Part shown: in pieces, positions 1 to 64,000 of the stretch
How the letters are laid out: every line of letters begins with the position of its first letter
Position numbering within the stretch: position 1 is the first letter of the stretch
IMG/VR virus record: IMGVR_UViG_3300032214_000986
Coordinates: 56,085 to 120,084 of that record
Reading direction: 5' to 3' (one strand)
Length of the DNA: 64,000 nucleotides
DNA from: a virus
Notes under the pieces: generated by a model
What the model was told of the DNA's origin: nothing
Database searches by the model: none
Seen by the model: only the letters and a program-made list of their open reading frames with translations
Translations under genes and position numbers: made by a program

Positions 1-929
1 CTACCAATATTTAATGTTCTTGACGATGGCCCTGAATAATAATTTCCTTGATTTGCGTTACCGCTCCCACCCCCTCTTAATGTTGTTGTAGAAGCAACAC
101 CATTTATGTACCATTGACCTACTTTATCCGGATTTTGACAAGTAAATGTACAATGTGTCCATTCGGTACCAATCGTATTATCGTTTGTTGACCCGGCAAT
201 TAGACGATAATTTAAAATAGAGCCCGTAACTTGGAATCTTATACAATTATCCCCATATCCCGAAATACCATACTCAGCAATAATAAAAAACCCTTTTTCG
301 GCGTTAGTTAAAGTATTACCCGCAACTACATATCTGGTATTATTTGCAAATTTTTTAATCCAAAACGAAACTGAAAACGTTCCAGCTGAAAAAATATAGT
401 TATAATCACTAGTCGTACCAATATCATTAATATAATCATCGACACCATCAAATGCAATACTACCACCGTTTGTTGTACTAAATGTAGGGCTATTCGTTAA
501 AGTTCCATTATTGGTTCTAGCGATATCATACCAAGTAGTGTTAGTCGTTGGGTATGACGGTGTAAATCCCGCATCCATTAATAAATCTAACCCCGATGTT
601 TTAATAGCATCATAATCAATATTTAAAACCATTTTATCAGTTTGTGTCATGAACCAACTTAGACATTCGGCAACCGTCGTATAATTTTGAGATGCAATTC
701 TATTAGTAAGAATTATAAGTTCAGAATCAGAATTAGCTGCGTAAATGGCAGGTCCATTAGTTGATTTATTAAGATACACTGCGTAACCACCTCTTACGGG
801 TGAAAGTCCATGCCAAAAACCGGTAGTGCTCGTAGGACCTTTACCAACGTCATTTGTCCCGATCCAAAAGTTACCTTTTTTTAATGCCAATGTTTCTGTA
901 CTTGCGTTATATTTAAACGTATTCGCCAT
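1..929 (-). CDS. LamG/concanavalin A-like domain protein, probable virion structural protein (3' end runs off the window)
   Basis: Not in the ORF track. Manual translation from the ATG at 929 gives MANTFKYNASTETLALKKGNFWIG...DAGFTPSYPTTNTTWYD...NGTLTNSPTF...FDGVDDY, a signature typical of phage LamG-like proteins. TATTTAT motif upstream at 943-949. Confidence 0.75.
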   Translation of the reverse strand, partial: MANTFKYNASTETLALKKGNFWIGTNDVGKGPTSTTGFWHGLSPVRGGYAVYLNKSTNGPAIYAANSDSELIILTNRIASQNYTTVAECLSWFMTQTDKMVLNIDYDAIKTSGLDLLMDAGFTPSYPTTNTTWYDIARTNNGTLTNSPTFSTTNGGSIAFDGVDDYINDIGTTSDYNYIFSAGTFSVSFWIKKFANNTRYVVAGNTLTNAEKGFFIIAEYGISGYGDNCIRFQVTGSILNYRLIAGSTNDNTIGTEWTHCTFTCQNPDKVGQWYINGVASTTTLRGGGSGNANQGNYYSGPSSRTLNIG

Positions 930-942
930 TAATCTTTATTAG

Positions 943-981
943 ATAAATACTTTGTTTTTAAATAACAAATACCTATATTTT
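943..981. promoter_or_regulatory. Back-to-back divergent promoters: TATTTAT motif (minus strand) and Bacteroidota-type TTTG-N19-TATATTTT (plus strand)
   Basis: ATAAATA at 943-949 (TATTTAT on minus); TTTG 951-954 and TATATTTT 974-981, 4 nt before the ATG at 986. Confidence 0.6.
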
Positions 982-985
982 TACT

Positions 986-3586
986 ATGGAAAAACTGCTT
1001 TTTATTGCCCCTCACTTATCAACAGGGGGGTTACCTCAAGTTTTGGTTAATAAAATTGAGTTATTAAAAAATGATTACATTATTAAATGTGTAGAATGGG
1101 ATTGGACAGGCGATGCATTTGTTATTCAAAAAAACAGAGTTAAAGAACATATTGGTCCTGAGAACCTTATAACTTTAGGTGAAGATAAAACAAAACTTTT
1201 TGATATTATTTCAGATTTTAATCCTGACTTAATTTGTTTGGAGGAGTTTTGTGAACACTTCATACCTGAAGAAATTAATAAAAAACTATTTTCAAAAGAT
1301 AGGTCATATAAATTATTTGAAACGACTCACGATTCAAGCATTCCCGTAACAAACAAAAGATGGTTCCCTGATAAGTTTATTTTTGTCAGCCCATTCAATG
1401 CGTTTAGATACTCTATGTTTGACGTTCCTTATGATATTATCGAATACCCAATAGATGCGGTGACACCAAATAAAGAATGGGCACAAGAACAATTAATGCT
1501 TGACCCCAATTTTAAACATGTAGTCATTGTTGGTTTATTCACCGAAAGAAAAAACCAAGCATATGCATTTGAAATGGCAAGAAGAGTAATTGGTCAAAAT
1601 ATATTATTTCATTTCATTGGGAATCAAGCCGATAATTTCGCACATTACTGGTTACCATTAATGGGTAATAAACCAGGTAACTGTATTGTATGGGGTGAAC
1701 GAAATGACGTGGACACTTTTTTACAGGCATCTGACTTATTTTTATTCCCGTCAAAAGGAGACAGAAATAATAAAGAATTAAACCCGATAGCAATAAAGGA
1801 AGCTATCAAATATGAATTACCGATGATGATGTTCAATTTGGATGTTTATTGTGGTAAGTACAATAATAACCAAAAAATTAAATTTATGAGTGGAGACATC
1901 ACCCAAGACACAAACACATTATTAGGTATGTTAGGTAAAAATGATATTTTATCATTGTTTAGTTTATCGTACGAATCGAATGAAAATAAAATTAATATTC
2001 ATTATAACCACACAGGGTCTAATGATATTAATGTTGTTGTAAAATGTATGACATCAAACGCACCGATGTATTGGTTCAACTTAAATTTTACAGAACCTTT
2101 AACTTATTTCGTTATTCCGATACCGACTAGCGTTATGAAATTTGAAGGTATGAAAAACTTTAGAGGTTTTTCAGTTGAGTTTTATAGTAATGGTGATAAC
2201 ACGTATTTGGGTAAAAAGGAAGTAGTTGTTAATAACGTATACCCTAATATACCAAGATTTAATTTTAAACCGTTCGATTGTAACTATGTAAATTATCACG
2301 AATTCTTTATCGATAAATGTTTTAGTGGTTTAGGGTTGGAAAATTTGGACACTGTTATTGATATTGGTGCTAACGTAGGATTGTTCGCAAAATACATGTA
2401 CTCAATAAATACCAAAAAAGTTATTTTGGTTGAAGCTAACCCTTATTTAAGAGAAAGTATAGAAACATTATTAGACACAGATAATGAAAAATCGGTAATA
2501 TACATGAATCCTATTTATGGCGAAAAGACAACTATTCCATTTAGATTCTCAATGGAAAACACTACTATCGGGTCTAATTATTTTGGTACTGACCACGATA
2601 GTTATAGTCAATTAACAAATGTAATTGATTGTGAAACAATCACATTAGATGAGATTTTAAAAGATAATAATTATGAACGAATCTCATTATTAAAATGTGA
2701 TATTGAGGGTGGTGAGTATCCTTTCTTTGAGTCCGTTACCGATGAACAAATCCAACTTGTTGATAGATTCATGATTGAGTTTCATGGTAATGTTAATCAT
2801 GAAATTGACCCAATATTAGAAAAACTTGAAAGAAATGATTATGAATATGAAATTATTTTATTCGAGATGGGTAGGCAAATCCGTTCACACAAGGGTATCG
2901 AACACGGAGTTATTTTTGCAAAACCAAAAAGTAAAAGAGATAAAAAACCAGGGTCAATTAATGGGTCGGTTTATCAAGTAACTAAAGATTTTGAACAAGC
3001 GCTTTGTGATTATACCGGTGCACCTTACGCAGTCACCGTGGATAACCAAAGTAACGCATTGTTTTTGGCATTAATGTATGAGAAGATTAAAGGGAAAACA
3101 ATTAGAATCCCATCTAGAACATATCCTTCAGTACCTTGTGAAATTATACACGCAGGAGGCAAAGTAGAGTTTGAAGATTTTGGAGGTACAACGTTAAAAG
3201 GAGCATACCAACTACAACCAACCAAAGTTTGGGATAGTGCGTTAAGATTTACTTCAGATATGTACATTCATAATTCACATATGTGTTTATCATTTACCGG
3301 ACCTTATAAACATTTAAAACTTGGTAAGGGTGGTGCTATTCTTACGGATGATTACGAAGCATACAAATGGTTTAAACGAGCAAGATATTCAGGTAGAAAC
3401 GAATGTTCTTACCATGAGGATGAATTAGATATGTTGGGTTGGAATTTTTATATGTTACCGGAATTGGCGTCTCGTGGACTTCTACTTATGAACCAATTCT
3501 ATAAAGTTGACGGATCCCCTAAACATAATGAGGATTTGGAATTACCTTATCCTGACCTATCCAAATTTGACGTATACAAAAAATAA
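986..3586 (+). CDS. Fusion: GT4-type glycosyltransferase + FkbM-family methyltransferase + DegT/DnrJ/EryC1/StrS aminotransferase-like domain
   Basis: N-terminal PHLSTGG, ERKNQ and DLFLFPS motifs (GT-B); VIDIGANVG and LLKCDIEGGE (FkbM); C-terminal FEQALCDYTGAPYAV...SFTGPYKHL..GKGGAILT (DegT-like). Confidence 0.85.
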   Translation: MEKLLFIAPHLSTGGLPQVLVNKIELLKNDYIIKCVEWDWTGDAFVIQKNRVKEHIGPENLITLGEDKTKLFDIISDFNPDLICLEEFCEHFIPEEINKKLFSKDRSYKLFETTHDSSIPVTNKRWFPDKFIFVSPFNAFRYSMFDVPYDIIEYPIDAVTPNKEWAQEQLMLDPNFKHVVIVGLFTERKNQAYAFEMARRVIGQNILFHFIGNQADNFAHYWLPLMGNKPGNCIVWGERNDVDTFLQASDLFLFPSKGDRNNKELNPIAIKEAIKYELPMMMFNLDVYCGKYNNNQKIKFMSGDITQDTNTLLGMLGKNDILSLFSLSYESNENKINIHYNHTGSNDINVVVKCMTSNAPMYWFNLNFTEPLTYFVIPIPTSVMKFEGMKNFRGFSVEFYSNGDNTYLGKKEVVVNNVYPNIPRFNFKPFDCNYVNYHEFFIDKCFSGLGLENLDTVIDIGANVGLFAKYMYSINTKKVILVEANPYLRESIETLLDTDNEKSVIYMNPIYGEKTTIPFRFSMENTTIGSNYFGTDHDSYSQLTNVIDCETITLDEILKDNNYERISLLKCDIEGGEYPFFESVTDEQIQLVDRFMIEFHGNVNHEIDPILEKLERNDYEYEIILFEMGRQIRSHKGIEHGVIFAKPKSKRDKKPGSINGSVYQVTKDFEQALCDYTGAPYAVTVDNQSNALFLALMYEKIKGKTIRIPSRTYPSVPCEIIHAGGKVEFEDFGGTTLKGAYQLQPTKVWDSALRFTSDMYIHNSHMCLSFTGPYKHLKLGKGGAILTDDYEAYKWFKRARYSGRNECSYHEDELDMLGWNFYMLPELASRGLLLMNQFYKVDGSPKHNEDLELPYPDLSKFDVYKK

Positions 3587-3587
3587 T

Positions 3588-4382
3588 ATGTATAATAACA
3601 AAAAAATTTCATTAGCCATAACATCATCTAAAAGATTTGAGTTACTACAAATGACTATTCGTGGTTTTGTCACATTTTGTAATGATTTAGATATTATCGA
3701 TAATATTATATTTTTTGATGATTCATCGTCAAATATTGATAAAATTAATATGGAACGACTATTACGAGACAAGTTTCCAAATAAAAATATAATAGTAACT
3801 CATTTTTATAAAAATTCTTTTGAGGATGGATACAGACATTCAAGAATTTTAAATGAAATGAGAAAAAAATTAATTGAGACTGAAACTGATTACTTTTTTA
3901 TGTTGGAGGATGATTATCTCTTTGTTAATCATTTTTACATAAAAGAAGCTATAGACATATTAGAAAACAATGAAGAATATGGGTATGTGGGGTTTTCACA
4001 ATCTTATAAAAATTTTCCACCTGAAATCCAACCTAAAATTATTGGTGACTTCTGGGAATGGTATTACGATACCGAAAAACCTATAAACGAACATCTATTT
4101 TTAGATGAGGTTTCTGCCACCCAAACAATGATTCCAAATATTTGGATGATGTATACAAATTGGCCTAGTTTCTCACTTAGACCCGGTATTAACCACACAG
4201 AAAGATTTTTAAGTATCGGTGAATTTTCGACAGACTACGATACAAATGAAATGAGAACCGAGTTGGAGTTTGCAATAAGATGGTCAAAAAAATATAAAAG
4301 TCTTTGTCATAAAAACTTTCATATAATAAATTTAGCGTGGGACTCAACTAAAAGTTCATACAATTTAAATAATAGTAATTAA
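3588..4382 (+). CDS. GT2/GT-A fold glycosyltransferase-like protein
   Basis: ITSSKR, FFDDSS and FFMLEDDY (DxD-like) motifs. Start moved to ATG 3588, directly after the upstream stop. Confidence 0.65.
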   Translation: MYNNKKISLAITSSKRFELLQMTIRGFVTFCNDLDIIDNIIFFDDSSSNIDKINMERLLRDKFPNKNIIVTHFYKNSFEDGYRHSRILNEMRKKLIETETDYFFMLEDDYLFVNHFYIKEAIDILENNEEYGYVGFSQSYKNFPPEIQPKIIGDFWEWYYDTEKPINEHLFLDEVSATQTMIPNIWMMYTNWPSFSLRPGINHTERFLSIGEFSTDYDTNEMRTELEFAIRWSKKYKSLCHKNFHIINLAWDSTKSSYNLNNSN

Positions 4383-5683
4383 TGGATTTTAATAATTTAT
4401 GGGAAAAATGTTTAAGATATAATATTGAACAAAAACCCGAGGAGTTTAAACAATTTTTAGAGGTTTTAGGTAACCAAAAGAATAAAAAATATGCACTAGA
4501 GATTGGGTCAAATTATGGTGGGACTTCATACGCATTATGTCATATATATGATTATGTAATATCTTTAGATATCAAACATCATGAAAATTTTGATAAGATA
4601 AAGGAGGAGTTCCCAAACTACAACTATATAATTTCAGACTCAACATTAAATGATACTGTTAAAATTATTAAAAATTTAGGTATTGTGTTTGATTTTATAT
4701 TCATTGATGGCGACCACTCATATGACGGTGTTAAAAACGATTATGATAAGTATAAACAATTTTTATCCCACGATGGGTTTTTAGGTTTTCATGACATCAT
4801 ACCAAGTGAAGAAACAGAAAAACATAATATTTTTGTACATAAGTTCTTTAAAGAATTAAAAGAAACTTACAACGAAGTGTATGAATTCGTCGCAACAGAA
4901 AAAAACCCAATTTATAGAAAAGATAATTTATTTCATAAAATATTAGAAAATCAACCGTACGACATTTGGGGGGGTATCGGGTTAATAAAAAATAATAAGG
5001 TTTCTATTTTCTCACACAACTACCTAGACAACGATTGGTATAATATACTTAACAACCAACTTTTTAAATTAAAAAATAGTGGCCTTTATAAAAGATCTGA
5101 CAAAATTTATTTAGGGGTTTATTCCACCCAAAAAAATAATATTAAAATTTTTAAAGATATTATTTTAGGATTCGATGAGGATTTAAAAATTGAGGTCGTG
5201 GTTTTTGATAATAATTTGTCAGAATATGGGACGTTAACCCTTTTACAAAATTATTGTAAAATTAACCCGAATTCTACTGTTTTATATTACCATACTAAAG
5301 GGTCGTCTAGAGAAAAAAATTATTATATAGATTCTTGGAGAGAGTGTTTAGAATATTTTTGTATAGAGGAGTGGTTACGGCCGTTAAAAGACATATTAAA
5401 TAAAGAGTGTGACGTGTGCGGGTCACTATACGTTGAGTCATTTAAATTTCTTGATTATCATTTACAAAATTATTTTTCTGGTAATTTTTGGTGGTCATCT
5501 TCTAATCATATTAACACCTTAGAACAAATCACAAAATTACATCACAATAGTAATGGTGAAAGAATTAATTCAGAACTATGGGTAGGTACTAAACCGCATT
5601 ATTGGAAAAGTTACTATAACGAGAATGTTTCGTCGTGGTATGAACATTATTTTGACCCAAAAAAATATAAAATAAATATATGA
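4382..5683 (+). CDS. Class I SAM methyltransferase (Methyltransf_24-like) fused to a putative glycosyltransferase-like domain
   Basis: LEIGSNYGG, FIFIDGDHSY and GFHD motifs; C-terminal YYHTKG...FSGNFWW domain. Confidence 0.75.
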   Translation: MDFNNLWEKCLRYNIEQKPEEFKQFLEVLGNQKNKKYALEIGSNYGGTSYALCHIYDYVISLDIKHHENFDKIKEEFPNYNYIISDSTLNDTVKIIKNLGIVFDFIFIDGDHSYDGVKNDYDKYKQFLSHDGFLGFHDIIPSEETEKHNIFVHKFFKELKETYNEVYEFVATEKNPIYRKDNLFHKILENQPYDIWGGIGLIKNNKVSIFSHNYLDNDWYNILNNQLFKLKNSGLYKRSDKIYLGVYSTQKNNIKIFKDIILGFDEDLKIEVVVFDNNLSEYGTLTLLQNYCKINPNSTVLYYHTKGSSREKNYYIDSWRECLEYFCIEEWLRPLKDILNKECDVCGSLYVESFKFLDYHLQNYFSGNFWWSSSNHINTLEQITKLHHNSNGERINSELWVGTKPHYWKSYYNENVSSWYEHYFDPKKYKINI

Positions 5684-6261
5684 AAAGGGCGATAATAGGT
5701 TATGGTGGACACGCAAGAGAGGTGATGTCCCAAATGGGTGAAAAAATACCTTGTTTTGTTGAGGATGAGTTTTATTTTCCACAAAATAATGTCTTTCCAT
5801 TATCAGAATTCAATCATAATGAATATGAAGTAATGGTTGCTATTGCGGATACAAACGTTAGAAAAAGAATCGTTGATAGATTACCAATTGACACTAAATT
5901 TTTTACTTTTATACACCCAAATTCATTAATTGGTGAAAATGTGATAATAGGGGATGGTTCATTTATCGGGGCTTACTCAATATTAACAATTGATATAAAG
6001 ATGGGTAATCACTCAATACTTAATCGATTTAATCAGATAGGTCATGACTCGTTTATTGGTGATTATTTTAGTATGATGCCAGGAGCAATAATTTCAGGTA
6101 ATGTAAAAATAGGGAATAAGGTATATTTGGGTACCAACTCATCAATAAAGGAAAAAATCACCATAACCGATGATGTTATTATCGGATTAAATAGCGGTGT
6201 CGTTAAAGACATAACAGAAATGGGTACTTATGTTGGGGTACCAGTTAAAAAAATTAAATAA
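5680..6261 (+). CDS. NeuD/PglD-family sugar O-acetyltransferase (hexapeptide repeats)
   Basis: IIGYGGHAREV, IGHD, left-handed beta-helix hexapeptides and terminal VGVPVK. Confidence 0.9.
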   Translation: MKRAIIGYGGHAREVMSQMGEKIPCFVEDEFYFPQNNVFPLSEFNHNEYEVMVAIADTNVRKRIVDRLPIDTKFFTFIHPNSLIGENVIIGDGSFIGAYSILTIDIKMGNHSILNRFNQIGHDSFIGDYFSMMPGAIISGNVKIGNKVYLGTNSSIKEKITITDDVIIGLNSGVVKDITEMGTYVGVPVKKIK

Positions 6262-7988
6262 TGAAAAAATTATCAGTATTGGTTCCAAGTTATAATTTTG
6301 GTGAATTTATAACCGATTGTGTTGACTCGATATATAATCAAAAAACAAATTTTGATTTTGAAGTTATTGTTAGAGATGATAAATCTAATGATAACACAAA
6401 TGAAAAATTAGAACTTTTAAAAGAAAAATACCCGAGTATCATCATACTTGATGGGTCGGTAAATTTAGGAGCATTTCATAATATAAAATTACTTTATGAA
6501 AGTGCAAACTCGGAGTATGTTGCATATCTTGACGGTGACGATATGTTTGGTGACACGGACAAACTACAAAGACAGGTGGAATTTTTAGATACCCACCCGG
6601 AATATGTTATGCACTTTACAGGTACTCGATACTTGAAACAAGATGGTACTATTTTTCCAAACGATTCGAGATTAATATGTTCTGTTAAAGATATTATAAC
6701 AATTTATGATTTATTAGAATCTAATTATGTTGGGTTTGGTAGAATGTTTAGAAAACTACCCAATATTTTTAAAGAAAAGTATTCCGATTTACCGTATGTT
6801 GATTGGCCAACAAGTTATGAGTTAAGTAAGTACGGATCAATATTCTATGAAGATTTTTTTGGTGGTTTGTATAGGATATCAAGTACAGGTATATACTCAA
6901 CATTAAGTGAAGAAGAAAAACAATCGGGAGCTAACTTAGTTCGTAAAGTGATTAATGATGATTACATGTTAGAAAATATGAAACCAATCACAATCATAGA
7001 TTGTTTTATACACACAAACGAAGTTTTAAATAAACTACGTCTTTCGTTACATAATTTAAAAAAATACGGTAATAAAATACTATTAGTTACCAATACTACC
7101 CCACCACAGGATATAATTGAAAGTGTTGATTTTTTGTTTTACAACACAGAAAATAAACTATTCGAGGAGGAATATGAAAACGTCGGGTTAGTTGATTTGT
7201 GGAAGGCATATGATATGATAGTCATCCACGAAATCACTAAAGACATACAAAGACACGGGTTGTCAGTAATGTGTAACCTTTTTAATAGTTTGGATATTGC
7301 AAAATCCTTAGGTTTTACACACTTCCAAAGAATTGAGGTTGATGACATGTTCACAGATGATGGTTACGATTATATGATGACAGTACCTAATAAATGTGTA
7401 GAACAAAATAAAAAATCATTATTTTATATTAATGAGGGAAGAGATATATCATTTCATTATTTCTTCTCTGAAATTGACTTCTTTTTAAATAATGTGAATA
7501 GGGTTACTGATGAAAAATCATATAGGGATTATGTTAGAAAAAACGGATACGGAAATGATTTTATAAATGTTGAAAAGTATGTTTATAACAACTTACTTAA
7601 AACAGGGTTATCAGACATACTTGTAAGGAACGGTGAGGATGACATGGATTCAGATTTTCCTAACACATTATGGAATAGCATTTCAACTCAATCTAATTTA
7701 CCAACAAAATTTAATGGATGTTCGACTAAAATTTATAGGGTAGAGGGGTCAACGAATCTTTCAGTATTAAGTTTCAATTATAATGATTTTCAATCATTAA
7801 GGAAGATTGTTGTTTGTTTTGAAAATAATGAAATTACAATACACCACAGACTTGATTATGACGGAGCATGGATGTATAATATTTTTGAAGATGAGATTAA
7901 AAAAATAAAAGTATATGACGATAAAACGAATGAGTTTTTATACGAAATAGAAAATAAAGAAATTTGGGATAAAATAGAATTTAAATAA
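6261..7988 (+). CDS. GT2 glycosyltransferase with uncharacterised C-terminal domain
   Basis: SVLVPSYN, VRDDKSND and YLDGDD...KLQRQV motifs. Confidence 0.85.
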   Translation: MKKLSVLVPSYNFGEFITDCVDSIYNQKTNFDFEVIVRDDKSNDNTNEKLELLKEKYPSIIILDGSVNLGAFHNIKLLYESANSEYVAYLDGDDMFGDTDKLQRQVEFLDTHPEYVMHFTGTRYLKQDGTIFPNDSRLICSVKDIITIYDLLESNYVGFGRMFRKLPNIFKEKYSDLPYVDWPTSYELSKYGSIFYEDFFGGLYRISSTGIYSTLSEEEKQSGANLVRKVINDDYMLENMKPITIIDCFIHTNEVLNKLRLSLHNLKKYGNKILLVTNTTPPQDIIESVDFLFYNTENKLFEEEYENVGLVDLWKAYDMIVIHEITKDIQRHGLSVMCNLFNSLDIAKSLGFTHFQRIEVDDMFTDDGYDYMMTVPNKCVEQNKKSLFYINEGRDISFHYFFSEIDFFLNNVNRVTDEKSYRDYVRKNGYGNDFINVEKYVYNNLLKTGLSDILVRNGEDDMDSDFPNTLWNSISTQSNLPTKFNGCSTKIYRVEGSTNLSVLSFNYNDFQSLRKIVVCFENNEITIHHRLDYDGAWMYNIFEDEIKKIKVYDDKTNEFLYEIENKEIWDKIEFK

Positions 7989-7989
7989 A

Positions 7990-10110
7990 ATGAAAATAAC
8001 TCACGTAACACCAGGATTAATAACAATTCCACCTAATGGATGGGGAGCAATTGAAAAGGTGATTTGGAATTACCATCTAAACTTACAATGTCAAGGACAT
8101 GAGTCTGAAATTAAATATTTAAGTGAGGTTGATAGGAATTCAGATATTATTCACATTCATGTTGCAAATTTAGCTATCGAGGCACATGAAATGGGGATAC
8201 CGTATATTTTTTCATTACACGACCACCATGTTGTTGAATATGGTAGGGATTCCGAACTGTATCAATTAAATTTAAAAGCAATAAAAAATTCAATTATTTC
8301 GTTTTGCCATGCCGAATTTTTGGTTGATTATTTTATTGAAACTGACAAGTTATTTTATTTATCTCACGGGGTTGATACTGAGTTTTTTGATAACCTAAGT
8401 TCAGAGGGAATACCTAACCATAAAATATTATGTCTCGCAAATAATGGTTTTGCATATAACCAATCAATAGATAGGAAAGGATTTAGATACGCAATAGAAG
8501 CAGCAAGAGAATTAGATTTAGAAATTACGGTGGCAGGGCCTGATAATAATAAAAACTTTTTTGATTCAAACCCTGACCTATTAGAATACGAAAAGTTGAC
8601 CGTGATTTACGGTAACCCTGACGAAGAGTCAATTAAGAGATTATATAACACACATACAATATTTGCTCACCCATCTATTTTAGAGGCGGGACACCCAAAT
8701 TTAACATTATTAGAGGCGATGTCTTGCGGGTTACCAACAGTCGGTACTTACGACGGTGCACCAAAAATAGGAGGTTTAAGAAAGATTGAAAGAAACACTG
8801 ATTCAGTGGTCGATGGTCTTAAGTACGTTATTGAACATTGGGGGAAGTTATTTAATGAAACCAAAGAGACAAGGAATGATTTTGATTGGTCAACAATAAC
8901 AAAAAGGTTAATTAATATTTATAGTTCTGTTGCAATCATAAATAAAAACTATAAATCGGAAGACACTAAAAATCTTTTAGTTGATACCTTAACTAACACA
9001 AAAATACAGTACAGAGAACCAAGAGAAAATGTTTCATTTAGTTTACATTTTGTTGGATCACCAACGATAGAAATAAAAGGATCAGGAGATAAAAAATATA
9101 CTGTAGAATTTTGGGATGGAGACGTTTTAACTTATCGTTCTGAACTATCTCCAAATATGTGGGCAAAATTAAATACTTTATATTATAAACCGTGGACTTG
9201 TAAAATATTTAATGGTGACGAGTTGGTGTATGAACATAAGTTAAACCTTAAAAATAAAAAGGTTTATGTTTCCTTAGAATCAAAATCTTTAGGTGATACA
9301 ATGGCTTGGCTTCCACAATGTGAAGAATTTAGAAAGGTTCACGATTGTGAATTAATAGTGTCTACATTTATGAATGATTTATTTATTGGTCAATACCCAA
9401 ACATTAAATTTGTAAATCCTGGTGATGTTGTACATGACCTTTACGCTATGTATAATATTGGTTGGTTTAATGAAGGTGATAATGTTGATTATAATAGACA
9501 CCCAAACGATTTTAAAAAACAACCTCTACAAAAAACCGCATCAGATATTTTAGGTCTACAACATAAAGAAGTAAGACCATTATTAAATTTACCAAAAGTA
9601 GAAAAACAAAAAAAAGTAGGTCTCGGTATACATTCAACCGCACAGGCAAAATATTGGAATAACCCAAACGGGTGGCAAGAAGTGGTTGACCACTTAAGAA
9701 TGTTAGGTTATGAATGTGTGATATATTCAAATGAAGGTGATGGTTATATGGGTAATTTTTACCCAAAAAACGCAACCGTATTTAAAAGTGGTGACATTAA
9801 AGATGTTATAAATGACTTATCCACTTGTGAATTTTTCATAGGGTTAGGGTCAGGATTAAGTTGGTTGGCATGGGCTTGTGAACTACCCGTAATTTTAATT
9901 TCAGGTTTTAGTGAAAAATGGGCTGAAATGGAATTAGACGTTTATCGAGTAATAAATGAAAATGTATGTCACGGTTGTTTCAATAATGAAAAATTCGATG
10001 CGGGAGATTGGAATTGGTGTCCAAAACTTAAGGGAACCAAAAGACAATTTGAGTGTACGAAAACTATATCATCTGAAATGGTTATTAATAAAATCAATAA
10101 TTTACTTTAA
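7990..10110 (+). CDS. GT4 glycosyltransferase fused to an autotransporter O-heptosyltransferase (TibC/AAH-like, GT9-related) domain
   Basis: IPPNGWGAIE and LLEAMSCGLP (GT4); SLGDTMAW, HSTAQAKYWN, FIGLGSGLSWLAW and CHGC..CP..FEC (TibC-like Fe-binding cysteines). Confidence 0.8.
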   Translation: MKITHVTPGLITIPPNGWGAIEKVIWNYHLNLQCQGHESEIKYLSEVDRNSDIIHIHVANLAIEAHEMGIPYIFSLHDHHVVEYGRDSELYQLNLKAIKNSIISFCHAEFLVDYFIETDKLFYLSHGVDTEFFDNLSSEGIPNHKILCLANNGFAYNQSIDRKGFRYAIEAARELDLEITVAGPDNNKNFFDSNPDLLEYEKLTVIYGNPDEESIKRLYNTHTIFAHPSILEAGHPNLTLLEAMSCGLPTVGTYDGAPKIGGLRKIERNTDSVVDGLKYVIEHWGKLFNETKETRNDFDWSTITKRLINIYSSVAIINKNYKSEDTKNLLVDTLTNTKIQYREPRENVSFSLHFVGSPTIEIKGSGDKKYTVEFWDGDVLTYRSELSPNMWAKLNTLYYKPWTCKIFNGDELVYEHKLNLKNKKVYVSLESKSLGDTMAWLPQCEEFRKVHDCELIVSTFMNDLFIGQYPNIKFVNPGDVVHDLYAMYNIGWFNEGDNVDYNRHPNDFKKQPLQKTASDILGLQHKEVRPLLNLPKVEKQKKVGLGIHSTAQAKYWNNPNGWQEVVDHLRMLGYECVIYSNEGDGYMGNFYPKNATVFKSGDIKDVINDLSTCEFFIGLGSGLSWLAWACELPVILISGFSEKWAEMELDVYRVINENVCHGCFNNEKFDAGDWNWCPKLKGTKRQFECTKTISSEMVINKINNLL

Positions 10111-10114
10111 GATA

Positions 10115-10744
10115 TTAACAAGGACCTTGATAATCTAATCTTGGTATACCTGGATCCCAGTACCAACAATCGGTACCATCGGAATAGAAACCACCTTGTG
10201 CTGGTGTCCTACATGTATCGTCATCATAAATACCGAAGGCATTTGATAAATTACAATCGGCTAATTTACATATTGAAAGGTAAACCATTCGTGGATCGTT
10301 ACATGAACAAGCTTCACTACAATCATTTCCAAAACATAACTCAACAACACAACAATCACGATCACATTCAGTAGGTGTAGGCGTTGGTGTTGGTTCGGCA
10401 GCTGTAGGTGTAGGTGTAGGTGTTGGTGGTACAGGTGTAGGTGTCGGTGTTGGAGTTCTTGTTGGTGTAGGTGTTGGAGGTACAGGTGTAGGTGTTGGCG
10501 TAGGACTAATAGTTGGTGTCGGTGTTGGTGTTCTTGTAGGTGTTGGACTAATTGTCGGTGTAGGTGTTGGCGTAGGTGTTCTTGTTGGTGTTGGAGTCGG
10601 TGTAGGACTAATAGTCGGTGTAGGTGTCGGCGCTACGGGACAAAACGCATTCTCGTCCCAATATTGTATACTGGCTTTCGCCTTATCCGTAACTTTAGAT
10701 ACGCTAACACATAAAACATCATTTATTTTAGTTATTACTCCCAT
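10115..10744 (-). CDS. Pro-Thr linker protein with Cys-rich C-terminal domain, probably virion-associated
   Basis: About 85-residue (PT)n tract followed by about 11 Cys; sits directly downstream of the fibre gene. Confidence 0.7.
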
Positions 10745-10745
10745 A

Positions 10746-13700
10746 TTATGCCAATTCTACCCAATCATTTGATGGGTTAAAGTAAAGTTCATCCGCCGCA
10801 ATCGCATAACCAACAACTCTAACAATATCCGCAGTCCCTGTTGGTTGAGTAGATGAAAGACCTCCGGCGGTTACAGACAAATAAACAGGTGCACCAATTG
10901 TAAATGACCAAGATGTATTTTTAAAGTACCCTCTAATTAACATACCTCTATTAAAACCTGCGGCTGTTGTTGCAATAGCTAATAAATTTCTAGATGAGGA
11001 CGCAGCATCCGCATCCGCAGCAATCCATGTTGATGAAGAAGAAAGATAGTAAACATTACCTGCAACAACACCACTACCTATATCCCCAATTGATAATGCC
11101 TCACCATACCATTGACCATTAGTTGTAAGAACCGTAACAGGGTCTGTATTAATTTTCCACGATCCAGCACCTCTTGTAACTTCTAATTCCCCATCAACGG
11201 TTGCGTCCACCGAAACTGTCACATTACCCGTTACCGCTAAAGTGGTCCCATTAAATGTTAAGTTTGGTTCTGAATTTGCCGAATTTGCCGTTCCGTTAGC
11301 GGTTAATACGTTATTATCGGTTGTTGGTGAAATGGTTGTGAACCCTGTACCACTAGAACCCGCACTTCCTGAGGATCCTGAAGAACCTCTAGTACCCGAT
11401 GTCCCACTAGACCCTGACGACCCACTTGACCCTGACGATCCGCTAGAACCTGATGTTCCACTATTACCTGAACTACCACTAGATCCTGAAGTTCCATTCG
11501 CTCCGCTTGTTCCACTTGATCCAGATGTTCCACTATTACCTGAACTACCACTAGATCCTGAAGTTCCCGTATTACCTGAACTACCACTAGATCCTGATGT
11601 ACCTGTGTTTCCTGAAGTTCCGCTCGACCCACTTGTACCCGCAGCTCCCGATGCTCCTGAAGAACCACTAGTCCCTGAAGTACCACTAGATCCTGATGTC
11701 CCCGTATTACCTGACGATCCGCTCGACCCTGACGAACCTCTTGTCCCCGATGTACCACTTGAACCACTATTACCTGACGATCCGGATGTGCCTGTATTTC
11801 CTGATGACCCCGATGTTCCATTCGCACCACTCGTACCTGAACTACCACTTGTCCCACTATTACCTGAAGAACCTGACGTTCCGCTATTTCCTGAAGAACC
11901 ACTAGAACCTGATGTTCCACTATTTCCTGAAGAACCACTACTTCCACTTGTTCCTGAAGAACCCGATGTTCCGCTATTACCCGATGAACCACTTGATCCT
12001 GAAGTACCATTTGCTCCGCTTGTTCCACTAGAACCCGATGTTCCACTATTTCCTGAAGAACCACTTGATCCTGATGTTCCATTTGCTCCGCTTGTTCCTG
12101 AAGAACCTGATGTTCCGCTATTACCTGAACTACCACTACTTCCACTTGTTCCTGAAGAACCTCTTGTACCCGAAGTACCGCTCGAACCTGATGACCCACT
12201 TGAACCTGACGATCCACTTGAACCTGATGTTCCGCTATTACCTGAACTACCACTACTTCCACTTGTTCCTGAAGAACCTGACGTTCCACTATTACCCGAA
12301 GAACCGCTAGACCCCGAAGTACCATTTGCGCCACTCGTTCCTGAGCTCCCTGATGTTCCACTATTACCTGATGAACCACTTGAACCTGATGTTCCACTAT
12401 TACCTGATGAACCACTCGTACCACTCGTTCCTGAAGAGCCTGATGTTCCACTATTACCCGATGACCCTGAAGTACCTGCAGAACCACTTGATCCTGAAGT
12501 ACCATTTGCGCCGCTCGTACCACTAGAACCTGAAGTTCCACTATTTCCTGAAGAACCGCTAGACCCCGATGTTCCATTTGCTCCTGAAGTACCGCTAGTA
12601 CCGGACGAACCTCTTGTTCCTGAGGTACCACTCGATCCCGAACTACCTGATGATCCTGACGACCCACTAGATCCGGACGTTCCGCTATTTCCTGAAGAAC
12701 CTGAAGTCCCACTTGTACCGCTAGAACCTGAAGTTCCACTATTTCCCGAAGAACCGCTAGAACCTGAAGTCCCACTATTACCTGAAGAACCACTACTACC
12801 TGCAGACCCTGAACTACCACTGGTTCCTGACGTACCTGAAGACCCGCTCGTACCGCTATTACCCGATGAACCTGAAGACCCCGCACTTCCGCTAGATCCA
12901 GATGTTCCTGAGCTACCTGATGTTCCGCTATTTCCGCTTGAACCTGAAGACCCCGCACTTCCGCTAGATCCACTCGTACCCGAACTTCCTGAAGTACCGC
13001 TATTTCCACTTGAACCTGAAGAACCGCTAGATCCGTTTGTTCCACTAGTACCTGATGTACCTGACGAACCTCTAGTACCTGAGGTACCACTTGATCCGGA
13101 CGAACCTGATGAACCACTCGAACCTGCAGAACCGGATGTACCCGATGTTCCGCTTGAACCTGAAGTCCCACTATTTCCTGATGATCCGCTCGTCCCTGAA
13201 GAACCTGATGTTCCACTATTTCCTGAAGATCCGCTAGATCCCGCACTACCGCTAGACCCTGACGTACCACTTGTTCCTGAAGAACCCGAAGTTCCACTAT
13301 TACCTGAACTACCACTTGAACCTGATGTACCACTAGAACCATTTGTCCCACTAGTTCCTGATGTGCCTGATGATCCTCTTGTTCCTGATGTACCGCTTGA
13401 ACCAGCAGACCCTGAACTACCTGAAGAACCCGCAGAACCAGATGACCCACTTGTTCCTGACGTTCCGCTAGTACCACTAGAACCAGATGTACCACTATTT
13501 CCTGAAGAACCGCTTGATCCTGATGTTCCGCTATTACCACTTGAACCTGAGCTTCCTGATGTACCACTTGTGCCTGAGCTTCCTGATGTACCACTTGAAC
13601 CGGCAGACCCTGAACTACCTGAAGAACCGGATGTTCCACTATTTCCTGAAGACCCACTTGAGCCTGATGTACCGCTTGTTCCTGAAGAACCAGATGTTCC

Positions 13701-14735
13701 ACTATTTCCACTTGAACCTGAACTACCACTTGATCCTGCAGAACCCGAAGTACCACTATTACCCGAACTACCACTACTTCCACTTGAACCACTAGTTCCT
13801 GATGTACCGCTTGAACCAGCAGACCCTGAACTACCTGAAGAACCACTTGTTCCCGCACTTCCACTAGCCCCTGATGTTCCACTCGTACCTGAACTTCCTG
13901 ATGACCCTGCACTTCCGCTAGATCCCGAACTACCTGATGTCCCGCTCGACCCGTTTGTTCCACTTGTTCCTGAAGTACCTGATGAACCACTTGAACCCGC
14001 ACTTCCGCTAGATCCTGAAGTACCACTATTTCCACTTGAACCTGAGGACCCTGCAGAACCTGAAGTTCCACTTGACCCTGATGTTCCACTATTTCCACTT
14101 GAACCTCCCGTACCACTACTACCTGAGCTTCCGGCAGATCCTGATGTTCCACTCGTTCCTGAACTTCCTGATGTCCCGCTATTTCCACTTGACCCTGACG
14201 TTCCGCTCGTACCACTAGACCCCGAAGTTCCACTATTACCTGAAGACCCACTTGACCCTGCACTACCCGCAGAACCTGAACTTCCTGATGAACCCGCACT
14301 ACCGCTAGTTCCGGATGTACCACTACTTCCTGAAGACCCTGATGTGCCGCTAGTCCCACTATTTCCTGAAGAACCTGAAGAACCACTACTACCCGCAGAA
14401 CCGGATGTTCCGCTTGGACCTACAATGTCCCAATTGGTGTTATCACTTTGGATATATAATGAACCGTATTGTAATAATGTTTTTGTTGATGACCCGTCAA
14501 TAGTTTGACCTCCTGTTGTTGCAACAGTTATTGTTCCTGAACCACTATTTTTAATTACGAAAACTTGACCTTGTATCCCTACCGCAGTTGGTAAGGTTAC
14601 GGTAAATGTTCCTGAAACACAATCAACTAAATAGTTTTCTGTATTTACAGTGTATGTTGCACTCACCGCAGAATACGGTAAAATGACACCTCCTAAAGAT
14701 TTTAGGCCGTTACGGGCTACAAATTTATTACTCAT
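10746..14735 (-). CDS. Giant Gly-X-Y (G-T/S-S) repeat fibre protein, collagen-like or polyglycine-II-like
   Basis: About 1030 aa of [12 protein letters not shown] triplets. N-terminal beta domain [24 protein letters not shown] and C-terminal domain ending ..VVGYA..LYFNP, both seen in phage fibre/decoration proteins. Confidence 0.8.
11345..14420 (-). repeat. Coding 9-nt-period Gly-X-Y repeat tract
   Basis: Continuous CCTGAA/CCACT-type 9-mers on the plus strand with heavy synonymous variation. Confidence 0.95.
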
Positions 14736-14740
14736 ATAGT

Positions 14741-14768
14741 TTTTCTTTTTTCCCTATCCAAAAGAAAA
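14741..14768 (-). promoter_or_regulatory. 5' leader hairpin of the fibre gene (9-bp stem, loop GGAUAGGGAA)
   Basis: TTTTCTTTT 14741-14749 pairs with AAAAGAAAA 14760-14768; lies between the TATTTAT motif (14791-14797) and the ATG at 14735. Confidence 0.5.
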
Positions 14769-14840
14769 GTCGTATTTATGTTTTTATTTAATAAATACTA
14801 GATAAGTAAACTTTATACCTTTTTATTTAAAAATATACTT

Positions 14841-17800
14841 TTAGTTAGATAGTAGTATCCTAACATGGACTAATATATCCCATGTCCCACCACCAATCGA
14901 AGCGTCGAAATAAAGTGTAGATGCCGATACAGTTACCTTCCAAATGAAGTCATTAGTTGTCCCGTTTAAATCAGGAGATGAGACATCTGTAGAATCCGCA
15001 CTACTACCATCCCAAACAACATATACTTGTCCCATTCTTTTAGCACCATTATCTCTTGTGACACAATATTCAAAAAATGCCGCACAACCTAAATCAGTAC
15101 TAAACGATAATATATTTTGACTGGCAGAAACATTATTATCGGTCGTTGTATTAACTAAATGATATCCTAATTGTCTAAAATCACCATTATCGGTTAACAT
15201 TGAACCATCAAATGTTAAGTTAGGTTCGGCAACAATGCCACCCGCACCATCAGAGGTTAATACTTCATTATCACTTCCAGGTACCGTTGGGGAAACTCCT
15301 GAAGTACCGCTTGAACCTGAAGTACCACTAGTACCTGATGAACCTCTAGTACCAGAAGTACCTGAAGAACCACTAGACCCTGAACTACCACTTGTCCCTG
15401 ATGTTCCACTTGTACCTGAACTACCACTTGTCCCTGATGTTCCGCTAGTTCCTGAAGACCCACTCGTCCCATTTGCTCCTGAGGTACCACTAGACCCTGA
15501 CGATCCACTTGAACCTGAATTACCACTTGTTCCTGATGTTCCGCTAGTTCCTGAAGACCCACTTGATCCCGAACTACCTGATGAACCTGAACTTCCAGCG
15601 GTACCACTAGTACCTGAAGAACCACTTGTTCCACTAGCACCTGATGTTCCTGAACTACCACTTGTTCCTGCAGACCCTGATGTTCCACTTATACCTGAAG
15701 TTCCGCTAGAACCACTTGATCCTGAACTACCGCTCGTACCCGAAGTTCCGCTAGTTCCTGAAGTACCACTTGTCCCTGAAGAACCTGCACTTCCACTTGA
15801 CCCCGAGGAACCTGACGTTCCACTCGTACCTGTTGAACCCGAACTACCTGACGTTCCACTAGATCCCGATGTCCCGCTACTTCCTGAGGAACCTGACGAC
15901 CCACTAGATCCAGAAGACCCACTTAAACCTGAAGTTCCTGATGTACCTGAAGATCCACTTGACCCTGCAGACCCTGAAGAACCACTTGACCCCGCAGATC
16001 CAGATGTTCCTGAACTACCTGACGATCCGGTACTTCCGCTAGAACCTGATGTTCCACTTATACCTGAAGTTCCGCTAGAACCACTTGAACCAGCCGAACC
16101 ACTACTACCACTTGATCCTGAAGTTCCGCTAGACCCTGAAGACCCCGTACTACCACTTGAACCTGACGTTCCGCTAGTACCTGAAGACCCTCGAGTTCCA
16201 CTCGTACCGGAACTACCTGAAGACCCTGCACTTCCACTTGATCCTGATGAACCTGAAGTTCCACTTGTTCCTGATAAACCCGCACTCCCACTACTTCCTG
16301 ATGAACCATTTGTACCACTAGTTCCTGATGTACCTGAAGAACCCGAACTACCTACTAAGTAAAAATCTAAACAATAGACAACCCCCGGATTTGGTACAAA
16401 CCCTATTCCTGAAATATGAGATACTCCAAAGGTATGATAAGTACCTGAATCTGTATTCGATGTTATACTAAAGAAAAATGGTCCGTTGGATCCATCTAAC
16501 CTCACTATTGTACCAACAGTGATAGAATCTAAATACGAATCCAAATCCGTACCACTATTTGTTTGGTCACTTACGTATAAAGTATTTGTTGATGGTCCTA
16601 ATCCAACACTACCATTTGTAATTAATGTTCCTAAACCTGGTGGGATACCCTCACCCCAATACCAACATCCTACGGCAGATGAGTTACCGCTAGTTCCTGA
16701 TGAACCACTAGACCCTGACGTACCACTTGTTCCTGAAGTTCCGCTAGATCCTGAAGACCCGGCACTACCACTCGATCCCGACGAACCTGAACTACCACTT
16801 GTTCCGGAAGAACCACTTGAACCCGCAGAACCTGAACTTCCTGATGTTCCACTTGTTCCTGAAGTTCCACTTGTTCCTGAAGAACCTGCAGACCCACTTG
16901 AACCTGCAGTTCCCGATGTGCCACTTGTTCCTGAAGAACCGCCAGTACCACTTGTTCCTGAAGAACCGCCAGTACCACTTGTTCCCGCACTACCTGACGA
17001 ACCTGAACTACCACTTAATCCACTAGTTCCACTTGAACCCGAACTACCTGATGAACCACTTGAACCCGAACTACCTGACGTTCCGCTAGTGCCCGATGAC
17101 CCTGATGTGCCACTAGATCCCGATGACCCTGACGCTCCTGAAGAACCTGATGTCCCACTCGAACCGTTGGTTCCGTTTAAACCACTAACTCCTGAAGTTC
17201 CTGCAGTACCTGATGTTCCACTTGTTCCTGATGTCCCACTAGATCCACCACTACCCGATGTCCCCGAACTACCTGAAGAACCACTCGATCCTGAACTTCC
17301 TGAAGAACCACTCGACCCTGAACTTCCTGATGTGCCGCTCGTTCCTGATGTACCTGAACTTCCGCTTGAACCCGCAGAACCTGAACTTCCGCTAGTTCCT
17401 GATGTTCCGCTAGTTCCTGATGTTCCGCTCGAACCACTTGTTCCTGACAAACCTGATGACCCACTTGATCCCGCACTACCTGACGTACCACTACTACCTG
17501 ACGTACCACTTGATCCCGAACTACCACTTGAACCCGAGCTACCACTACTACCACTTGAACCCGCAGAACCTGCACTTCCACTTGATCCTGATGTTCCTGC
17601 ACTACCACTACTACCACTTGAACCTGCAGAACCCGATGTTCCCGCACTCCCGCTAGTACCTGATGTGCCACTTGTACCCGATGTGCCTGAATTACCGCTT
17701 GAACCCGCAGAACCTGAACTTCCGCTTGAACCCGCAGAACCTGAACTACCACTAGACCCTGATGTACCTGACGTTCCACTTGTTCCTGTTGAACCTGAAG

Positions 17801-19982
17801 AACCACTTGAACCTGATGTTCCGCTAGTACCTGAACTACCATTAGCACCTGAAGTCCCACTCGTACCCGAAGACCCTGAAGTCCCTGAGGTACCGCTAGA
17901 CCCTGTTGACCCACTAGACCCCGATGTACCACTTGTTCCACTTGTACCCGATGTACCACTTGTTCCAGAAGACCCGTTAATACCGCTTGTTCCTGAAGAA
18001 CCTGAAGAACCTGAAGAACCTGAAGAACCCGAAGATCCTGACGTACCTGATGTCCCACTCGTTCCTGATGAACCACTAGTACCACTAGTACCACTATTAC
18101 CACTCGTTCCAGAAGACCCGTTAATACCACTCGTTCCTGATGAACCTGATGATCCTGAGCTTCCACTTGAACCTGAGCTTCCGGTTGAACCTGAGGTTCC
18201 TGATGTCCCTGATGTTCCACTTGTTCCTGTTGAACCACTAGACCCCGAAGTACCTGAATTTCCACTAGACCCACTTGAACCGCTAGAACCTGATGTCCCT
18301 GATGTCCCACTTGTTCCTGTTGAACCTGAGCTCCCTGAAGTACCTGATGTTCCACTTGTTCCTGTTGAACCTGAGCTCCCTGAAGTACCTGAATTTCCAC
18401 TAGACCCACTTGAACCGGTAGAACCTGACGACCCTGAAGTCCCGCTTGTTCCTGAAGTCCCGCTTGTTCCTGAAGTTCCACTTGATCCTGACGAACCTGA
18501 ACTTCCACTCAACCCGCTTGTTCCTGACGAACCTGAACTTCCACTTGAACCTGCAGAACCCGATGTTCCACTTAATCCTGAAGTTCCACTTGATCCTGAT
18601 GAACCTGAGCTTCCACTTAATCCTGACGAACCTGAACTTCCACTCAACCCGCTTGAACCCGCAGAACCTGAACTTCCGCTTGAACCCGCAGAACCTGAAC
18701 TTCCTGACGTTCCTGATGTTCCTGAGGTACCGCTTGAACCTGCAGACCCGCTTGATCCCGACGAACCTGAACTACCACTTAAACCTGATGTGCCTGAACT
18801 ACCTGATGAACCACTTGACCCCGAAGACCCCGAAGACCCACTTGTCCCTGATGAACCATTTGTTCCATCGACACCACTTAAACCTGAACTTCCGCTAGAA
18901 CCGGCATTACCACTCGTTCCGGAACTACCACTTGACCCTGAGGAACCTGAAGAACCACTACTACCTGATGAACCAGATGTCCCTGAACTACCACTTGAAC
19001 CTGAGGAACCTGAACTTCCACTAGACCCACTCGTTCCGCTAGAACCTGATGAACCACTACTCCCATTTGAAGTTATTCCAGTAATTGAAACAACTCCGTT
19101 ATCTGTTCTGTATAACTCGATAGTACTACTTGCCGAGAAGTAAGTCCCGCCGGTTACGTAAATGTCTGTAAACCCCGTTAAAAACCCGTTTACGTTAAAT
19201 GTACCACCTGTATTATTTGTAAATGTTGCAACACCGTTATTTGGATTATACGTACCACCTGTAACGAATATTTCAGGAGGTAACCCTAAATAAGTCGTAG
19301 CTGAAAATGTACCATTAACCGTTAATCCGGTCATGGTATTTATTGTGGCATTATATGTACCACCGGTAACATCTAATATTGTGAACGTATTATTTAAATA
19401 AGTAAAACCACTTATTCCTGTACCCGTACCTGAACCCGCACATGTTCTAAACTTTCTCCAAGTCGAGGTTTCGTCACCTCCGTTGTAACCTTCAATTGTA
19501 TTACCCGTCCACATATTAACGAATGCGGCTCCTGCAACACTATTACTTTTAACGGTAGTACCAAAATCAGAAAAAACTACACTTGGTCCACCAGGACCCG
19601 ATGCTGCAACGGCATTATTCCAAACGGTTTGATAATTTTGTAAATGAAATTGGTATACACAATCAGTTTCATGAACATAGGCAAGCATACCTAATCTTCT
19701 TCTACCTGAAGAAATATTATCAGAACCTAAAGTTATAACATTAGGTGAAAATATACTACCGGAACCAACTTGTAATTGTATTGGAATTGTATTACCTGAG
19801 TTCTCAATATATCCCGTAGTTCCTGAAGGGACAGTGAAGAATAAATCAGATAAATTATACACCTCCATAAAACCACCAACACCCAACACACTAATATTAG
19901 TGCCGTAAGTGCTTGTTCGTAAAACCGAAGGAGCACCTAATACGTTAATGGGGGTTATTGGATTTTTATATATTCCTGACAT
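14841..19982 (-). CDS. Second giant Gly-X-Y Ser/Thr-rich fibre protein with an internal globular insert
   Basis: Globular N-terminus with VTGGTY repeats; two G-X-Y tracts (about 16680-19065 and 15295-16350) separated by a non-repeat segment of about 110 aa; globular C-terminus. Confidence 0.8.
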   Translation of the reverse strand: MSGIYKNPITPINVLGAPSVLRTSTYGTNISVLGVGGFMEVYNLSDLFFTVPSGTTGYIENSGNTIPIQLQVGSGSIFSPNVITLGSDNISSGRRRLGMLAYVHETDCVYQFHLQNYQTVWNNAVAASGPGGPSVVFSDFGTTVKSNSVAGAAFVNMWTGNTIEGYNGGDETSTWRKFRTCAGSGTGTGISGFTYLNNTFTILDVTGGTYNATINTMTGLTVNGTFSATTYLGLPPEIFVTGGTYNPNNGVATFTNNTGGTFNVNGFLTGFTDIYVTGGTYFSASSTIELYRTDNGVVSITGITSNGSSGSSGSSGTSGSSGSSGSSGSSGSSGTSGSSGSSGSSGSSGSSGSSGTSGNAGSSGSSGLSGVDGTNGSSGTSGSSGSSGSSGSSGSSGTSGLSGSSGSSGSSGSAGSSGTSGTSGTSGSSGSAGSSGSSGSAGSSGLSGSSGSSGLSGSSGSSGSSGTSGLSGTSGSAGSSGSSGSSGTSGLSGSSGSSGSSGTSGTSGTSGTSGTSGSSGSTGSSGSSGNSGTSGSSGSTGTSGTSGTSGSSGSTGTSGTSGTSGSSGSSGSSGNSGTSGSSGSTGTSGTSGTSGTSGSTGSSGSSGSSGSSGSSGTSGINGSSGTSGNSGTSGTSGSSGTSGTSGTSGSSGSSGSSGSSGSSGTSGINGSSGTSGTSGTSGTSGTSGSSGSTGSSGTSGTSGSSGTSGTSGANGSSGTSGTSGSSGSSGSTGTSGTSGTSGSSGSSGSAGSSGSSGSAGSSGNSGTSGTSGTSGTSGSAGTSGSAGSSGSSGSAGTSGSSGSAGSAGSSGSSGSSGSSGSSGSSGTSGSSGTSGSAGSSGSSGLSGTSGSSGTSGTSGTSGTSGSSGSAGSSGSSGTSGTSGTSGSSGSSGSSGSSGSSGSSGSSGTSGSGGSSGTSGTSGTSGTAGTSGVSGLNGTNGSSGTSGSSGASGSSGSSGTSGSSGTSGTSGSSGSSGSSGSSGSSGTSGLSGSSGSSGSAGTSGTGGSSGTSGTGGSSGTSGTSGTAGSSGSAGSSGTSGTSGTSGTSGSSGSAGSSGSSGTSGSSGSSGSSGSAGSSGSSGTSGTSGTSGSSGSSGTSGNSSAVGCWYWGEGIPPGLGTLITNGSVGLGPSTNTLYVSDQTNSGTDLDSYLDSITVGTIVRLDGSNGPFFFSITSNTDSGTYHTFGVSHISGIGFVPNPGVVYCLDFYLVGSSGSSGTSGTSGTNGSSGSSGSAGLSGTSGTSGSSGSSGSAGSSGSSGTSGTRGSSGTSGTSGSSGSTGSSGSSGTSGSSGSSGSAGSSGSSGTSGISGTSGSSGSTGSSGSSGTSGSAGSSGSSGSAGSSGSSGTSGTSGLSGSSGSSGSSGSSGSSGTSGSSGTSGSSGSTGTSGTSGSSGSSGSAGSSGTSGTSGTSGTSGTSGSSGSSGSSGTSGISGTSGSAGTSGSSGTSGASGTSGSSGTSGTAGSSGSSGSSGSSGSSGTSGTSGTSGNSGSSGSSGSSGTSGANGTSGSSGTSGTSGTSGSSGTSGTSGTSGSSGSSGSSGTSGTRGSSGTSGTSGSSGTSGVSPTVPGSDNEVLTSDGAGGIVAEPNLTFDGSMLTDNGDFRQLGYHLVNTTTDNNVSASQNILSFSTDLGCAAFFEYCVTRDNGAKRMGQVYVVWDGSSADSTDVSSPDLNGTTNDFIWKVTVSASTLYFDASIGGGTWDILVHVRILLSN

Positions 19983-19997
19983 AGTCTGTTAATTTTA

Positions 19998-21077
19998 TTA
20001 TTGTGTATCATTACCTCTGAAATAAATAGCATTTGTATTTAATATTTTGAATATCTGATAAGGGAATGTTGTATAAACTTTATACGTACCAGAAGGAATT
20101 GTTGACCCTGTGTACGTGAATGTGTAAGAGTAAATTGTTGACTCAGTATTAACTTCAGTTAACACGTTAGGGTCACCGTTAGTACTAATATCTATTTTAA
20201 CTTGAGTTTCGCCATTAGTTGCAATTAATGGTATCATCCAAGTGTACCATGCTTGACCACTAACTGTATTTGCAGAAACCTGAGTTGTTAAGAAGTTGTA
20301 AGCATTAATTGGGTTACCATAATCGTCAACTCCTCCAGATACTTGAGGAACTGTTTGTGTGATAATCTCAGGGAATTCATTATTAGTCCATCCTGCATAA
20401 TCAACATACAAGTTCATATCAATATTAAATTGTGTTTGGTCTTGAGCCGGTTGAGAAGAGTTAGAGAATCCGAAGAAATTCGATCCTTCATCATACATCC
20501 AAGTACCAATATCTTCTGAACCACTTAATGGTTCGATGAATAAATATGCAAAATTGTTCACGAACGGAGTTGGTGTTGGGGTTGGTGTTGGACTTGTAGT
20601 CGGTGTTGGTGTTGGACTTGTAGTCGGTGTTGGTGTTGGAGTGGCTGTAGGTCTTGGTGTTGCCGATGCGGTTGGAGTAGGTGTTGGGTTAGGGATTGGT
20701 ATTGGTAATGGACTTCTTCCTGATCCACAACATAAAGAATTATCAACAAAGGATTCTAAAATTGTTATAAACAATTCATCCCTTAAAGGTAAAATCACCG
20801 AACCCTGAGAAGTCTCAATACTAAACTCACCTTTAAATCTTCCAACTTTTAATGTATTTTTTTCGCTAAACTGATAATATATTGAATTATTCTCCAATGA
20901 GTATATACAAGGAGCACTTGCGATACGATATATCCCCGTATCAACATTAATCATAGAAAAATATATGGTAGCCCCCGTTAAATCACTATAAACGTAATTG
21001 TAATCTAATTTTCCGTCTTTAATTAAGTCTATTTCGAGATAGGGTAGCGTACTTTTCTTGCGAATAAAAAATTCCAT
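19998..21077 (-). CDS. BppU/DUF2479-like N-terminal domain + Pro-Thr linker + C-terminal domain; probable baseplate/fibre attachment protein
   Basis: [10 protein letters not shown]...[11 protein letters not shown]...GRFKGEF pattern and PTPT tract. Start set to ATG 21077 because TATTTAT lies just upstream. Confidence 0.6.
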
Positions 21078-21094
21078 ACAGATAAATACTTCCA

Positions 21095-21128
21095 AAAAGA
21101 AAAGGTGTCCGTAAAGAACACCTTTCTT
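21095..21128 (-). terminator. Intrinsic terminator
   Basis: AAAGGTGT/ACACCTTT stem with U-tract on minus. Confidence 0.55.
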
Positions 21129-21232
21129 AGATTCTAGAACACCCCCCTTTCTTTAAAGGTTTATGAAAACTCAATACTACTTTTGTTTTCAGATTGTTAT
21201 TGTATTATCCGACAACAACAAAACGGATATCT

Positions 21233-23005
21233 TTAATTTTTTAATTTTGTCATTATCTCATGAAATGAATTTGAAACTAAATGTCTATTATACCCATTAC
21301 TCACCAAAGATTCTTTCTCATCTCGTAAGTAATTTTCCAATATTTTTTTATCTGATTTTTTTGATGTGTCGAAACCTTCTAAAATAAAATTAAATCTATT
21401 GTTGATGATTAAAGACTCACTTAAATTTTGTGATTTCTTTTGGTTATGTTCTAACACAACTTTTTTTATTGTAGTTGATAGTCCCATAAGTTTTTTATTA
21501 TAAATATCTTGATTATTTAATTCTTCATTCAAATTAAGTTGATAATTTAACAAACGTCCGTTTGGATTACGCATAAGTAGAATATTTTCTTTACCTATTT
21601 TTCTAACAAACTTCTTATCGTCTTTAAATTTAGACCAACAATATTCCAAACTTTTTTTAGTCGGTTCTAATTGTGATCTCGTTTTTAGTATTTCACTTTT
21701 TAATTCGTCTTGGTGTAATTTTACTAGGTCTTTACCATAGTCAACGAATTGGTCAGTACAGAATTCTTCCATACTAACTTTACCTTTCATTTGTTCTAAT
21801 CTTCCACTTAATAAATCACTAATAGTTTTATTATACTCACTATTTTTAATACCATTAACAAACATATTATAGTACCAAGCATTGTTATATTTTTTATCGG
21901 CAATATTCATACTATTAAATTCAATAGTTTCTGTTTCACTACCTTTAAGGGTTTTATTAGGATTTAATGTTAAATTTAATTTAGTATTCGGTCCATTAAC
22001 CTCAAACTCATCAATTTTAAAAGTATATGCTTGGTCATCGGTATCACCATAAAAGGCAAACAATGAGTACTTCCCATAAATTACATCATCAAAAGTAAAC
22101 TCCCCTTGGTTATCTGAGAATGTTTCAAAAAACTGTTTACTGTTTTCTTTACTTATAATTTGTATAAATGCCTTTGGTAACACCCCAGAAAATTCTTTAG
22201 TCTTACCATCAAATTCTATGGTTGATTCGTAATATGTTGTACCAATGACATTTCCGCCTTTTTTAATCCCTAAAGACGTGTCAGTATCTACTTCAGTTTT
22301 GTTTCCTGATTTTGTTTTATTGTATTCAATTACGTTATCTATTTTCTCGCCACTTTCTAATGTTACACTAATAACACCTAATGCCGTTTGCTTAAATTCA
22401 CCCTTTAAAACTAAACCTGTTTTAGTAAATGTTATAACACCTTTACCTTGTATGTTCCCATTATAAAACGTACCTTTATAACCCATACCCATAGATTTGG
22501 AATAGACTTGCCCTTGACCTCCAATCATACCGTCAATAAATTCACCCTGATAAACCCAATCATCGGGAAGACTAACAAAATACCCTTTAGCATTTGTTAA
22601 GGTACCTTTCATAAACTTATTTCCCTTTTCCTCGTCACCTTTGAAGTATCTTGGTATTGTAAGTGGAGGTATTTCACTATAATAACTACCCTTGAAATCA
22701 CCCCTATCTCCGGTTTCACCAGTGTCAGTCTCAATCATTTTAAACTTATCAAAACAACCATTAACTGTGACATTATAACCATCTACGTTTCCGGCAAAAG
22801 TTGCCCAACCAAATTCAGGAATTTCACTTAAGGTACCAAACTTTTTTAGATTAACATAAGACCCATTACCACCACATCCTTTCCATGTACTTCGGTATTT
22901 TTCTAATTCCTCCGCAACATTAGGATCAACACTTTCAGTGACAAGATTATATCTTGATCGTATATGTTTTTTTTCCTCCTCAGTTAAATTGAATAGTTTT
23001 TTCAT
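21233..23005 (-). CDS. Leader-bearing protein with MORN-like repeats and a prealbumin/carboxypeptidase-regulatory-like domain
   Basis: Leader MKKLFNLTEEEK..LVTE; YQGEFIDG..GQG and YKGTFYNG..GKG repeats; SDNQGEFTF..YGKY. Confidence 0.6.
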   Translation of the reverse strand: MKKLFNLTEEEKKHIRSRYNLVTESVDPNVAEELEKYRSTWKGCGGNGSYVNLKKFGTLSEIPEFGWATFAGNVDGYNVTVNGCFDKFKMIETDTGETGDRGDFKGSYYSEIPPLTIPRYFKGDEEKGNKFMKGTLTNAKGYFVSLPDDWVYQGEFIDGMIGGQGQVYSKSMGMGYKGTFYNGNIQGKGVITFTKTGLVLKGEFKQTALGVISVTLESGEKIDNVIEYNKTKSGNKTEVDTDTSLGIKKGGNVIGTTYYESTIEFDGKTKEFSGVLPKAFIQIISKENSKQFFETFSDNQGEFTFDDVIYGKYSLFAFYGDTDDQAYTFKIDEFEVNGPNTKLNLTLNPNKTLKGSETETIEFNSMNIADKKYNNAWYYNMFVNGIKNSEYNKTISDLLSGRLEQMKGKVSMEEFCTDQFVDYGKDLVKLHQDELKSEILKTRSQLEPTKKSLEYCWSKFKDDKKFVRKIGKENILLMRNPNGRLLNYQLNLNEELNNQDIYNKKLMGLSTTIKKVVLEHNQKKSQNLSESLIINNRFNFILEGFDTSKKSDKKILENYLRDEKESLVSNGYNRHLVSNSFHEIMTKLKN

Positions 23006-23037
23006 TTTCTGATAAATAGTTTGGATAAGTATTAATT

Positions 23038-23898
23038 TTAGAATCTATTGTAAATCCCTAACTTACCTTTATATTTTTTTTCACATTTATCCAAAACATA
23101 ATCAACAATATTTTGGTGGTCGTCAGAAATATCAGAATCAGATTTAGCCAAATAAATCGAACGACAAAAACCTCTTTGTAGACTTACTTTAGGTGAGTTA
23201 TCAACCAAAGAATCAAAAAACTCTTTAGTTGGTTTTAATTTATAGATTATAATCTTATCGTTAAAAACGGAGTTTATTTCGCTTTCTGTGTAAAAATCCT
23301 TAAAAAACGGGTACGGGGTTTCAGGTGACCATCCTTGTGTCATCTTTTCTCTAACCTTACTTTTAATTTTTACTGGTAAGTTTTCTAAACCTAAAACCTC
23401 ATTTGTCTTCAGTTTTTGGACTGCGGTTTCCTCTTTTTTTTTTAATCCTGTTTCAGGATTTTCTTTAGTTTCAGGTTCTTTATCAGCGGGAACTTTTTTA
23501 GTTAGATTCATATTAGCAAGTTCTTTTTTACTAAAAGTACCCTTAACTAAAAACCAGTTACCATCGGCAGGACGAGCTACGGACCATATTTCCATCTCTC
23601 CTCTACCTTCTCTAAGTGACTGTAAAACTTTCGCCAATCCATCGACAGTAATAGATTCTGTTAGATGGGCTAAATCTTTAGTGAACATAATTTTAACAAC
23701 GTCTTCATGGGTGTCGATTACCGCACGAACAAAAGCATCATCTTCATCATATTTTTTTCTGTAATGGTCAATTCTGTCCATTACATCTTCCATGTTAATT
23801 TTAACATCTTTGTATTCTGCAGTTTCATCATTGTATGATTGAAACTTGAAAGTATCCTTCCAGTGCTTATAGTTATCTTCGTCGAATCTTTTACTCAT
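23038..23898 (-). CDS. Hypothetical protein
   Basis: 286-aa ORF, 5 nt downstream of the preceding gene. Confidence 0.7.
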   Translation of the reverse strand: MSKRFDEDNYKHWKDTFKFQSYNDETAEYKDVKINMEDVMDRIDHYRKKYDEDDAFVRAVIDTHEDVVKIMFTKDLAHLTESITVDGLAKVLQSLREGRGEMEIWSVARPADGNWFLVKGTFSKKELANMNLTKKVPADKEPETKENPETGLKKKEETAVQKLKTNEVLGLENLPVKIKSKVREKMTQGWSPETPYPFFKDFYTESEINSVFNDKIIIYKLKPTKEFFDSLVDNSPKVSLQRGFCRSIYLAKSDSDISDDHQNIVDYVLDKCEKKYKGKLGIYNRF

Positions 23899-23903
23899 AT
23901 CTG

Positions 23904-26450
23904 TTATTTTTTATATTTTTCAACAAATGTTGAAAGGTTATTATATTCTCTATCTGTATTTGTATTTAAATCTGAGAACTTAGGTGTTACCCAAACAATT
24001 TCTCCATTGTCTTTTATAGTTTCTAATACCGCACTTGTGGTTGATGGGTATTTTGTTAATGCAATTAAAACTAAATAATCCCCATCTTTAGATGTTAACA
24101 CTATTGACCCAACATCACTTTTTGGTATGTTGTTTTCGTTTACGCCACTATCTAATTTACCATATAATTGGTCTAAACTATTTAATTGAGTTAAACCTTC
24201 CGTACCCATTCTAGTCAATTCTTTTTGTTTTTCTCTTACTAATTCTAAAAAATCTTTAGGTACCTTAGGTATGTATTTTAAACTATTTTTAAGGAATACC
24301 GCATCATCTTCTGTGATATCTCCACTAGTTACCAAGCCGTCTATTCTGTTTTTAAATAACGTCATGTTATTTAAATCATTATTCTCAATTTTATTAACAA
24401 AAACCGGTTGCAACCCCCTCTTTTTTAATCTCTCATCTTTTAATTTTGCTTGGTTATAGTCCTCTTCCAAATCTTTGTTTATACTATCTGTTGTTTTTTC
24501 ATTGGCGATACGAGTAGCCATTTCCTCTTTTGTCTCACCATCACTTTTATTAGTATAACCCCATAGAGTTATTAAATCGTAAATCGTGTCATCGGCTAAC
24601 CCTGGTTGGGCTAATAGTGCCGCTTCCCACCATTCGTCGGATCCACCAATTCCAGTAACTAAAGAAATGACTCCCTTACCCATTATATGGTCTAAGACTC
24701 TCGGTCCAACATATTCACCTAAAACATTAAGTAATGGGTTGTCAGAATAAACCTTGTCTCCTTTTAGACCCTTACTTTTTATAAAACCGTCGTAAGCTGC
24801 TTCCATAAGACCCGCAGCCGTAGGTAATAAAACATAAGATATAAACATAACACCAGAAACGTATTTAGCGGTCGACGCACTAGTAAATCCTTTAGTCACT
24901 AAATACCTTTCAACATCTTTAGGTGTTCTAAAAGTACCACTAACAAATAAAGAGAAAAGCCTATCTCTATTTTTCAAAGTATTTTTTAAAATTGATTCAA
25001 ATGTTGAATTTGTAACATTGTCCAATTTTGGTGCGATTGTGGCTTCAGTTTCTTTAATACTAGCATATACATCTTTAGGTGTTTTTGTTCCTGTTGCCTT
25101 TGCACCTGCATTAAATAACTCATCTATCGATGAATAAAAATAAGTTGACTCCTGGTCTTCAATTGCCTTAACAAATAATTTAAATTGTTCTAGTTCAACA
25201 CCAGTTAATTTTGTTTCCGCATTTTTAACAAAAAGTTCCCATAGTTCTTTTAAACTCATTTCAAACCCTGTCTTAGGACTAAGAGGTGTTGATGAGTTTT
25301 TAAGTTTAACTAACTTATCTTTAATTTCTCTAATATATGTTTTATTGGCTTTACCACCTGAATTAACAAATTGACCAAAACCTGTATTGACTGCATCTTG
25401 GAATTTGTTGGAATAAAAATTAAACGTCGGGGTTAAATCACCAGTTTTTATTAAATTCTGTAATTTATATACTTGAGCCTCAAACGCGGCAATCCACCAT
25501 CTATAAAGAGGTCGATAAACATTTATATAAAATTTATCAAACCAATTATATTTTTTTGAAATTTGTTGTATGTCTTTACCAAAATCTCTTAAACTTTTAT
25601 CGTATTCTTTAAATGGATTCTTTTTACTTCCTGTATCAGAAAGTTGTTGAGGTAAGTCTAATGGTTCACGTAACTTCGGTGGTGTAATAACTCCCGCAGC
25701 ATCATCTATTCTACCTGAACTTCTAAATTGCTCAATTAGACTTTTAATCTCAGGTTCATTCTTAAATCTACCATCAAAAAAGTCTATAAATTCTTTAGCC
25801 ATGTCGTCAGTGAAGTTCGTACCTTGTCTCCCTAACGCCTTTGTACAGTAATCGTACGCCCACATTATTTGTGAGTTATTAAAATCGGTTAAATTCAGAA
25901 TTACATTAGGATTTCTAAAATTATTCTCTAATTGAGACTTCCAAAAAGCTAAAACCGCATCATAACCTCTTTGAGCGTTCGGTAATGAACCTTCCTTAAA
26001 CATTTTACTGATAACTCCCTGTGTTAATTTTTGTATTTGAGCCTCAGGAATCGTTTTCATTGCTTCCACAAATTTAGCAACATTTGGCTGTCCGCTATTC
26101 GCCACAATGTCATCTATTTTTCTACTAATTGCCAAATCATCAGCTAACTGAATTACGTTATTATCAAAATTAGTCTTAGTATATTTAGTTCTAATCGAAC
26201 TCATTAAATCACTGTTTGACTTTAAAGTTCTGATAGCATCGTCAGCTTCTTGTCTAGTCATTTTACCTTGGGCTACTAATATATCTGCAGCATCATCGAA
26301 CACATTATCTACACTTGAAGCCGTGGTTTTTATTAAATTTTTAATTAAATTAACCATAAGACCTTGTTCAGAGATAATAGGTTTAACCCCCATTAAATCT
26401 TGTATTCTAGCGACCTCATTTAATATATTAGATTTTTTCATCTTTTGCAT
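23904..26450 (-). CDS. Large helical leader-bearing protein with hydrophobic segment (candidate head-internal/ejection protein)
   Basis: Leader ILNEVARIQDLMG..IISEQ; hydrophobic YVSGVMFISYVLLPTAAG; TATTTAT upstream. Confidence 0.6.
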   Translation of the reverse strand: MQKMKKSNILNEVARIQDLMGVKPIISEQGLMVNLIKNLIKTTASSVDNVFDDAADILVAQGKMTRQEADDAIRTLKSNSDLMSSIRTKYTKTNFDNNVIQLADDLAISRKIDDIVANSGQPNVAKFVEAMKTIPEAQIQKLTQGVISKMFKEGSLPNAQRGYDAVLAFWKSQLENNFRNPNVILNLTDFNNSQIMWAYDYCTKALGRQGTNFTDDMAKEFIDFFDGRFKNEPEIKSLIEQFRSSGRIDDAAGVITPPKLREPLDLPQQLSDTGSKKNPFKEYDKSLRDFGKDIQQISKKYNWFDKFYINVYRPLYRWWIAAFEAQVYKLQNLIKTGDLTPTFNFYSNKFQDAVNTGFGQFVNSGGKANKTYIREIKDKLVKLKNSSTPLSPKTGFEMSLKELWELFVKNAETKLTGVELEQFKLFVKAIEDQESTYFYSSIDELFNAGAKATGTKTPKDVYASIKETEATIAPKLDNVTNSTFESILKNTLKNRDRLFSLFVSGTFRTPKDVERYLVTKGFTSASTAKYVSGVMFISYVLLPTAAGLMEAAYDGFIKSKGLKGDKVYSDNPLLNVLGEYVGPRVLDHIMGKGVISLVTGIGGSDEWWEAALLAQPGLADDTIYDLITLWGYTNKSDGETKEEMATRIANEKTTDSINKDLEEDYNQAKLKDERLKKRGLQPVFVNKIENNDLNNMTLFKNRIDGLVTSGDITEDDAVFLKNSLKYIPKVPKDFLELVREKQKELTRMGTEGLTQLNSLDQLYGKLDSGVNENNIPKSDVGSIVLTSKDGDYLVLIALTKYPSTTSAVLETIKDNGEIVWVTPKFSDLNTNTDREYNNLSTFVEKYKK

Positions 26451-26476
26451 TTTAATATAAATATAAACTACTTTAG

Positions 26477-28570
26477 TTAGTACGTCATTTTGTACTTACC
26501 AAATATTTCATTAAATTCTTCCTCTGACATATCATCAGTATTTTTTAAACTATTAGTTACGTCTTTAACTAGTTTATCTCTATTCGTTTTATCTTGTTCA
26601 AGAGCATCCTCAACTAATTTTTCGTCTAATAATAATTTATCTTTTTCTTTTAGGTATTTATCATATGCAGACTTAACTTCAGCAATCCTTAATTCATCAA
26701 AGTTTTCACCTGTAATATTTTTAATTGTGCCGTATTTTTTACTTTTCAAATCATTTATTAATTGGGTAAGTGTATCTGAACCAACGACACCGTCTACTTT
26801 TAAACCGTTTTGTTTTTGATATAACTTAACAAGTTCTTCAGTTGCTTTATCGAAGGTACCGTAGTTTACTGACCCTATTTTTCCAAAACCAAATGCTCCT
26901 GATTTTGTAATATCTTTACCAACAAATAATTTAACATTATGTGTTGTTTGGTCAAACATAGTAACTCTCATTATTACAACACTTTTTAAATTACCAAAAT
27001 TATATGTAAGAACTTTTGAGTTATTACTATTACTTATGGTTTTAATTAATTTACCTGTTGACGTATACAATGAAATATTATTAATATTTTCAGAATTATT
27101 AATAGTTAATACGTTATTTTTAATATTATAATTAGGAACTTTTAAGTTTGTGTCTAATTTTGCAGCAATTAAGATAAATTGGATTATCAATACGTCCGTA
27201 TTGTAATAACCATATTTAGTACTATATGATTTATTTTCGTTTTTTGCTTTTCGTAACTGTTGAATAAATAACGAGTTGTCTGTCTTAACTGATTCTAATT
27301 TGTCTTTTACTGCGGCAATTTCACAAGGACTGGTGAATGGTTGTACATACTTACCTGCCTCCCCAACCGCTTTTAATATTTTCCAATCAGACTGAGTTAA
27401 CGCTTCTAAAGGTATCGTATTACATATACCCATATGTTTAGCAATTGCATCCCATGTATAAAATGAACCACCAATTTGTAAACCTAACCTTGTGGTAAAA
27501 TTGGCACTTAATCGTCCCGTTTTTATTAATTTTAATATGAACTTTAAAATATCGCTAGATTTTGCAGATTTACTTATTAATTGTTTGGTAAACTGTCTAG
27601 CCATACCTATCTTAGAAAGTCTAGTGTACTTACCTCCGTTAGCGGTAACATTTGCTGCTAACTCAAGTTCACCTTTACTAAAGTTAGTTTGTTTTAGTGC
27701 GATTTTTTTGATTAATGATGGTCCATATTTAGCAACTAACATTTCCAAACCACTGTCTAAAGGACCCGCAAATGCAAATATTAATGCCAATCCAGCCGCG
27801 TAATCATTTTCGTCAGCATATTTGTAAATCGCAGCATCCAAAGACTCAATACCAAATGATAATGCCGACCTAAGTAACCACGTCCCAATACCCACACCAG
27901 GTATAAATGATGTCGCAATAGACACAAGAGGTAAAACAATATGTGCCACTTCTCTTGTAAAAGGTGGAAGGATTTCTTTAGCTGTTGAGTCGAAAGGGAC
28001 CTCAAAATCGTAAGTCTCATTAGGATTAAATTTTTGTAACACCTTTTGGTACTCCTCCAACCAATAATCATTAAATTGCCATTGCATTTCTTGACCAAGA
28101 CCTGTTGGTGAGTTTCTTTTCCACTCGGACCCCCAAGAACCTAATGAAAATTCCTGACCTTGTATAAATTGTAGAACGGTTTTACCTTGTTCTTGTGGGT
28201 AACACCCATATATAAAAACAAGTAATATTACGTAGGCTTCTTTTGATTTTATTAATTTTAAGGCGTCTAAGATAATATCTTCTTTAGTCCCATTAGTATC
28301 GATTTGTCCTTTTAAGATTAAAAATACTTTCTTTGCTGTTTTTTCAAAATCTTTAGTAAGTGGTGCATTTAAAAGTGCTTTACAATTCTGTTCTATTTTT
28401 TTTTCAGTTTCTCTTTTTTCCCTATCAGCCTTTATCTCTGCATCGCTTTTACCAGGTGTTGTGCCGAAGTTTGGTGCACCAATAACAGATTGTTCAGATA
28501 ATGTCTTAGATCTCTCATAACTGATTAATCTAATTTGTTTTAATATGTCTTCACTTATTAATTTATCCAT
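26477..28570 (-). CDS. Leader-bearing protein with annexin-like GT-x-E segment, hydrophobic helices and peptidoglycan-binding domain
   Basis: GTKEDIILDAL; SFIPGVGIG hydrophobic region; GTFDKATEELVKLYQKQNGLKVDGVVGSDT (PG_binding_1). Confidence 0.7.
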   Translation of the reverse strand: MDKLISEDILKQIRLISYERSKTLSEQSVIGAPNFGTTPGKSDAEIKADREKRETEKKIEQNCKALLNAPLTKDFEKTAKKVFLILKGQIDTNGTKEDIILDALKLIKSKEAYVILLVFIYGCYPQEQGKTVLQFIQGQEFSLGSWGSEWKRNSPTGLGQEMQWQFNDYWLEEYQKVLQKFNPNETYDFEVPFDSTAKEILPPFTREVAHIVLPLVSIATSFIPGVGIGTWLLRSALSFGIESLDAAIYKYADENDYAAGLALIFAFAGPLDSGLEMLVAKYGPSLIKKIALKQTNFSKGELELAANVTANGGKYTRLSKIGMARQFTKQLISKSAKSSDILKFILKLIKTGRLSANFTTRLGLQIGGSFYTWDAIAKHMGICNTIPLEALTQSDWKILKAVGEAGKYVQPFTSPCEIAAVKDKLESVKTDNSLFIQQLRKAKNENKSYSTKYGYYNTDVLIIQFILIAAKLDTNLKVPNYNIKNNVLTINNSENINNISLYTSTGKLIKTISNSNNSKVLTYNFGNLKSVVIMRVTMFDQTTHNVKLFVGKDITKSGAFGFGKIGSVNYGTFDKATEELVKLYQKQNGLKVDGVVGSDTLTQLINDLKSKKYGTIKNITGENFDELRIAEVKSAYDKYLKEKDKLLLDEKLVEDALEQDKTNRDKLVKDVTNSLKNTDDMSEEEFNEIFGKYKMTY

Positions 28571-28968
28571 TACTTGTAATTTTTTCCTGTTGGTCCCATT
28601 GTTCTACCCGACGCCCATTTTGTTGGACCTATTGGGTTACCTTTACCTCTCGTTGTTTTATCTTCACGTTTTGCACTTGTAATTGGATTTCCAGGACCTC
28701 TAACCGCACCGGTTTCCCATGGAGTCATAGAGCTACCTGTATCCGATGAGGTATCAGTAGTTGTGTCAGTTGTTTCTGGTGTGTCTTCTTGCTCAACTAT
28801 TTCCTCATCCATACCGTCCACAGCATTATCGTCATCCGTAGGACCTGTTTGTTTGATTTGTTGGTCACTACCTGTTTTAGCCCTATTTAATTGAACGTCA
28901 ATGTTAGGTGCCTCGTTTAGAAACATTATATTTCTAATACGCATGATATTTTCTTGTAGGTTTTTCAC
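28570..28968 (-). CDS. Leader-bearing acidic/basic low-complexity protein
   Basis: MKNLQENIMRIRNIMFLNE; repeated W-x-x-G..RG-x-GNP motifs. Confidence 0.7.
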   Translation of the reverse strand: MKNLQENIMRIRNIMFLNEAPNIDVQLNRAKTGSDQQIKQTGPTDDDNAVDGMDEEIVEQEDTPETTDTTTDTSSDTGSSMTPWETGAVRGPGNPITSAKREDKTTRGKGNPIGPTKWASGRTMGPTGKNYK

Positions 28969-29000
28969 TTATTATAAATAGTTTTAATTATAAAAAAGGT

Positions 29001-30368
29001 TTAACCTTTATATTGTAAATGGAAATGGGGGCCTGTAGACGCATCTGAAGGATTCAGATACTCATCAATATATCCAAATCCCGAATATAGATCTTTATAG
29101 TTGTCCATTAGTTTTTTAAATCCGGAATGAAACTGTGAACCTAAAGTTAAATCCAACGCTCTACCTTTTGTATGTAAACTCTCATACTCCAAGTTATGGT
29201 GGAAATTATCATTACCACTTGTAATGTATATGTCCGCATTAGGCTCAATTTCTTGATAATCTTTTAGTAATTCCAAAACAATACCTAAGAAAGTACCATT
29301 AAGTTCACCACCACTATTTACATCTTCACCATTATTTTTTAATCCAAACCCTAATGATTTAATATTCGATTTGAATTCATCTGCCCCGACTGTTTTTGCA
29401 TCTTTTTCAATCTCATCTTCATTAGGAATTTCACCCATTAAAAATTTAGATAAATCATTATCATCAAAGCCTTTAATTTTTAATTCATAAAAAATAGATT
29501 CTAATGTTTCATCATCGGCAACACCAGTCATGGACAATCCGTTATCTGCTTGGAAATCCCTAACAGCTCTTTCAGTATTTTGGGTGTACCGACCATCAGT
29601 ATTAATATTACTATACCCTAAGAACTTTAAAGCCACTTGTATCATTTCAATATCACCCATATAATCAGAAGACATGTCGGTACTATAGTCATTACCTGAA
29701 TTAACAATATCCTCAAAATTTTCTAAAAATTCATATATGGTATCAAAATCGGCGTCTTCATCAATATCTAAATCAACAAAAACCTCTGGTTTCATTAATG
29801 GTTCATTATCAATAGTTGCGATATCTGACATTGGTGAAATAAATGCATCTATATATGATTTTAAGTTAGATATTACTTTACTACCTTTAATTAGTCTTTC
29901 ATCTCCAATTAAAGGGTAGTCCCCAACAACTTTAACTTTATCTTTTTTAATTAAATTGTAAAATACGATTGCGTTTTCTTCTAACTCTAAAACCTCATCT
30001 TCAGTTAAATCATATTCATCGATATCTATATACCCCTTCATTAAGTATAATTCGGCGTTAGGAAAAACCCTAAACATTTCATTAATTAATGTTGTTATTG
30101 ATGAATCAGGTTCAAACATATCGTTAGTACCAATAGAGAAAAATACCTGATTAATATTTTCATATGGCTCGTGAACTACCAATTTTTCAGTTAGTTCATC
30201 TATTGTCATTTCAGGGTCGATTAATTCAAAAGGACGTAATAAGTCAGAATTATCAAGGAGATATGCAATTTGGTCTCCAATAACTGCCACCGATGGGTTG
30301 TTTTGGAAATCTTCGTTAACCGCCATCATAGTTTTTATCCTACTGATTTGGGAAATAAATTCGTTCAT
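29001..30368 (-). CDS. Leader + SGNH-like domain + peptidoglycan-binding domain + M15-like Zn peptidase
   Basis: VIGDQ and FSIGTND; QVALKFLGY..DG..TERAVRDFQ..GL..TG; ITSGND..SLHTKGRALD..TGPHFH. Confidence 0.7.
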   Translation of the reverse strand: MNEFISQISRIKTMMAVNEDFQNNPSVAVIGDQIAYLLDNSDLLRPFELIDPEMTIDELTEKLVVHEPYENINQVFFSIGTNDMFEPDSSITTLINEMFRVFPNAELYLMKGYIDIDEYDLTEDEVLELEENAIVFYNLIKKDKVKVVGDYPLIGDERLIKGSKVISNLKSYIDAFISPMSDIATIDNEPLMKPEVFVDLDIDEDADFDTIYEFLENFEDIVNSGNDYSTDMSSDYMGDIEMIQVALKFLGYSNINTDGRYTQNTERAVRDFQADNGLSMTGVADDETLESIFYELKIKGFDDNDLSKFLMGEIPNEDEIEKDAKTVGADEFKSNIKSLGFGLKNNGEDVNSGGELNGTFLGIVLELLKDYQEIEPNADIYITSGNDNFHHNLEYESLHTKGRALDLTLGSQFHSGFKKLMDNYKDLYSGFGYIDEYLNPSDASTGPHFHLQYKG

Positions 30369-30370
30369 TT

Positions 30371-30676
30371 TTATTTATATTCTGGTTTAGGTAGTTTCTC
30401 CGGGTAAACTACATAATATTCGTTTAAAAAAGTAATTAAAGAATCTTCATTTTCTATATAGTCGTATTCGTCACTTCCCCATTCGTCTTCTTCATCTAAT
30501 ATCTCATCAAAAATTTCAAAGTCCTTAGAGTTATCAAAACCAAATTCCTCGAAGTAAGAATACTCAACGAAATCTTCCCTAATTATATCATCATCGTCCT
30601 CTAATAACCTAAATTCAACATTTATTAAATTCTGACTTTTATCTATATAATGTGAAATAATTTCTACGATTTCCAT
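30371..30676 (-). CDS. Acidic hypothetical protein
   Basis: 101-aa ORF tightly coupled to its neighbours. Confidence 0.7.
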   Translation of the reverse strand: MEIVEIISHYIDKSQNLINVEFRLLEDDDDIIREDFVEYSYFEEFGFDNSKDFEIFDEILDEEDEWGSDEYDYIENEDSLITFLNEYYVVYPEKLPKPEYK

Positions 30677-31173
30677 TACATAAAGTTTTTAAATCTCCTA
30701 AACATATCTAGTGATTTATTAACACTTTCCGATAACTGCGTTTCTTCTTGGTCTAAAACCGATTCGTCGTCTAATAAATCCTCAAAAGATTTATCTTGAA
30801 AATCCTCTTCATATTCATAAACATCTGATGGTCCTTTTGATACGAATTCATATGGTCTTTCACCCATTCCCATTTGAGTCATGGATTGTTGAGGTCCCTC
30901 AGAATCGAATTCATATGCCGCGTCTATCTCATCGTAATTTAATGGTTTTGCCGTAATTTCATTTACGCTTTCATTAACGTTATGGTTTGTATATGTTTTC
31001 ACATTACCGGTATTATCAACAGTAACACCACCTTTATCACCAGCAGCATCATACACAGTTAATGGTGTCATATTTGATGTTACATTACCTGTCGCATAAC
31101 CATCATAAACGGTTGCGTGTTGTTTTAATATTGTTTGTCTTTCTTCGTCAGACATGATTGAAAATCCTCTCAT
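30676..31173 (-). CDS. Hypothetical protein
   Basis: 165-aa ORF with overlapping stop/start junctions on both sides. Confidence 0.7.
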   Translation of the reverse strand: MRGFSIMSDEERQTILKQHATVYDGYATGNVTSNMTPLTVYDAAGDKGGVTVDNTGNVKTYTNHNVNESVNEITAKPLNYDEIDAAYEFDSEGPQQSMTQMGMGERPYEFVSKGPSDVYEYEEDFQDKSFEDLLDDESVLDQEETQLSESVNKSLDMFRRFKNFM

Positions 31174-31856
31174 TAGATTTCTTTATTTATAAATTTATGT
31201 GCCTCTTGCATCCAAAACTTTTTTGCGGTATTTGCTAACCTTTGCATTGATCTTTGGATGTTTCTTACACTTACTTCTTTGTTTTCATTTTCTAAAAGTT
31301 TCATTGCCGCTCTGATAAATATATCTTTCGTTTCTTGCGACATCTCTATAATTTTTTCTATAATTTCTTCTTGGTCTTCGTCGAACTCCCTTTCGTAAGA
31401 TTTTAATTTAATATAATCTTTAATATAATCAGGTCCTGACAAAATAAACTTTCCACCTTCAGTGAACATATTATGAGTACCTAATCTTCTTTCTAATTCT
31501 AAAAATTGGTATACCTTATTTAATTCTCCTCGATTAAATAAACCTAAAAATTCACCGATACTAACTAAATCATCAACATCTTTAATATTCATTTCGTGTA
31601 TTGGTTCGATGTCATAATCAGAATCAAGTATCCAAGCATCACTGTCAGGGATAAGTGATAAATTACTCATTACGTTATCATTTTCATCGTACCATTCAAC
31701 ACCATATTGAAATCCAATATCGTTACTTGTAAACTTTGGGGTTTTTTCTATTTTTAGAACTTTACCTTTTATACCAGCACCTAACGACTCCCCATCCATA
31801 TGGACTAAAACAATTCTATCTCCTTCTTTTAGTTCGGGGTTTAACTTTTTTCTCAT
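31173..31856 (-). CDS. Hypothetical protein (SH3-like N-terminus)
   Basis: Start moved to ATG 31856 because TATTTAT at 31861-31867 is immediately upstream; LKEGDRIVLV..GKV..YGVEW pattern. Confidence 0.65.
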   Translation of the reverse strand: MRKKLNPELKEGDRIVLVHMDGESLGAGIKGKVLKIEKTPKFTSNDIGFQYGVEWYDENDNVMSNLSLIPDSDAWILDSDYDIEPIHEMNIKDVDDLVSIGEFLGLFNRGELNKVYQFLELERRLGTHNMFTEGGKFILSGPDYIKDYIKLKSYEREFDEDQEEIIEKIIEMSQETKDIFIRAAMKLLENENKEVSVRNIQRSMQRLANTAKKFWMQEAHKFINKEI

Positions 31857-31894
31857 AATTATAAATACTACGTTATTAATAAGATTTAAAAACA

Positions 31895-31919
31895 AAAAAC
31901 TCAACCGAAGTTGAGTTTT
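31895..31919 (-). terminator. Intrinsic terminator with cUUCGg tetraloop
   Basis: AAAAAACTCAACCGAAGTTGAGTTTT. Confidence 0.8.
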
Positions 31920-31925
31920 AATAAT

Positions 31926-32558
31926 TTAATTTTTAAATGTTTCGTAATTACCGATTTTTATTCCGTCCCCTCCGGTTACAACAACAATGGATGCGTTCAC
32001 AAATAGACCCTTTAGTTCAATTTTACAGTCTAATGCTAATGAGTTATAATCGTTTCTATCTAATTGTTCTTTATGTGGTTTAGATTTCATAAAATTCATA
32101 AAAAATTCTTTAGCCAATTTTTCATTTGTCATTCCATCCAAGAAATAATATCCATTAGTAATGACTTCAGCATTAGGTGCAAAATCCTTATTAGTGTTAT
32201 AAAAAATAATTCTATTAGCAAAATTAGGAATGAGGGTATCTTTACCAACATATTTAAACTTGTCAGAACCAACTGTTTCAATTGGAGTTTCTCCGTGAGT
32301 AATAACAGATTTGTTAGTACCTGGGGTTTTATTTACCCACACCATATTAAAAAGATAGTTATTGTGGTGTTCACAACCTAAACTAGCGGTTTGATTAACA
32401 TTTACATCCTTAATCCCATTATGTAGAGTCTTTCTATATTCATTTAAAATTTTAACAAAATAAAACTCAACACTATCTTCAGTTATTTGAGAAAATAAGA
32501 ATGTTGGTAAAAAAAATAGACAAAAAATTAATGTAGATTTCATAGTGTTTGTTTTCAT
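31926..32558 (-). CDS. Secreted CAP/SCP-like domain protein
   Basis: Signal peptide MKSTLIFCLFFLPTFLFSQ; LNEYR..A..H..Y, AEVI and FMKSKPH motifs; TATATTAG host-type -7 element upstream. Confidence 0.7.
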   Translation of the reverse strand: MKTNTMKSTLIFCLFFLPTFLFSQITEDSVEFYFVKILNEYRKTLHNGIKDVNVNQTASLGCEHHNNYLFNMVWVNKTPGTNKSVITHGETPIETVGSDKFKYVGKDTLIPNFANRIIFYNTNKDFAPNAEVITNGYYFLDGMTNEKLAKEFFMNFMKSKPHKEQLDRNDYNSLALDCKIELKGLFVNASIVVVTGGDGIKIGNYETFKN

Positions 32559-32615
32559 ATTGCTAATATACACATTTTTACGATACTTACGATATTTATT
32601 TATAAAAATATTTCA

Positions 32616-34187
32616 ATGGAAGAAGATAAAAAAATATTAGAAGAAATAACACGAATTAGTTTTTTAACCAATTATGACCCTAAAAAAGTTATAAGTGAAC
32701 AAAAAACTAAGAAGGGCGGTTTTAGTCTTGGTGGTGAATTTGGTAATAAAGAATTTAATTTTAGAGGTAGACAAAGAGATCCAGGAAGAATGAGTCTTGA
32801 TTTTAGTTATGAAAAAGAACTAGATAAAGGTTTAGATACTGTTGGCGATGTGTTAGGTAAAATGAATGCGGAATTAGGGGGTGATACAGAGTTTAAAAAT
32901 CTACCAACTGAAACTAAAAATATGTTAGCAAATGGATTTTATAATGCGATTACATTATTAATTAATGGTCAAAAATTACCTAAAGAAGACAAAGAAGGTC
33001 TTAAAAAAATTAAAAAATTCTTTAAGAAATCACAAAAATGGAAATTTGATATTATTACTCCTGACGATGCAATTTCTACAGTAGACATTAAAGTTAGCGG
33101 TAAGGGTGATATGTCATCTTTAGATACTTTAAATTCTGTGATGACTAGTGAGATAACAAACCTTAATAACAGTAACTCTAATGAAGGGACAATTTTAAGT
33201 AAAACTGCAAGTTATTTTTCATATGATAAAAAATCAGGAGACGTTAATTCTTTACCATTACAAAAATCTGTAATGTCAACATTATTTGCAAGGGCATCAA
33301 GACCATTAAAAACTAAAGAACTTTCACCAGAAAACGTGATTAATGAAACAGGAGAACTTAATGTTGTGATGCCACGTATACCTGGAAAATATGCAAAGGG
33401 GTCATCCGATCCTGGTATGTTTTTTAAAGGTCTTATGGATAGAATTTTAAATGAAATTTATCAATCGGAAGTTACTATTGGTGGTGAAACTAAAACAGTT
33501 AAAGAGATGATTGAGTGTGGGACCGATAACTGTGACTCTCAATACCGTATAAGTGTAACCGATGCAACTATAGTATCATCGGCAAGTAATACGTGGACGA
33601 ATGAGGTTTTAGATTTTACTCACAAAAATAATGGTGATAAAATTAAAGATGTTACCGAAATATCAAGTTCAGGTAAAAACCCTAAAAATCTTAAACTAGC
33701 AAGAGATAGAGCTAATAACTTAATACAGTTAGTTATGCAAGATTTAGGTAAAACCCCTGGGTTAAATTTATCATCGAATTGGGCGAATAGTATTGAAACG
33801 GAACTTAGAATTACAGATACAGGTGGTAAAGTAGATGAAGAAAGAGATAAAACACAATACCCTAATGCGGGACAGTACTCCGAAATATCAATAGGATTTA
33901 TGGTTTATAAAACATCTAAAAGAACTGTTAGCGCAAGTAACCAACTTAGTGGTACAATATCACAAAGAATAATTGTACTTAGATATGTTGGTGGTAAGGC
34001 TGCTAATATTGAACTTGATTTTAATTTTGAAATGCCGACTAAGAACGAATCACTTTATTTAAGGAAAGGTATATTCCATTTAAAAAATCTATCCCCTGGT
34101 ACTACTGAACGTAGAACACAGAAATTATATAATAAAAGAGATAGGGACTTTGAAAGAAATAGAAAGGCAAATAACCCAGGACGTTAA
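32616..34187 (+). CDS. Leader-bearing hypothetical protein with degenerate OmpA-like segment
   Basis: Leader ILEEITRI..VISEQ; SSASN..NLKLARDRANNL; TATTTAT at 32593-32599 on the sense strand. Confidence 0.65.
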   Translation: MEEDKKILEEITRISFLTNYDPKKVISEQKTKKGGFSLGGEFGNKEFNFRGRQRDPGRMSLDFSYEKELDKGLDTVGDVLGKMNAELGGDTEFKNLPTETKNMLANGFYNAITLLINGQKLPKEDKEGLKKIKKFFKKSQKWKFDIITPDDAISTVDIKVSGKGDMSSLDTLNSVMTSEITNLNNSNSNEGTILSKTASYFSYDKKSGDVNSLPLQKSVMSTLFARASRPLKTKELSPENVINETGELNVVMPRIPGKYAKGSSDPGMFFKGLMDRILNEIYQSEVTIGGETKTVKEMIECGTDNCDSQYRISVTDATIVSSASNTWTNEVLDFTHKNNGDKIKDVTEISSSGKNPKNLKLARDRANNLIQLVMQDLGKTPGLNLSSNWANSIETELRITDTGGKVDEERDKTQYPNAGQYSEISIGFMVYKTSKRTVSASNQLSGTISQRIIVLRYVGGKAANIELDFNFEMPTKNESLYLRKGIFHLKNLSPGTTERRTQKLYNKRDRDFERNRKANNPGR

Positions 34188-34191
34188 TAAC

Positions 34192-34221
34192 AAAAAACCC
34201 AACCGAAGTTGGGTTTTTTTT
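34192..34221. terminator. Bidirectional intrinsic terminator (cUUCGg loop on minus)
   Basis: AAAAAACCCAACCGAAGTTGGGTTTTTT between convergent genes. Confidence 0.85.
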
Positions 34222-35056
34222 ATTTAAGTAAGTTGTAATATTCTTTAAAATGTTTGATTCTATCAGGTAACCCGATAGTACCTCCATTCACTCTTTTAGT
34301 AACCGCAGTTACAGTGGCGTCGTCAGCGCCCTTGTCACAGATAGCCCATAGCTTATTTGAATCAAAGAAGAAAGCCGCAGACGCCAATGGATATTTAGTT
34401 GCAACTAAATCCGGATTAGCAATACAATCTTCACCGATGAATTTAGTAAAATTAGTATAGTTCGCCTTTCCGGTTAATTGGATGTAACCACGTCCTCTAA
34501 ATTTAAAACCTTCTTTCGATGCTTCGTCACCATTACCCATTCTACTTGCATAAACGCGAGCGGCGATTTTTTCAGGTTGTCTAGCATACGACTCATTTAA
34601 ATTACCTGGGAAGTATTTTCCAAATATTTTCTTTAAACCGTCAGCAGAATAATTTAAATTCTCAGATACTGCTTTAAAACCACCTGATTCATGACCACAT
34701 TGAGCCAAAAAGTGAGCTAAACGTAGGTTGTTTGTAATATTAAACTTTTTAGCGGTATCAGGAATCTGAGCAATTACAGCATCAGGAATATGTCCCTTTA
34801 ATTTTTCAATATTTAAAGCCCCACCTGAAGGGATAATAACATCTTCCTTAATCACATCAGTAACAGGTGCCGATTCACCAAACAATTTTGCCCAAGTTGC
34901 ATCCCCAACGATACCATCATCCTTAAGACCATTTGCCTTTTGCCACTCTTTAACAGCCGCTTCCGTTTTAGGTCCGAATTTACCTATAGCTTCCACACCT
35001 AATTTCTCTTGGAGTTTTTTTACGTCAGCCCCTTCTGAACCATTTTTTAATAACAT
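34220..35056 (-). CDS. Endolysin: peptidoglycan-binding domain + GH19 lysozyme/chitinase-like domain
   Basis: LKNGSEG.DVKKLQ..GKFGPKT; AHFLAQCGHESG..ENLNYS; FRGRGYIQLTGK.NY; TKRVNGG. Confidence 0.92.
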   Translation of the reverse strand: MLLKNGSEGADVKKLQEKLGVEAIGKFGPKTEAAVKEWQKANGLKDDGIVGDATWAKLFGESAPVTDVIKEDVIIPSGGALNIEKLKGHIPDAVIAQIPDTAKKFNITNNLRLAHFLAQCGHESGGFKAVSENLNYSADGLKKIFGKYFPGNLNESYARQPEKIAARVYASRMGNGDEASKEGFKFRGRGYIQLTGKANYTNFTKFIGEDCIANPDLVATKYPLASAAFFFDSNKLWAICDKGADDATVTAVTKRVNGGTIGLPDRIKHFKEYYNLLK

Positions 35057-35107
35057 ATGTATTAGTTTAATTAATTATGCGTTTTACACATTTAATAAAT
35101 ATGTCAT

Positions 35108-37339
35108 TTATCGGGTGATTATCAAGTTACCTTTGATTTCTTTTCTTAAACCTGTTTTAGGATGACCAAAAGAGACTACCCAATTATATGAACCGTCAGG
35201 ACACATTACATTATTGTATGTACCGTCCCAATATGAGGTGTGACTATAGGTCTCCCATATTATTTCACCCCATCTATTATAAATTTTCATATTGAAGTCA
35301 TTAGGGTCAAATCCTGCAGTGAATACCATTCTGAAAGTTTGATTATGTTCGTCACCATTGGGTGTAAATGTATTAGGTATGTAAATTAGTTCTTCAGGAC
35401 AAAGGTCTATGGTTACGTTAAAATCTTCAGGGAATGACACACAACCATTTTCCCATCTTACGACTTCAAATTCAAACATACCTTCTTCGTCCCAAGTGAT
35501 ATTAATTGTTGGTCCTTGTAATGTATCGCCAAAGACATACCATTCATTATAACCACCATTAGGGGAAATTGCTTCATATAAATCAATGATACTATCACCC
35601 TCACATAATTCGTGATATTCATACGAAACATTAGGTCTTCCATCGATAACAGGGGTTAACGATGGTCGTGGGTAAACTTGTACGTTTATATTTGTGTCGA
35701 ATATACATCCCGATTGTGAATAAACATAATTAATATTATCGAGACCAACAAAACCATTATCAGGACAATATTGGTCATTCCAAACATTGTTACCCGATAA
35801 CACACCACCTGAAGGAGTTACAGTTATCGGTAAACATCCATCATACTCACAGTAAGGACCCATAGGGTCTATTATTGGTAGTATGTTTAAAACGTCAATC
35901 GTAAATGTTTCCGTTTGACTTAAACACCCATTAATATTCTCACCATAAACTGATAGCATATTATTGTAGTTCCCACCAACAACTCCAGTCACATCTAAAT
36001 TAATAGTATCATTACCTTGACCCGATGTTATATTACCATTTGTCGTTGACCAATTATATACTAGGTTAGGTATTGGACTTGATATATTAAATTGATTCGT
36101 TGTAGAATTAAAACATAATATACTTGTACCAATAATTGGATTAATAATAACAGGTTGTGGGTCTACTAATGTTGCAACGGAAGTTACTGTACATCCAGCA
36201 CCGTCTGTTATTGTAAATGGGTATGAACCTTCACATAACCCCATTTGATTAAATGATGGAGGTTGACCACCATTCCAAGAGATTGTTTGAACACCAGTAC
36301 CCCCTTGTGGGATTATGTCAACAATACCATCACAGTAGTTATCACACGTCGGATTTACAAGATTTATAATTGGTGGTGGTAAGTTCGGTGGTCCAGGCAA
36401 TACAAATACCGTATCGGGACCTAATCCCGCACTTGCATTACAAGTCGACCATCCCGTATTACAAATAGGATAAACAAAATGACAGGTATAATTTGCACCT
36501 GCCGCTGGTGGGGTTACTGTTATGGTCGGACCGGTACCAATTGGGTTTGGATTACCAACCTGATACCATGTTAGGGTAGGGGTAACCACAGGACCACTCG
36601 GTGTCCATCTATACGCTTCGTTTTGTGTTGTCCAAGCAGTTGAGTTTCTTCCTGGCGAAGCAATACCAATAGTACCTAACGAATTATGTATACCCTGCGT
36701 TGCAGTCCCACCTTGCCATTGTAAACAAGCCGGTTTATTTTGAATGTGGTTTTCAATATAATTTGTTGATTCGTAAATTACAATATGAAATGTTCCAAAA
36801 TTAGAAGTACAAGAGAACATTGGCATGTTTGTCCAACTAACAACTAACTTTCTACACGGAGCAACCCCTTGTACTTGATATCTGATTTGTCCACCTAAAC
36901 CAGGGTGCCAATCTTGCCAAGGCCCCATAATACAGTTTTTAGGTACCAAAGCATTTCCTGTTGGGATTGGTTGTGATGTAAATGTTGTTGGTTGTCCTGC
37001 TGAGAATGAAATCCAACCATTTGAACCTATATAGAATTGCGTATATGTTGTCCCAAAAAAACAAAAGTTAAACCCTATTTGAAAAGGTCCCTGTTGTGAA
37101 TCATCAGTCATGAATAACTGATTACCCGTATTGGTCTGATTTACGAATGGAATATTTGTAACACCGTAATTTGTTGTTTGATTGGGGTTAGGACCTCCAG
37201 GACCACACTGACTTAAGTCAGCAGTTAGGGTAGTAGACCCCACACCACAAGGTAATAATTGATTGGGTCCTAGATATGGACAATATTGAGAATAACTATA
37301 AAAAGTTATTAAAATAAAAAGATAACGTAGTAATTTCAT
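35108..37339 (-). CDS. Secreted protein with gliding-motility-associated (T9SS type B) C-terminal domain
   Basis: Signal peptide; nidogen-like YIGSNGWISF; SprB-like repeat; C-terminal IPNTFTPNGD..IYNRWGE..WDG..DGSY. Confidence 0.85.
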   Translation of the reverse strand: MKLLRYLFILITFYSYSQYCPYLGPNQLLPCGVGSTTLTADLSQCGPGGPNPNQTTNYGVTNIPFVNQTNTGNQLFMTDDSQQGPFQIGFNFCFFGTTYTQFYIGSNGWISFSAGQPTTFTSQPIPTGNALVPKNCIMGPWQDWHPGLGGQIRYQVQGVAPCRKLVVSWTNMPMFSCTSNFGTFHIVIYESTNYIENHIQNKPACLQWQGGTATQGIHNSLGTIGIASPGRNSTAWTTQNEAYRWTPSGPVVTPTLTWYQVGNPNPIGTGPTITVTPPAAGANYTCHFVYPICNTGWSTCNASAGLGPDTVFVLPGPPNLPPPIINLVNPTCDNYCDGIVDIIPQGGTGVQTISWNGGQPPSFNQMGLCEGSYPFTITDGAGCTVTSVATLVDPQPVIINPIIGTSILCFNSTTNQFNISSPIPNLVYNWSTTNGNITSGQGNDTINLDVTGVVGGNYNNMLSVYGENINGCLSQTETFTIDVLNILPIIDPMGPYCEYDGCLPITVTPSGGVLSGNNVWNDQYCPDNGFVGLDNINYVYSQSGCIFDTNINVQVYPRPSLTPVIDGRPNVSYEYHELCEGDSIIDLYEAISPNGGYNEWYVFGDTLQGPTINITWDEEGMFEFEVVRWENGCVSFPEDFNVTIDLCPEELIYIPNTFTPNGDEHNQTFRMVFTAGFDPNDFNMKIYNRWGEIIWETYSHTSYWDGTYNNVMCPDGSYNWVVSFGHPKTGLRKEIKGNLIITR

Positions 37340-37449
37340 ATGATTTTTTATTAATAAATAGTAAAAATATATGATATATCAAACCACCAGGATAGTATAA
37401 TTTTCAAAGGGGGTTGTTTAATTATTATTAAACCATGATATTTATTATT

Positions 37450-38022
37450 ATGTCTAAAATATCACTGTTAAAAAATCTATCAGACTTACTTGTAGAACAA
37501 GGAGGTAAGTATGGTGAAATGATTGATCCGTCAACAGGAAAAAAGGTTGGAGATGCTATCGGGTCTTTAGATTTAACAGACCCATCAAATGTAACTAAAA
37601 GAACACCTAAAAATTTAAAATATAGTGAGACGGGTCAGTCAATAGTGGATGCTGCCGTAACCCAATTAGGTAAACCTTATAGTTGGGGTGATGAAACACC
37701 TGAAGAAGGATTTGATTGTAGTGGGTTAGTTACTTGGGCTTATAATCAGGCAGGTGTAACCATACCAAGAGGAACGGCAGAAAGTTTACGAAACCAAGCA
37801 AAGGTTGTTGATAAAAGCGAAGTTGTTCCAGGTGATATGATATTTTTTGATAATGGACCGAGTAGGGCAGGTGCTGACCACATAGGTATAGTCCACTCAA
37901 TTGATGGTGAAAAAATAAATATGATACACTCAGAAAGTACCGCAACGGGAGTTAAGATAACTAACGATATTTTAAACGGTTATTATGGCGGTACGTTTAT
38001 GAATTTCGGAAGAATAGAGTAA
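37450..38022 (+). CDS. NlpC/P60 (C40) peptidase with N-terminal leader
   Basis: LGKPYSWG..GFDCSGL..PGD..FF..HIGI..MIH; TATTTAT just upstream of ATG 37450. Confidence 0.9.
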   Translation: MSKISLLKNLSDLLVEQGGKYGEMIDPSTGKKVGDAIGSLDLTDPSNVTKRTPKNLKYSETGQSIVDAAVTQLGKPYSWGDETPEEGFDCSGLVTWAYNQAGVTIPRGTAESLRNQAKVVDKSEVVPGDMIFFDNGPSRAGADHIGIVHSIDGEKINMIHSESTATGVKITNDILNGYYGGTFMNFGRIE

Positions 38023-38130
38023 AAAAAACCTAATCTTCGGATGGGGGTTTTTATGTGGTAAAATTATAGATTAGTGTTGTATGAATATTATATTTTAGAG
38101 CATAAAAAAACCGTGACTTACGCCACGGTT
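38021..38130. terminator. Two terminator hairpins between convergent genes
   Basis: AAAACCTAATCTTCGGATGGGGGTTTTT and AAAAAAACCGTGACTTACGCCACGGTT. Confidence 0.65.
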
Positions 38131-38151
38131 CATCGCTCAGGTGATACGCCT

Positions 38152-38616
38152 TTATTTTAAAAAACGTAATTTATATAATGTTGAGTTTATTAATTCACAA
38201 ACAGTATCAATTTGGTTTTGAATGTATGAGTCATCACAACAATCCCTTAAATCCTCAACTTTACCACAAAGATCTTGTAAATATTTAATAGTTGATTCAG
38301 TACTTTTATATCCCTCAATGTCGTAAGATTTGTATCCATTTAAAATTCCGTATTTTCCTTGGAATGATTCAACTAACCCATCAATGATATCTCCTATACC
38401 GTTGTAATACCCATTTAATGCCATGTGTTCAGGGTATGAATTTGTTTGTAAATGTAATGTATGTACTTGTGTTCTTGAATGAAGTAGTAATGACATCATT
38501 TCTGTAAATTTACCATTTCCTGATGGTTTTTTATCCATCTCTTTTTCTTCTTCTTGTTCGGAGACCAATGAAGATGAACTGAAACCTTTTTTAATTAATT
38601 CTTTTTTAGTTATCAT
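38152..38616 (-). CDS. Ferritin/Dps-like four-helix protein (DUF5856-like) with leader
   Basis: HSRTQVHTLHLQT.SY.EH.AL..YY..IDGLVES.QG..G; ends YKLRFLK. Confidence 0.75.
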   Translation of the reverse strand: MITKKELIKKGFSSSSLVSEQEEEKEMDKKPSGNGKFTEMMSLLLHSRTQVHTLHLQTNSYPEHMALNGYYNGIGDIIDGLVESFQGKYGILNGYKSYDIEGYKSTESTIKYLQDLCGKVEDLRDCCDDSYIQNQIDTVCELINSTLYKLRFLK

Positions 38617-38643
38617 CTTTTTATTTTTTAATATATAAATATC

Positions 38644-39198
38644 TTAATTATCGCTTAATTCAGGAATAATCACTTCTTCAACAAAATAATCAACCTCATC
38701 TTCTAAATTACCAAGTTCACTATTTAGATATCTATGTGTTTTTGGTTCGAATTTAGATGAAATCTGCGTGTTATCATAAGTTTCGTAATCACCAGTATCC
38801 TCAACAAAGTCTAAAAGAGCTAAAGAACCATCTTTTTCAGCAACAATACAACCAACCCATTCAGTATCATTCCATTTAACCACACCGAAGTATAATTCTA
38901 CATCATTTTCTATCTCTTCATAGTCAAATTGGAAAGTAAACTCACTACCATCTTGTAATGTACGGGTCCATTTTTCACCTGTTTTACCCTCAAAATCGGT
39001 GTTTTTAGGGGTGTTTTGGGGGGTAAATTCACCCTTTTTACCACTATTTAACCATTCAGAATACGATTTTAGGGTCATTTTTTCCTCATTTTCAAGGTTT
39101 TCGTACCCAATTTCGTTCATTTTATCCAAAATTTGGTCTATTTCTTGGGTATTTTCAACCAAAAAACGGTATTGTGACTCTGTAATTATGATTTTCAT
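38644..39198 (-). CDS. Leader-bearing hypothetical protein (DUF6576-like helix)
   Basis: MKIIITESQY; IDQILDKM...GYENL..EE. Confidence 0.65.
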   Translation of the reverse strand: MKIIITESQYRFLVENTQEIDQILDKMNEIGYENLENEEKMTLKSYSEWLNSGKKGEFTPQNTPKNTDFEGKTGEKWTRTLQDGSEFTFQFDYEEIENDVELYFGVVKWNDTEWVGCIVAEKDGSLALLDFVEDTGDYETYDNTQISSKFEPKTHRYLNSELGNLEDEVDYFVEEVIIPELSDN

Positions 39199-39255
39199 AC
39201 TAATAAATAGTCTTTTTTGTTGGTTTTTACTGTAAAAATGAGTATTTTAGCTTAA

Positions 39256-40530
39256 ATGTTAGTAGAAAAACTCAAAAATATCCCAAAAAGTAGTGGTTGT
39301 TACCTTTTTAAAGACAAAAAAGGTCAAATTATCTATGTTGGTAAGTCAAAATACCTCCCAAATAGGGTAAAATCGTACTTTTCTAACAAAAATCACTCAA
39401 CAAAGACCAAAATATTGGTAGAAAACGTTGTAGATGTTGATTTTTTGACCACTTTAGACGAAAATTCAGCATTAATTCTTGAAAATGACCTTATTAAGAC
39501 CCATAATCCTAAATTTAACATCAAATTAAAGGACGATCGGTCAAAAAAATGGTATTTAACCCTTACAAATGACAATTTTCCTCGTTTAGTGGTAAAAAAT
39601 GACACAACTTTAGACTCTGAACCATTAATTGAGGTACCAAGTAGTAGTTTATGTCATGAAATGTATGATTTATTACACGATATATTCAATTTACGGTCCT
39701 GTTCTTATGAATTAACCCCCGAAAACATTGAAAATGATAAGTTTAAGGTCTGTTTAGAGTATCATATGGGTAGGTGTGATGCTCCTTGTGTGTCAAATAT
39801 TAACAAATTTATCTATCGTGAGGTTATATCTGACCTAAAACAGGTAATTTTATTCAATTTTGACCAACTTAGGGGTAAATTAACCCGTAAAATGAACGCA
39901 TTTAGTAAAAATATGGAGTTTGAACAGGCAAATACCATTAAATTTAGGTTAAATGCTCTTGATAAGTATGAAAAATGTGTAGAATCGTCAAGAATTGGTG
40001 GTTATTTAGTGATTGCGGACGAGTTTAAGACCACTTATGGGTTAAAAAACACCCCAATTGACATAGAAATGTACGATAATTCACATATTATGGGTGATTG
40101 TCAGGTATCTGCCCTTGTTAGGTACACAAATGGTAAGAAAAACACATCAGAATACCGTAAATTTAACATTAAAACGGTAGATGGTCCTGACGATTATGCG
40201 TCTTTTGATGAGGTTTTACGTAGAAGGTTTACAAGATTATTAAAAGAACGTAAAAAACTACCTGATATGGTAGTGATTGATGGCGGTAAAGGACAATTAG
40301 GGGTAGTAAAGAAGGTTTTTGAGGAACTTTCACTACTTAATAGGGTAGATTTGTTATCAATTGGTAAAAATTCGTCTCACAAGTCAGATATTATCCATTT
40401 TTGTGACGGAAATAGTGTAAAATTTGAAAAATCTAAGTTTTTTAACCTACTTGGGTCTATTCAAGACGAGGTTCACAGGTTTGTTATTACATTTCACCGT
40501 AAAAAACGTTCAAAATCAATGTTTTTATAA
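39256..40530 (+). CDS. uvrC: UvrC-like excinuclease (GIY-YIG + UVR + RNase H-like), lacking the C-terminal HhH domain
   Basis: GCYLF..IIYVGKS..NRVKSYF; ENDLIK..PKFN; DNSH..EYRKFNIK..DDY; PD..VIDGGKGQL; QDEVHRF. Confidence 0.88.
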   Translation: MLVEKLKNIPKSSGCYLFKDKKGQIIYVGKSKYLPNRVKSYFSNKNHSTKTKILVENVVDVDFLTTLDENSALILENDLIKTHNPKFNIKLKDDRSKKWYLTLTNDNFPRLVVKNDTTLDSEPLIEVPSSSLCHEMYDLLHDIFNLRSCSYELTPENIENDKFKVCLEYHMGRCDAPCVSNINKFIYREVISDLKQVILFNFDQLRGKLTRKMNAFSKNMEFEQANTIKFRLNALDKYEKCVESSRIGGYLVIADEFKTTYGLKNTPIDIEMYDNSHIMGDCQVSALVRYTNGKKNTSEYRKFNIKTVDGPDDYASFDEVLRRRFTRLLKERKKLPDMVVIDGGKGQLGVVKKVFEELSLLNRVDLLSIGKNSSHKSDIIHFCDGNSVKFEKSKFFNLLGSIQDEVHRFVITFHRKKRSKSMFL

Positions 40531-40585
40531 TAAAAAACCCCATATGATTAATTCAAATGGGGTTTCAGTTAGATTTATTGATGTA

Positions 40586-40879
40586 TTAGTCTTCAGGAAA
40601 GATACTACTTTTAACTCTGACACCTTTTGGTAATTCAAAATCAGTTCTTCTTGTTCTTTCTTGTCTTTTATATCTTTCAACAGGGAATTCACTATTTAAT
40701 TTGTTTAATTCAACAATATAGTCTGTCCCATGTTCATTTATTCTATTAATTACGTCATCAACCAACTCAGTTCTTTCAGATGCTGATATTCCGGTTACGA
40801 AATCTTCATTTTCATTAACAATATTTTTAACAATTCTGTTAATTTCCGTTTCTGTGATTCTTTTTATCATTTTTTTCAT
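40586..40879 (-). CDS. Leader-bearing hypothetical protein
   Basis: RITETEINRIVKNIVNE. Confidence 0.7.
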   Translation of the reverse strand: MKKMIKRITETEINRIVKNIVNENEDFVTGISASERTELVDDVINRINEHGTDYIVELNKLNSEFPVERYKRQERTRRTDFELPKGVRVKSSIFPED

Positions 40880-40881
40880 TT

Positions 40882-42162
40882 TTATAATCCTAAATCCGAT
40901 AAATCGATGTCGTCATAATTATCATCATCTTCATCTGGTAATGCTTCTTTGTAAGCTTGTTTTTTTAAGTCATTTATGATACCATCAACCAATCTTTCAA
41001 TGAATTGTCTACCTTTAGGGTCATCATTCATTATTAATTGTGCAATTTTAAAGAATTCTTTAGCGTCAAGTGCCGAAAATCGCATAAACAAGTAGTGTTG
41101 GATGTGTTTTTTATCTTCATCAAACAATTCCATAGGATAGGTAGACGTAAACTTCTCCCAAAAGATAGGACCAAGTCTTGAATCCCATATTTCCGCTGGT
41201 AATGTATCTTCAGCATTTAAAATCATCTCTTGTTGTTTTGGATCATCAGGTAAACCGTGAGTTCCAAAGATTTCATACACACCTTTAACTAATTCGTGAA
41301 CCAATAATGGGAATGTTACCGCCTTTGCCTTAACTGTTGGTGGGTCTGTTTCTTCATCAACCTCTGATTGACCCATTTGACCACCGCCACCACCGGCCAT
41401 ACCTTCCATATCAGGGAAAATCCAATAAGCATGTTCCATTAATGCTTGTGATACACCATAAAGATTCAATAATCTTGGGTCCATATCGTTAAGTTCGTTA
41501 GAAACTAAAACATACATATGTCCTCCCTTAAACGCGGCCCCTTGGATGAGTGAATTAATGAATCTTCTTTTAGATCTTTCTAAATTAAAAGTTTCCATGT
41601 CACCCATAAACTCCTCAACTTCTTCTTCTGATGGTAATTCAGGTTCAGATTGCATCCCTTCGGCAGCACCCATCGGTTGCATTACAAGTTCAGCTTTGAA
41701 TTGCATCGCACCTTCAGGAATACCCATCTCTTCTTGAACAAGTTTAATCGCTAGTTGCTCCAATTCTTCTTTGTGTCTCATTTGAATACCGACAATTTGT
41801 TGCATAGACTGCATAACAGTCATCATCAATTGCATAAGTGGGTTACCCCCTTGAATAACTTGTGTGTTACCCATGTATCTTCTTACTTTCTCTACTGAAT
41901 CTTTAAATCTTTTAGATGAAATCAATTCAATAAAGTCTCTATCCATTTTTGGGATAGCAGGGAAGTTATGGTAAGGAGTTTCTTTACCTGTGATTTTTCT
42001 TTCGATACCCGGTTCCATTCTTTCAGGTCCTTCATAATCTATAGGAGCTTCATTAAGTTTGGAATTAATGGTTGCCAATCTGTCCATCTCATTATCTGAC
42101 AGACCTTCAAGAACAAGTTTTGCTCTTAATAGATTTTTTTCTTCTAATAGATGTTTTTTCAT
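40882..42162 (-). CDS. Conserved-looking large-phage protein with HExxK motif
   Basis: KRRFINSLIQG, FPLLVHELVKG and EIWDSRLGP segments; function not assignable. Confidence 0.7.
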   Translation of the reverse strand: MKKHLLEEKNLLRAKLVLEGLSDNEMDRLATINSKLNEAPIDYEGPERMEPGIERKITGKETPYHNFPAIPKMDRDFIELISSKRFKDSVEKVRRYMGNTQVIQGGNPLMQLMMTVMQSMQQIVGIQMRHKEELEQLAIKLVQEEMGIPEGAMQFKAELVMQPMGAAEGMQSEPELPSEEEVEEFMGDMETFNLERSKRRFINSLIQGAAFKGGHMYVLVSNELNDMDPRLLNLYGVSQALMEHAYWIFPDMEGMAGGGGGQMGQSEVDEETDPPTVKAKAVTFPLLVHELVKGVYEIFGTHGLPDDPKQQEMILNAEDTLPAEIWDSRLGPIFWEKFTSTYPMELFDEDKKHIQHYLFMRFSALDAKEFFKIAQLIMNDDPKGRQFIERLVDGIINDLKKQAYKEALPDEDDDNYDDIDLSDLGL

Positions 42163-42524
42163 TATTCCTCTCCCATTTCAATTCCTAATTCATCAAAAGA
42201 TAACCAATTAGGTAATCCACTTTCATCCTCAGCTTTAGGGTTCTTCTTAGGTCCTGGTTTTGGACTATAAGGTGTACCAGGTTTTTTAGGTTTTGTTGGT
42301 GTATCGACATCAGGTCTTACTTGTGGTTTTATAGTGGTATCACCAAATTCCACATCATCCATATCCTCAATGTCTAATACGTCCATATCTGCATCCGTAT
42401 TTAAGTCTATCATATCCATGTCTTCTTCGACAGGTCTATTCTCTTGTTCTGAAATAACTTTCCCAGCCTTATAACCAAAAAGGTACTTCATTTCTTGTAA
42501 TTCTTGTTTAATCTTGTTGTCCAT
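42162..42524 (-). CDS. Leader-bearing acidic/Pro-rich protein
   Basis: MKYLFGYKAGKVISEQ; PKPGPKKNPKA. Confidence 0.7.
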   Translation of the reverse strand: MDNKIKQELQEMKYLFGYKAGKVISEQENRPVEEDMDMIDLNTDADMDVLDIEDMDDVEFGDTTIKPQVRPDVDTPTKPKKPGTPYSPKPGPKKNPKAEDESGLPNWLSFDELGIEMGEE

Positions 42525-42549
42525 AATAATTTATTTAATAAATATCTGT

Positions 42550-43713
42550 TTATAATTTTAAATCATCAAGAGATGTCAAATCATTAGACACCCCATCTAT
42601 CTTTGATAACGTTTCAATACTATCTTTAATGTAATTTGTTTTAGGGTCCTTAGATGCTTTCAACACAACCACAGTAGGGTAGGTATCAATATTCAAAGGT
42701 TCCGATGCCGCCATATAATGGTCTTCGTTACTTCTATCAACTTGGTAATATAATGGTAAGTATTTGGACGAATTTAATACATCAACGTTATTCTTTGATG
42801 AGTTTAATTTGTTTAACGTTTCTTTGGTGTTGTCATCACTATTTAAACCTACTAATAAAAATATATTTCTATCAAAATCCCAAGACCTTTGTAATGCCTC
42901 CTTAAAAGGGATATCTTCAAATTCAATTTTACTTTCAGTTTCTGGTGTGATTTCGTTATTCGACATCATCAAATCTAAAATAAATTTTTCAAATCCTTCT
43001 TTAGTAATTTTAACAACAACATAATTATTGTTCATAATATTTTTATTACAAACTATTTCATAATCCAATTTATTTTTAATATCAGCAACTGCGTCCGTAA
43101 TTTCTTCAAGATTGGCATTTACATCTTCATTAGTTTTAAAGTATTCTAAAACTGCGGACTGTAATGCCATAATTACCGGTTTGGATAATGTCAAATTGTT
43201 AGGGTCCCACGATGAAACATCCATAGGTCCTTCTCCATATCCATAATATTCGTCTTCGGTAGATTTAAAATCCCCACATGGGTTAAGTTCAGATGAGGTT
43301 GGTTTATTAATAACTTCATCTTTAGGTGTTAACACCAAATCTCCCACATTGGTTTCAACGTTAAGTTTAATTGTTTTTAATTTTTTTTCTAATTTCTTAA
43401 AAGACCCAAATTCAGGAATAGTAATTAAAATGTTTGATGTAACATTTAAATTTCCAAATTTAAATTTACCTTCCGAATCTGTTTTTGTGGTATTTTGTTC
43501 CTTCACTAAATACCCGTTCTCTATTGTTGATAGTATAACCTCAACATCCTCTACAGGGGTTTTACTCTCACTATAATTAAGGATATCCGCAGACATAACA
43601 TAATCAGAAACCACCTTACCAACAATTGACGTTGTGGTTTCCTCATTAATTAAACCATACAAAGATAAAATTCTTTGTTTATCATTTTCCGTTATAATAA
43701 ATTGTCTACCCAT
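42550..43713 (-). CDS. Leader + carboxypeptidase-regulatory-like domain + thioredoxin-like fold (no CxxC)
   Basis: FIITENDKQRIL..LINE; TKTDSEGKFKF; FKEAL..NIFL..IDTYPTVVVL. Confidence 0.55.
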   Translation of the reverse strand: MGRQFIITENDKQRILSLYGLINEETTTSIVGKVVSDYVMSADILNYSESKTPVEDVEVILSTIENGYLVKEQNTTKTDSEGKFKFGNLNVTSNILITIPEFGSFKKLEKKLKTIKLNVETNVGDLVLTPKDEVINKPTSSELNPCGDFKSTEDEYYGYGEGPMDVSSWDPNNLTLSKPVIMALQSAVLEYFKTNEDVNANLEEITDAVADIKNKLDYEIVCNKNIMNNNYVVVKITKEGFEKFILDLMMSNNEITPETESKIEFEDIPFKEALQRSWDFDRNIFLLVGLNSDDNTKETLNKLNSSKNNVDVLNSSKYLPLYYQVDRSNEDHYMAASEPLNIDTYPTVVVLKASKDPKTNYIKDSIETLSKIDGVSNDLTSLDDLKL

Positions 43714-43715
43714 TT

Positions 43716-44195
43716 CTATTTAATCAGTTGTATATCATCTATGTTATCTTCATTTACTTCACTGTCATAGATATCTTCACCAATAATTCTACCATCCCAA
43801 TAATCATATTCACCAGTATTTCTCATACTATAAATGATGTTTTCCGTTAATGGTATATATGATGAAATTTCATTAAGATATTTAGTGGTTTTATAAATTA
43901 CCATATCTTCTGAATGTATAACATTATATTTTTTTAATTCAGGTTTAACAAGTCTAACATCCATATTAGAATAATCAGGATTATCTAAATATAATGAAAT
44001 AAAAAATCCCCATTCTTCAGATCCCGCATTATCAATACCAAAGTATTTTAAAATATCGTTAATAATTTCAACAACATCACCTTCATAAAGATCATAACTA
44101 TCTAAGTCTATTTCAATATCATTCTCTTCAAATCTTTCATGCATAGATGTTAATACCATTCTTAACACCCCATCTGATAAATTATTAAACAACAT
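43716..44195 (-). CDS. Acidic hypothetical protein
   Basis: 159-aa ORF with TATTTAT upstream. Confidence 0.65.
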   Translation of the reverse strand: MLFNNLSDGVLRMVLTSMHERFEENDIEIDLDSYDLYEGDVVEIINDILKYFGIDNAGSEEWGFFISLYLDNPDYSNMDVRLVKPELKKYNVIHSEDMVIYKTTKYLNEISSYIPLTENIIYSMRNTGEYDYWDGRIIGEDIYDSEVNEDNIDDIQLIK

Positions 44196-44224
44196 TTTTA
44201 AAGACTTTATTTATAAATACTTCG

Positions 44225-44518
44225 TTAAACTAAATCTTTATCCACCAAATAATATTGGTACCCTAACGAATAATACATAAAGCTTCCCTTTGATTTTAAA
44301 ATTCGATTGATTCTTTCTTTTTCAGATACTTTCACACCCACAATGGTTTTACCTTGAGGTAATTTTCTACCCTGATGAGTATTTAAAACGTCTTGAACTG
44401 GGTCCAAATAATACTTAAGGTTTTTTATTAAGGTTTTTTTATCTCCAATAACACCAATTCCGTATTTTTTACACAAAGATTTGATTTCGGGTAATTCTAA
44501 TGTTTCTATTTTTTTCAT
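44225..44518 (-). CDS. Small basic protein with SAP/LEM-like N-terminal helix pair
   Basis: LPEIKSLCKKYGI..GDKKTLI; TATCTTTA host-type element just upstream. Confidence 0.55.
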   Translation of the reverse strand: MKKIETLELPEIKSLCKKYGIGVIGDKKTLIKNLKYYLDPVQDVLNTHQGRKLPQGKTIVGVKVSEKERINRILKSKGSFMYYSLGYQYYLVDKDLV

Positions 44519-44540
44519 TTTGTAAAGATAATAAAAAATA

Positions 44541-44858
44541 TTATTTAAACAAAGAGGATTTAGTTCTTATCATATCGTCAACAGCCAATTGAGCATCTTT
44601 TTGGTTAGTATAAATTTTAGTAATCGATTCAAATTTTGGGTCTTGGAATATCTCGGCCTCTCTAGCATCCTTAGGTATTGTTACACCTTTAGACTTCCAA
44701 GTATATTTAATTTTATATTTACCAAATCCTTCAGGTGTTACTTGAAATTCAGGTAATTGATTTTCTTCCTCTTCTTTCAATGAGAATTTTTGATTAAGGT
44801 ATCTTTCTTCAGCAATTAAATTAGTACTTTGAATTGTTTGTTGTTTTCTACTCCACAT
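44541..44858 (-). CDS. Leader-bearing hypothetical protein
   Basis: IQSTNLIAEERYL..LKE; TATTTAT upstream. Confidence 0.65.
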   Translation of the reverse strand: MWSRKQQTIQSTNLIAEERYLNQKFSLKEEEENQLPEFQVTPEGFGKYKIKYTWKSKGVTIPKDAREAEIFQDPKFESITKIYTNQKDAQLAVDDMIRTKSSLFK

Positions 44859-44896
44859 AGTTTTTTTTAATAAATAGTTTTACTATATAAATAATA

Positions 44897-45349
44897 ATGA
44901 TTAAAATTAAAAAAACAAAAATGATGAAGAAAGTATTAAACAACAGTACCGTGACTGTTAACTACACGGGGAAATTAGAAGATGGGACAATTTTTGACAC
45001 ATCAATGGTTGAAGGTCGTGAACCACTTAACGCAAAATTAGGAGAAGGTCAACTTATTAAAGGTTTTGAAGACGGTCTATTGGATATGGCTGAAGGAGAA
45101 ACAAAAACAATTGAAATCGAATGTGGAGAAGCGTACGGTGAGTATATTGAAGATGTGATTCAAGAAGTTCCTAAAGACCAAATGCCAGGTGAAGTTGAGG
45201 TTGGTATGCAAATTCAAGCACAAACTGAGATGGGTCCTATTATTTTTACCGTTAAAGAAGTAAAAGAGGATAGTGTTGTTTTAGACCCTAACCACGCATT
45301 AGCAGGTAAAAAACTTATCTTCGATTTAGAAGTAGTTTCTATCGACTAA
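44897..45349 (+). CDS. FKBP-type peptidyl-prolyl isomerase (SlyD/FkpB-like); start may be 44921
   Basis: VNYTGKLEDGTIFDTS..G.GQLIKGFE..AYG..D.NH.LAGK.L.F. Confidence 0.93.
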   Translation: MIKIKKTKMMKKVLNNSTVTVNYTGKLEDGTIFDTSMVEGREPLNAKLGEGQLIKGFEDGLLDMAEGETKTIEIECGEAYGEYIEDVIQEVPKDQMPGEVEVGMQIQAQTEMGPIIFTVKEVKEDSVVLDPNHALAGKKLIFDLEVVSID

Positions 45350-45430
45350 AAAAAACAAACCCCCATTGGTAGCGACACTGATGGGGGTTTTATATAGCCG
45401 TTGCTATATCGGTCCTAAGCCGACCTTTTG

Positions 45431-45880
45431 TTATTTTTCAATAACAGTATTTTGTATTTCCTCAACTAGTTTATCGGATAGATAAACGTCTCTCATACTA
45501 CTACGTGTATAATCACCCGTATGGTAATATCCTAAAAGATCATCAATTTCTTCATTAACCTTTCTAAGAATATAACTATCTTTTTTGAACCAATATTCTA
45601 ATCTTTCTTTCATCGTCCCCTCAAGTTTATTTTGATAAAAGATATCAAGGACAATTGATAAGTATTTTTTTAGTGTGTCTGAGACATCTAAAATCGTTAT
45701 ATCATAAAATGCATAATCATAATACTCACCGACTGAAATCATTTTTCTTATCCCAACAATTTCAAATGAAAAAGTTAATGTATGGTTTTCTACCGAATCA
45801 GGATATAAACCAACTTGAGTTTCAAATTCTTGATTCTCCAAACTTTTATTAATTTTTTTTATTTCTTCTTCAGTAAACAT
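45431..45880 (-). CDS. Hypothetical protein
   Basis: 149-aa ORF coupled to the upstream gene. Confidence 0.65.
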   Translation of the reverse strand: MFTEEEIKKINKSLENQEFETQVGLYPDSVENHTLTFSFEIVGIRKMISVGEYYDYAFYDITILDVSDTLKKYLSIVLDIFYQNKLEGTMKERLEYWFKKDSYILRKVNEEIDDLLGYYHTGDYTRSSMRDVYLSDKLVEEIQNTVIEK

Positions 45881-46296
45881 TATAATTCGTAATAGTATAG
45901 GTCTCGAATATCATTACCACGTAATCTTTTATATTCTAATTTATTCATTAATTTTTGTGAACCAACATTATCTCTTCTAACAATATTTGTTATATAACTA
46001 TATCCTGATTCCCAAGCAATTTTGTGACACTCTAATTTTAATTTTTCTCCCCACCCTTGTTTTTGAAAATCCTCAAATACTTTTAAACCAAATTGGTAAA
46101 CCGTATTTTCATTATTAAAAAATTTAGGTTTGTTACCCAATAATTCTACGTACGATTCCGATCTTTCTTTTCCATAATCTAATGTAGTCATGTTTGTTTC
46201 ACCAATAAAACTATCATTTAAATTTAATATCATAATACACAAACCATCATGTGATTGAATATCACCGATACATTGTATTATGTAATCTCTTCTCAT
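45880..46296 (-). CDS. GNAT-family acetyltransferase
   Basis: V..DFQKQGWG acetyl-CoA motif; N..SQKL..KL.Y. Confidence 0.75.
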   Translation of the reverse strand: MRRDYIIQCIGDIQSHDGLCIMILNLNDSFIGETNMTTLDYGKERSESYVELLGNKPKFFNNENTVYQFGLKVFEDFQKQGWGEKLKLECHKIAWESGYSYITNIVRRDNVGSQKLMNKLEYKRLRGNDIRDLYYYEL

Positions 46297-46311
46297 CCGT
46301 ACGTCATTTCA

Positions 46312-47145
46312 TTACCAAGCCCATGGATAATCATCCATTTTACCCTCACTTTCAAAAATATAATAGTCGTCCATCTCTATTCTATACTTTTGATATAAAG
46401 AATATTCAGTTTCAGTTTTACCATAAAAATGTCTGATGATAATCCCTGAGTGGTCAAGTCCCCTTTGGATTTTTTCATAATCATCAAGATCCATTACTTC
46501 ATTCAGTTCTATTTCAGGAGTATCACTTTTTTTAACGTAGGCAACCAACAGTATTTCTTCATCGTATGCCAACTCATTACCCTCAACTTCACCCCTACCA
46601 CGACAAGTTTGACACTCAAAATCACCGTCACCATCACAAGCACCACATGTTACTCGACCATCCCCATTACATGAATAGCAAGATTCTTCCCCTGAACCGT
46701 CACATCTGTAACATGTTTCACCATCAGATTCTTCACCACTACCATCACAACTAGAACACTCTAACTGACCCGTACCTTCACATTCATCACATTCAACATC
46801 ACCATCCCCCTGACAACTATCGCAATCCTCCCTACCGTGACCACTACAATCATCACAAGACTCTTCTTCATATTCAGGTTCATTATAAACCTTTAACTCA
46901 TAATACCTTAAATTATTAATGATGTTTTTAACTTCAATCTCACTAAAATCTTTAAGTAAATAATAAGTAGCGTATGCTACTTTTACTTTATCACCATTAC
47001 TTAATTTAGATAAAAATAATGTTACCATATCATCTTTTTTTAAAATGATAATAAAAGTAGTGATATTATGGGTGTGGTAATCTTCCCCCTCTAAAAAAGT
47101 TTTTAGTCTTTGTGCGTACGTTATTATTTTTTCTATTTGTAACAT
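46312..47145 (-). CDS. Protein with eight DnaJ-type CxxCxGxG zinc-finger repeats
   Basis: CDDCSGHG, CDSCQGDG, CDECEGTG, CSSCDGSG, CYRCDGSG, CYSCNGDG, CGACDGDG, CQTCRGRG; no J domain. Confidence 0.85.
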   Translation of the reverse strand: MLQIEKIITYAQRLKTFLEGEDYHTHNITTFIIILKKDDMVTLFLSKLSNGDKVKVAYATYYLLKDFSEIEVKNIINNLRYYELKVYNEPEYEEESCDDCSGHGREDCDSCQGDGDVECDECEGTGQLECSSCDGSGEESDGETCYRCDGSGEESCYSCNGDGRVTCGACDGDGDFECQTCRGRGEVEGNELAYDEEILLVAYVKKSDTPEIELNEVMDLDDYEKIQRGLDHSGIIIRHFYGKTETEYSLYQKYRIEMDDYYIFESEGKMDDYPWAW

Positions 47146-47168
47146 ATTTTAATAAATAGTTTATAAAC

Positions 47169-47198
47169 TAAAAAACCCCACCGATAGGGTGGGGGTTC
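47169..47198 (-). terminator. Intrinsic terminator (CCCCACC family)
   Basis: AAAAACCCCACCGATAGGGTGGGGGTT; near-identical copy at 47883-47909 and related copy at 49742-49769. Confidence 0.75.
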
Positions 47199-47215
47199 AA
47201 TTATATTTTACAATA

Positions 47216-47485
47216 TTAATAAATTTTATTAACTACTCTTAATTTTTGTCCCACATTTAAGTAACTATTAGTCAATCCATTTAACTTTTGGATGTCCGTA
47301 ATAGTAACTCCGAATGCTTTAGCGATTAATAACATTTCATCTCCACTTTTCACTGTGTAATATCCTGTCTTTTTACCTTTCGCTATTTCCTCAGGTGTTG
47401 GCTTTCTTCTGGTGTTTTGTTCACTTATAACATTTTTAACCAAATCGATTAATTCTGTTTCTGTCAATCTAATAATGTTTTCCAT
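47216..47485 (-). CDS. Leader + single LysM domain
   Basis: IIRLTETEL..VISEQ; YTVKSGD..IAKAFGVT..I.KLN..LNVGQKL. Confidence 0.88.
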   Translation of the reverse strand: MENIIRLTETELIDLVKNVISEQNTRRKPTPEEIAKGKKTGYYTVKSGDEMLLIAKAFGVTITDIQKLNGLTNSYLNVGQKLRVVNKIY

Positions 47486-47507
47486 AATAATTTTTTAAAT
47501 AAATATA

Positions 47508-47627
47508 TTAAGAAAGTGATTTCTTATATTCTGCAATTAGAATATTATTTTTTTCAATCATCCTAAGAGTTTTCAAAATACTTTTTCTACTCTTTTTCTT
47601 TTTTCCTTCTTTTTTTGCGTTTGCCAT
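47508..47627 (-). CDS. 39-aa very basic peptide
   Basis: Manual translation MANAKKEGKKKKSRKSILKTLRMIEKNNILIAEYKKSLS; TATTTAT upstream at about 47645. Confidence 0.55.
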   Translation of the reverse strand: MANAKKEGKKKKSRKSILKTLRMIEKNNILIAEYKKSLS

Positions 47628-47673
47628 GGTTAATTGGTTTACTTATAAATATACCATCTAACCATAAAAAAAA

Positions 47674-47853
47674 TTATAATTTAGATAACCTATTCATGAT
47701 ATCCCTAACCTTAGATTCTATCACTCTAATTCTTTGTAATTGTTCCATATTTAATTCGAAACTCTCACCTTTAATTGCATTAATTTGATTGGATAGTTTT
47801 GTATGTTCAAACATTAGTTGATTATACACTTGGGCTTTTTGTTCATTTGTCAT
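47674..47853 (-). CDS. 59-aa coiled-coil protein
   Basis: Manual translation MTNEQKAQVYNQLMFEHTKLSNQINAIKGESFELNMEQLQRIRVIESKVRDIMNRLSKL. Confidence 0.65.
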   Translation of the reverse strand: MTNEQKAQVYNQLMFEHTKLSNQINAIKGESFELNMEQLQRIRVIESKVRDIMNRLSKL

Positions 47854-47928
47854 AATATAATATAGGTTTTTTATTTAAAAAGAAAACCCCACCGATAAGG
47901 TAGGGTTTCACTTTTATTTTTTTTATGC

Positions 47929-49041
47929 TTAGCAATTAGCGTCGGAGATTTTCATATCTTCTAATATACCATTAATCACTTTTAACACTTCAGCCGATAA
48001 CATACCATTAGCCAAATCTAACAACATTTGGTTCATATCAACAATACCTGCTGTGATATAGTTAATGTCCATACCAAGAGCATAAACTAATTGTGTTAGT
48101 GCGTTTGAATCGTAGATATTAGTCGGAATCTGAATTGTTAAAGAGTCCAATTGTAAATAATATCCTGATTTATCTGTACCATCACAAACAACAGTTAAAG
48201 TACCTTTACCTGTACCTTTAACACCTGAAGCAACAACAGGAAGGTCTCCCTCAACAGCAGGAATTGGATCTTGCCATAATTTATAATGGGAATTAGCAAT
48301 TACTTGAGGAATATTTAAATCCATGGTAACACTAAACACGTTTGTTTGATTTTCTTTAGCAACAACATCATAAACGTTAGTCACTTGAATGGTACCAACA
48401 CCTTTAATATTTAATAATCTAAATGAATATCCACCTGTTATTGTTAAATAACCACAAGCGTCAACACATCCATTATACATTGAGTCGGCACCTGCTTTAC
48501 AATCAGATGACATCTTGTTACAACTATCCGTACAACTTTGGTAAGGGAAAGCCGAATTACATCCTGACTTACAAGATGAAGAAGCAGAATCACATCCTTT
48601 AGAACAGCAACCTCCACAAGTCCAGTCAACGGTAGAACATGCACCTTTACAAGCTTGTCTTGTCACATCACAAGCACTAATACATCCGTCATAACCCACT
48701 TTAACCGCATCACATCCGGTATTACAAGTTTGTCTAGTTGCATCACAAACTCCGTAAGCAGCATCTTTAGTTGCCTTACAAGCTTGGATACAGGCGTCGT
48801 TTAATGTTTGTTCTTCATAACTGTCATGTACGTAAACCTCATCACAAAATTCAATGTCATTAATGACAGAAGTTTTATCACAACTTGAAGAAACTTTAAA
48901 CTCTAAGCTTTGAATTGTGTCGGATTGAATAATGGTATTCAGGGCCGTTAAGATTTTACCTTCTAACGATTCAGGGGTAGGGGCAACATAACCCTTTTTA
49001 CCAAATAGTTTTTTAAATAATTTTTTTAATAGCTTTTTCAT
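47929..49041 (-). CDS. Cys-rich hypothetical protein
   Basis: Amphipathic MKKLLKKLFKKLFG N-terminus; central region of about 120 aa with about 20 Cys, often as CxxxC. Confidence 0.75.
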   Translation of the reverse strand: MKKLLKKLFKKLFGKKGYVAPTPESLEGKILTALNTIIQSDTIQSLEFKVSSSCDKTSVINDIEFCDEVYVHDSYEEQTLNDACIQACKATKDAAYGVCDATRQTCNTGCDAVKVGYDGCISACDVTRQACKGACSTVDWTCGGCCSKGCDSASSSCKSGCNSAFPYQSCTDSCNKMSSDCKAGADSMYNGCVDACGYLTITGGYSFRLLNIKGVGTIQVTNVYDVVAKENQTNVFSVTMDLNIPQVIANSHYKLWQDPIPAVEGDLPVVASGVKGTGKGTLTVVCDGTDKSGYYLQLDSLTIQIPTNIYDSNALTQLVYALGMDINYITAGIVDMNQMLLDLANGMLSAEVLKVINGILEDMKISDANC

Positions 49042-49071
49042 AGTATATATTTTTTATTATAAATATGTCGA

Positions 49072-49719
49072 TTAATCGAACTTAAACTTGGTATCATAAT
49101 AAGTCGCAACCCAATCGGCGTTTAGTAGTGGGTATTTAGTTATTATAGAATCCAGTTCTTGATACATATTCTCACTTTCCCAATAAGTTTCAACACCTTG
49201 TAAAAACTCATCATAATATCCAACCACCTCTTTAATATCCGCAACTTCACCATCGCACGTTGCCTTGGTTGGTTTAAAAATATTATTTATTGAAAACATA
49301 TCAGGTTCCCAATTGGTGGTGATATCAAGATTCTTACCATATATCCTGTAATCAACAGGACCTTCACTACTTTGGATTTGAAAATATATAAACGGTAAAT
49401 CATCGAAGACCTTTTTAGTTTCCTTTAAAAATTTACTATTTAAAATTAACCCTTCTTTAACATCGTCATCAAATTCAATAAAAAAACCTTCATTGACGTA
49501 CTCCCCAAAAGAATCAACAATATCGTTTAATTCGTCAGCAACTATAGTAGTGAAATATGGTATTTTATTTGGATTAAATATATCAAAATACATCACATTT
49601 TGTTCTTCATCTTTTTTAAATCTTTTACCAATTGAGGTTAAGGTTATTTTTAAACCATGGAGGTCTATTACGTCACCTGCGAATAGTTTAAATAACTTAT
49701 ATATTTTTTCTTGTTCCAT
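49072..49719 (-). CDS. Hypothetical protein
   Basis: 215-aa ORF with TATTTAT upstream. Confidence 0.7.
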   Translation of the reverse strand: MEQEKIYKLFKLFAGDVIDLHGLKITLTSIGKRFKKDEEQNVMYFDIFNPNKIPYFTTIVADELNDIVDSFGEYVNEGFFIEFDDDVKEGLILNSKFLKETKKVFDDLPFIYFQIQSSEGPVDYRIYGKNLDITTNWEPDMFSINNIFKPTKATCDGEVADIKEVVGYYDEFLQGVETYWESENMYQELDSIITKYPLLNADWVATYYDTKFKFD

Positions 49720-49772
49720 TTATTATAAATATAATAGAAATAAAAATCCCCACTGATGAGGTGGGGATTAAA

Positions 49773-50027
49773 CTATTTAAATGATTTAGCATCAGAGAAG
49801 GAATCAGGATTAATAAACTCGGACTCCAAATAGTCGATGACATCCCTTAGTGCCTTTGCCTGATTTTTAGGACCATCTTCAACCCTAATAGATAAGGCAA
49901 CTCCTCCGACCAGCACAGAACGAATCATATCAGTATCCAAAGAGTTAGGGGCAGAAATATCAAATACATAATTATTATCCCCTTCGATAGTTACCTCAAC
50001 TGTGACCTTTAGTTTATTCTCTTCCAT
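49773..50027 (-). CDS. Hypothetical protein
   Basis: 84-aa ORF followed by a terminator. Confidence 0.6.
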   Translation of the reverse strand: MEENKLKVTVEVTIEGDNNYVFDISAPNSLDTDMIRSVLVGGVALSIRVEDGPKNQAKALRDVIDYLESEFINPDSFSDAKSFK

Positions 50028-50034
50028 AATTTAA

Positions 50035-50298
50035 TTATTCTCCGTCAAAGATAATTCCCATTTCTTCGTTGTTGGTTTTATCTCTACGAATATCGCTCGC
50101 CATTAATTCTTCCTCCAAGTTCTCATACCATTCTCCGTTAACCGCTTTCATCTCGTAAGCGTTAGATCGTATATATTCTTTCATTTCCTCTTCACTCATT
50201 CCTTCTAACTCAGGATAGTTATCGGTATCAACCTCAACTGGTTCTCTACAGATCCAACTACAATAGGACTCCGTCCCGTAAACATTAATTTTCGCCAT
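50035..50298 (-). CDS. Acidic hypothetical protein
   Basis: 87-aa ORF. Confidence 0.6.
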   Translation of the reverse strand: MAKINVYGTESYCSWICREPVEVDTDNYPELEGMSEEEMKEYIRSNAYEMKAVNGEWYENLEEELMASDIRRDKTNNEEMGIIFDGE

Positions 50299-50382
50299 AA
50301 TATATTTTTTTTATTTAATAATAGAAAATAAAAAACCCCCAATCAATAGAGAGGGGGTCAAATATTTTGTATGTGGTATTTT

Positions 50383-50868
50383 TTATTTAATTTTTGTTCT
50401 ACTTACGTTAGAAATTAACCCACCCGCAACTGTCGCAGTACCTGCAGCCATTGCCAATGCCATTTCTAAAATATCTTCAGCACCAAGACCACCCGCCATT
50501 GGGATTGCCATAATTGCTCCCGCAAGTGCTCCAAGACCTAAAGTAGTCAACTTTCTTCTCCAATACTCGTTTTTAGAAATTTCTTTTGGTTGAGCGTCAG
50601 TATAATCTTTGTATTCGTAATCTTCATTCAAACTACCATCAAGTTCTTGACCCAACTCATTAGCCAATTCTGGATTATTTTCAAAAAATCTAACAATTCT
50701 TTGAAAGTGTTTATCGTTTGCTATTTCTTGAGGGATTTCCATTTTAGAAAAATCCGTCTCATCTTCCATTTCTCGTGAATCATCAACCCATTGGTCTTCA
50801 TCTTCTTTGATTAGAGTTTCTACCAAGTTTATTAACTCACTTTCTGTTAGTCTAATTAATCTTTCCAT
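50383..50868 (-). CDS. Leader-bearing protein with C-terminal Gly/Ala-rich hydrophobic hairpin
   Basis: LIRLTESELINLV..IKE; LGLGALAGAIMAIP..LAMAAGTATVAGGLI. Confidence 0.7.
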   Translation of the reverse strand: MERLIRLTESELINLVETLIKEDEDQWVDDSREMEDETDFSKMEIPQEIANDKHFQRIVRFFENNPELANELGQELDGSLNEDYEYKDYTDAQPKEISKNEYWRRKLTTLGLGALAGAIMAIPMAGGLGAEDILEMALAMAAGTATVAGGLISNVSRTKIK

Positions 50869-50907
50869 AGTAATTTTTTTTATTTTATAAATATTATATA
50901 TTTTTAT

Positions 50908-51216
50908 TTATTCTGCAAGTGACATGAAATAATCTTTCATTTTAGAATAGTAATTAGTCTCGACATACCTTTGGATTTGGTTTCTCAATGTGACCTTTTC
51001 ATCGTTATCTAAAAATGATTCATTATTAATAATGGTGGAGGCCAATTTATAAGCAACAATTTGTTTAAAATCGGCAAAGTTTCTTTTATCCAATGGAAAA
51101 CTTTGTTCCCCTTGAATAAATTTATAAACAGAATCCATAATAGGTTCAACCATAGAATCAATTTGGGATGATCTACGAATTAAACGATATTGATTTTCTG
51201 TAATTATAATTTTCAT
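50908..51216 (-). CDS. Leader + helical LRR(R)-type module
   Basis: MKIIITENQYRLIRR; VTLRNQI shared with the neighbouring gene. Confidence 0.7.
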   Translation of the reverse strand: MKIIITENQYRLIRRSSQIDSMVEPIMDSVYKFIQGEQSFPLDKRNFADFKQIVAYKLASTIINNESFLDNDEKVTLRNQIQRYVETNYYSKMKDYFMSLAE

Positions 51217-51854
51217 ATATTATCCTCCTCATTAAAATACATGTCAATAATATCAGAAAAAGTTAAACCCATTACATCAATACCGAGTTCTTCAATTATT
51301 TCATTATCAACATAATCAAATCCTTCTTCATCAATAAACCACTCAAATTCACCTCTGTCTTGATAAAGGAATTTCTTACCATTGATATTAACAAGATACA
51401 TCGGACCCCAATGGTTCAAAAACCTTCTAATCGATTCAGGACCAATACCCTCGTCAAATGACATTGGGACATCATACGATGAGGTTATTTGTTCAATACC
51501 ATTTGTAAAATCAATATTAAGTTCGTCTTTTAAAAACCTTTTGCTTTTTTCCTTTGGTGATACATTTTCAGAAATACGGTTTGTTCGTCTTTCCCACCAT
51601 TCTTTATATTCTTCATAAAAATGATTTTTAACGAACTGAATAATTTGGTTTCTAAGAGTAACATATGAATCTTGATCCATCTTTGTTCTATCTATCATAT
51701 CAACAGCAATGTCCCAACACAATCCTTGAAAGAAGCTTTCAAAAGTATCAAATGCAGTAATATTATGTACCAACAAGTAGTTATCAAAAAGTTCCTTGAT
51801 TCTTCCGTATCTTCTAAGAATGGCGTTTTGTGATTCCGTTATAATTACTCTCAT
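51213..51854 (-). CDS. Leader + paralogous helical module + second module after an ISE site
   Basis: MRVIITESQNAILRR..YVTLRNQIIQFV..RISENV. Confidence 0.7.
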   Translation of the reverse strand: MRVIITESQNAILRRYGRIKELFDNYLLVHNITAFDTFESFFQGLCWDIAVDMIDRTKMDQDSYVTLRNQIIQFVKNHFYEEYKEWWERRTNRISENVSPKEKSKRFLKDELNIDFTNGIEQITSSYDVPMSFDEGIGPESIRRFLNHWGPMYLVNINGKKFLYQDRGEFEWFIDEEGFDYVDNEIIEELGIDVMGLTFSDIIDMYFNEEDNI

Positions 51855-51869
51855 ATAAATAAATATATC

Positions 51870-52253
51870 TTACGTTATCTTTTCATCATGCCCATAGAAA
51901 GTAACATATATTGAGAATGGGATTAAATCAAAATACTCACTAATAATTATTTCTTCCAATTCAGACATATACCACGTATTTGAACTATATTCATCCAATC
52001 TCCAATTGGAATAAAAATCTTCACCGTTTCTTGTGATAGAAGAAATGATTACTTGGATGTCACCAACAGCTCCCGTACCTTCACCAACAACAGCTCCAAC
52101 CTTCATTGTATAACGGAACACATATTCGTCATCAACATACATTTCAGAATTTACATCATCAAAATATAATTCCTCGTCAATGATGGTCGACTCATATTGT
52201 TTATTTTCAAATAATCCTTTAAGTAGGTCCTTAAGTTTTTGGTTCGTTCTCAT
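51870..52253 (-). CDS. Hypothetical protein
   Basis: Start set to ATG 52253 (MRTNQKL); resembles the 45431-45880 product in layout. Confidence 0.6.
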   Translation of the reverse strand: MRTNQKLKDLLKGLFENKQYESTIIDEELYFDDVNSEMYVDDEYVFRYTMKVGAVVGEGTGAVGDIQVIISSITRNGEDFYSNWRLDEYSSNTWYMSELEEIIISEYFDLIPFSIYVTFYGHDEKIT

Positions 52254-52404
52254 GTAAAATAAATATACAAATAAACCAAACAAAAAACAAGGAGGGGGCG
52301 GGGGGGAGGTTCGGTGTAAAAAAATTTTTCCAGAAAATACACCTCACCATAAACAAAAAACCCCATCCGTTAAGATGAGGTTTCAAATATTTTTACATTT
52401 AGTA

Positions 52405-52644
52405 TTAATCTTTCAATCTATAATCTCTAAAACGAGATACCGCATCACGTTTTACTCTTCTATCTGATGTCATTTCATCGGCAATGTTTCTTAAAATACT
52501 AACGGCTTCTTCGTGACTTGCATTAGAGTTTCTTATAACGTCCATAATATCGGAGTATAAAGTATTATCTTCCATCTCCTCACTAACAATACGGTTAACA
52601 AGATTTGTTAATTCTGATTCGGTTAATTTAATTACTTTTTTCAT
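52405..52644 (-). CDS. Leader-bearing small protein
   Basis: MKKVIKLTESELTNLVNRIVSEE; TATTTAT upstream; terminator at 52355-52384. Confidence 0.75.
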   Translation of the reverse strand: MKKVIKLTESELTNLVNRIVSEEMEDNTLYSDIMDVIRNSNASHEEAVSILRNIADEMTSDRRVKRDAVSRFRDYRLKD

Positions 52645-52677
52645 AATATTATTTTTTATATATAAATACTACAACAA

Positions 52678-53199
52678 TTAAAAGTAATCGTACCCTCTAG
52701 ACATTTCTCTTCTTCTACTGTCCGACATAAAATATTGTCTCCAACATTCAAAAGAAGGGATGTCCGTCAGGTTCATCGAAAAATCATTACAACGAAAAAA
52801 AGATATTAAAAGATGTTTATTAATATCAGGAATATATGAATTAATATCATAATATAATCTCTCACCGCTAATATATTCCTGACAATGTGGGGTTCGATAC
52901 GAAGGTTCAAACGTATTAGGATTATAAACGGGGGAGGCAATCATATCAAATACAATAAGTTCCATATATGTATGACCATACCAATCAGGTCTACGTTCTT
53001 TAGGATCTCTATTTCTAATATGAATATCAAATTTTAAACCAGGGTACATCATTTCAATAAACTCCCCCAACATTTTTAAATACTTTGTATGGATGAGGTA
53101 TCTTAATTCAGATTCCTCACGAATAGACTTATATTCGTTGTATGTGGAATATGTCTGAGGGAACGTATAATCTTCGGGACGTATTTTATTAAGGTCCAT
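52678..53199 (-). CDS. Hypothetical protein
   Basis: 173-aa ORF coupled to the upstream gene. Confidence 0.6.
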   Translation of the reverse strand: MDLNKIRPEDYTFPQTYSTYNEYKSIREESELRYLIHTKYLKMLGEFIEMMYPGLKFDIHIRNRDPKERRPDWYGHTYMELIVFDMIASPVYNPNTFEPSYRTPHCQEYISGERLYYDINSYIPDINKHLLISFFRCNDFSMNLTDIPSFECWRQYFMSDSRRREMSRGYDYF

Positions 53200-53200
53200 A

Positions 53201-53767
53201 TTAAATAGGGAATTTAAATATTTCTAAATTGGATGATTTGCCGTTGCTATCAAGATGGTCATAGACCTCAAGAGGTTTCCCCTTATATAAAATCTCATCA
53301 ATAACTTGCCAATAATTATCAGAGGGGGTTTCAATTATTCCAACAGTATATTTGAAATCATCAATATTTGGGATATCCTCAGTTTCAAATACATATGAAC
53401 AGATTCCACCTTTATTCTCATCAACACTAAAATATACATCAGAATCTTTCGTTGGAAATACATTATATTCGTTGGTATTCTCATTTGCTTTGATGTCATC
53501 AATACTGAACCTTAAAACGGTATCCTCTCCACCTTCACCAATTAATTCAAAGTGAGTATATCCGTTATCCAATGATTTGTTGATATGTAATAAATCTCCA
53601 TCCCACATATCAAAGTCCATATTGTCCTCAATCTCAAATCTTATCTCAGATAACTCATCAACCTCACGTTCTTTCATAAGGTTTTCAATTTGTTCTGTCT
53701 CTTCTTTGGTGATGGATTTACCGATGAATTCAGCTGACCATCCATAAGTGTTTAATGTATATTTCAT
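53201..53767 (-). CDS. Acidic hypothetical protein
   Basis: 188-aa ORF. Confidence 0.65.
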   Translation of the reverse strand: MKYTLNTYGWSAEFIGKSITKEETEQIENLMKEREVDELSEIRFEIEDNMDFDMWDGDLLHINKSLDNGYTHFELIGEGGEDTVLRFSIDDIKANENTNEYNVFPTKDSDVYFSVDENKGGICSYVFETEDIPNIDDFKYTVGIIETPSDNYWQVIDEILYKGKPLEVYDHLDSNGKSSNLEIFKFPI

Positions 53768-53769
53768 TT

Positions 53770-53850
53770 TTATTTTTTTGATAAGTAATCATTTAACGCC
53801 AATAGTCCATATACAATTATAAAGCAAATAATTAATAGTGGATTTCCCAT
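53770..53850 (-). CDS. 26-aa single-TM micropeptide
   Basis: MGNPLLIICFIIVYGLLALNDYLSKK; directly downstream of TTTG-N20-TATCTTTA (53889-53858); stop lies 2 nt before the next ATG. Confidence 0.5.
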   Translation of the reverse strand: MGNPLLIICFIIVYGLLALNDYLSKK

Positions 53851-53916
53851 AGTAGAGTAAAGATAAAAAATAAGTTAGATTTTGTCAAACAAAAAACCCC
53901 ATTCGTTGGGGGTAAT

Positions 53917-54288
53917 CTATTTAAGTCGGGATTTATTAATCCTTAATAAGAACTTTTCAGCTTCCTCTACATGAATATCCTCCAAGTAGTCTTCCAATTC
54001 TTCGGTGTCCCCAATATAAGACATAATAGGTATTGTTGTTTCCATTGGTAGAGTCATAAACTTAAATTCAAGTTCCCCATCTTCATCAATCTCCCAATAA
54101 CAATTAGATGTTCCAGCAAGAGGAGTCATATCATCATCGTAGTTCTTTGGAAAGAATGTGACATAGGTTTGAAATTGATTATCTCCACGATATGTGGAAC
54201 CCTCCCCTTCAATATCATAGTACTTGGAAATAAGTCTAACCGACTTATTGGTCTCTTCTTTTAAAATATGTTTGATGAGGTTTTTCAT
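53917..54288 (-). CDS. Leader-bearing hypothetical protein
   Basis: MKNLIKHILKEE; TATTTAT upstream. Confidence 0.7.
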   Translation of the reverse strand: MKNLIKHILKEETNKSVRLISKYYDIEGEGSTYRGDNQFQTYVTFFPKNYDDDMTPLAGTSNCYWEIDEDGELEFKFMTLPMETTIPIMSYIGDTEELEDYLEDIHVEEAEKFLLRINKSRLK

Positions 54289-54559
54289 ATAAGAATAAAT
54301 ACCCCGATTTTCCTAAAATTTTTCTGGAATTTTTTTTTCGTATATAGGGGGTATTCCGATTTTTAAAGATTTTTTCCCAAAATATTTTTTAAGACCATAT
54401 TACCTTTTTTAAAACTTATACTCTGCAAGGGGGATTGACCCCCTTTTTGACCCTGTCAAAGTGTCATATAAGAGGGGGGATACGGGGGAGGGGGCCCCCA
54501 ATATATGAGGAGGAGGGGGTATGCCAAAGTATAGGTCCCCCTATGTAGGGAACCATAAG

Positions 54560-54568
54560 TTATCCACA
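54560..54568 (+). promoter_or_regulatory. Perfect DnaA box TTATCCACA in non-coding DNA
   Basis: Exact consensus match. Further boxes on the opposite strand at 55574-55582 (TTATTCACA) and 55615-55623 (TTATCAACA, one mismatch). Confidence 0.55.
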
Positions 54569-54611
54569 ACAATTGTTTGTAACTATATCTGAAATAAATG
54601 TGGGGGATTGT

Positions 54612-54642
54612 TTTGTGGTGTCGATTATTATCCGTACCTTTA
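54612..54642 (+). promoter_or_regulatory. Bacteroidota-type promoter TTTG-N19-TACCTTTA
   Basis: Spacing and motif match; no credible ORF downstream. Confidence 0.6.
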
Positions 54643-54880
54643 TGGTGTAACCTTTTTAATCGAGGGGGACCGAGTAGACTCCACCCTGCCTTATATTTTT
54701 TTATATAGGCATAAAAAAATTCCCCTCCTTCTACAGGGGGAATCACAAAGAATGTATGTTGAACAAATTCATCTTGAACTTTACGGACCGACTTGGTTCC
54801 TGAACAACTAACTCCCTACTGTGGGGGGAACGAATTCATAATATAAATATACGATTAATTTAAAAAAACTAAATGGTTTG

Positions 54881-54912
54881 TTTGGTAGTGTCAATTACAT
54901 TCACTATCTTTG
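54881..54912 (+). promoter_or_regulatory. Consensus Bacteroidota promoter TTTG-N20-TATCTTTG
   Basis: Exact -33/-7 consensus; no credible ORF downstream. Confidence 0.75.
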
Positions 54913-55061
54913 TATGGACAATGTGAGAGAGATGTCGGGCTGGGGGAACAACACCCCTTGGAGTGTAGACTCCAACCTGTCTTATTAAAAAAAATAAAGG
55001 TCCCCATTATTTGTGAGGGAAGGTCTTGTCAGTCTCAGATATTCTTCTTATACTTGTACAT

Positions 55062-55229
55062 ATGAAAACTATCCTACTAATCAATCTTATCATCGGGTAT
55101 GTAACACTCTTTGGTGTTCTACTCATTGGGGGTTCCATGATGACCCTTAACTATTTCCCCACTTCTAAAGTGTCTTCTTTCATTCGTCGTCATTTGATTA
55201 CTGATGAAGACATTGAACCTATGGACTAA
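55062..55229 (+). CDS. Small membrane protein
   Basis: MKTILLINLIIGYVTLFGVLLIGG; ATG lies 5 nt after CTTG-N20-TATACTTG (55025-55056). Confidence 0.65.
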   Translation: MKTILLINLIIGYVTLFGVLLIGGSMMTLNYFPTSKVSSFIRRHLITDEDIEPMD

Positions 55230-55540
55230 GAATAGAAAGTATCCATCTTATCTATTGCCAAGTTAATGATTGATGTTCTTACTTGGTGGTAATCCTCTTC
55301 AGATAAATTATAGTACTGATTTAAAAACTGTAACACATCCCCCATGTTAGCATCGACAATTACATATTGTCTTTTATTAACAATGGGTTTCTTTGACCAT
55401 CCCCTCTTTGAGAATTCAAAATAGACAACTCCGTCATCGGTCAATCCTTCGTTATGTTTGAATATACATTTCATCCCCATACTGTCCTCAGTGATCGTTG
55501 GGGTATAATGTTTTGTTATAAAATTAATCATTGGGTCCAT
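55226..55540 (-). CDS. Hypothetical protein
   Basis: Start set to ATG 55540 (MDPMINF); TATTTAT at 55557-55563. Confidence 0.6.
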   Translation of the reverse strand: MDPMINFITKHYTPTITEDSMGMKCIFKHNEGLTDDGVVYFEFSKRGWSKKPIVNKRQYVIVDANMGDVLQFLNQYYNLSEEDYHQVRTSIINLAIDKMDTFYS

Positions 55541-55589
55541 ATGTACATTAATGTTAATAAATATTAACCTATTTGTGAATAACAAATTG

Positions 55590-56440
55590 GGGATGACATA
55601 CTGTCAGGGGGGATTGTTGATAACTATTTTTACCATTTTGCTTGATTTTGTCAAAATGTCAGTCAGCGAACGCTCACGGCACAATCCCTTTTACCACTTT
55701 CTACCACATGGTCTTACCACTAATTACCACCCCTTTTTACCGCTGGTCATATCAGGAGGGTAAAAAATCCCCCCTAGTGGTGGTGATAGAAGGGTTTTTT
55801 TATATATAGACGTTTTCCAGCTAAAAAATGTCCCTATGATGTAGTAGCCGCGGAGACGAAGTCCTATAGTTCTTCCAACGTATAGGGAACCGAAAATATC
55901 CCCTTCAACGTGTCATTAAGTCATGTCCCCAACGATAGATAACAACCATAAAGACCACCATATTAGTGGTAGAAAGTGGTAGTTATTATTCATATCAGAT
56001 ATATCAGGTTTCACCTGACAATAATGATATAAGATAAAACTATCATCAGTAAAGAACTTATATAACTTACCATATAATCATACCATACTGTTCATTATTT
56101 TCTATTGTTCAGTGTCACTGAACATACCCTTTTAGTGAACACCATATACATGATAAAATAAAGTTACTATAAAGGTCACCATAATGTTACGTTCATATAT
56201 GGGGGACCCATTGTAAATGGGGGAAATGATTTATATGATAATAATCATATAAACGAAAATATATGACAATAATCATATATTATCTTAACGTAATATACAT
56301 TACTGTAATGACCATTACAATAAGGTTTAAGATATGTCCTAATAATTACCACATATATTATATAGAAATGTAAACGGTAGAACTATATCGTCTATATAAC
56401 CGATAACTTATAATATCGTTTAATTAACCGATAATAATAC
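55590..56440. other. Non-coding array of operator-like palindromes and tandem motifs
   Basis: No credible ORF; many distinct inverted or tandem repeats (see findings). Confidence 0.7.
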
Positions 56441-56507
56441 AATACATTTATGAACGAAAAAGGAGACCCGTATGGAGTCTCCCTTTGTAGTGAGTGAATG
56501 GAATGTA

Positions 56508-56738
56508 TTAATATCGTGATACATTAATATTAATCAAGTAATTAATAGTCCCTTCAGGAATGTATCTATTAATTACGTTATCTACCTCCGCTTTAATTAA
56601 ATTTCTAACTATTTCGTTATCGTATCTAAGGTCTTTAATACTAAACACGATGAAATAAGTCTCATTCATAAAACTAACCGTTAATGGGATATTTAATTCC
56701 TGTAAAATTAAATCAATATATTCAGTTAGGTCTTTCAT
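56508..56738 (-). CDS. MKDL-family small protein
   Basis: MKDLTEYIDLIL; paralogous to the next gene. Confidence 0.65.
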   Translation of the reverse strand: MKDLTEYIDLILQELNIPLTVSFMNETYFIVFSIKDLRYDNEIVRNLIKAEVDNVINRYIPEGTINYLININVSRY

Positions 56739-56740
56739 CT

Positions 56741-57103
56741 TTACAATTGATTTGTATTGTCTAAATAACCCATAGGATTATAATCTACCACATAACTTGA
56801 AATCCCCTCTAAATCTATTTCTGACGATACAGTAAAAGTCACATTAATAGTTTGGTATTCGATCGGTATGTTAATACGGTTAACACTAACTTTAAACATA
56901 GTCTCAGGTAGATATGTTGCTAACATCGCTTCTGTTTTAGTAACCAAGCTTTTTATTAAGAAATCACCAAAACGATATAGATTTACATTATTTCCGTAGT
57001 CATATACAATATCCACATAATATACATTATCCACATATTTTACTTCACACGGGTTTTTTATCCCATCAAGGAGTGATTCTACATATTTAGTTAGATCTTT
57101 CAT
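56741..57103 (-). CDS. MKDL-family small protein
   Basis: MKDLTKYVESLL from ATG 57103; TATATTAG host-type element just upstream. Confidence 0.65.
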   Translation of the reverse strand: MKDLTKYVESLLDGIKNPCEVKYVDNVYYVDIVYDYGNNVNLYRFGDFLIKSLVTKTEAMLATYLPETMFKVSVNRINIPIEYQTINVTFTVSSEIDLEGISSYVVDYNPMGYLDNTNQL

Positions 57104-57169
57104 AATGCTAATATATAAAAAATCCCCCATTCTACAATGGAGGATTCTAATTACTTTATGTGAAATATA

Positions 57170-58165
57170 TTATTCGTTAATATACTTTATCTCTTTAGAT
57201 CCATCACTGTATGTGTAGATTAACATCTTGTTTGGTTGTATCTTAACTTCTCTACCCATTAAATCTGAAACACGAATAAGTTGTTTACTGTTACCTGATA
57301 GTTCGTCAATCCCTACGAATCCTACATACTCATTCTGATTTAAAACGATAGTCTTATAGTTCATTGTTTTATTATAACAATATACAACTAATTGGAAGTT
57401 ATAACATCCTGTTGAGTCTATCATTGGGTAGTTCACCATATATGTTTGGTATGTACCTGTTGTATCAATAACATACCACACACATAAAATACTATCTAAA
57501 CCACTATTAATAGGACTATTTATTGTCATATATGTAGTGTCAACTGTATTATAATTAATCGTACAATCCTCTATTGTTGAGGTAAAAGTACTTAAAGGAT
57601 TATTACATGTACCTGCGTTGTTTATAATTAACGTATCACCCATTGATTGTGTTACGATTGAATCACATAATGTAGTGTTACATCCGTTTGCGTCCATTAC
57701 ATAACAACAGTATCCACCTACAGGTAAATTATTGATTGTCTGAAGCATATTACCATTACTCCACTGATATGTGTATGGTGCCGTTCCGTTTATTACATTT
57801 ACCGTCATTGATCCATCATTAATCGTAGAGTCAATTGTAGTAATATACCCACCGAAGTTTAGACATGGGTTAAATGTTCCTGCCGTGATAACAAACGTTA
57901 ATGTCACAGGTGTGTTGTTGGTTACAAATGTAACGCTGTATGATCCAGGACATAGGTTTGTTACATAGTAACTTCCCTGACCGATAACCATACCCATTCC
58001 TTGCCATACGATATTTGATGTTGTGACAACTGTACTGTCTAACGCTGCCGTCCCATCACATACGTTTGGTCCTGATGTTTGTGTTGTGTAAACTTGTGTC
58101 TGTGAGAACAAGTTAAAAGATAATACGCTTAGTAACGTAAGTAATAATAATTTTAAATTTTTCAT
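57170..58165 (-). CDS. Secreted SprB-repeat protein with a Flavobacteriales-like C-terminal sorting domain
   Basis: Signal peptide; GTAPYTYQWSNG..NLP.G.Y...V.DANGC; C-terminal GIDE..LIRVSDLMGRE..LIYTYSDGS. Confidence 0.8.
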   Translation of the reverse strand: MKNLKLLLLTLLSVLSFNLFSQTQVYTTQTSGPNVCDGTAALDSTVVTTSNIVWQGMGMVIGQGSYYVTNLCPGSYSVTFVTNNTPVTLTFVITAGTFNPCLNFGGYITTIDSTINDGSMTVNVINGTAPYTYQWSNGNMLQTINNLPVGGYCCYVMDANGCNTTLCDSIVTQSMGDTLIINNAGTCNNPLSTFTSTIEDCTINYNTVDTTYMTINSPINSGLDSILCVWYVIDTTGTYQTYMVNYPMIDSTGCYNFQLVVYCYNKTMNYKTIVLNQNEYVGFVGIDELSGNSKQLIRVSDLMGREVKIQPNKMLIYTYSDGSKEIKYINE

Positions 58166-58303
58166 ATGTTTTTGTTTTTTTGATAAAGATAGGTAAATCC
58201 CCTCGTAAAATCAATACAAAGAGTGTAGGATTAATCTTATGAACGAAAAACGTAGTGAATGAAATGAACGGTAGAGATGAGTGAGTAAGTTAAACCTATA
58301 CTC

Positions 58304-58984
58304 TTATTGGTAATCAGGATTATCTAACATTGTTTTGTAATATGGTGTACCATCGAAATCTTTTTTACGAGGTTCTGTCGGTAAATCAGTTTTGGTATCA
58401 TCTACCTTTGTTGGTTCTTCTACCTTTTCTTCTAATGTGGGATATTCGTTAAGTGTATATTTGTAGAATATCTGTTTAACTCTACATCCTGTCTTAGGAT
58501 TATGAATTAATATCTTTACAGGAACCATTTCATCTACTGTCCCCCTCTTTTTAATGTAGTTAGATGTCTTAGATTGTTCTATGCTCGCATGTCCTGAAGT
58601 CGTACTAATACTATCAGGGTATGCACCAGGTTTTGATTTTGCACCACCACCTCTACTATATATTCCTATCCACGCATTACCATCTTCACTTTTATTAATT
58701 GTGACAGACCATTTTACTTCCATAGTATTACTATTCATAACAACATCTACTGCTGTGATATCAGGGTTAAAACCTTTTTTATAAACATCCATTAATACTT
58801 CATTAACCTTTCTGTTCATTCCCCCGATTTCTTTTTTTCCGTTGTCATTAAACGAATGGAAACTATCGCAATCGTCTTTCCCTACTTTGTAGTTACCACT
58901 AACAGTTATTGGGAATGTAACCTCATCTTCTGTGATTACTCCCATCATTGATTTAATTCTTAATACTTCTTCGTGCAATTTCAT
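58304..58984 (-). CDS. Leader-bearing hypothetical protein
   Basis: MKLHEEVLRIKSMMGVITE; TATTTAT upstream. Confidence 0.7.
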   Translation of the reverse strand: MKLHEEVLRIKSMMGVITEDEVTFPITVSGNYKVGKDDCDSFHSFNDNGKKEIGGMNRKVNEVLMDVYKKGFNPDITAVDVVMNSNTMEVKWSVTINKSEDGNAWIGIYSRGGGAKSKPGAYPDSISTTSGHASIEQSKTSNYIKKRGTVDEMVPVKILIHNPKTGCRVKQIFYKYTLNEYPTLEEKVEEPTKVDDTKTDLPTEPRKKDFDGTPYYKTMLDNPDYQ

Positions 58985-58999
58985 ATTAATAAATATATC

Positions 59000-59299
59000 C
59001 TAATTCGTATATGATACAACAGCGTTTACAATAAAACTATATGGAAACATATTACCCATATCTCTTTCTATTGCGTGTTCTTGTTTAATACCTAGATATG
59101 TTCTTTCCCATGTATCATATATCAAATAAATCTCCACGAGTGAATCTTTATCATGGAGTTTTATATTGAAGTCATCGAACGGAACCTCAGCTATAAATTT
59201 AAGATACTCACCCATAACACGTATTAACCTTTCATCCTTGGTAAGTTTGGGTACGGGAAATAGGTAGGATAATATTAGATGTTTCAGTCTGTTGTACAT
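59000..59299 (-). CDS. Hypothetical protein
   Basis: 99-aa ORF; LTKDERL resembles LTKDDRL in the 60718 product. Confidence 0.55.
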   Translation of the reverse strand: MYNRLKHLILSYLFPVPKLTKDERLIRVMGEYLKFIAEVPFDDFNIKLHDKDSLVEIYLIYDTWERTYLGIKQEHAIERDMGNMFPYSFIVNAVVSYTN

Positions 59300-59537
59300 T
59301 GGGTTCGATTACTTTAGCTGTTATATGATATAAATTGTCAGGTAAAAACGTTTCTAACCTGCGTCTTATTGCCATTCTTCCCATATCACGTATTAATGGT
59401 AAAAAATCCATAAATTCTTCCCTGTAACTCATATCCACAACGAGCGTTATAACATATACCCCATTTTCATTATGTACTTCGTAGTTGTCCACAACACCAT
59501 CAAGAAATGAACTAATATATGGTTCTAAATTTTTCAT
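59232..59537 (-). CDS. MKDL-family-like small protein
   Basis: MKNLEPYISSFL from ATG 59537 (ATGA overlap with the upstream stop). Confidence 0.6.
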   Translation of the reverse strand: MKNLEPYISSFLDGVVDNYEVHNENGVYVITLVVDMSYREEFMDFLPLIRDMGRMAIRRRLETFLPDNLYHITAKVIEPNVQQTETSNIILPISRTQTYQG

Positions 59538-60010
59538 ACCATTTCTGTTTGGTACCATTCAGGTATATCTCTATTTTTCCAATTAGCAAAACCTTTTTTG
59601 GCTTCACGATAGTAGTTTCTGTATGACTCAATCACATCGTTACCGATCTTAAACTCATCACCCATAGCCAACGGTGGTGCAGTAAAATCAACGTCATGAA
59701 TATCAGGTTTGTTTATTAAACACCATTCGATAACATCTTGAGACTTGTGTCTTTTACCATATCGATATGTATATTCCTTACATAACTCCAAACCGAGGTC
59801 ACACAAATAAAGATAATTGGATAACGATGCTCTTGTCCAAATTGCACATGGGTGGTTTTTGTGTGATAACTTATAAGGTGCGGTCCCACCTATAACATGA
59901 TGGGTACCACACAAAAGTTGTGCAGTTTCAAGAATCATTTTAACAACGTGCTTATCACAATGGTATTTTGCACATTTATTGGTGTCAAAGTCTAAAAAGA
60001 AAATATTCAT
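59534..60010 (-). CDS. Pyrimidine-dimer DNA glycosylase / endonuclease V-like family protein
   Basis: MNIFFLD..A..HCDKHVVKMILETAQLL..HKNHPC.IW..EYTYRYGKRH..YRNYY. Confidence 0.8.
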   Translation of the reverse strand: MNIFFLDFDTNKCAKYHCDKHVVKMILETAQLLCGTHHVIGGTAPYKLSHKNHPCAIWTRASLSNYLYLCDLGLELCKEYTYRYGKRHKSQDVIEWCLINKPDIHDVDFTAPPLAMGDEFKIGNDVIESYRNYYREAKKGFANWKNRDIPEWYQTEMV

Positions 60011-60014
60011 GTAA

Positions 60015-60046
60015 CAAATATAATGATTAATAATGAACCCACCAAA
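60015..60046 (-). promoter_or_regulatory. Consensus Bacteroidota promoter TTTG-N20-TATATTTG
   Basis: Exact match 4 nt before the ATG. Equivalent sites at 60673-60704 and 62272-62304. Confidence 0.8.
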
Positions 60047-60062
60047 AGATTATATAACAAAA

Positions 60063-60668
60063 TTATAACTCCCTTAACGATTCTCTTGTCTCCTTAACTT
60101 TAAATTGTGTTACCTGATTGGTCCCACTATTTCCTCGTTTACCCGTTAAGAACTTAAGTAAACCACTGTTGTAGAACTTATTTGGTGTGTCGAATGTTTC
60201 ATTATTGAAATGTAACACTCCCTTTGAATCAAGCAACACGTCATAGTCTATACCTTTGTATGTTCGAATCAACATTGTATCTTTACCAAATGAGTCGGCA
60301 ATCTTTACCAATCTCTCATCCCCACTTAGTGCACTCTGTTCTTCTTTGATTTGTACCATATCCATTGTGGTTGCACCATAGATATTCATAAAGTTAATAA
60401 ACTCACCCGTTAGAGTATCTTCTTCATCTCTAAACCATTCACCAACAAGTCTACGGCTATCAAGGATTGCGTGTAAGAGTTTTTCTACCTTATCCATATC
60501 ATCTACCATATACGCAGAGATAATCTTGTATCCTATCGGAGATTTTGTCCTGTTAAGCTGATACTCCCTTTGAGTTAAAGAGATAGTTTTCCCGATCTTC
60601 TTGTCGGTTGTGTCGAGTTCTCTCCCGAGAACGTCATAGTATTCGCCCAAATAGATATATCCTTCCAT
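60063..60668 (-). CDS. GIY-YIG nuclease of T5orf172/MUG113 type with C-terminal accessory domain
   Basis: GYIYL..KKIGKT..R..QLN..VEKLLH..GEWF. Confidence 0.75.
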   Translation of the reverse strand: MEGYIYLGEYYDVLGRELDTTDKKIGKTISLTQREYQLNRTKSPIGYKIISAYMVDDMDKVEKLLHAILDSRRLVGEWFRDEEDTLTGEFINFMNIYGATTMDMVQIKEEQSALSGDERLVKIADSFGKDTMLIRTYKGIDYDVLLDSKGVLHFNNETFDTPNKFYNSGLLKFLTGKRGNSGTNQVTQFKVKETRESLREL

Positions 60669-60717
60669 ATGGCAAATATAATAAAAGTTTTTTGATTTTA
60701 CAAGTGGAGGATTAAAT

Positions 60718-61419
60718 TTATACTCGACTATATCCGTTTACTTTATCGACTTTCTTATTGAACATCTTTTCAAATATTTTACCCATCATTTCACTATCAC
60801 GATGCAATAATCTATCATCACCAATCACATTATAAATATCTTCAGCAAAAAACCTGCTATACTCTAATCTTTTATACTTAGGATAATATTTCATAATTGG
60901 GGTGTTCCACACACCTGTATAATCCGTTTCATAATAAGTTATTTCACCATAATCATTCGAAGCAAAATCTATTGAATAATATTCTTCAATAAACTTAACT
61001 AAAACATTCACTAACCTATCGTCTTTGGTTAATGGTTTTTTACCAAACATGTTTTTAAATTTGTCAAGTATTTTTGACTCTTTTAAGTTTCTATAATCTG
61101 AACATTTAGGTGTATCACTAAAAGTAACAAAGAAGGGTATTGGAAAATAATCGTAAACTTCCTCTTTAATTTTTCTTCTTAATTGATTAATGTAATTTCT
61201 AATTCGAAAATCGGTACCATTAAACTTGTTATCTAAATCTTTATTACCAACCTTAACATTAATTAAATATGTATCTTCATCAGGTTTATAACTTATTTTG
61301 ATATCGCAAACACAATCTTCGTTTTTGTATACTTCGGTTAAATCCTCTAACGCATTGGTGTATTTACCTTGATTGGTCTCTTCTTTTAATATCTTTCTTA
61401 TTTGTTCTTGTAGATTCAT
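60718..61419 (-). CDS. Leader-bearing two-module protein
   Basis: MNLQEQIRKILKEE from ATG 61419 (TAATG overlap); internal NLKES junction. Confidence 0.7.
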   Translation of the reverse strand: MNLQEQIRKILKEETNQGKYTNALEDLTEVYKNEDCVCDIKISYKPDEDTYLINVKVGNKDLDNKFNGTDFRIRNYINQLRRKIKEEVYDYFPIPFFVTFSDTPKCSDYRNLKESKILDKFKNMFGKKPLTKDDRLVNVLVKFIEEYYSIDFASNDYGEITYYETDYTGVWNTPIMKYYPKYKRLEYSRFFAEDIYNVIGDDRLLHRDSEMMGKIFEKMFNKKVDKVNGYSRV

Positions 61420-61985
61420 TACTTTGTCTTCTTCACACAATTGGGATATCGTTTACCGAACATTGTCTTCATACCTTTTTGGGTATATCCTTTCCAACAT
61501 TTTTCCGTTAGTTCTTCCTCTTTCACTTCACTCTTTTTACGTCTACCCGCACAGTGAGCTTTCTGACTAAAACCTTTTGGATTACTACAGTTAATGGATT
61601 TTTTATATTTTTCAGACCATTTTTCAGATAGTTCACCTTCTTCATCAATATCTTCTCCAAAATTATCGATATATCTATCTTTAATCTCATTGTGAAAGTG
61701 TTTTGAAAGGAATTTATAAACCTCATCATATGGGAAATCGTTTGACCCTCCATTCGATAAGACATCATGATAATCATCCATAAGATAATCAATGGCCCGA
61801 TTTTTAAAATCTTTAAATGTAAAAACAACACCAGCATTACGTCTGTTTAAAAATAGATTGGTAACGAAATTTAAATTCTCATAGAACTCTTTTTCCATTA
61901 AACGTAAGTCAACTCTTCTACGAAAGAATGTTGATTCATTGACCGTTTCTCTTAATACCTTTCTTATATGATCTTGTAGGTTCAT
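61419..61985 (-). CDS. Leader-bearing multi-module protein with small Cys motifs
   Basis: MNLQDHIRKVLRE; LSE-KWSEKYKKSINCSNPKGFSQKAHC; LTE-KCWKGY..PNCVK. Confidence 0.75.
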   Translation of the reverse strand: MNLQDHIRKVLRETVNESTFFRRRVDLRLMEKEFYENLNFVTNLFLNRRNAGVVFTFKDFKNRAIDYLMDDYHDVLSNGGSNDFPYDEVYKFLSKHFHNEIKDRYIDNFGEDIDEEGELSEKWSEKYKKSINCSNPKGFSQKAHCAGRRKKSEVKEEELTEKCWKGYTQKGMKTMFGKRYPNCVKKTK

Positions 61986-61996
61986 AGTAATAAATA

Positions 61997-62263
61997 TTAC
62001 TCAGTTTGGTATTCGCTAACTTGAGTGTAAATCATACATCTATCCCAATCCAAATTAAAATAACCTTTAATTCCATTCATTAAATCACCTCTGTCGATAC
62101 CTTTGTTGATTGTGGCGTAAAGTCCGTCGGTTGGTTTTACATATATGAATATGTGGACTTTATATCTTGTTGGTGATTTTATTACTTGCACCAAAATATC
62201 GTCTCTGTGTGATAGATGGTTATACACATATTGTTCTATTACTTTTGATAAATCCTTTTCCAT
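61997..62263 (-). CDS. MKDL-family-like small protein
   Basis: MEKDLSKVIEQYV; consensus host-type promoter upstream. Confidence 0.65.
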   Translation of the reverse strand: MEKDLSKVIEQYVYNHLSHRDDILVQVIKSPTRYKVHIFIYVKPTDGLYATINKGIDRGDLMNGIKGYFNLDWDRCMIYTQVSEYQTE

Positions 62264-62293
62264 ATCAAAAGCAAAGATAATAAAATTATTTGA

Positions 62294-63847
62294 TTAATCC
62301 CAAAAACCCCCTTCAATTACTTCCATCATCCAAGAAATAATTGATAGTAACTCGTCATTAGTTAGGTTGTTAATCGTTGTTAGATATTGGTCTTTTTGTT
62401 CTCTATGTCCATATTCATCAAGATGATATTCCCACATCTCAATGGCAATAGAATCTTCATCATGTACTAATATGTCCTCAACATATTTGGTATCGCTCAA
62501 TGGTATTTGAACGGCAAAAATAGAACCATAATTTTCACCATTAGACCCACCCTTTTCTAAAACAAATTCTCTAATATATTGTTTTAGTAGTTCTTTGGGG
62601 TTACCCATTTTATTTAAGATTGATTTTACTTGATTAAAATCTAACCCTGACATCTTTATAAAATCATATAAACCGTATTGATATATAAGTTTTTGTAATG
62701 ATTGTTCTTTATTTTCTGTTTCATATAATCTTCTACCTCGACACTTATTTATCCAAAGTTCTAAAGTTTCATTGTAGTACCTATCTTTAATATAGTTTTC
62801 AATATAAGGTATTGATTCCTCCCACTCTTCATAAGTTACAGTTTCATAGAACCAAGCATGATACAAGTCTTCTAATGTACGTTCAAGAAGATAATTCATA
62901 AGGTGATCAGGATGTCTAAAAGAACAATAGTTTATATTTTTTCTTTTACCTTTGAAGAACATATCAAAATACTCATTTCTTCGTCTAACTTGTGCGGGTA
63001 CAGATTCATTCATGAACTTAACCTCATCCTCACAATTATCAACATACCACGGTGTATAAATATAAACTCTAATTCCCATAGAACTTATTGAAGAATTCAA
63101 AGACTCTAATTCTTCTTCGATTTTAAAAATTGAAGGTCCTAAGTCATTTGATGTAACAGTTTTTGATCGTATATCATATTCCTTATCATCAGGATTGTAT
63201 TCTACCCATATATCACAAAGTCCGTCCCAACTAACTAAAGATAACAATACATTTATTGCCCTTAAATTTTTGTCGATTTCATTATTATCACTTTCATTTA
63301 AACTTTCAGACTCACCATAAAGTTTATCGTGTAAATATTCGATATCATCTTGATCAAAAGAAATAACCTCATCTATTGAATCAATGTCTTCACCATTTAA
63401 CTTTTTAACGGTAAGATAATTTACATTGAATAATCTACTATCTTCAAACTTACTTATAAATCCACTATGTTGTGCCTCATCAACTAAATACTTAATCATC
63501 TGTTTGAATGTATCATTTTCTTCAGGATCTAATTTGTTCTCATCATAAAAAACATTTATATCAGGCCAATGGTTGGTATTATGAACATTACTATGTCTAT
63601 TAATTATTTCATACTTTAAAGGAAATTCTATATCATCGTTATACCCAAAAGAATAATAAAAAGTAATTGTCCCTGTTAGTTTATCGAATAAAGAACTCAG
63701 TTCAGGATCATCTTTGAATATACTTTTAAGATTACTCATTCCTCCAACTAAATCGGCCGCCTTAAATATATTATCATCCTCAATAATTTTTTTTAATGAT
63801 TGTTGGATGTTATTCTCTTTTAAGATATGTCTAATTAGTTCTCTCAC
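62294..63847 (-). CDS. Leader-bearing four-module polyprotein-like protein
   Basis: GTG start overlapping the upstream TGA; modules begin after ILKE, LNES, MNES and LYE. Confidence 0.7.
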   Translation of the reverse strand: MRELIRHILKENNIQQSLKKIIEDDNIFKAADLVGGMSNLKSIFKDDPELSSLFDKLTGTITFYYSFGYNDDIEFPLKYEIINRHSNVHNTNHWPDINVFYDENKLDPEENDTFKQMIKYLVDEAQHSGFISKFEDSRLFNVNYLTVKKLNGEDIDSIDEVISFDQDDIEYLHDKLYGESESLNESDNNEIDKNLRAINVLLSLVSWDGLCDIWVEYNPDDKEYDIRSKTVTSNDLGPSIFKIEEELESLNSSISSMGIRVYIYTPWYVDNCEDEVKFMNESVPAQVRRRNEYFDMFFKGKRKNINYCSFRHPDHLMNYLLERTLEDLYHAWFYETVTYEEWEESIPYIENYIKDRYYNETLELWINKCRGRRLYETENKEQSLQKLIYQYGLYDFIKMSGLDFNQVKSILNKMGNPKELLKQYIREFVLEKGGSNGENYGSIFAVQIPLSDTKYVEDILVHDEDSIAIEMWEYHLDEYGHREQKDQYLTTINNLTNDELLSIISWMMEVIEGGFWD

Positions 63848-64000
63848 AGGTACTTTTGTAAATCGTATTTATCTATTATTTGGTTAAATATTTGGGTCCT
63901 TGCTCTTTTTCCTAACGTATTTTTTTTTGTTATATAAGAATACCCAAATCCATAATCCCCTGATTGCCCAACAACTCTCCATATTTTTTGACCTGAGTTA
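63844..64000 (-). CDS. 3' end of a hypothetical protein (starts beyond the window)
   Basis: Open frame ..KIWRVVGQSGDYGFGYSYITKKNTLGKRARTQIFNQIIDKYDLQKYL-TGA overlapping the next GTG. Confidence 0.55.
   Translation of the reverse strand, partial: NSGQKIWRVVGQSGDYGFGYSYITKKNTLGKRARTQIFNQIIDKYDLQKYL

Follow-up and report, generated by a model that had tools for sequence, protein, structure and literature searches.

The window analysed in this work is a stretch of 64,000 nucleotides from the 120-kb genome of a giant phage (IMG/VR record IMGVR_UViG_3300032214_000986), and it contains on the plus strand two short units, here named A and B, each of them composed of a promoter and a predicted small non-coding RNA. 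Promoter A (54612-54642) shows a -33 element TTTG at 54612-54615, a 19-nt spacer and the -7 box TACCTTTA at 54635-54642, with the predicted start at G54647. Promoter B (54881-54912) shows TTTG at 54881-54884, a 20-nt spacer and the -7 box TATCTTTG at 54905-54912, with the predicted start at G54917. The -7 box of the Bacteroidetes sigma-A consensus is given as TAnnTTTG at -12 to -5, and both starts were placed following this position rule (PMC9723704). The two host-type promoters reported at these positions in a preliminary description, made from the sequence alone, were both found; they match the Bacteroidetes consensus. A sigma-70 scanner lists neither of them and, of the three promoters of the region, it recognises only the third one (55026-55054).

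The -7 box of promoter A is also present, at equal distance, in the A-type relatives L014, L044, L062 and L146. Promoter B is one of just six strict TTTG-N17-21-TAnnTTTG sites in the 120-kb genome, and its extended form TTTGGTRGTGTCAA is common to relatives. Among 43 distinct copies of the unit from different phages, 31 carry a box of the form T[AT]nn[TC]TT[GA] located 20-62 nt upstream, and the remaining copies contain near-variants of it or a different promoter-like motif that is also repeated (L003 type). The distance from promoter to motif ranges from about 27 to 59 nt, and the predicted +1 is the first base of the helix P1.

Each promoter is followed by a GGGGGA run (54664-54669 and 54942-54947), as had been described, and by one copy of a 21-nt direct repeat: GTAGACTCCACCCTGCCTTAT at 54674-54694 (copy 1) and GTAGACTCCAACCTGTCTTAT at 54965-54985 (copy 2). 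This repeat had also been claimed at these coordinates and it is confirmed, the copies being identical at 19 of 21 positions; with up to three mismatches allowed the window holds two occurrences, a number reached in none of 100 dinucleotide shuffles. The first 12 nt of copy 1 correspond to the near-invariant core of the family. The two copies are spaced by 291 nt, with a convergent unit in between, and units A and B can be aligned solely in the promoter and the 21-mer.

The predicted RNA A is a short form of about 56 nt (54647-54702), delimited from sequence, fold and the covariance model R1, which matches the region 54623-54702 with 21 bits. It consists of GUAA, the hairpin P2 (54651-54657/54662-54668), the linker ACCGA, the motif and a final A followed by U7 (54696-54702); its ends are predicted and the register of P2 is ambiguous within the G run. 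RNA B is a predicted long form of about 70-77 nt (54917-54993), for which the model gives 70.8 bits (E 4e-16) and which was defined also by RNAalifold, pair counts and fold. It is composed of P1 GACA/UGUC (54917-54920/54933-54936), the junction GGGC (54937-54940), P2 GGGGG/CCCCU (54942-54946/54954-54958), the linker UGGAGU (54959-54964) and the motif, after which there is an A8 run and no U run; the 3' end of the predicted RNA B is thus undefined.

A/T-only stretches follow both motifs (54695-54710 and 54986-54998), and the same is seen in most relatives. Copy 1 leads, as previously noted, into an A/T-only palindrome without strand assignment, GCCTTATAT-T6-ATATAGGC (54688-54710), which overlaps the tail of the motif and whose counterpart in relatives is CCTTAT..ATAAGG. 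The terminator scan revealed, between copies A and B and outside the RNA family, a convergent non-coding unit X on the minus strand (54712-54850), with a terminator hairpin at 54722-54739 and a T7 run; unit X is kept in L152 at 4300-4460. Another intrinsic terminator of the minus strand (hairpin and T8, 55002-55018) would, judging from its position, halt transcripts of the gene at about 55226-55531 just ahead of their antisense entry into RNA B.

Downstream of unit B and outside the RNA, the third promoter precedes an ORF for a 55-aa membrane peptide (55062-55229, plus strand), as the preliminary description had proposed; the protein sequence of the peptide is conserved in 5 of 40 related loci (L014, L055, L002, L006 and L013, by tblastn). 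The flanking genes are located on the minus strand, in agreement with the statement that the units run opposite to the prevailing gene direction. Ten neighbouring proteins gave no match in PHROG. For the conserved 101-aa protein encoded at about 55226-55531 (minus strand), none of 109 homologues has a recorded Pfam domain; its AF2 model (mean pLDDT 84.1) gave no significant match in Foldseek (best E 0.11), and the best VIA-align score (Z 5.4, to AcrIIC2) is under the noise level stated for the tool and provides no functional lead. The homologues of neighbouring proteins in related loci show 27-70% identity.

With regard to coding potential, all plus-strand ORFs that cover the units begin 5' of the predicted starts, in line with the earlier claim that no credible ORF follows promoters A and B. 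The ATG frames inside the transcript of copy B have just 1 and 18 codons, and ATG is absent from the corresponding transcript of relatives such as L007. Protein coding on the minus strand (the frame K-A-G-W-S-L through the motif) was discarded, as only 8 of 48 copies keep this frame open over 120 nt. Concerning transcription, the family appears in few RNA-library contigs; these also carry promoter DNA (at least one holds the untranscribed promoter), so that they possibly derive from DNA carry-over. In the RNA-library contigs X19 and X20 the coverage is limited to the motif regions (5 of 30 and 6 of 30 bins, respectively). The fact that X19 begins exactly at the motif is most simply explained by a de Bruijn break at a repeated word, and the same simplest explanation applies to the IMG/VR contigs that end in the motif (L074 and L020).

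The copies found in different phages have a common layout: the host-type -7 box at fixed distance, one or two hairpins and the near-invariant GTAGACTCCAAC. After a purine-rich linker comes the near-invariant 12-nt element GUAGACUCCAAC, then the conserved tail CUGCCUUAU and, in many copies, a U run. The best supported helix is P2, present in 43 of 48 distinct copies with a mean stem of 4.92 bp (3.59 ± 0.30 in shuffles). Its equivalents in relatives have other sequences with pairing kept. In the MAFFT alignment A3, P2 is 95.2% paired and all five pairs show changes on both sides, and in the model-fitted alignment A4 its pairing amounts to 87.6%, each pair having 9-18 double changes. The whole structure tested in A3 is 84.3% paired against 60.4 ± 2.9 in shuffles, none of 500 reaching the observed value, although the sequences are related and such shuffle controls therefore overstate significance. 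The plus strand folds better than the minus strand (43 versus 35 copies), and G-U pairs make up 67 of the 236 pairs. Single-sequence folding is unremarkable in 9 of 12 RNAs tested; the z-scores are +0.35 for RNA A and -2.39 for RNA B.

Both stems that had been described in copy 2 are present and they differ in their support: GGGGG/CCCCT (54942-54946/54954-54958) corresponds to the well-supported P2, whereas TTGGAGT/ACTCCAA (54958-54964/54969-54975) is restricted to one subgroup and does not covary. Other stems inside the motif (GUAG/CUGC with its extension, GGAGU/ACUCC) were rejected for lack of covariation. A long-range pairing of the junction (GGG or GUG) with motif positions 12-14, which by eye fits about four subtypes and fails in about four, was dropped. 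No covariation supports the hairpin in which the 12-mer would be displayed (82.5% paired, 82.1% in shuffles). A hairpin followed by U6-U8 closes unit A and many relatives, this terminal hairpin being also without covariation support, and in unit B and L006 the run consists of A.

Model R1 matches 49 of 49 related IMG/VR whole viral records, with 1-5 copies in each of them, which answers positively the question of whether the repeat is conserved across related phages; in the 120-kb genome itself it finds exactly two sites. It also recognised 42 of 42 context-selected sources and 11 of 100 other loci with pattern hits (100 run of 112 remaining). The degenerate 21-mer occurs exactly in 19 viral stretches, and the records with the family include genomes of 250-340 kb. 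Part of the near-invariance of the 12-mer comes from ascertainment, given that its presence was a condition of each of the three collection scans; in the 13 copies that were found without these patterns, it is exact in five, one base off in seven and three bases off in one.

Related to known families, Rfam 15 gave no match in the whole window at the gathering score; in the segment 54300-55100, with E up to 10, it gave just three chance-level matches, none on the motif, and at the coordinates of the RNA in 11 related loci it gave none. ARAGORN found no tRNA or tmRNA gene in the window or in the 120-kb genome. Among GenBank phages no relative was detected when 1.7 kb or the 77-nt RNA was used in blastn, or the neighbour protein in tblastn. 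The 12-mer was also searched in the full-text literature as DNA, RNA and complement and, to judge from titles and the beginnings of abstracts, none of the matches listed deals with phage or bacterial RNAs. Both units belong to a small-RNA family not described before, common to about 50 related uncultured phage genomes.

The arrangement of the units varies among these phages. They are placed between clusters of small genes, and in L005, L146 and L152 the cassette is inverted with respect to the same flanking hub; it is duplicated in L117 and dispersed in other records, with up to four copies in 14 kb (L054) and five in one record, over 40 kb (G407). The units are opposite to the flanking genes in the window, L054 and L139 and co-directional with them in L003 and L040, where a hairpin and a new promoter-like motif separate the unit from the next genes. 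Because of this inversion, duplication and dispersal between small-gene clusters, the units look like stand-alone genes for RNAs acting in trans. Forms A and B stay distinct across phages: copies within one genome (A versus B, or the four of L054) differ except at the motif, whereas orthologues from different phages are near-identical.

Searches for a host sequence resembling the motif, or complementary to it, covered several collections. The exact motif has no match in genome_contigs, where 185,579 species are represented by one genome each. When up to 3 mismatches in 17 nt are allowed, its counts in 401 Bacteroidota genomes equal those of a reversed-pattern control and no array-like clusters appear; the exceptions were a dispersed intergenic repeat in G092 (11 nt in common, unrelated) and two modest excesses without arrays. 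The comparison with host CRISPR repeats that the preliminary description had called for was therefore negative in both collections, and the Rfam CRISPR-DR families gave no match even with E up to 10. The covariance model found nothing convincing in 151 Bacteroidota genomes (weak matches in five, E 0.014-0.094, the best inside a 963-aa ORF).

Complementary RNA partners stayed at shuffle level in host rRNA operons, in 401 host genomes and in the available 40% of the phage genome, in scans unable to detect short seed pairings. Against 16 rrn operons, the best duplex energies averaged -21.8 kcal/mol (-20.6 ± 1.3 for shuffled motifs), with no recurrent site, and the contiguous-pairing score was 22.96 (range 19.7-23.3). 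The search for mRNA targets, also proposed earlier, likewise gave values at the level of shuffles in the phage's own genome, the best non-self site reaching -24.2 against -20.9 to -29.2 in shuffles. An 11-nt complement at genome position 12776, in a 433-aa ORF, was discarded as a target; about 0.6 such sites are expected by chance. The motif was presumed to be complementary to a 16S helix; this rRNA target was rejected, the 2-mismatch site being found in only 9 of 120 Bacteroidota rrn loci with scores equal to those of shuffles. A boxA-like reading of the tail was abandoned as well: none of 78 Bacteroidota rrn leaders contains any piece of the motif.

From all these data, the explanation preferred here, tentatively and with somewhat less than an even chance of being right, is that A and B are paralogues, each of them an independent gene whose product is a small non-coding RNA from a family specific to phages, the RNA serving as decoy or cofactor of a protein. 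Host RNA polymerase would transcribe the units early and strongly, and the RNAs would act in trans. The variable hairpins may constitute a stabilising scaffold, and the working end would be the conserved 3' element, shown as, or beside, a terminator-type hairpin with the 8-nt loop ACUCCAAC. This element could bind a conserved partner specifically and with high affinity. Since no complementary RNA was found above shuffle level in host or phage, the partner has been taken to be a protein; we infer it by elimination of an RNA partner alone. The RNA would titrate or escort this protein during host take-over or counter-defence.

The preliminary reading of the locus as a pair of early small RNAs keeps its basis in the promoters at fixed distance, the covarying plus-strand hairpins, the lack of a conserved frame and the 49 related records, the transcripts themselves being predicted. 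Among the roles it had listed, a protein sponge is possible, by elimination only. CRISPR-repeat or antitoxin mimicry finds no counterpart in the host collections, neither as exact motif nor as repeat array, and replication priming is weakened by the dispersed copies, up to five per genome, and the orientation flips.

A more specific and unlikely version is a new kind of phage RNA decoy. Abundant and early, it would use its near-invariant 12-nt loop and stem to capture a conserved host enzyme that binds RNA, for instance a defence nuclease directed at tRNA, or an enzyme for processing or modification; in many Bacteroidota hosts it would thereby protect the phage or stop the maturation of host RNA. 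In relation to this reading, it can be mentioned that the hairpin stem is almost that of a host tRNA T-arm and that the loop is a near-complement of the T-loop.

Several other explanations have been considered. In T4-type phages, PeSLs are described as conserved elements that combine a strong early promoter of host type with a stem-loop terminator of G and C runs, located between ORFans of plastic regions whose shuffling they mediate; their order is terminator, promoter and start codon of the next gene, with about 100 bp similar throughout (PMC2839356, PMC4122927). The units could then be mobile cassettes of this kind, in which promoter and stem-loop act as start/stop signal and recombination point between small early-gene modules and the RNA is a by-product. 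Their position at the boundaries of small-ORF clusters, their flipped, duplicated and dispersed state, the G/C-run hairpins of several units and the adjoining operon terminators agree with this idea. It is nevertheless considered unlikely: the best-conserved part is the 12-21-nt element, which is no promoter and is unnecessary for a generic terminator, and neither unit of the window drives a neighbouring ORF (there is none behind A, and the peptide ORF behind B is preceded by a separate promoter). Moreover, the divergence of paralogues outside the motif, with orthologues near-identical, is the reverse of the homogenisation expected at recombination sites, and 21 bp in common is short for homologous exchange. 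That the RNAs are origin transcripts seems rather improbable. According to this proposal, the promoters would fire into an A/T-rich unwinding element and an R-loop would prime the leading strand, with the motif indicating either a loader site or the point of passage from RNA to DNA. In most copies the motif is succeeded by a homopolymer run or by a palindrome of A and T only, the predicted RNA has G runs, and the units of the window, L005, L146 and L152 are placed in a conserved hub that is devoid of genes and contains palindromes of G/C blocks and phased A/T tracts. However, the copies of G407 and L054 are away from such a hub, orientation relative to the hub is not conserved, and the hairpin covariation together with the hairpin and U run point to a released, folded RNA.

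A site acting at the DNA level, as operator or roadblock just 3' of the early promoters and without a functional RNA, would account for the extreme conservation of the motif without internal covariation and for the operator-like repeats that adjoin the units; it is very improbable, given that the spacing to the promoter is variable and is filled by covarying hairpins that need G-U pairs on one strand. There is little to recommend a mimic of host RNA, that is, a solitary repeat unit anti-CRISPR or a type III pseudo-antitoxin that soaks up a host defence protein. The logic of Racr and pseudo-ToxI would fit a short structured, phage-borne and multi-copy RNA with its own promoter and no spacer; nevertheless, a mimic should resemble a host sequence and none was found in the genomes searched, outside of which the true hosts may lie, and one motif across phages of many samples fits host-specific repeats poorly. 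Equally doubtful is an antisense or seed RNA directed against a conserved cellular RNA (tRNA T-arm or rRNA segment) or phage mRNA. With the G at -1, the hairpin GGTAGACTCCAACCTGCC is near the reverse complement of the T-arm GGCAGTTCGAGTCTGCC of an rrn-spacer tRNA found in at least 16 of 120 Bacteroidota rrn loci (15 of 17 bases and one extra), and a displayed 8-nt loop is typical of kissing antisense RNAs; on the other side, the pairing scores are at shuffle level for the 16 rrn operons and the own genome, and the T-arm is the best site in one of the eight loci listed.

The relevance of the preferred explanation, stand-alone genes for protein-binding RNAs, lies in the fact that the early programmes of giant phages of Bacteroidota are blank, these phages being known almost exclusively through metagenomes. 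The RNA is compact (about 55-80 nt) and easily synthesised, and it carries one element better conserved than the neighbouring proteins, so a pull-down of its partner could expose a host process or a defence that these phages must neutralise. Besides, the motif is a cheap metagenome marker for this phage group.

As for known systems, in the T4 origins oriF, oriG and oriE and in ColE1 RNA II a promoter is followed within 50-100 nt by an A/T-rich stretch, and the RNAs contain G-rich segments; the T4 origins are not known to have a conserved RNA motif in common. The units of the window resemble them in the promoter followed by an A/T-rich stretch, the G-rich RNA and the nearby iteron-like repeats, and differ from them in the conserved motif of the family, in the number of copies per record and in an RNA that seems terminated and folded. 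RNA anti-CRISPRs and the pseudo-ToxI of phage PhiTE are phage-borne, promoter-driven structured RNAs that act as decoys of host proteins, copy number being important; they mimic the host repeat, and those of ToxI type are tandem repeats under one promoter beside a toxin gene. The likeness here is one of architecture only (an isolated repeat behind a promoter of its own, without spacer), whereas no host look-alike is found and each unit of the window has its own promoter, with no tandem array.

The HK022 put and lambda nut sites are present in two copies per genome right after early promoters, consist of two hairpins and a conserved single-stranded piece, and bind the transcription machinery in cis at the head of long operons. 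By description, the window also has two copies directly after promoters, with hairpins and a conserved piece; unlike put and nut, its units have no operon behind them, the downstream genes being on the other strand, and their orientation flips between phages. The stable RNAs C and D of T4, small phage RNAs of unknown function, are processed from a tRNA cluster transcript. The predicted RNAs A and B are likewise small and encoded by a large phage, but each unit has its own promoter and the 120 kb lack tRNA genes. Finally, compared with PeSLs, the units have in common with them a strong host-type promoter and a stem-loop, repeated in the intergenic space of small-ORF regions. In contrast, they are promoter-first and drive a predicted non-coding RNA without promoter service to an adjacent ORF, and instead of about 100 bp of similarity the window paralogues have in common just the 12-21-nt element, kept across distant phages. 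Even if the units were only a regulatory or recombination cassette, they would take the PeSL concept beyond the T4-type phages, into the promoter grammar of another phylum.

The window, whose A/T-rich DNA encodes protein tails of the T9SS type (CHU_C), makes up the terminal 64 kb of an IMG/VR virus record of 120 kb; this record is estimated to be 40% complete, and the 120 kb have no tRNA genes. A gene-free gap of about 940 bp lies between the minus-strand genes ending at 54288 and 55226. The two copies of a 21-nt repeat (the motif) pointed out in the preliminary description are indeed present, at 54674-54694 and 54965-54985, with 19/21 positions identical; allowing up to three mismatches, these are the sole sites in the 64 kb, and two matches appeared in none of 100 shuffles. 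The host-type promoters assigned to them also stand, as predictions from the sequence: a sigma-70-type scan listed neither, the third proposed promoter being the only one listed, and both conform to TTTG-N19/20-TAnnTTT(G/A), the sigma-A grammar of Bacteroidetes. According to PMC9723704 the TAnnTTTG box spans -12 to -5, which puts the predicted starts at G54647 and G54917. The strict form TTTG-N17-21-TAnnTTTG occurs at six sites in the 120-kb genome, promoter B among them. Units A (54647-54702) and B (54917-54993), both on the plus strand, are predicted to be transcribed from these promoters.

Related to this, the promoters of the RNA have a common extended upstream consensus, TTTGGTRGTGTCAAWTA, whose opposite strand reads as a TTGACA hexamer; it is found at 54881-54900 in the window and in the promoters of seven related viral loci (L004, L007, L013, L055, L102, L121 and L122), and a looser form accompanies two further strict host-type promoters of the window, at 60015 and 62272 (minus strand). 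In a subgroup (L003, L036 and L040; records G407 and G425) the TAnnTTTG box before the RNA is replaced by a repeated motif, TTGTAACTTTTTGAA ... TATCGTTATA, which recurs ahead of many small genes and may be the promoter type of a different host or a phage-specific one.

Two forms of the RNA can be distinguished. The short form (unit A; L014, L044, L062, L146 and L005) consists of GUAA from +1, the hairpin P2, a linker (A)CCGA and the motif. The long form, seen in unit B and most of the other copies, comprises a first hairpin, P1, whose closing pairs start at the predicted +1, a junction that reads GGG(C/U) or, in one subgroup, GUG, then P2, a linker rich in purines (UGGAGU, CAGAGG, GGAAGA, GAGAGA and others) and finally GUAGACUCCAAC, CUGCC and UUAU. 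Many copies carry A plus U6-U8 on the 3' side of the motif, and the others, unit B included, an A run used by a terminator of the opposite strand.

A degenerate 21-mer was found exactly in 19 viral-contig stretches and nowhere in genome_contigs (one genome per species, 185,579 species). With two less strict patterns the counts were 94 and 91 stretches, many of them chance matches in G+C-rich coding DNA. A covariance model, R1, built from 13 long-form copies tells the family copies from such matches: it recognised 42/42 sources preselected by an A/T-rich, promoter-bearing context and 11 of 100 other pattern loci (100 of 112 were run), all 11 being duplicates or relatives of family contigs. Over whole records (E <= 0.01) it matched 49/49 viral records, with one to five copies each; the repeat unit is kept across related phages, the comparison suggested in the preliminary description. 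All six records with a completeness of 90% or more (256-344 kb) carry one or two copies. In the window's own genome R1 finds precisely units B and A (70.8 and 21 bits). The constancy of the first 12 nt of the motif (the 12-mer) is partly built in, because all three collection scans demanded its first 10-12 nt. Among 13 copies found without those patterns, the 12-mer is exact in five, one base off in seven and three bases off in one, and it is therefore called near-invariant; the sequence upstream of it varies freely in these copies. Several contigs start or end in or beside the motif (L074 1-23, L020 6-46, L118 100-157 and record 9 of RNA-library run X19); these are likely assembly-graph breaks at a repeated word, not biological ends.

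The P2 hairpin is well supported. In 43/48 distinct copies, 4 bp or more form a stem whose end lies 2-9 nt ahead of the motif, and the longest stem averages 4.92 bp, versus 3.59 +/- 0.30 in 200 shuffles (shuffle maximum 4.42-4.5). When G-U pairs are allowed (67/236 pairs), the plus strand fits 43 copies and the minus strand 35. Applied to 13 long forms aligned with MAFFT alone, RNAalifold predicts P2 with 95.2% pairing and two to six double changes at each of its five pairs; in the model-fitted alignment (46 hits, 40 distinct), which leans towards the model, the values are 87.6% and 9-18 double changes per pair. P1 and P2 together are 84.3% paired, against 60.4 +/- 2.9 in shuffles (as high in 0/500) and 34-61% in slid controls. 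P1 reaches 66.7% in the MAFFT columns because the alignment offsets five rows; on visual inspection, the triplet that closes it alternates between GUC/GAC, GUU/AAC, GACA/UGUC and UGA/UCA. Folding energies are mostly ordinary: the z-scores of 12 RNAs lie between -3.51 and +0.35, only three being -1.9 or lower, with unit B at -2.39 and unit A at +0.35.

Hairpins within the motif find no support. GUAG/CUGC plus extension is 82.5% paired versus 82.1% in shuffles (173/500 as high), and the TTGGAGT/ACTCCAA stem described earlier gains none either, since GGAGU/ACUCC is 58.9% paired, lacks covariation and is complete in one subgroup only. As for coding, the lack of a credible ORF was upheld: plus-strand ORFs across the units all begin upstream of the predicted +1, and just 8/48 copies keep the minus-strand frame open that would read K-A-G-W-S-L across the motif. 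Judged from these frames, the units and their relatives are non-coding. Of four metatranscriptome runs compared, two contain short contigs over the motif regions only, one of which also includes promoter sequence upstream of the predicted start; being assembled contigs, they indicate presence in an RNA library rather than transcription, ends or strand.

The units of the window, L005, L146 and L152 sit in a conserved gene-free hub in which G/C-block palindromes of the CCCC-TATA-GGGG type precede phased A/T tracts (window 54300-54560; L005 6800-7190; L146 8480-8690; L152 4800-5000), together with another conserved non-coding unit, X. Several related phages keep this palindrome and A/T-tract block beside their RNA units, with both relative orientations represented, and it may be an origin or operator hub. 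Unit X (54712-54850, minus strand; L152 4300-4460) has a TATATTTA box, about 130 nt holding no ORF above 9 codons, and a strong terminator (54739-54722 plus T7); its direction is convergent to that of RNA A. L152 retains the sequence of unit X, there upstream of a short-form copy and in the same direction. Frequent neighbours are a conserved 55-aa membrane peptide (55062-55229, plus strand; 5/40 loci) and a 101-aa protein (55229-55531, minus strand; 11/40 loci). The stop of the 101-aa gene (55226) and its terminator (55002-55018, minus strand) enclose the whole peptide gene, so the peptide mRNA and the 3' UTR of the 101-aa gene would be fully mutually antisense. For the 101-aa protein there are 109 homologues, which are all unnamed and have no recorded Pfam domain; its AF2 model is confident (mean pLDDT 84.1; four strands plus helices), with no significant structural match in the PDB, the best being the anti-CRISPR AcrIIC2 (Z 5.4, under noise level). 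Elsewhere in the window, 10000-20000 has 44-50% G+C versus about 31% in the genome, with minus-strand ORFs of 1,329 and 1,713 aa and long ORFs open on the opposite strand too.

The position of the cassette relative to the hub varies between phages: the window has A then B in tandem; L146 and L152 have a short-form copy and, 20-24 nt away, a long-form one convergent with it; and in L005, A stands by itself and faces a convergent promoter. Elsewhere the copies are dispersed among small-gene blocks, with four in 14 kb (L054), four in 13.7 kb (L139), five over 40 kb (G407) and a tandem duplication of 1,045 bp (L117). They run opposite to the flanking genes in the window, L054 and L139, and with them in L003 and L040, where a hairpin and a new promoter-like motif follow.

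These units are best explained as self-contained genes for trans-acting small RNAs with the 3' element as the working part, because the promoter register is fixed, the scaffolds covary in a strand-specific way, the 3' element is more conserved than anything around it, forms A and B stay distinct across phages, and the cassette flips, duplicates and disperses. Among the rival readings are an origin transcript, against which the dispersed copies speak, and a DNA operator, which would not account for the strand preference of the stem. A mimic of a host RNA is another. Among 151 Bacteroidota genomes, R1 gave weak matches in five (each at E 0.014-0.094), close to chance expectation, the best within a 963-aa ORF, and a motif-like piece occurred in 0/78 rrn leaders. 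With up to 3 mismatches of 17, 377 of 401 genomes had a match, in numbers equal to a reversed-pattern control except in G092, G340 and G160. G340 and G160 show a modest, array-free excess; in G092, an intergenic repeat that contains a GC hairpin is dispersed over about 70 sites, many of them at the ends of contigs (e.g. L310 1500-1560), and shares 11 nt (TCCAACCTGCC) with the motif, a likeness judged coincidental.

An antisense RNA is a further rival. The motif hairpin comes near to the T-arm of the rrn-spacer tRNA when that is read as reverse complement (15/17 bases plus one extra base), kept only as a lead since the pairing energy falls within the shuffle range. In rRNA operons retrieved with the CF319a probe, the contiguous pairing score was 22.96 (shuffles 19.7-23.3) and the duplex energy -21.8 (shuffles -20.6 +/- 1.3), with no recurrent site; in the phage's own genome the best non-self duplex fell inside the shuffle range. 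As no complementary RNA emerged, a conserved protein is preferred, by elimination, as the partner, for which the RNA would act as decoy or cofactor. The remaining rival is a PeSL-like regulatory or recombination cassette, with which the mobility seen here would also agree.

No match to the RNA or motif was obtained in Rfam 15, ARAGORN or 50,697 GenBank phage records, nor a matching RNA in a full-text literature search for the motif. A near-threshold Rfam match (DUF805b RNA, L122 581-613, 32.9 bits versus a gathering score of 35.6) is unrelated to the family. The RNA family is real and widespread in an uncultured giant-phage group, and is assigned to the phage-encoded small RNAs or regulatory cassettes. 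RNA decoys exist in phages and are the nearest in logic, and in genomic behaviour the nearest described system is the promoter-early stem-loop (PeSL) cassette of T4-type phages (PMC2839356 and PMC4122927); the family lacks features that define either of them.

Follow-up and report, generated by a model that had tools for sequence, protein, structure and literature searches.

A conserved single-copy module with host-type sites upstream of a small gene in T4-like jumbo phages: a candidate host-factor-gated promoter and possible origin

Introduction

DnaA boxes are part of several phage and plasmid control regions, with lambda, P1 oriR, and the iteron plasmids as familiar examples, and the datA locus of Escherichia coli is a titration locus. 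Two other described systems set the scene for this work. In the excerpted text of PMC12957436, MraZ boxes are portrayed as repeated GTG(G/T) motifs on one strand, separated by six spacer nucleotides and following one another with a 10-bp period. For phage T4, the excerpts of PMC3016281 describe oriE as evenly spaced direct repeats (iterons) that depend on an early promoter and lie near the small genes repEA and repEB, and they report that T4 origins tend toward points of transcriptional divergence.

The noncoding control DNA of uncultured jumbo phages, on the other hand, is almost unexplored. Here, we focus on one such region, positions 55590-56440 of a 64,000-nt stretch of viral DNA (the window; positions 56,085 to 120,084 of the IMG/VR record IMGVR_UViG_3300032214_000986, a 120-kb contig). 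An initial annotation had interpreted it as a free-standing array of operators that titrates host regulators. We consider it with even confidence to be the upstream control region of the small gene at 55229-55540, that is, a putative host-factor-gated promoter and possibly an origin.

By its capsid, the phage falls into the T4-like lineage, with Flavobacterium phages among the nearest matches. It carries an SprB repeat, and two small contigs that bear the module described below were binned into Bacteroidia/Bacteroidetes metagenome-assembled genomes (MAGs). Based on the MAG binning, the SprB repeat, and the capsid matches only, we predict it to be a T4-like jumbo phage of freshwater Bacteroidota. 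Among 50,697 phage records, blastn found no cultured relative for 55200-56800, and a 246-nt core searched against the same records with E up to 10 yielded chance matches only.

A gene-free region in two parts

The longest ORF-free gap of the contig (counting ORFs of at least 80 aa) spans 55586-56507. TAA, TAG, and TGA are all present in each of its six frames, so no recoding opens it and an alternative genetic code is ruled out. A 70-aa plus-strand ORF (55551-55763) does lie inside the region, but we rejected it as coding: the relatives' ORFs read an invariant 18-mer in two different frames, and a plus-strand ORF covers this 18-mer in only 16 of 57 loci. Neither tRNA nor tmRNA was found in the window, nor any Rfam family at its gathering score; within 55400-56600, a single chance-level match fell below E 1 (STnc420, E 0.38, 20.9 bits versus a gathering score of 70).

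All motifs listed by the initial annotation are where it had placed them, and most were found again by a repeat and dyad scan. Its expectation that dyads exceed a shuffled background was borne out as well. Counting perfect arms of at least 6 nt with a spacer of at most 8 nt, the region holds 11 dyads versus 3.6 ± 2.0 in 500 dinucleotide shuffles (2/500 reach 11), which makes short-spacer dyads about three times denser than in the shuffles. The excess resides in the distal half (56031-56440; 9 dyads versus 3.3, reached in 4/500), whereas the proximal half shows no enrichment (2 versus 1.1). The region is thus composed of two parts, namely a gene-proximal module (55545-56030) and a distal, AT-rich dyad half. 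Their features are collected in Table 1.

Table 1. Features of the control region and its surroundings (window coordinates; a dot marks features without an assigned strand).
Feature	Position	Strand	Remarks
Conserved orphan gene, 104 aa	55229..55540 (ATG at 55540)	-	constant partner of the module
DnaA-box-like 9-mer TGTGAATAA	55574..55582	.	1 mismatch; 78 from the 18-mer (+78)
TGACA-TAC-TGTCA dyad TGACATACTGTCA	55594..55606	.	C/G-run flanks; between promoter-like element and gene
DnaA-box-like TTATCAACA (plus strand TGTTGATAA)	55615..55623	-	fixed distance of +37 from the 18-mer
Invariant ACTGACATTTTGACAAAATCAAG	55641..55663	-	contains TGACA-TTT-TGACA, a TTGACA hexamer, and the palindrome ATTTTG-N-CAAAAT (13 bp)
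TGTCAAAATGTCA	55649-55661		TGWCA-N3-TGTCA type site listed by the initial annotation
GGGGATTATCCCC palindrome position	55678..55690	.	window copy degenerate, GGGATTGTGCC
Four GTGGTA and one GCGGTA box	55692..55743	-	spacing 10, 13, 10, 13 bp; MraZ-box-like
TACCAC pairs	55692/55702 and 55715/55725		equal to minus-strand GTGGTA
Terminator-like A-run, GC hairpin, T-run	55761..55802	.	bidirectional candidate; separates core from promoter-proximal part
Conserved core	55803..55953	-	2-3 CGTTGRRG repeats, small stem-loop, block TTAGCTGGAAAA-N-TATA-A7
Inverted GTGGTA set	55954..55981 (boxes 55966, 55976)	+	faces the first set across the core
TCAGGT-TTC-ACCTGA palindrome	56004..56018	.	left border of the widely conserved module
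AT-rich dyads and 28-bp direct repeats	56031..56440	.	mostly lineage-specific
TGTTCAGTG-T-CACTGAACA	56106-56124		TGTTCA at 56089, TGAACA at 56136
CCCATT-GTA-AATGGG	56207-56221
Two 24-nt twin dyads	56230-56253 and 56258-56281
TGTAATGACCATTACA	56304-56319
TAACCGATAA units			28 bp apart
Intrinsic-terminator-like hairpin and T-run	56455..56486	-	closes upstream minus-strand genes 56508-57130

In the direction of the gene, the module reads as GTGG boxes, GGGGATTATCCCC palindrome, ACTGACATTTTGACAAAATCAAG, TTATNNACA DnaA-like box, TGACA-N3-TGWCA dyad, and orphan gene. The earlier claim that no adjacent gene start needs these sites does not hold, as the start of this conserved minus-strand gene adjoins the array. 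Terminator-like hairpins are frequent around it (12 in 53800-57300 versus 2.2 expected), and the class of hairpin that precedes the box array also closes neighboring minus-strand genes, for example at 57119-57148. Since such a hairpin sits just upstream of the boxes, the small gene needs a promoter of its own here.

Conservation, copy number, and genome position

The 18-mer was found in 63 IMG/VR stretches, 56 of which carry the module with it, all of them contigs of T4-like jumbo phages. The flanks of the 18-mer, outside the search pattern, are conserved too, and even the distant relative L003 retains ACTGACATTTTGACA. In an alignment of 1168 nt to a closer relative (L004), the noncoding stretch 55586-56031 shows 76% identity with long invariant blocks, while the protein beside it shows 59-70%.

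In each of five near-complete genomes (292-326 kb, at least 99% complete), the 18-mer occurs as one exact copy. When up to 2 mismatches were allowed, one of the five gained an extra site, at 2 mismatches. This single-copy status rules out a general promoter class. Among 185,579 species genomes, the 18-mer had 85 matches, and only two of these carry the module, both on small contigs resembling phage fragments; the 18-mer is no chromosomal operator.

The module lies 55-107 kb from the large terminase gene, with the DNA polymerase gene another 41-97 kb beyond. A packaging site or genome end finds no support in this distance or in a position that varies among the five near-complete contigs, and no terminal repeat was seen in the two genomes G001 and G003. 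Six contigs end less than 100 nt from the 18-mer, which we take to be breaks that assembly introduced at a shared k-mer. Some family members (e.g., G003) have the module where upstream genes diverge in transcription.

The distal half behaves differently from the proximal one. The expectation that relatives keep the motifs is confirmed by the 56 contigs with the proximal module and fails for the distal dyads: of the nine named ones, three were found in no relative, and L004, L005, and L002, the three that are closest, have four each. Dyad richness as such, on the other hand, is family-wide (134 versus 60.1 expected over 35 loci). As sites or hairpins peculiar to a lineage, these dyads probably serve phage-specific factors or divergent promoters.

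Host-type sites in the module

GTGG boxes. At least two GTGG boxes with a 10/11-bp period are present on the module strand in 36/36 relatives and on the other strand in none (0/36), and the inverted pair is found in 24/36 relatives versus 1/36 in the control. In three genomes, box pairs cluster at the module; in the window's contig, three of the six matches lie there, within 500 bp. Most often, two pairs lie 13 bp from each other, and a chain of at least three boxes at a 10/11-bp period occurs in only 3/36 relatives. We compared these boxes with the mraZ upstream regions of 30 Bacteroidia genomes, most of which carry GTGG(G/T/A)-N5 repeats with A-rich spacers. One of them even contains the window's 14-mer GTGGTAGAAAGTGG, which together with AAAGTGGGGAAAG is among the box forms common to both sides. 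The phage boxes have the repeats and the period of MraZ boxes and resemble those of the likely host group; a run of three or four contiguous boxes is not typical of them. We therefore regard them as candidate MraZ-binding sites. Among the best-ranked literature matches, none reports MraZ boxes from a phage.

The invariant site and the TGACA dyads. The TTGACA within ACTGACATTTTGACAAAATCAAG is -33/-35-like. It is a plausible host -33 element because host promoters upstream of mraZ carry TTGAC some 19-20 nt ahead of TAnnTTTG-like boxes; in the window, the -7/-10 element that follows TTGACA is weak. The dyad at 55594-55606 is the sole TGACA-N3-TGTCA of the contig, and at its position 15/36 relatives have TGWCA-N3-TGWCA (seven of the strict inverted type). 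In 151 Bacteroidia genomes, TGACA-N3-TGTCA numbers 221 sites versus 145 control sites (counted by hand), the excess being concentrated in a few genomes (7-9 sites versus 0-2). Four Bacteroidia genomes have clustered TGACA-W3-TGTCA 60-120 bp upstream of the TGGCAC-N5-TT promoters of hsp20, in one case with a divergent lon beside the operator. These sites are likely operators upstream of Bacteroidia hsp20/lon and would define a putative regulon; we found no relevant paper on a Bacteroidetes hsp20 sigma-54 inverted-repeat operator. Direct-type TGACA-N3-TGACA is rare in five host genomes (9 versus 3 control).

DnaA-like boxes. Taking 9-mers with at most 1 mismatch to TTATCCACA, we found 32 matches in 42 loci in the bin from 0 to +100 relative to the 18-mer, versus about 0.1 per 100 bp elsewhere. 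Within +60, 14/36 relatives have a box at this threshold and 32/36 match the relaxed pattern TTAT[CGT][CA]ACA. The commonest single box is TTATTAACA, with 2 mismatches (14/36), and several perfect TTATCCACA boxes are clustered in three relatives (L021, L041, and L060). In the window, TTATCAACA and TTATTCACA are 41 bp apart.

In short, comparison with Bacteroidia genomes upholds the proposed likeness to host operators for TACCAC/GTGGTA and TGACA-W3-TGTCA, and a DnaA-like box has a fixed place in the module. The AT-rich dyads, which had been the main basis of the argument, are largely lineage-specific, and none is matched to a host motif.

The palindromes. The GGGGATTATCCCC palindrome is present with at most 2 mismatches in 24/36 relatives, the window itself not being among them. 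The left-border palindrome TCAGGT-TTC-ACCTGA is common to L004, L005, L002, and L008.

The partner gene

A homologous ORF of about 90-140 aa follows 26-150 nt after the 18-mer in 36/37 unique cases, and these 36 fall into two BLAST clusters of 23 and 13. The partner proteins diverge to 12-28% identity while the 21-mer stays invariant, a pattern more to be expected of a conserved host factor than of a phage factor that evolves quickly.

For the 104-aa protein of the window, an AF2 model (pLDDT 81.7) was obtained in which no DNA-binding fold is recognizable. Neither Pfam nor PHROGs has a family that matches it, Foldseek searches of PDB and BFVD returned nothing at E up to 0.001, the best VIA-align hit (Z 5.5) is below the stated noise level, and Atlas gave only a hypothetical viral cluster at 0.79. 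The neighboring genes in relatives encode DNA methylases, a glycosyltransferase, and proteins of unknown function; no replication gene is among the neighbors in the window or its relatives.

A host-gated promoter and its rivals

An ordered single-copy module, a conserved gene, and a terminator-like hairpin in front are laid out like a regulated promoter or an origin, not like a free sponge. Under the reading that we prefer, the gene-proximal half would be a single-copy cis-regulatory hub. A -33/-35-like TTGACA inside the invariant 21-23-mer would serve as promoter element, preceded by four or five GTGG boxes that follow a 10-bp period and by a GC palindrome, and followed by the DnaA-like box and TGACA-N3-TGWCA dyad; farther upstream would come the conserved core, bracketed by the inverted GTGG set and the terminator-like hairpin. 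Host DNA-binding proteins would occupy these sites and gate the unique promoter by host state. For the GTGG boxes, the candidate is MraZ; DnaA and the factor that controls the hsp20/lon regulon may take part as well. In line with this, no MraZ or DnaA of the phages' own was found in five of their genomes. The resulting nucleoprotein complex may double as an early replication origin, like T4 oriE. Several observations weigh against this. The phage boxes are paired at 10-13-10 bp, unlike the three to four boxes with a strict 10-bp period at host mraZ, and GTGG is so short that a phage protein could own the motif. The DnaA-like box reaches the 1-mismatch threshold in a minority of relatives only, the invariant TGACA-TTT-TGACA differs from the host's TGACA-W3-TGTCA and is of the type that is rare in hosts, the -7/-10 element of the window is weak, GC skew gives no signal at the module, and the terminase and DNA polymerase genes are distant.

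The origin may also be the primary function. Opposed iteron sets, DnaA-like boxes, a promoter, and the AT-rich field of dyads would then make up an origin like T4 oriE or those of iteron plasmids, in which transcription from the invariant promoter or a core transcript would prime or activate unwinding. We find this conceivable but rather doubtful; it overlaps with the gated promoter, and both may hold together. Even direct repeats, a nearby promoter-like element, a small adjacent gene, and synteny are all found, following the precedent of the oriE layout in the excerpts of PMC3016281, and single copy, iterons in two inverted sets, a DnaA-like box at a fixed place (with the perfect boxes of three relatives), an AT- and dyad-rich flank, and the transcriptional divergence in part of the family all agree with it. 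Yet the cumulative GC skew of G001 has no inflection at the module and that of G003 has its minimum right at the start of the contig, replication genes are absent from the neighborhood, the partner resembles no known initiator in Pfam, PHROG, and fold searches, most relatives have only a degenerate DnaA-like box, and the cited account of oriE itself leaves the role of the T4 iterons unproven. The core could instead belong to an ncRNA gene (about 55762-55950, minus strand) with a promoter by the inverted boxes and an end at the 55761-55802 hairpin, whose CGUUGRRG repeats and stem-loops would function as a primer, a regulator, or a sponge for proteins, with the DNA sites serving only to regulate the RNA. 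The hairpin with its U-run is rightly placed for this, many relatives have TATAATTG-like boxes after the inverted repeats, and G-U pairs in the window favor the minus strand (-12.6 versus -10.6 kcal/mol). The small stem-loop keeps its pairing through at least five different stem sequences (GTCC/GGAC, GACAT/ATGTC, GGGAC/GTCCC, ACAC/GTGT, and GAC/GTC), and the arm variants of the left palindrome (CAGGT, TAGGT, AAGGT, TACCC) stay complementary (10/36 loci, strict pattern). Such two-sided changes are, however, also seen in palindromic protein sites. RNAalifold on 32 sequences gave 0 consensus pairs, Rfam is silent at gathering score, and there is no strand preference in folding energy, the forward strand being more stable in 15/32 (terminator segment) and 14/32 (core) sequences; a structure column count on alignment A3 was set aside because clades were aligned in different registers. 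Beyond local compensatory stem-loops, the conserved structure, covariation, and strand bias of a structured RNA were not found, and we deem an ncRNA gene unlikely.

Two further explanations concern the proteins that would bind. All sites could be meant for phage-encoded proteins, for example, the 104-aa protein as autoregulator or iteron binder, and their host likeness could be coincidental. GTGG and TGACA are short motifs, the partner gene invariably lies beside the module, where an autoregulator would be expected, and the distal dyads vary by lineage like sites of co-evolving phage proteins. Against this, the boxes match those of hosts in spacer composition, period, and even a shared 14-mer, the 21-mer is invariant in spite of the divergence of the partner, and the protein model lacks a recognizable DNA-binding fold, which makes this explanation an improbable one. 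The decoy originally proposed would titrate MraZ, DnaA, and the hsp20/lon regulator as phage DNA copies accumulate, and so rewire host division, replication, and proteostasis. In its favor, about 200 bp contain host-type sites for two or more distinct regulators, and dyad richness extends across the family. In none of the five phage genomes (four complete) did we find an encoded MraZ or DnaA C-terminal DNA-binding domain. Behind the TGACA sites, a sigma-54-type promoter is present in 0/36 relatives (and none is convincing in the contig), so an activator bound there would have no obvious job. A sponge would nonetheless need neither the fixed order nor the fixed distance to the promoter-like element and the conserved gene, and a single copy per 300-kb genome suits it poorly. 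Moreover, the invariant site is one base off the host operator in every relative, the 18-mer is no chromosomal operator (its two module-bearing genome matches being phage-fragment-like), and the distal dyads are not conserved. The idea of a free-standing sponge gives way to a module immediately upstream of a gene, and we judge a decoy to be very unlikely.

Significance

The locus is a sharply defined single-copy module with an invariant core of 21-23 nt, shared by dozens of genomes of 200-330 kb, and offers a concrete handle on how these jumbo phages start their program. If host MraZ binds the GTGG boxes, phage development would be linked to a host division regulator. Taking the gated promoter one step further, the family may use one invariant DNA hub to capture MraZ, maybe together with DnaA and the enhancer-binding regulator of hsp20/lon; their occupancy would read out host division, replication, and proteostasis to time a key early gene and/or the origin, and rising genome copies would also drain the regulators from the host chromosome. 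This reading as a whole is speculative and, in our view, unlikely, but, if true, it would be the first phage wired into MraZ and a multi-regulator sensor and sponge at the DNA level.

As a side result, the analysis yields a testable prediction of a Bacteroidia regulon (TGACA-W3-TGTCA upstream of sigma-54-type hsp20/lon promoters). Beyond that, the invariant core can serve as a practical marker of this phage group in metagenomes and accounts for some of their assembly breaks.

Comparison with known systems

How does the locus relate to what has been described? With the MraZ operator, it has in common the GTG(G/T) boxes on one strand with A-rich spacers of about six nucleotides, and the phage boxes are near-identical in sequence to those upstream of Bacteroidia mraZ. 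The arrangement differs: hosts have 2-4 contiguous boxes with a 10-bp period just downstream of the promoter, whereas the phage has 10-13-10 bp pairs upstream of a promoter-like element and an inverted set about 250 bp away.

The hsp20/lon operator, an enhancer-type site characterized in the present analysis only and from genome comparison, has the same half-sites and spacing as the phage site. The phage 15-mer ACTGACATTTTGACA is one base from the host ACTGACATTTTGTCA, and the window has a true inverted copy 42 bp downstream of the invariant site. Unlike the putative host operator, the phage sites are without a sigma-54-type promoter, and the invariant copy is of the direct type.

With lambda, P1 oriR, the iteron plasmids, and datA, the module shares a DnaA-like 9-mer at a fixed place beside iterons and a promoter-like element. 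Some of the phage relatives have clusters of perfect boxes and most a degenerate one, and, in contrast to lambda, P1 oriR, and the iteron plasmids, an adjacent initiator gene of a known family is lacking.

Finally, to the extent that oriE is covered by the excerpts mentioned above, the locus resembles it in evenly spaced short direct repeats, a host-type promoter (a candidate one here), an adjoining small gene, and syntenic conservation among relatives, in a phage of the T4-like capsid lineage. The 104-aa partner found no match in PHROGs. In those excerpts, the T4 iterons are 12-nt repeats without known likeness to host operators, whereas the phage locus combines GTGG-type boxes in two inverted sets with an invariant 21-mer and with sites of the DnaA-like and TGACA kinds.

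Architecture and conservation of the noncoding region

The initial annotation had described about 850 ORF-free bp. Nowhere else in the contig do ORFs of 80 aa or more leave so long a gap as at 55586-56507, and all three stop codons are present there in all six frames. One plus-strand ORF of 70 aa spans part of it but was rejected as a gene: relatives have ORFs on that strand at only 16 of 57 loci, and these cross the invariant core in two frames. The motifs listed in that annotation all stand at the positions it gives, and motif scans re-found most of them; its statement that no adjacent gene needs these sites was wrong, given a gene start at 55540 on the minus strand.

Counting perfect dyads with arms of 6 or longer and spacers of 8 or shorter against 500 dinucleotide shuffles, we found 11 versus 3.6 +/- 2.0, a number reached in 2 of the 500. 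This excess is confined wholly to the distal half (9 versus 3.3 expected). Across 35 loci of the family there are 134 dyads versus 60.1 expected, with 11 loci more than 2 SD above the mean count; dyad richness is thus a family trait.

Relatives (L002-L005) were found via flanking proteins. Against L004, 54875-56031 gives an alignment of 1168 nt with 76% identity; its noncoding part, 55586-56031, is therefore as conserved as the neighbouring gene, or better. Past 56031, alignment is limited to islands. Nine distal dyads were named, of which all three closest relatives have four, and three were found in no relative. Relatives keep the motifs of the gene-proximal half, hereafter the module; the distal dyads are mostly lineage-specific. 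A search with an 18-mer taken from the best-conserved block retrieved 63 IMG/VR stretches, 56 with the whole module and 7 unrelated chance matches. The 18-mer is present in one exact copy per genome (five genomes at least 99% complete, searched at up to 2 mismatches). Six of about 56 module-bearing contigs (L044, L032, L051, L031, L042, and L057) end less than 100 nt from it, far above chance, most likely through assembly breakage at a k-mer common to co-occurring relatives.

Features of the locus and its surroundings, with module elements in their order in gene orientation (window minus strand)
Feature	Window coordinates (strand)	Observations
Palindrome TCAGGT-N3-ACCTGA		Arm variants compensatory
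GTGG boxes, inverted pair		24/36 relatives
Core, ~150 nt		CGTTGRRG repeats, small covarying stem-loop, GCTGGAAAA-TATA-A7 block
Terminator-like element		A-run, hairpin, T-run
GTGG boxes, 10/11-bp period		36/36 relatives versus 0/36 on other strand
GGGGATTATCCCC		24/36 relatives
ACTGACATTTTGACAAAATCAAG		Invariant
TTAT[CGT][CA]ACA, DnaA-like		32/36 relatives; at most 1 mismatch to DnaA consensus in 14/36
TGWCA-N3-TGWCA		15/36 relatives
Partner ORF	55229-55540 (-)	~90-140 aa among relatives
Second low-coding stretch	54289-55060	Parts 84-90% identical to L004 and L005, above flanking genes; several C/G-run hairpins with T-runs
Palindrome GGGGGTCAATCCCCC	~54430	Within second low-coding stretch
TGACACTTTGACA	54454-54466 (-)	Within second low-coding stretch
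Perfect DnaA box TTATCCACA	54560-54568	Within second low-coding stretch
Two upstream genes	56508-57130	Similar N-termini, MKDLT(E/K)Y
Intergenic hairpin, CCYCC-loop-GGGGG then A-T6	57119-57148	Example; recurrent between minus-strand genes
Two very large ORFs, 1329 and 1713 aa	10746-19982 (-)	Block ~50% GC versus ~31% GC genome; first ORF matches collagen-like tail-fibre families

Of 37 unique partner-ORF sequences, 36 group into one or other of two BLAST clusters; the protein has a confident predicted fold (pLDDT 81.7), and family and fold searches gave no match. The second low-coding stretch and the module may form one control super-locus. Terminator-like sites number 12 in 53800-57300, versus 2.2 expected. 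The 5' ends of the two upstream genes cross-match several other gene starts in L002 at the DNA level, which, together with their similar N-termini, suggests membership in a paralogous small-protein family.

Phage and likely host

The source contig (IMG/VR; 120,084 bp, 40% complete by CheckV), of which the window forms the final 64 kb, encodes a T4 (gp23)-type major capsid protein, whose nearest cultured matches (37-42% identity) are from Flavobacterium phage vB_FspM_immuto, Microcystis phage Mel-JY01, and Rhodothermus phage RM378. Because relatives with the same locus lie on contigs of 270-326 kb, the source is a T4-like jumbo phage. The phage DNA comes from freshwater metagenomes. There are weak signs that the host is one of the Bacteroidota: a neighbouring protein contains an SprB repeat, and two contigs with the module were binned into Bacteroidia/Bacteroidetes MAGs.

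Likeness to host regulatory sites

Three module motifs were tested against Bacteroidia genomes: GTGG boxes, TGACA-N3-TGTCA, and DnaA-like 9-mers. In 30 genomes, most mraZ upstream regions carry two to four GTGG(G/T/A)-N5 boxes with A-rich spacers, directly downstream of TTGAC...TAnnTTTG promoters. These boxes fit the MraZ-box definition given in PMC12957436, namely GTG(G/T) with six spacer nucleotides, usually in three boxes. One mraZ upstream region has the 14-mer GTGGTAGAAAGTGG in common with the window. In the phage genomes, pairs of GTGG boxes cluster at the module, where there are two pairs 13 bp apart, whereas the hosts have one contiguous run. Neither MraZ nor a DnaA DNA-binding domain was found encoded in the phage genomes. 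The DnaA-like 9-mers are enriched at a fixed position in the module, yet degenerate in most relatives.

TGACA-N3-TGTCA occurs at 221 sites versus 145 for the reversed control (151 Bacteroidia genomes, hand tally), with 7-9 sites versus 0-2 in a minority of genomes. In four genomes (L187, L193, L212, and L215), one to three TGACA-W3-TGTCA copies with A/T spacers, spaced by about 20 bp where multiple, precede the TGGCAC-N5-TT promoters of hsp20 by 60-120 bp; in G134, the arrangement is divergent from lon. Such an arrangement is that of a sigma-54 enhancer site, with sigma-54-like promoters, and a literature search on Bacteroidetes hsp20/sigma-54 inverted repeats gave no earlier description of the operator. 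The phage's invariant ACTGACATTTTGACA, kept even in the more distant relative L003, differs by one base from the host hsp20 operator ACTGACATTTTGTCA; its "direct" form is rare in hosts, and a sigma-54-type promoter lies behind it in 0 of 36 relatives.

The 18-mer was rejected as a bacterial operator: a collection of species genomes gave 85 matches, of which only 2 carry the module, and the others are mostly coding, many within one conserved gene, putatively rpsE. In two Flavobacteriaceae MAGs (L075 and L091), the exact 18-mer stands in a noncoding stretch and is followed after 7 nt by TGGCAGTACTTTTG, readable as a -24/-12 or TAnnTTTG promoter.

What the locus may be

We describe the module as a predicted, heavily regulated promoter region because of its fixed order and distances, single copy, terminator-like element in front, and invariable partner gene. 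By comparison with the host mraZ promoters, TTGACA within the invariant core is plausible as a host -33 element; the GTGG boxes are upstream of it, and the DnaA-like box and TGACA dyad between it and the start codon. From this promoter-like layout, we read the locus as a candidate host-factor-gated control hub. That same architecture, like the presence of only one copy, makes the initial proposal, a decoy (sponge) array titrating host regulators, less likely. The core may give rise to an RNA product, although neither consensus folding nor strand bias lends this support.

The control hub may also serve as a replication origin. T4 oriE, as described in PMC3016281, combines iterons, an early promoter, and a small gene, and the module likewise has iterons, a promoter-like element, and a small gene. 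GC skew gives no signal at the module.

Among the papers listed by literature searches on MraZ sites in phages and on Bacteroidetes hsp20, none reported such a phage module. Phage control regions using host factors are of a known kind; we know of no other module across dozens of jumbo phages that joins MraZ-type boxes to a site almost identical to a heat-shock operator of the host, and this combination is, to our knowledge, new.
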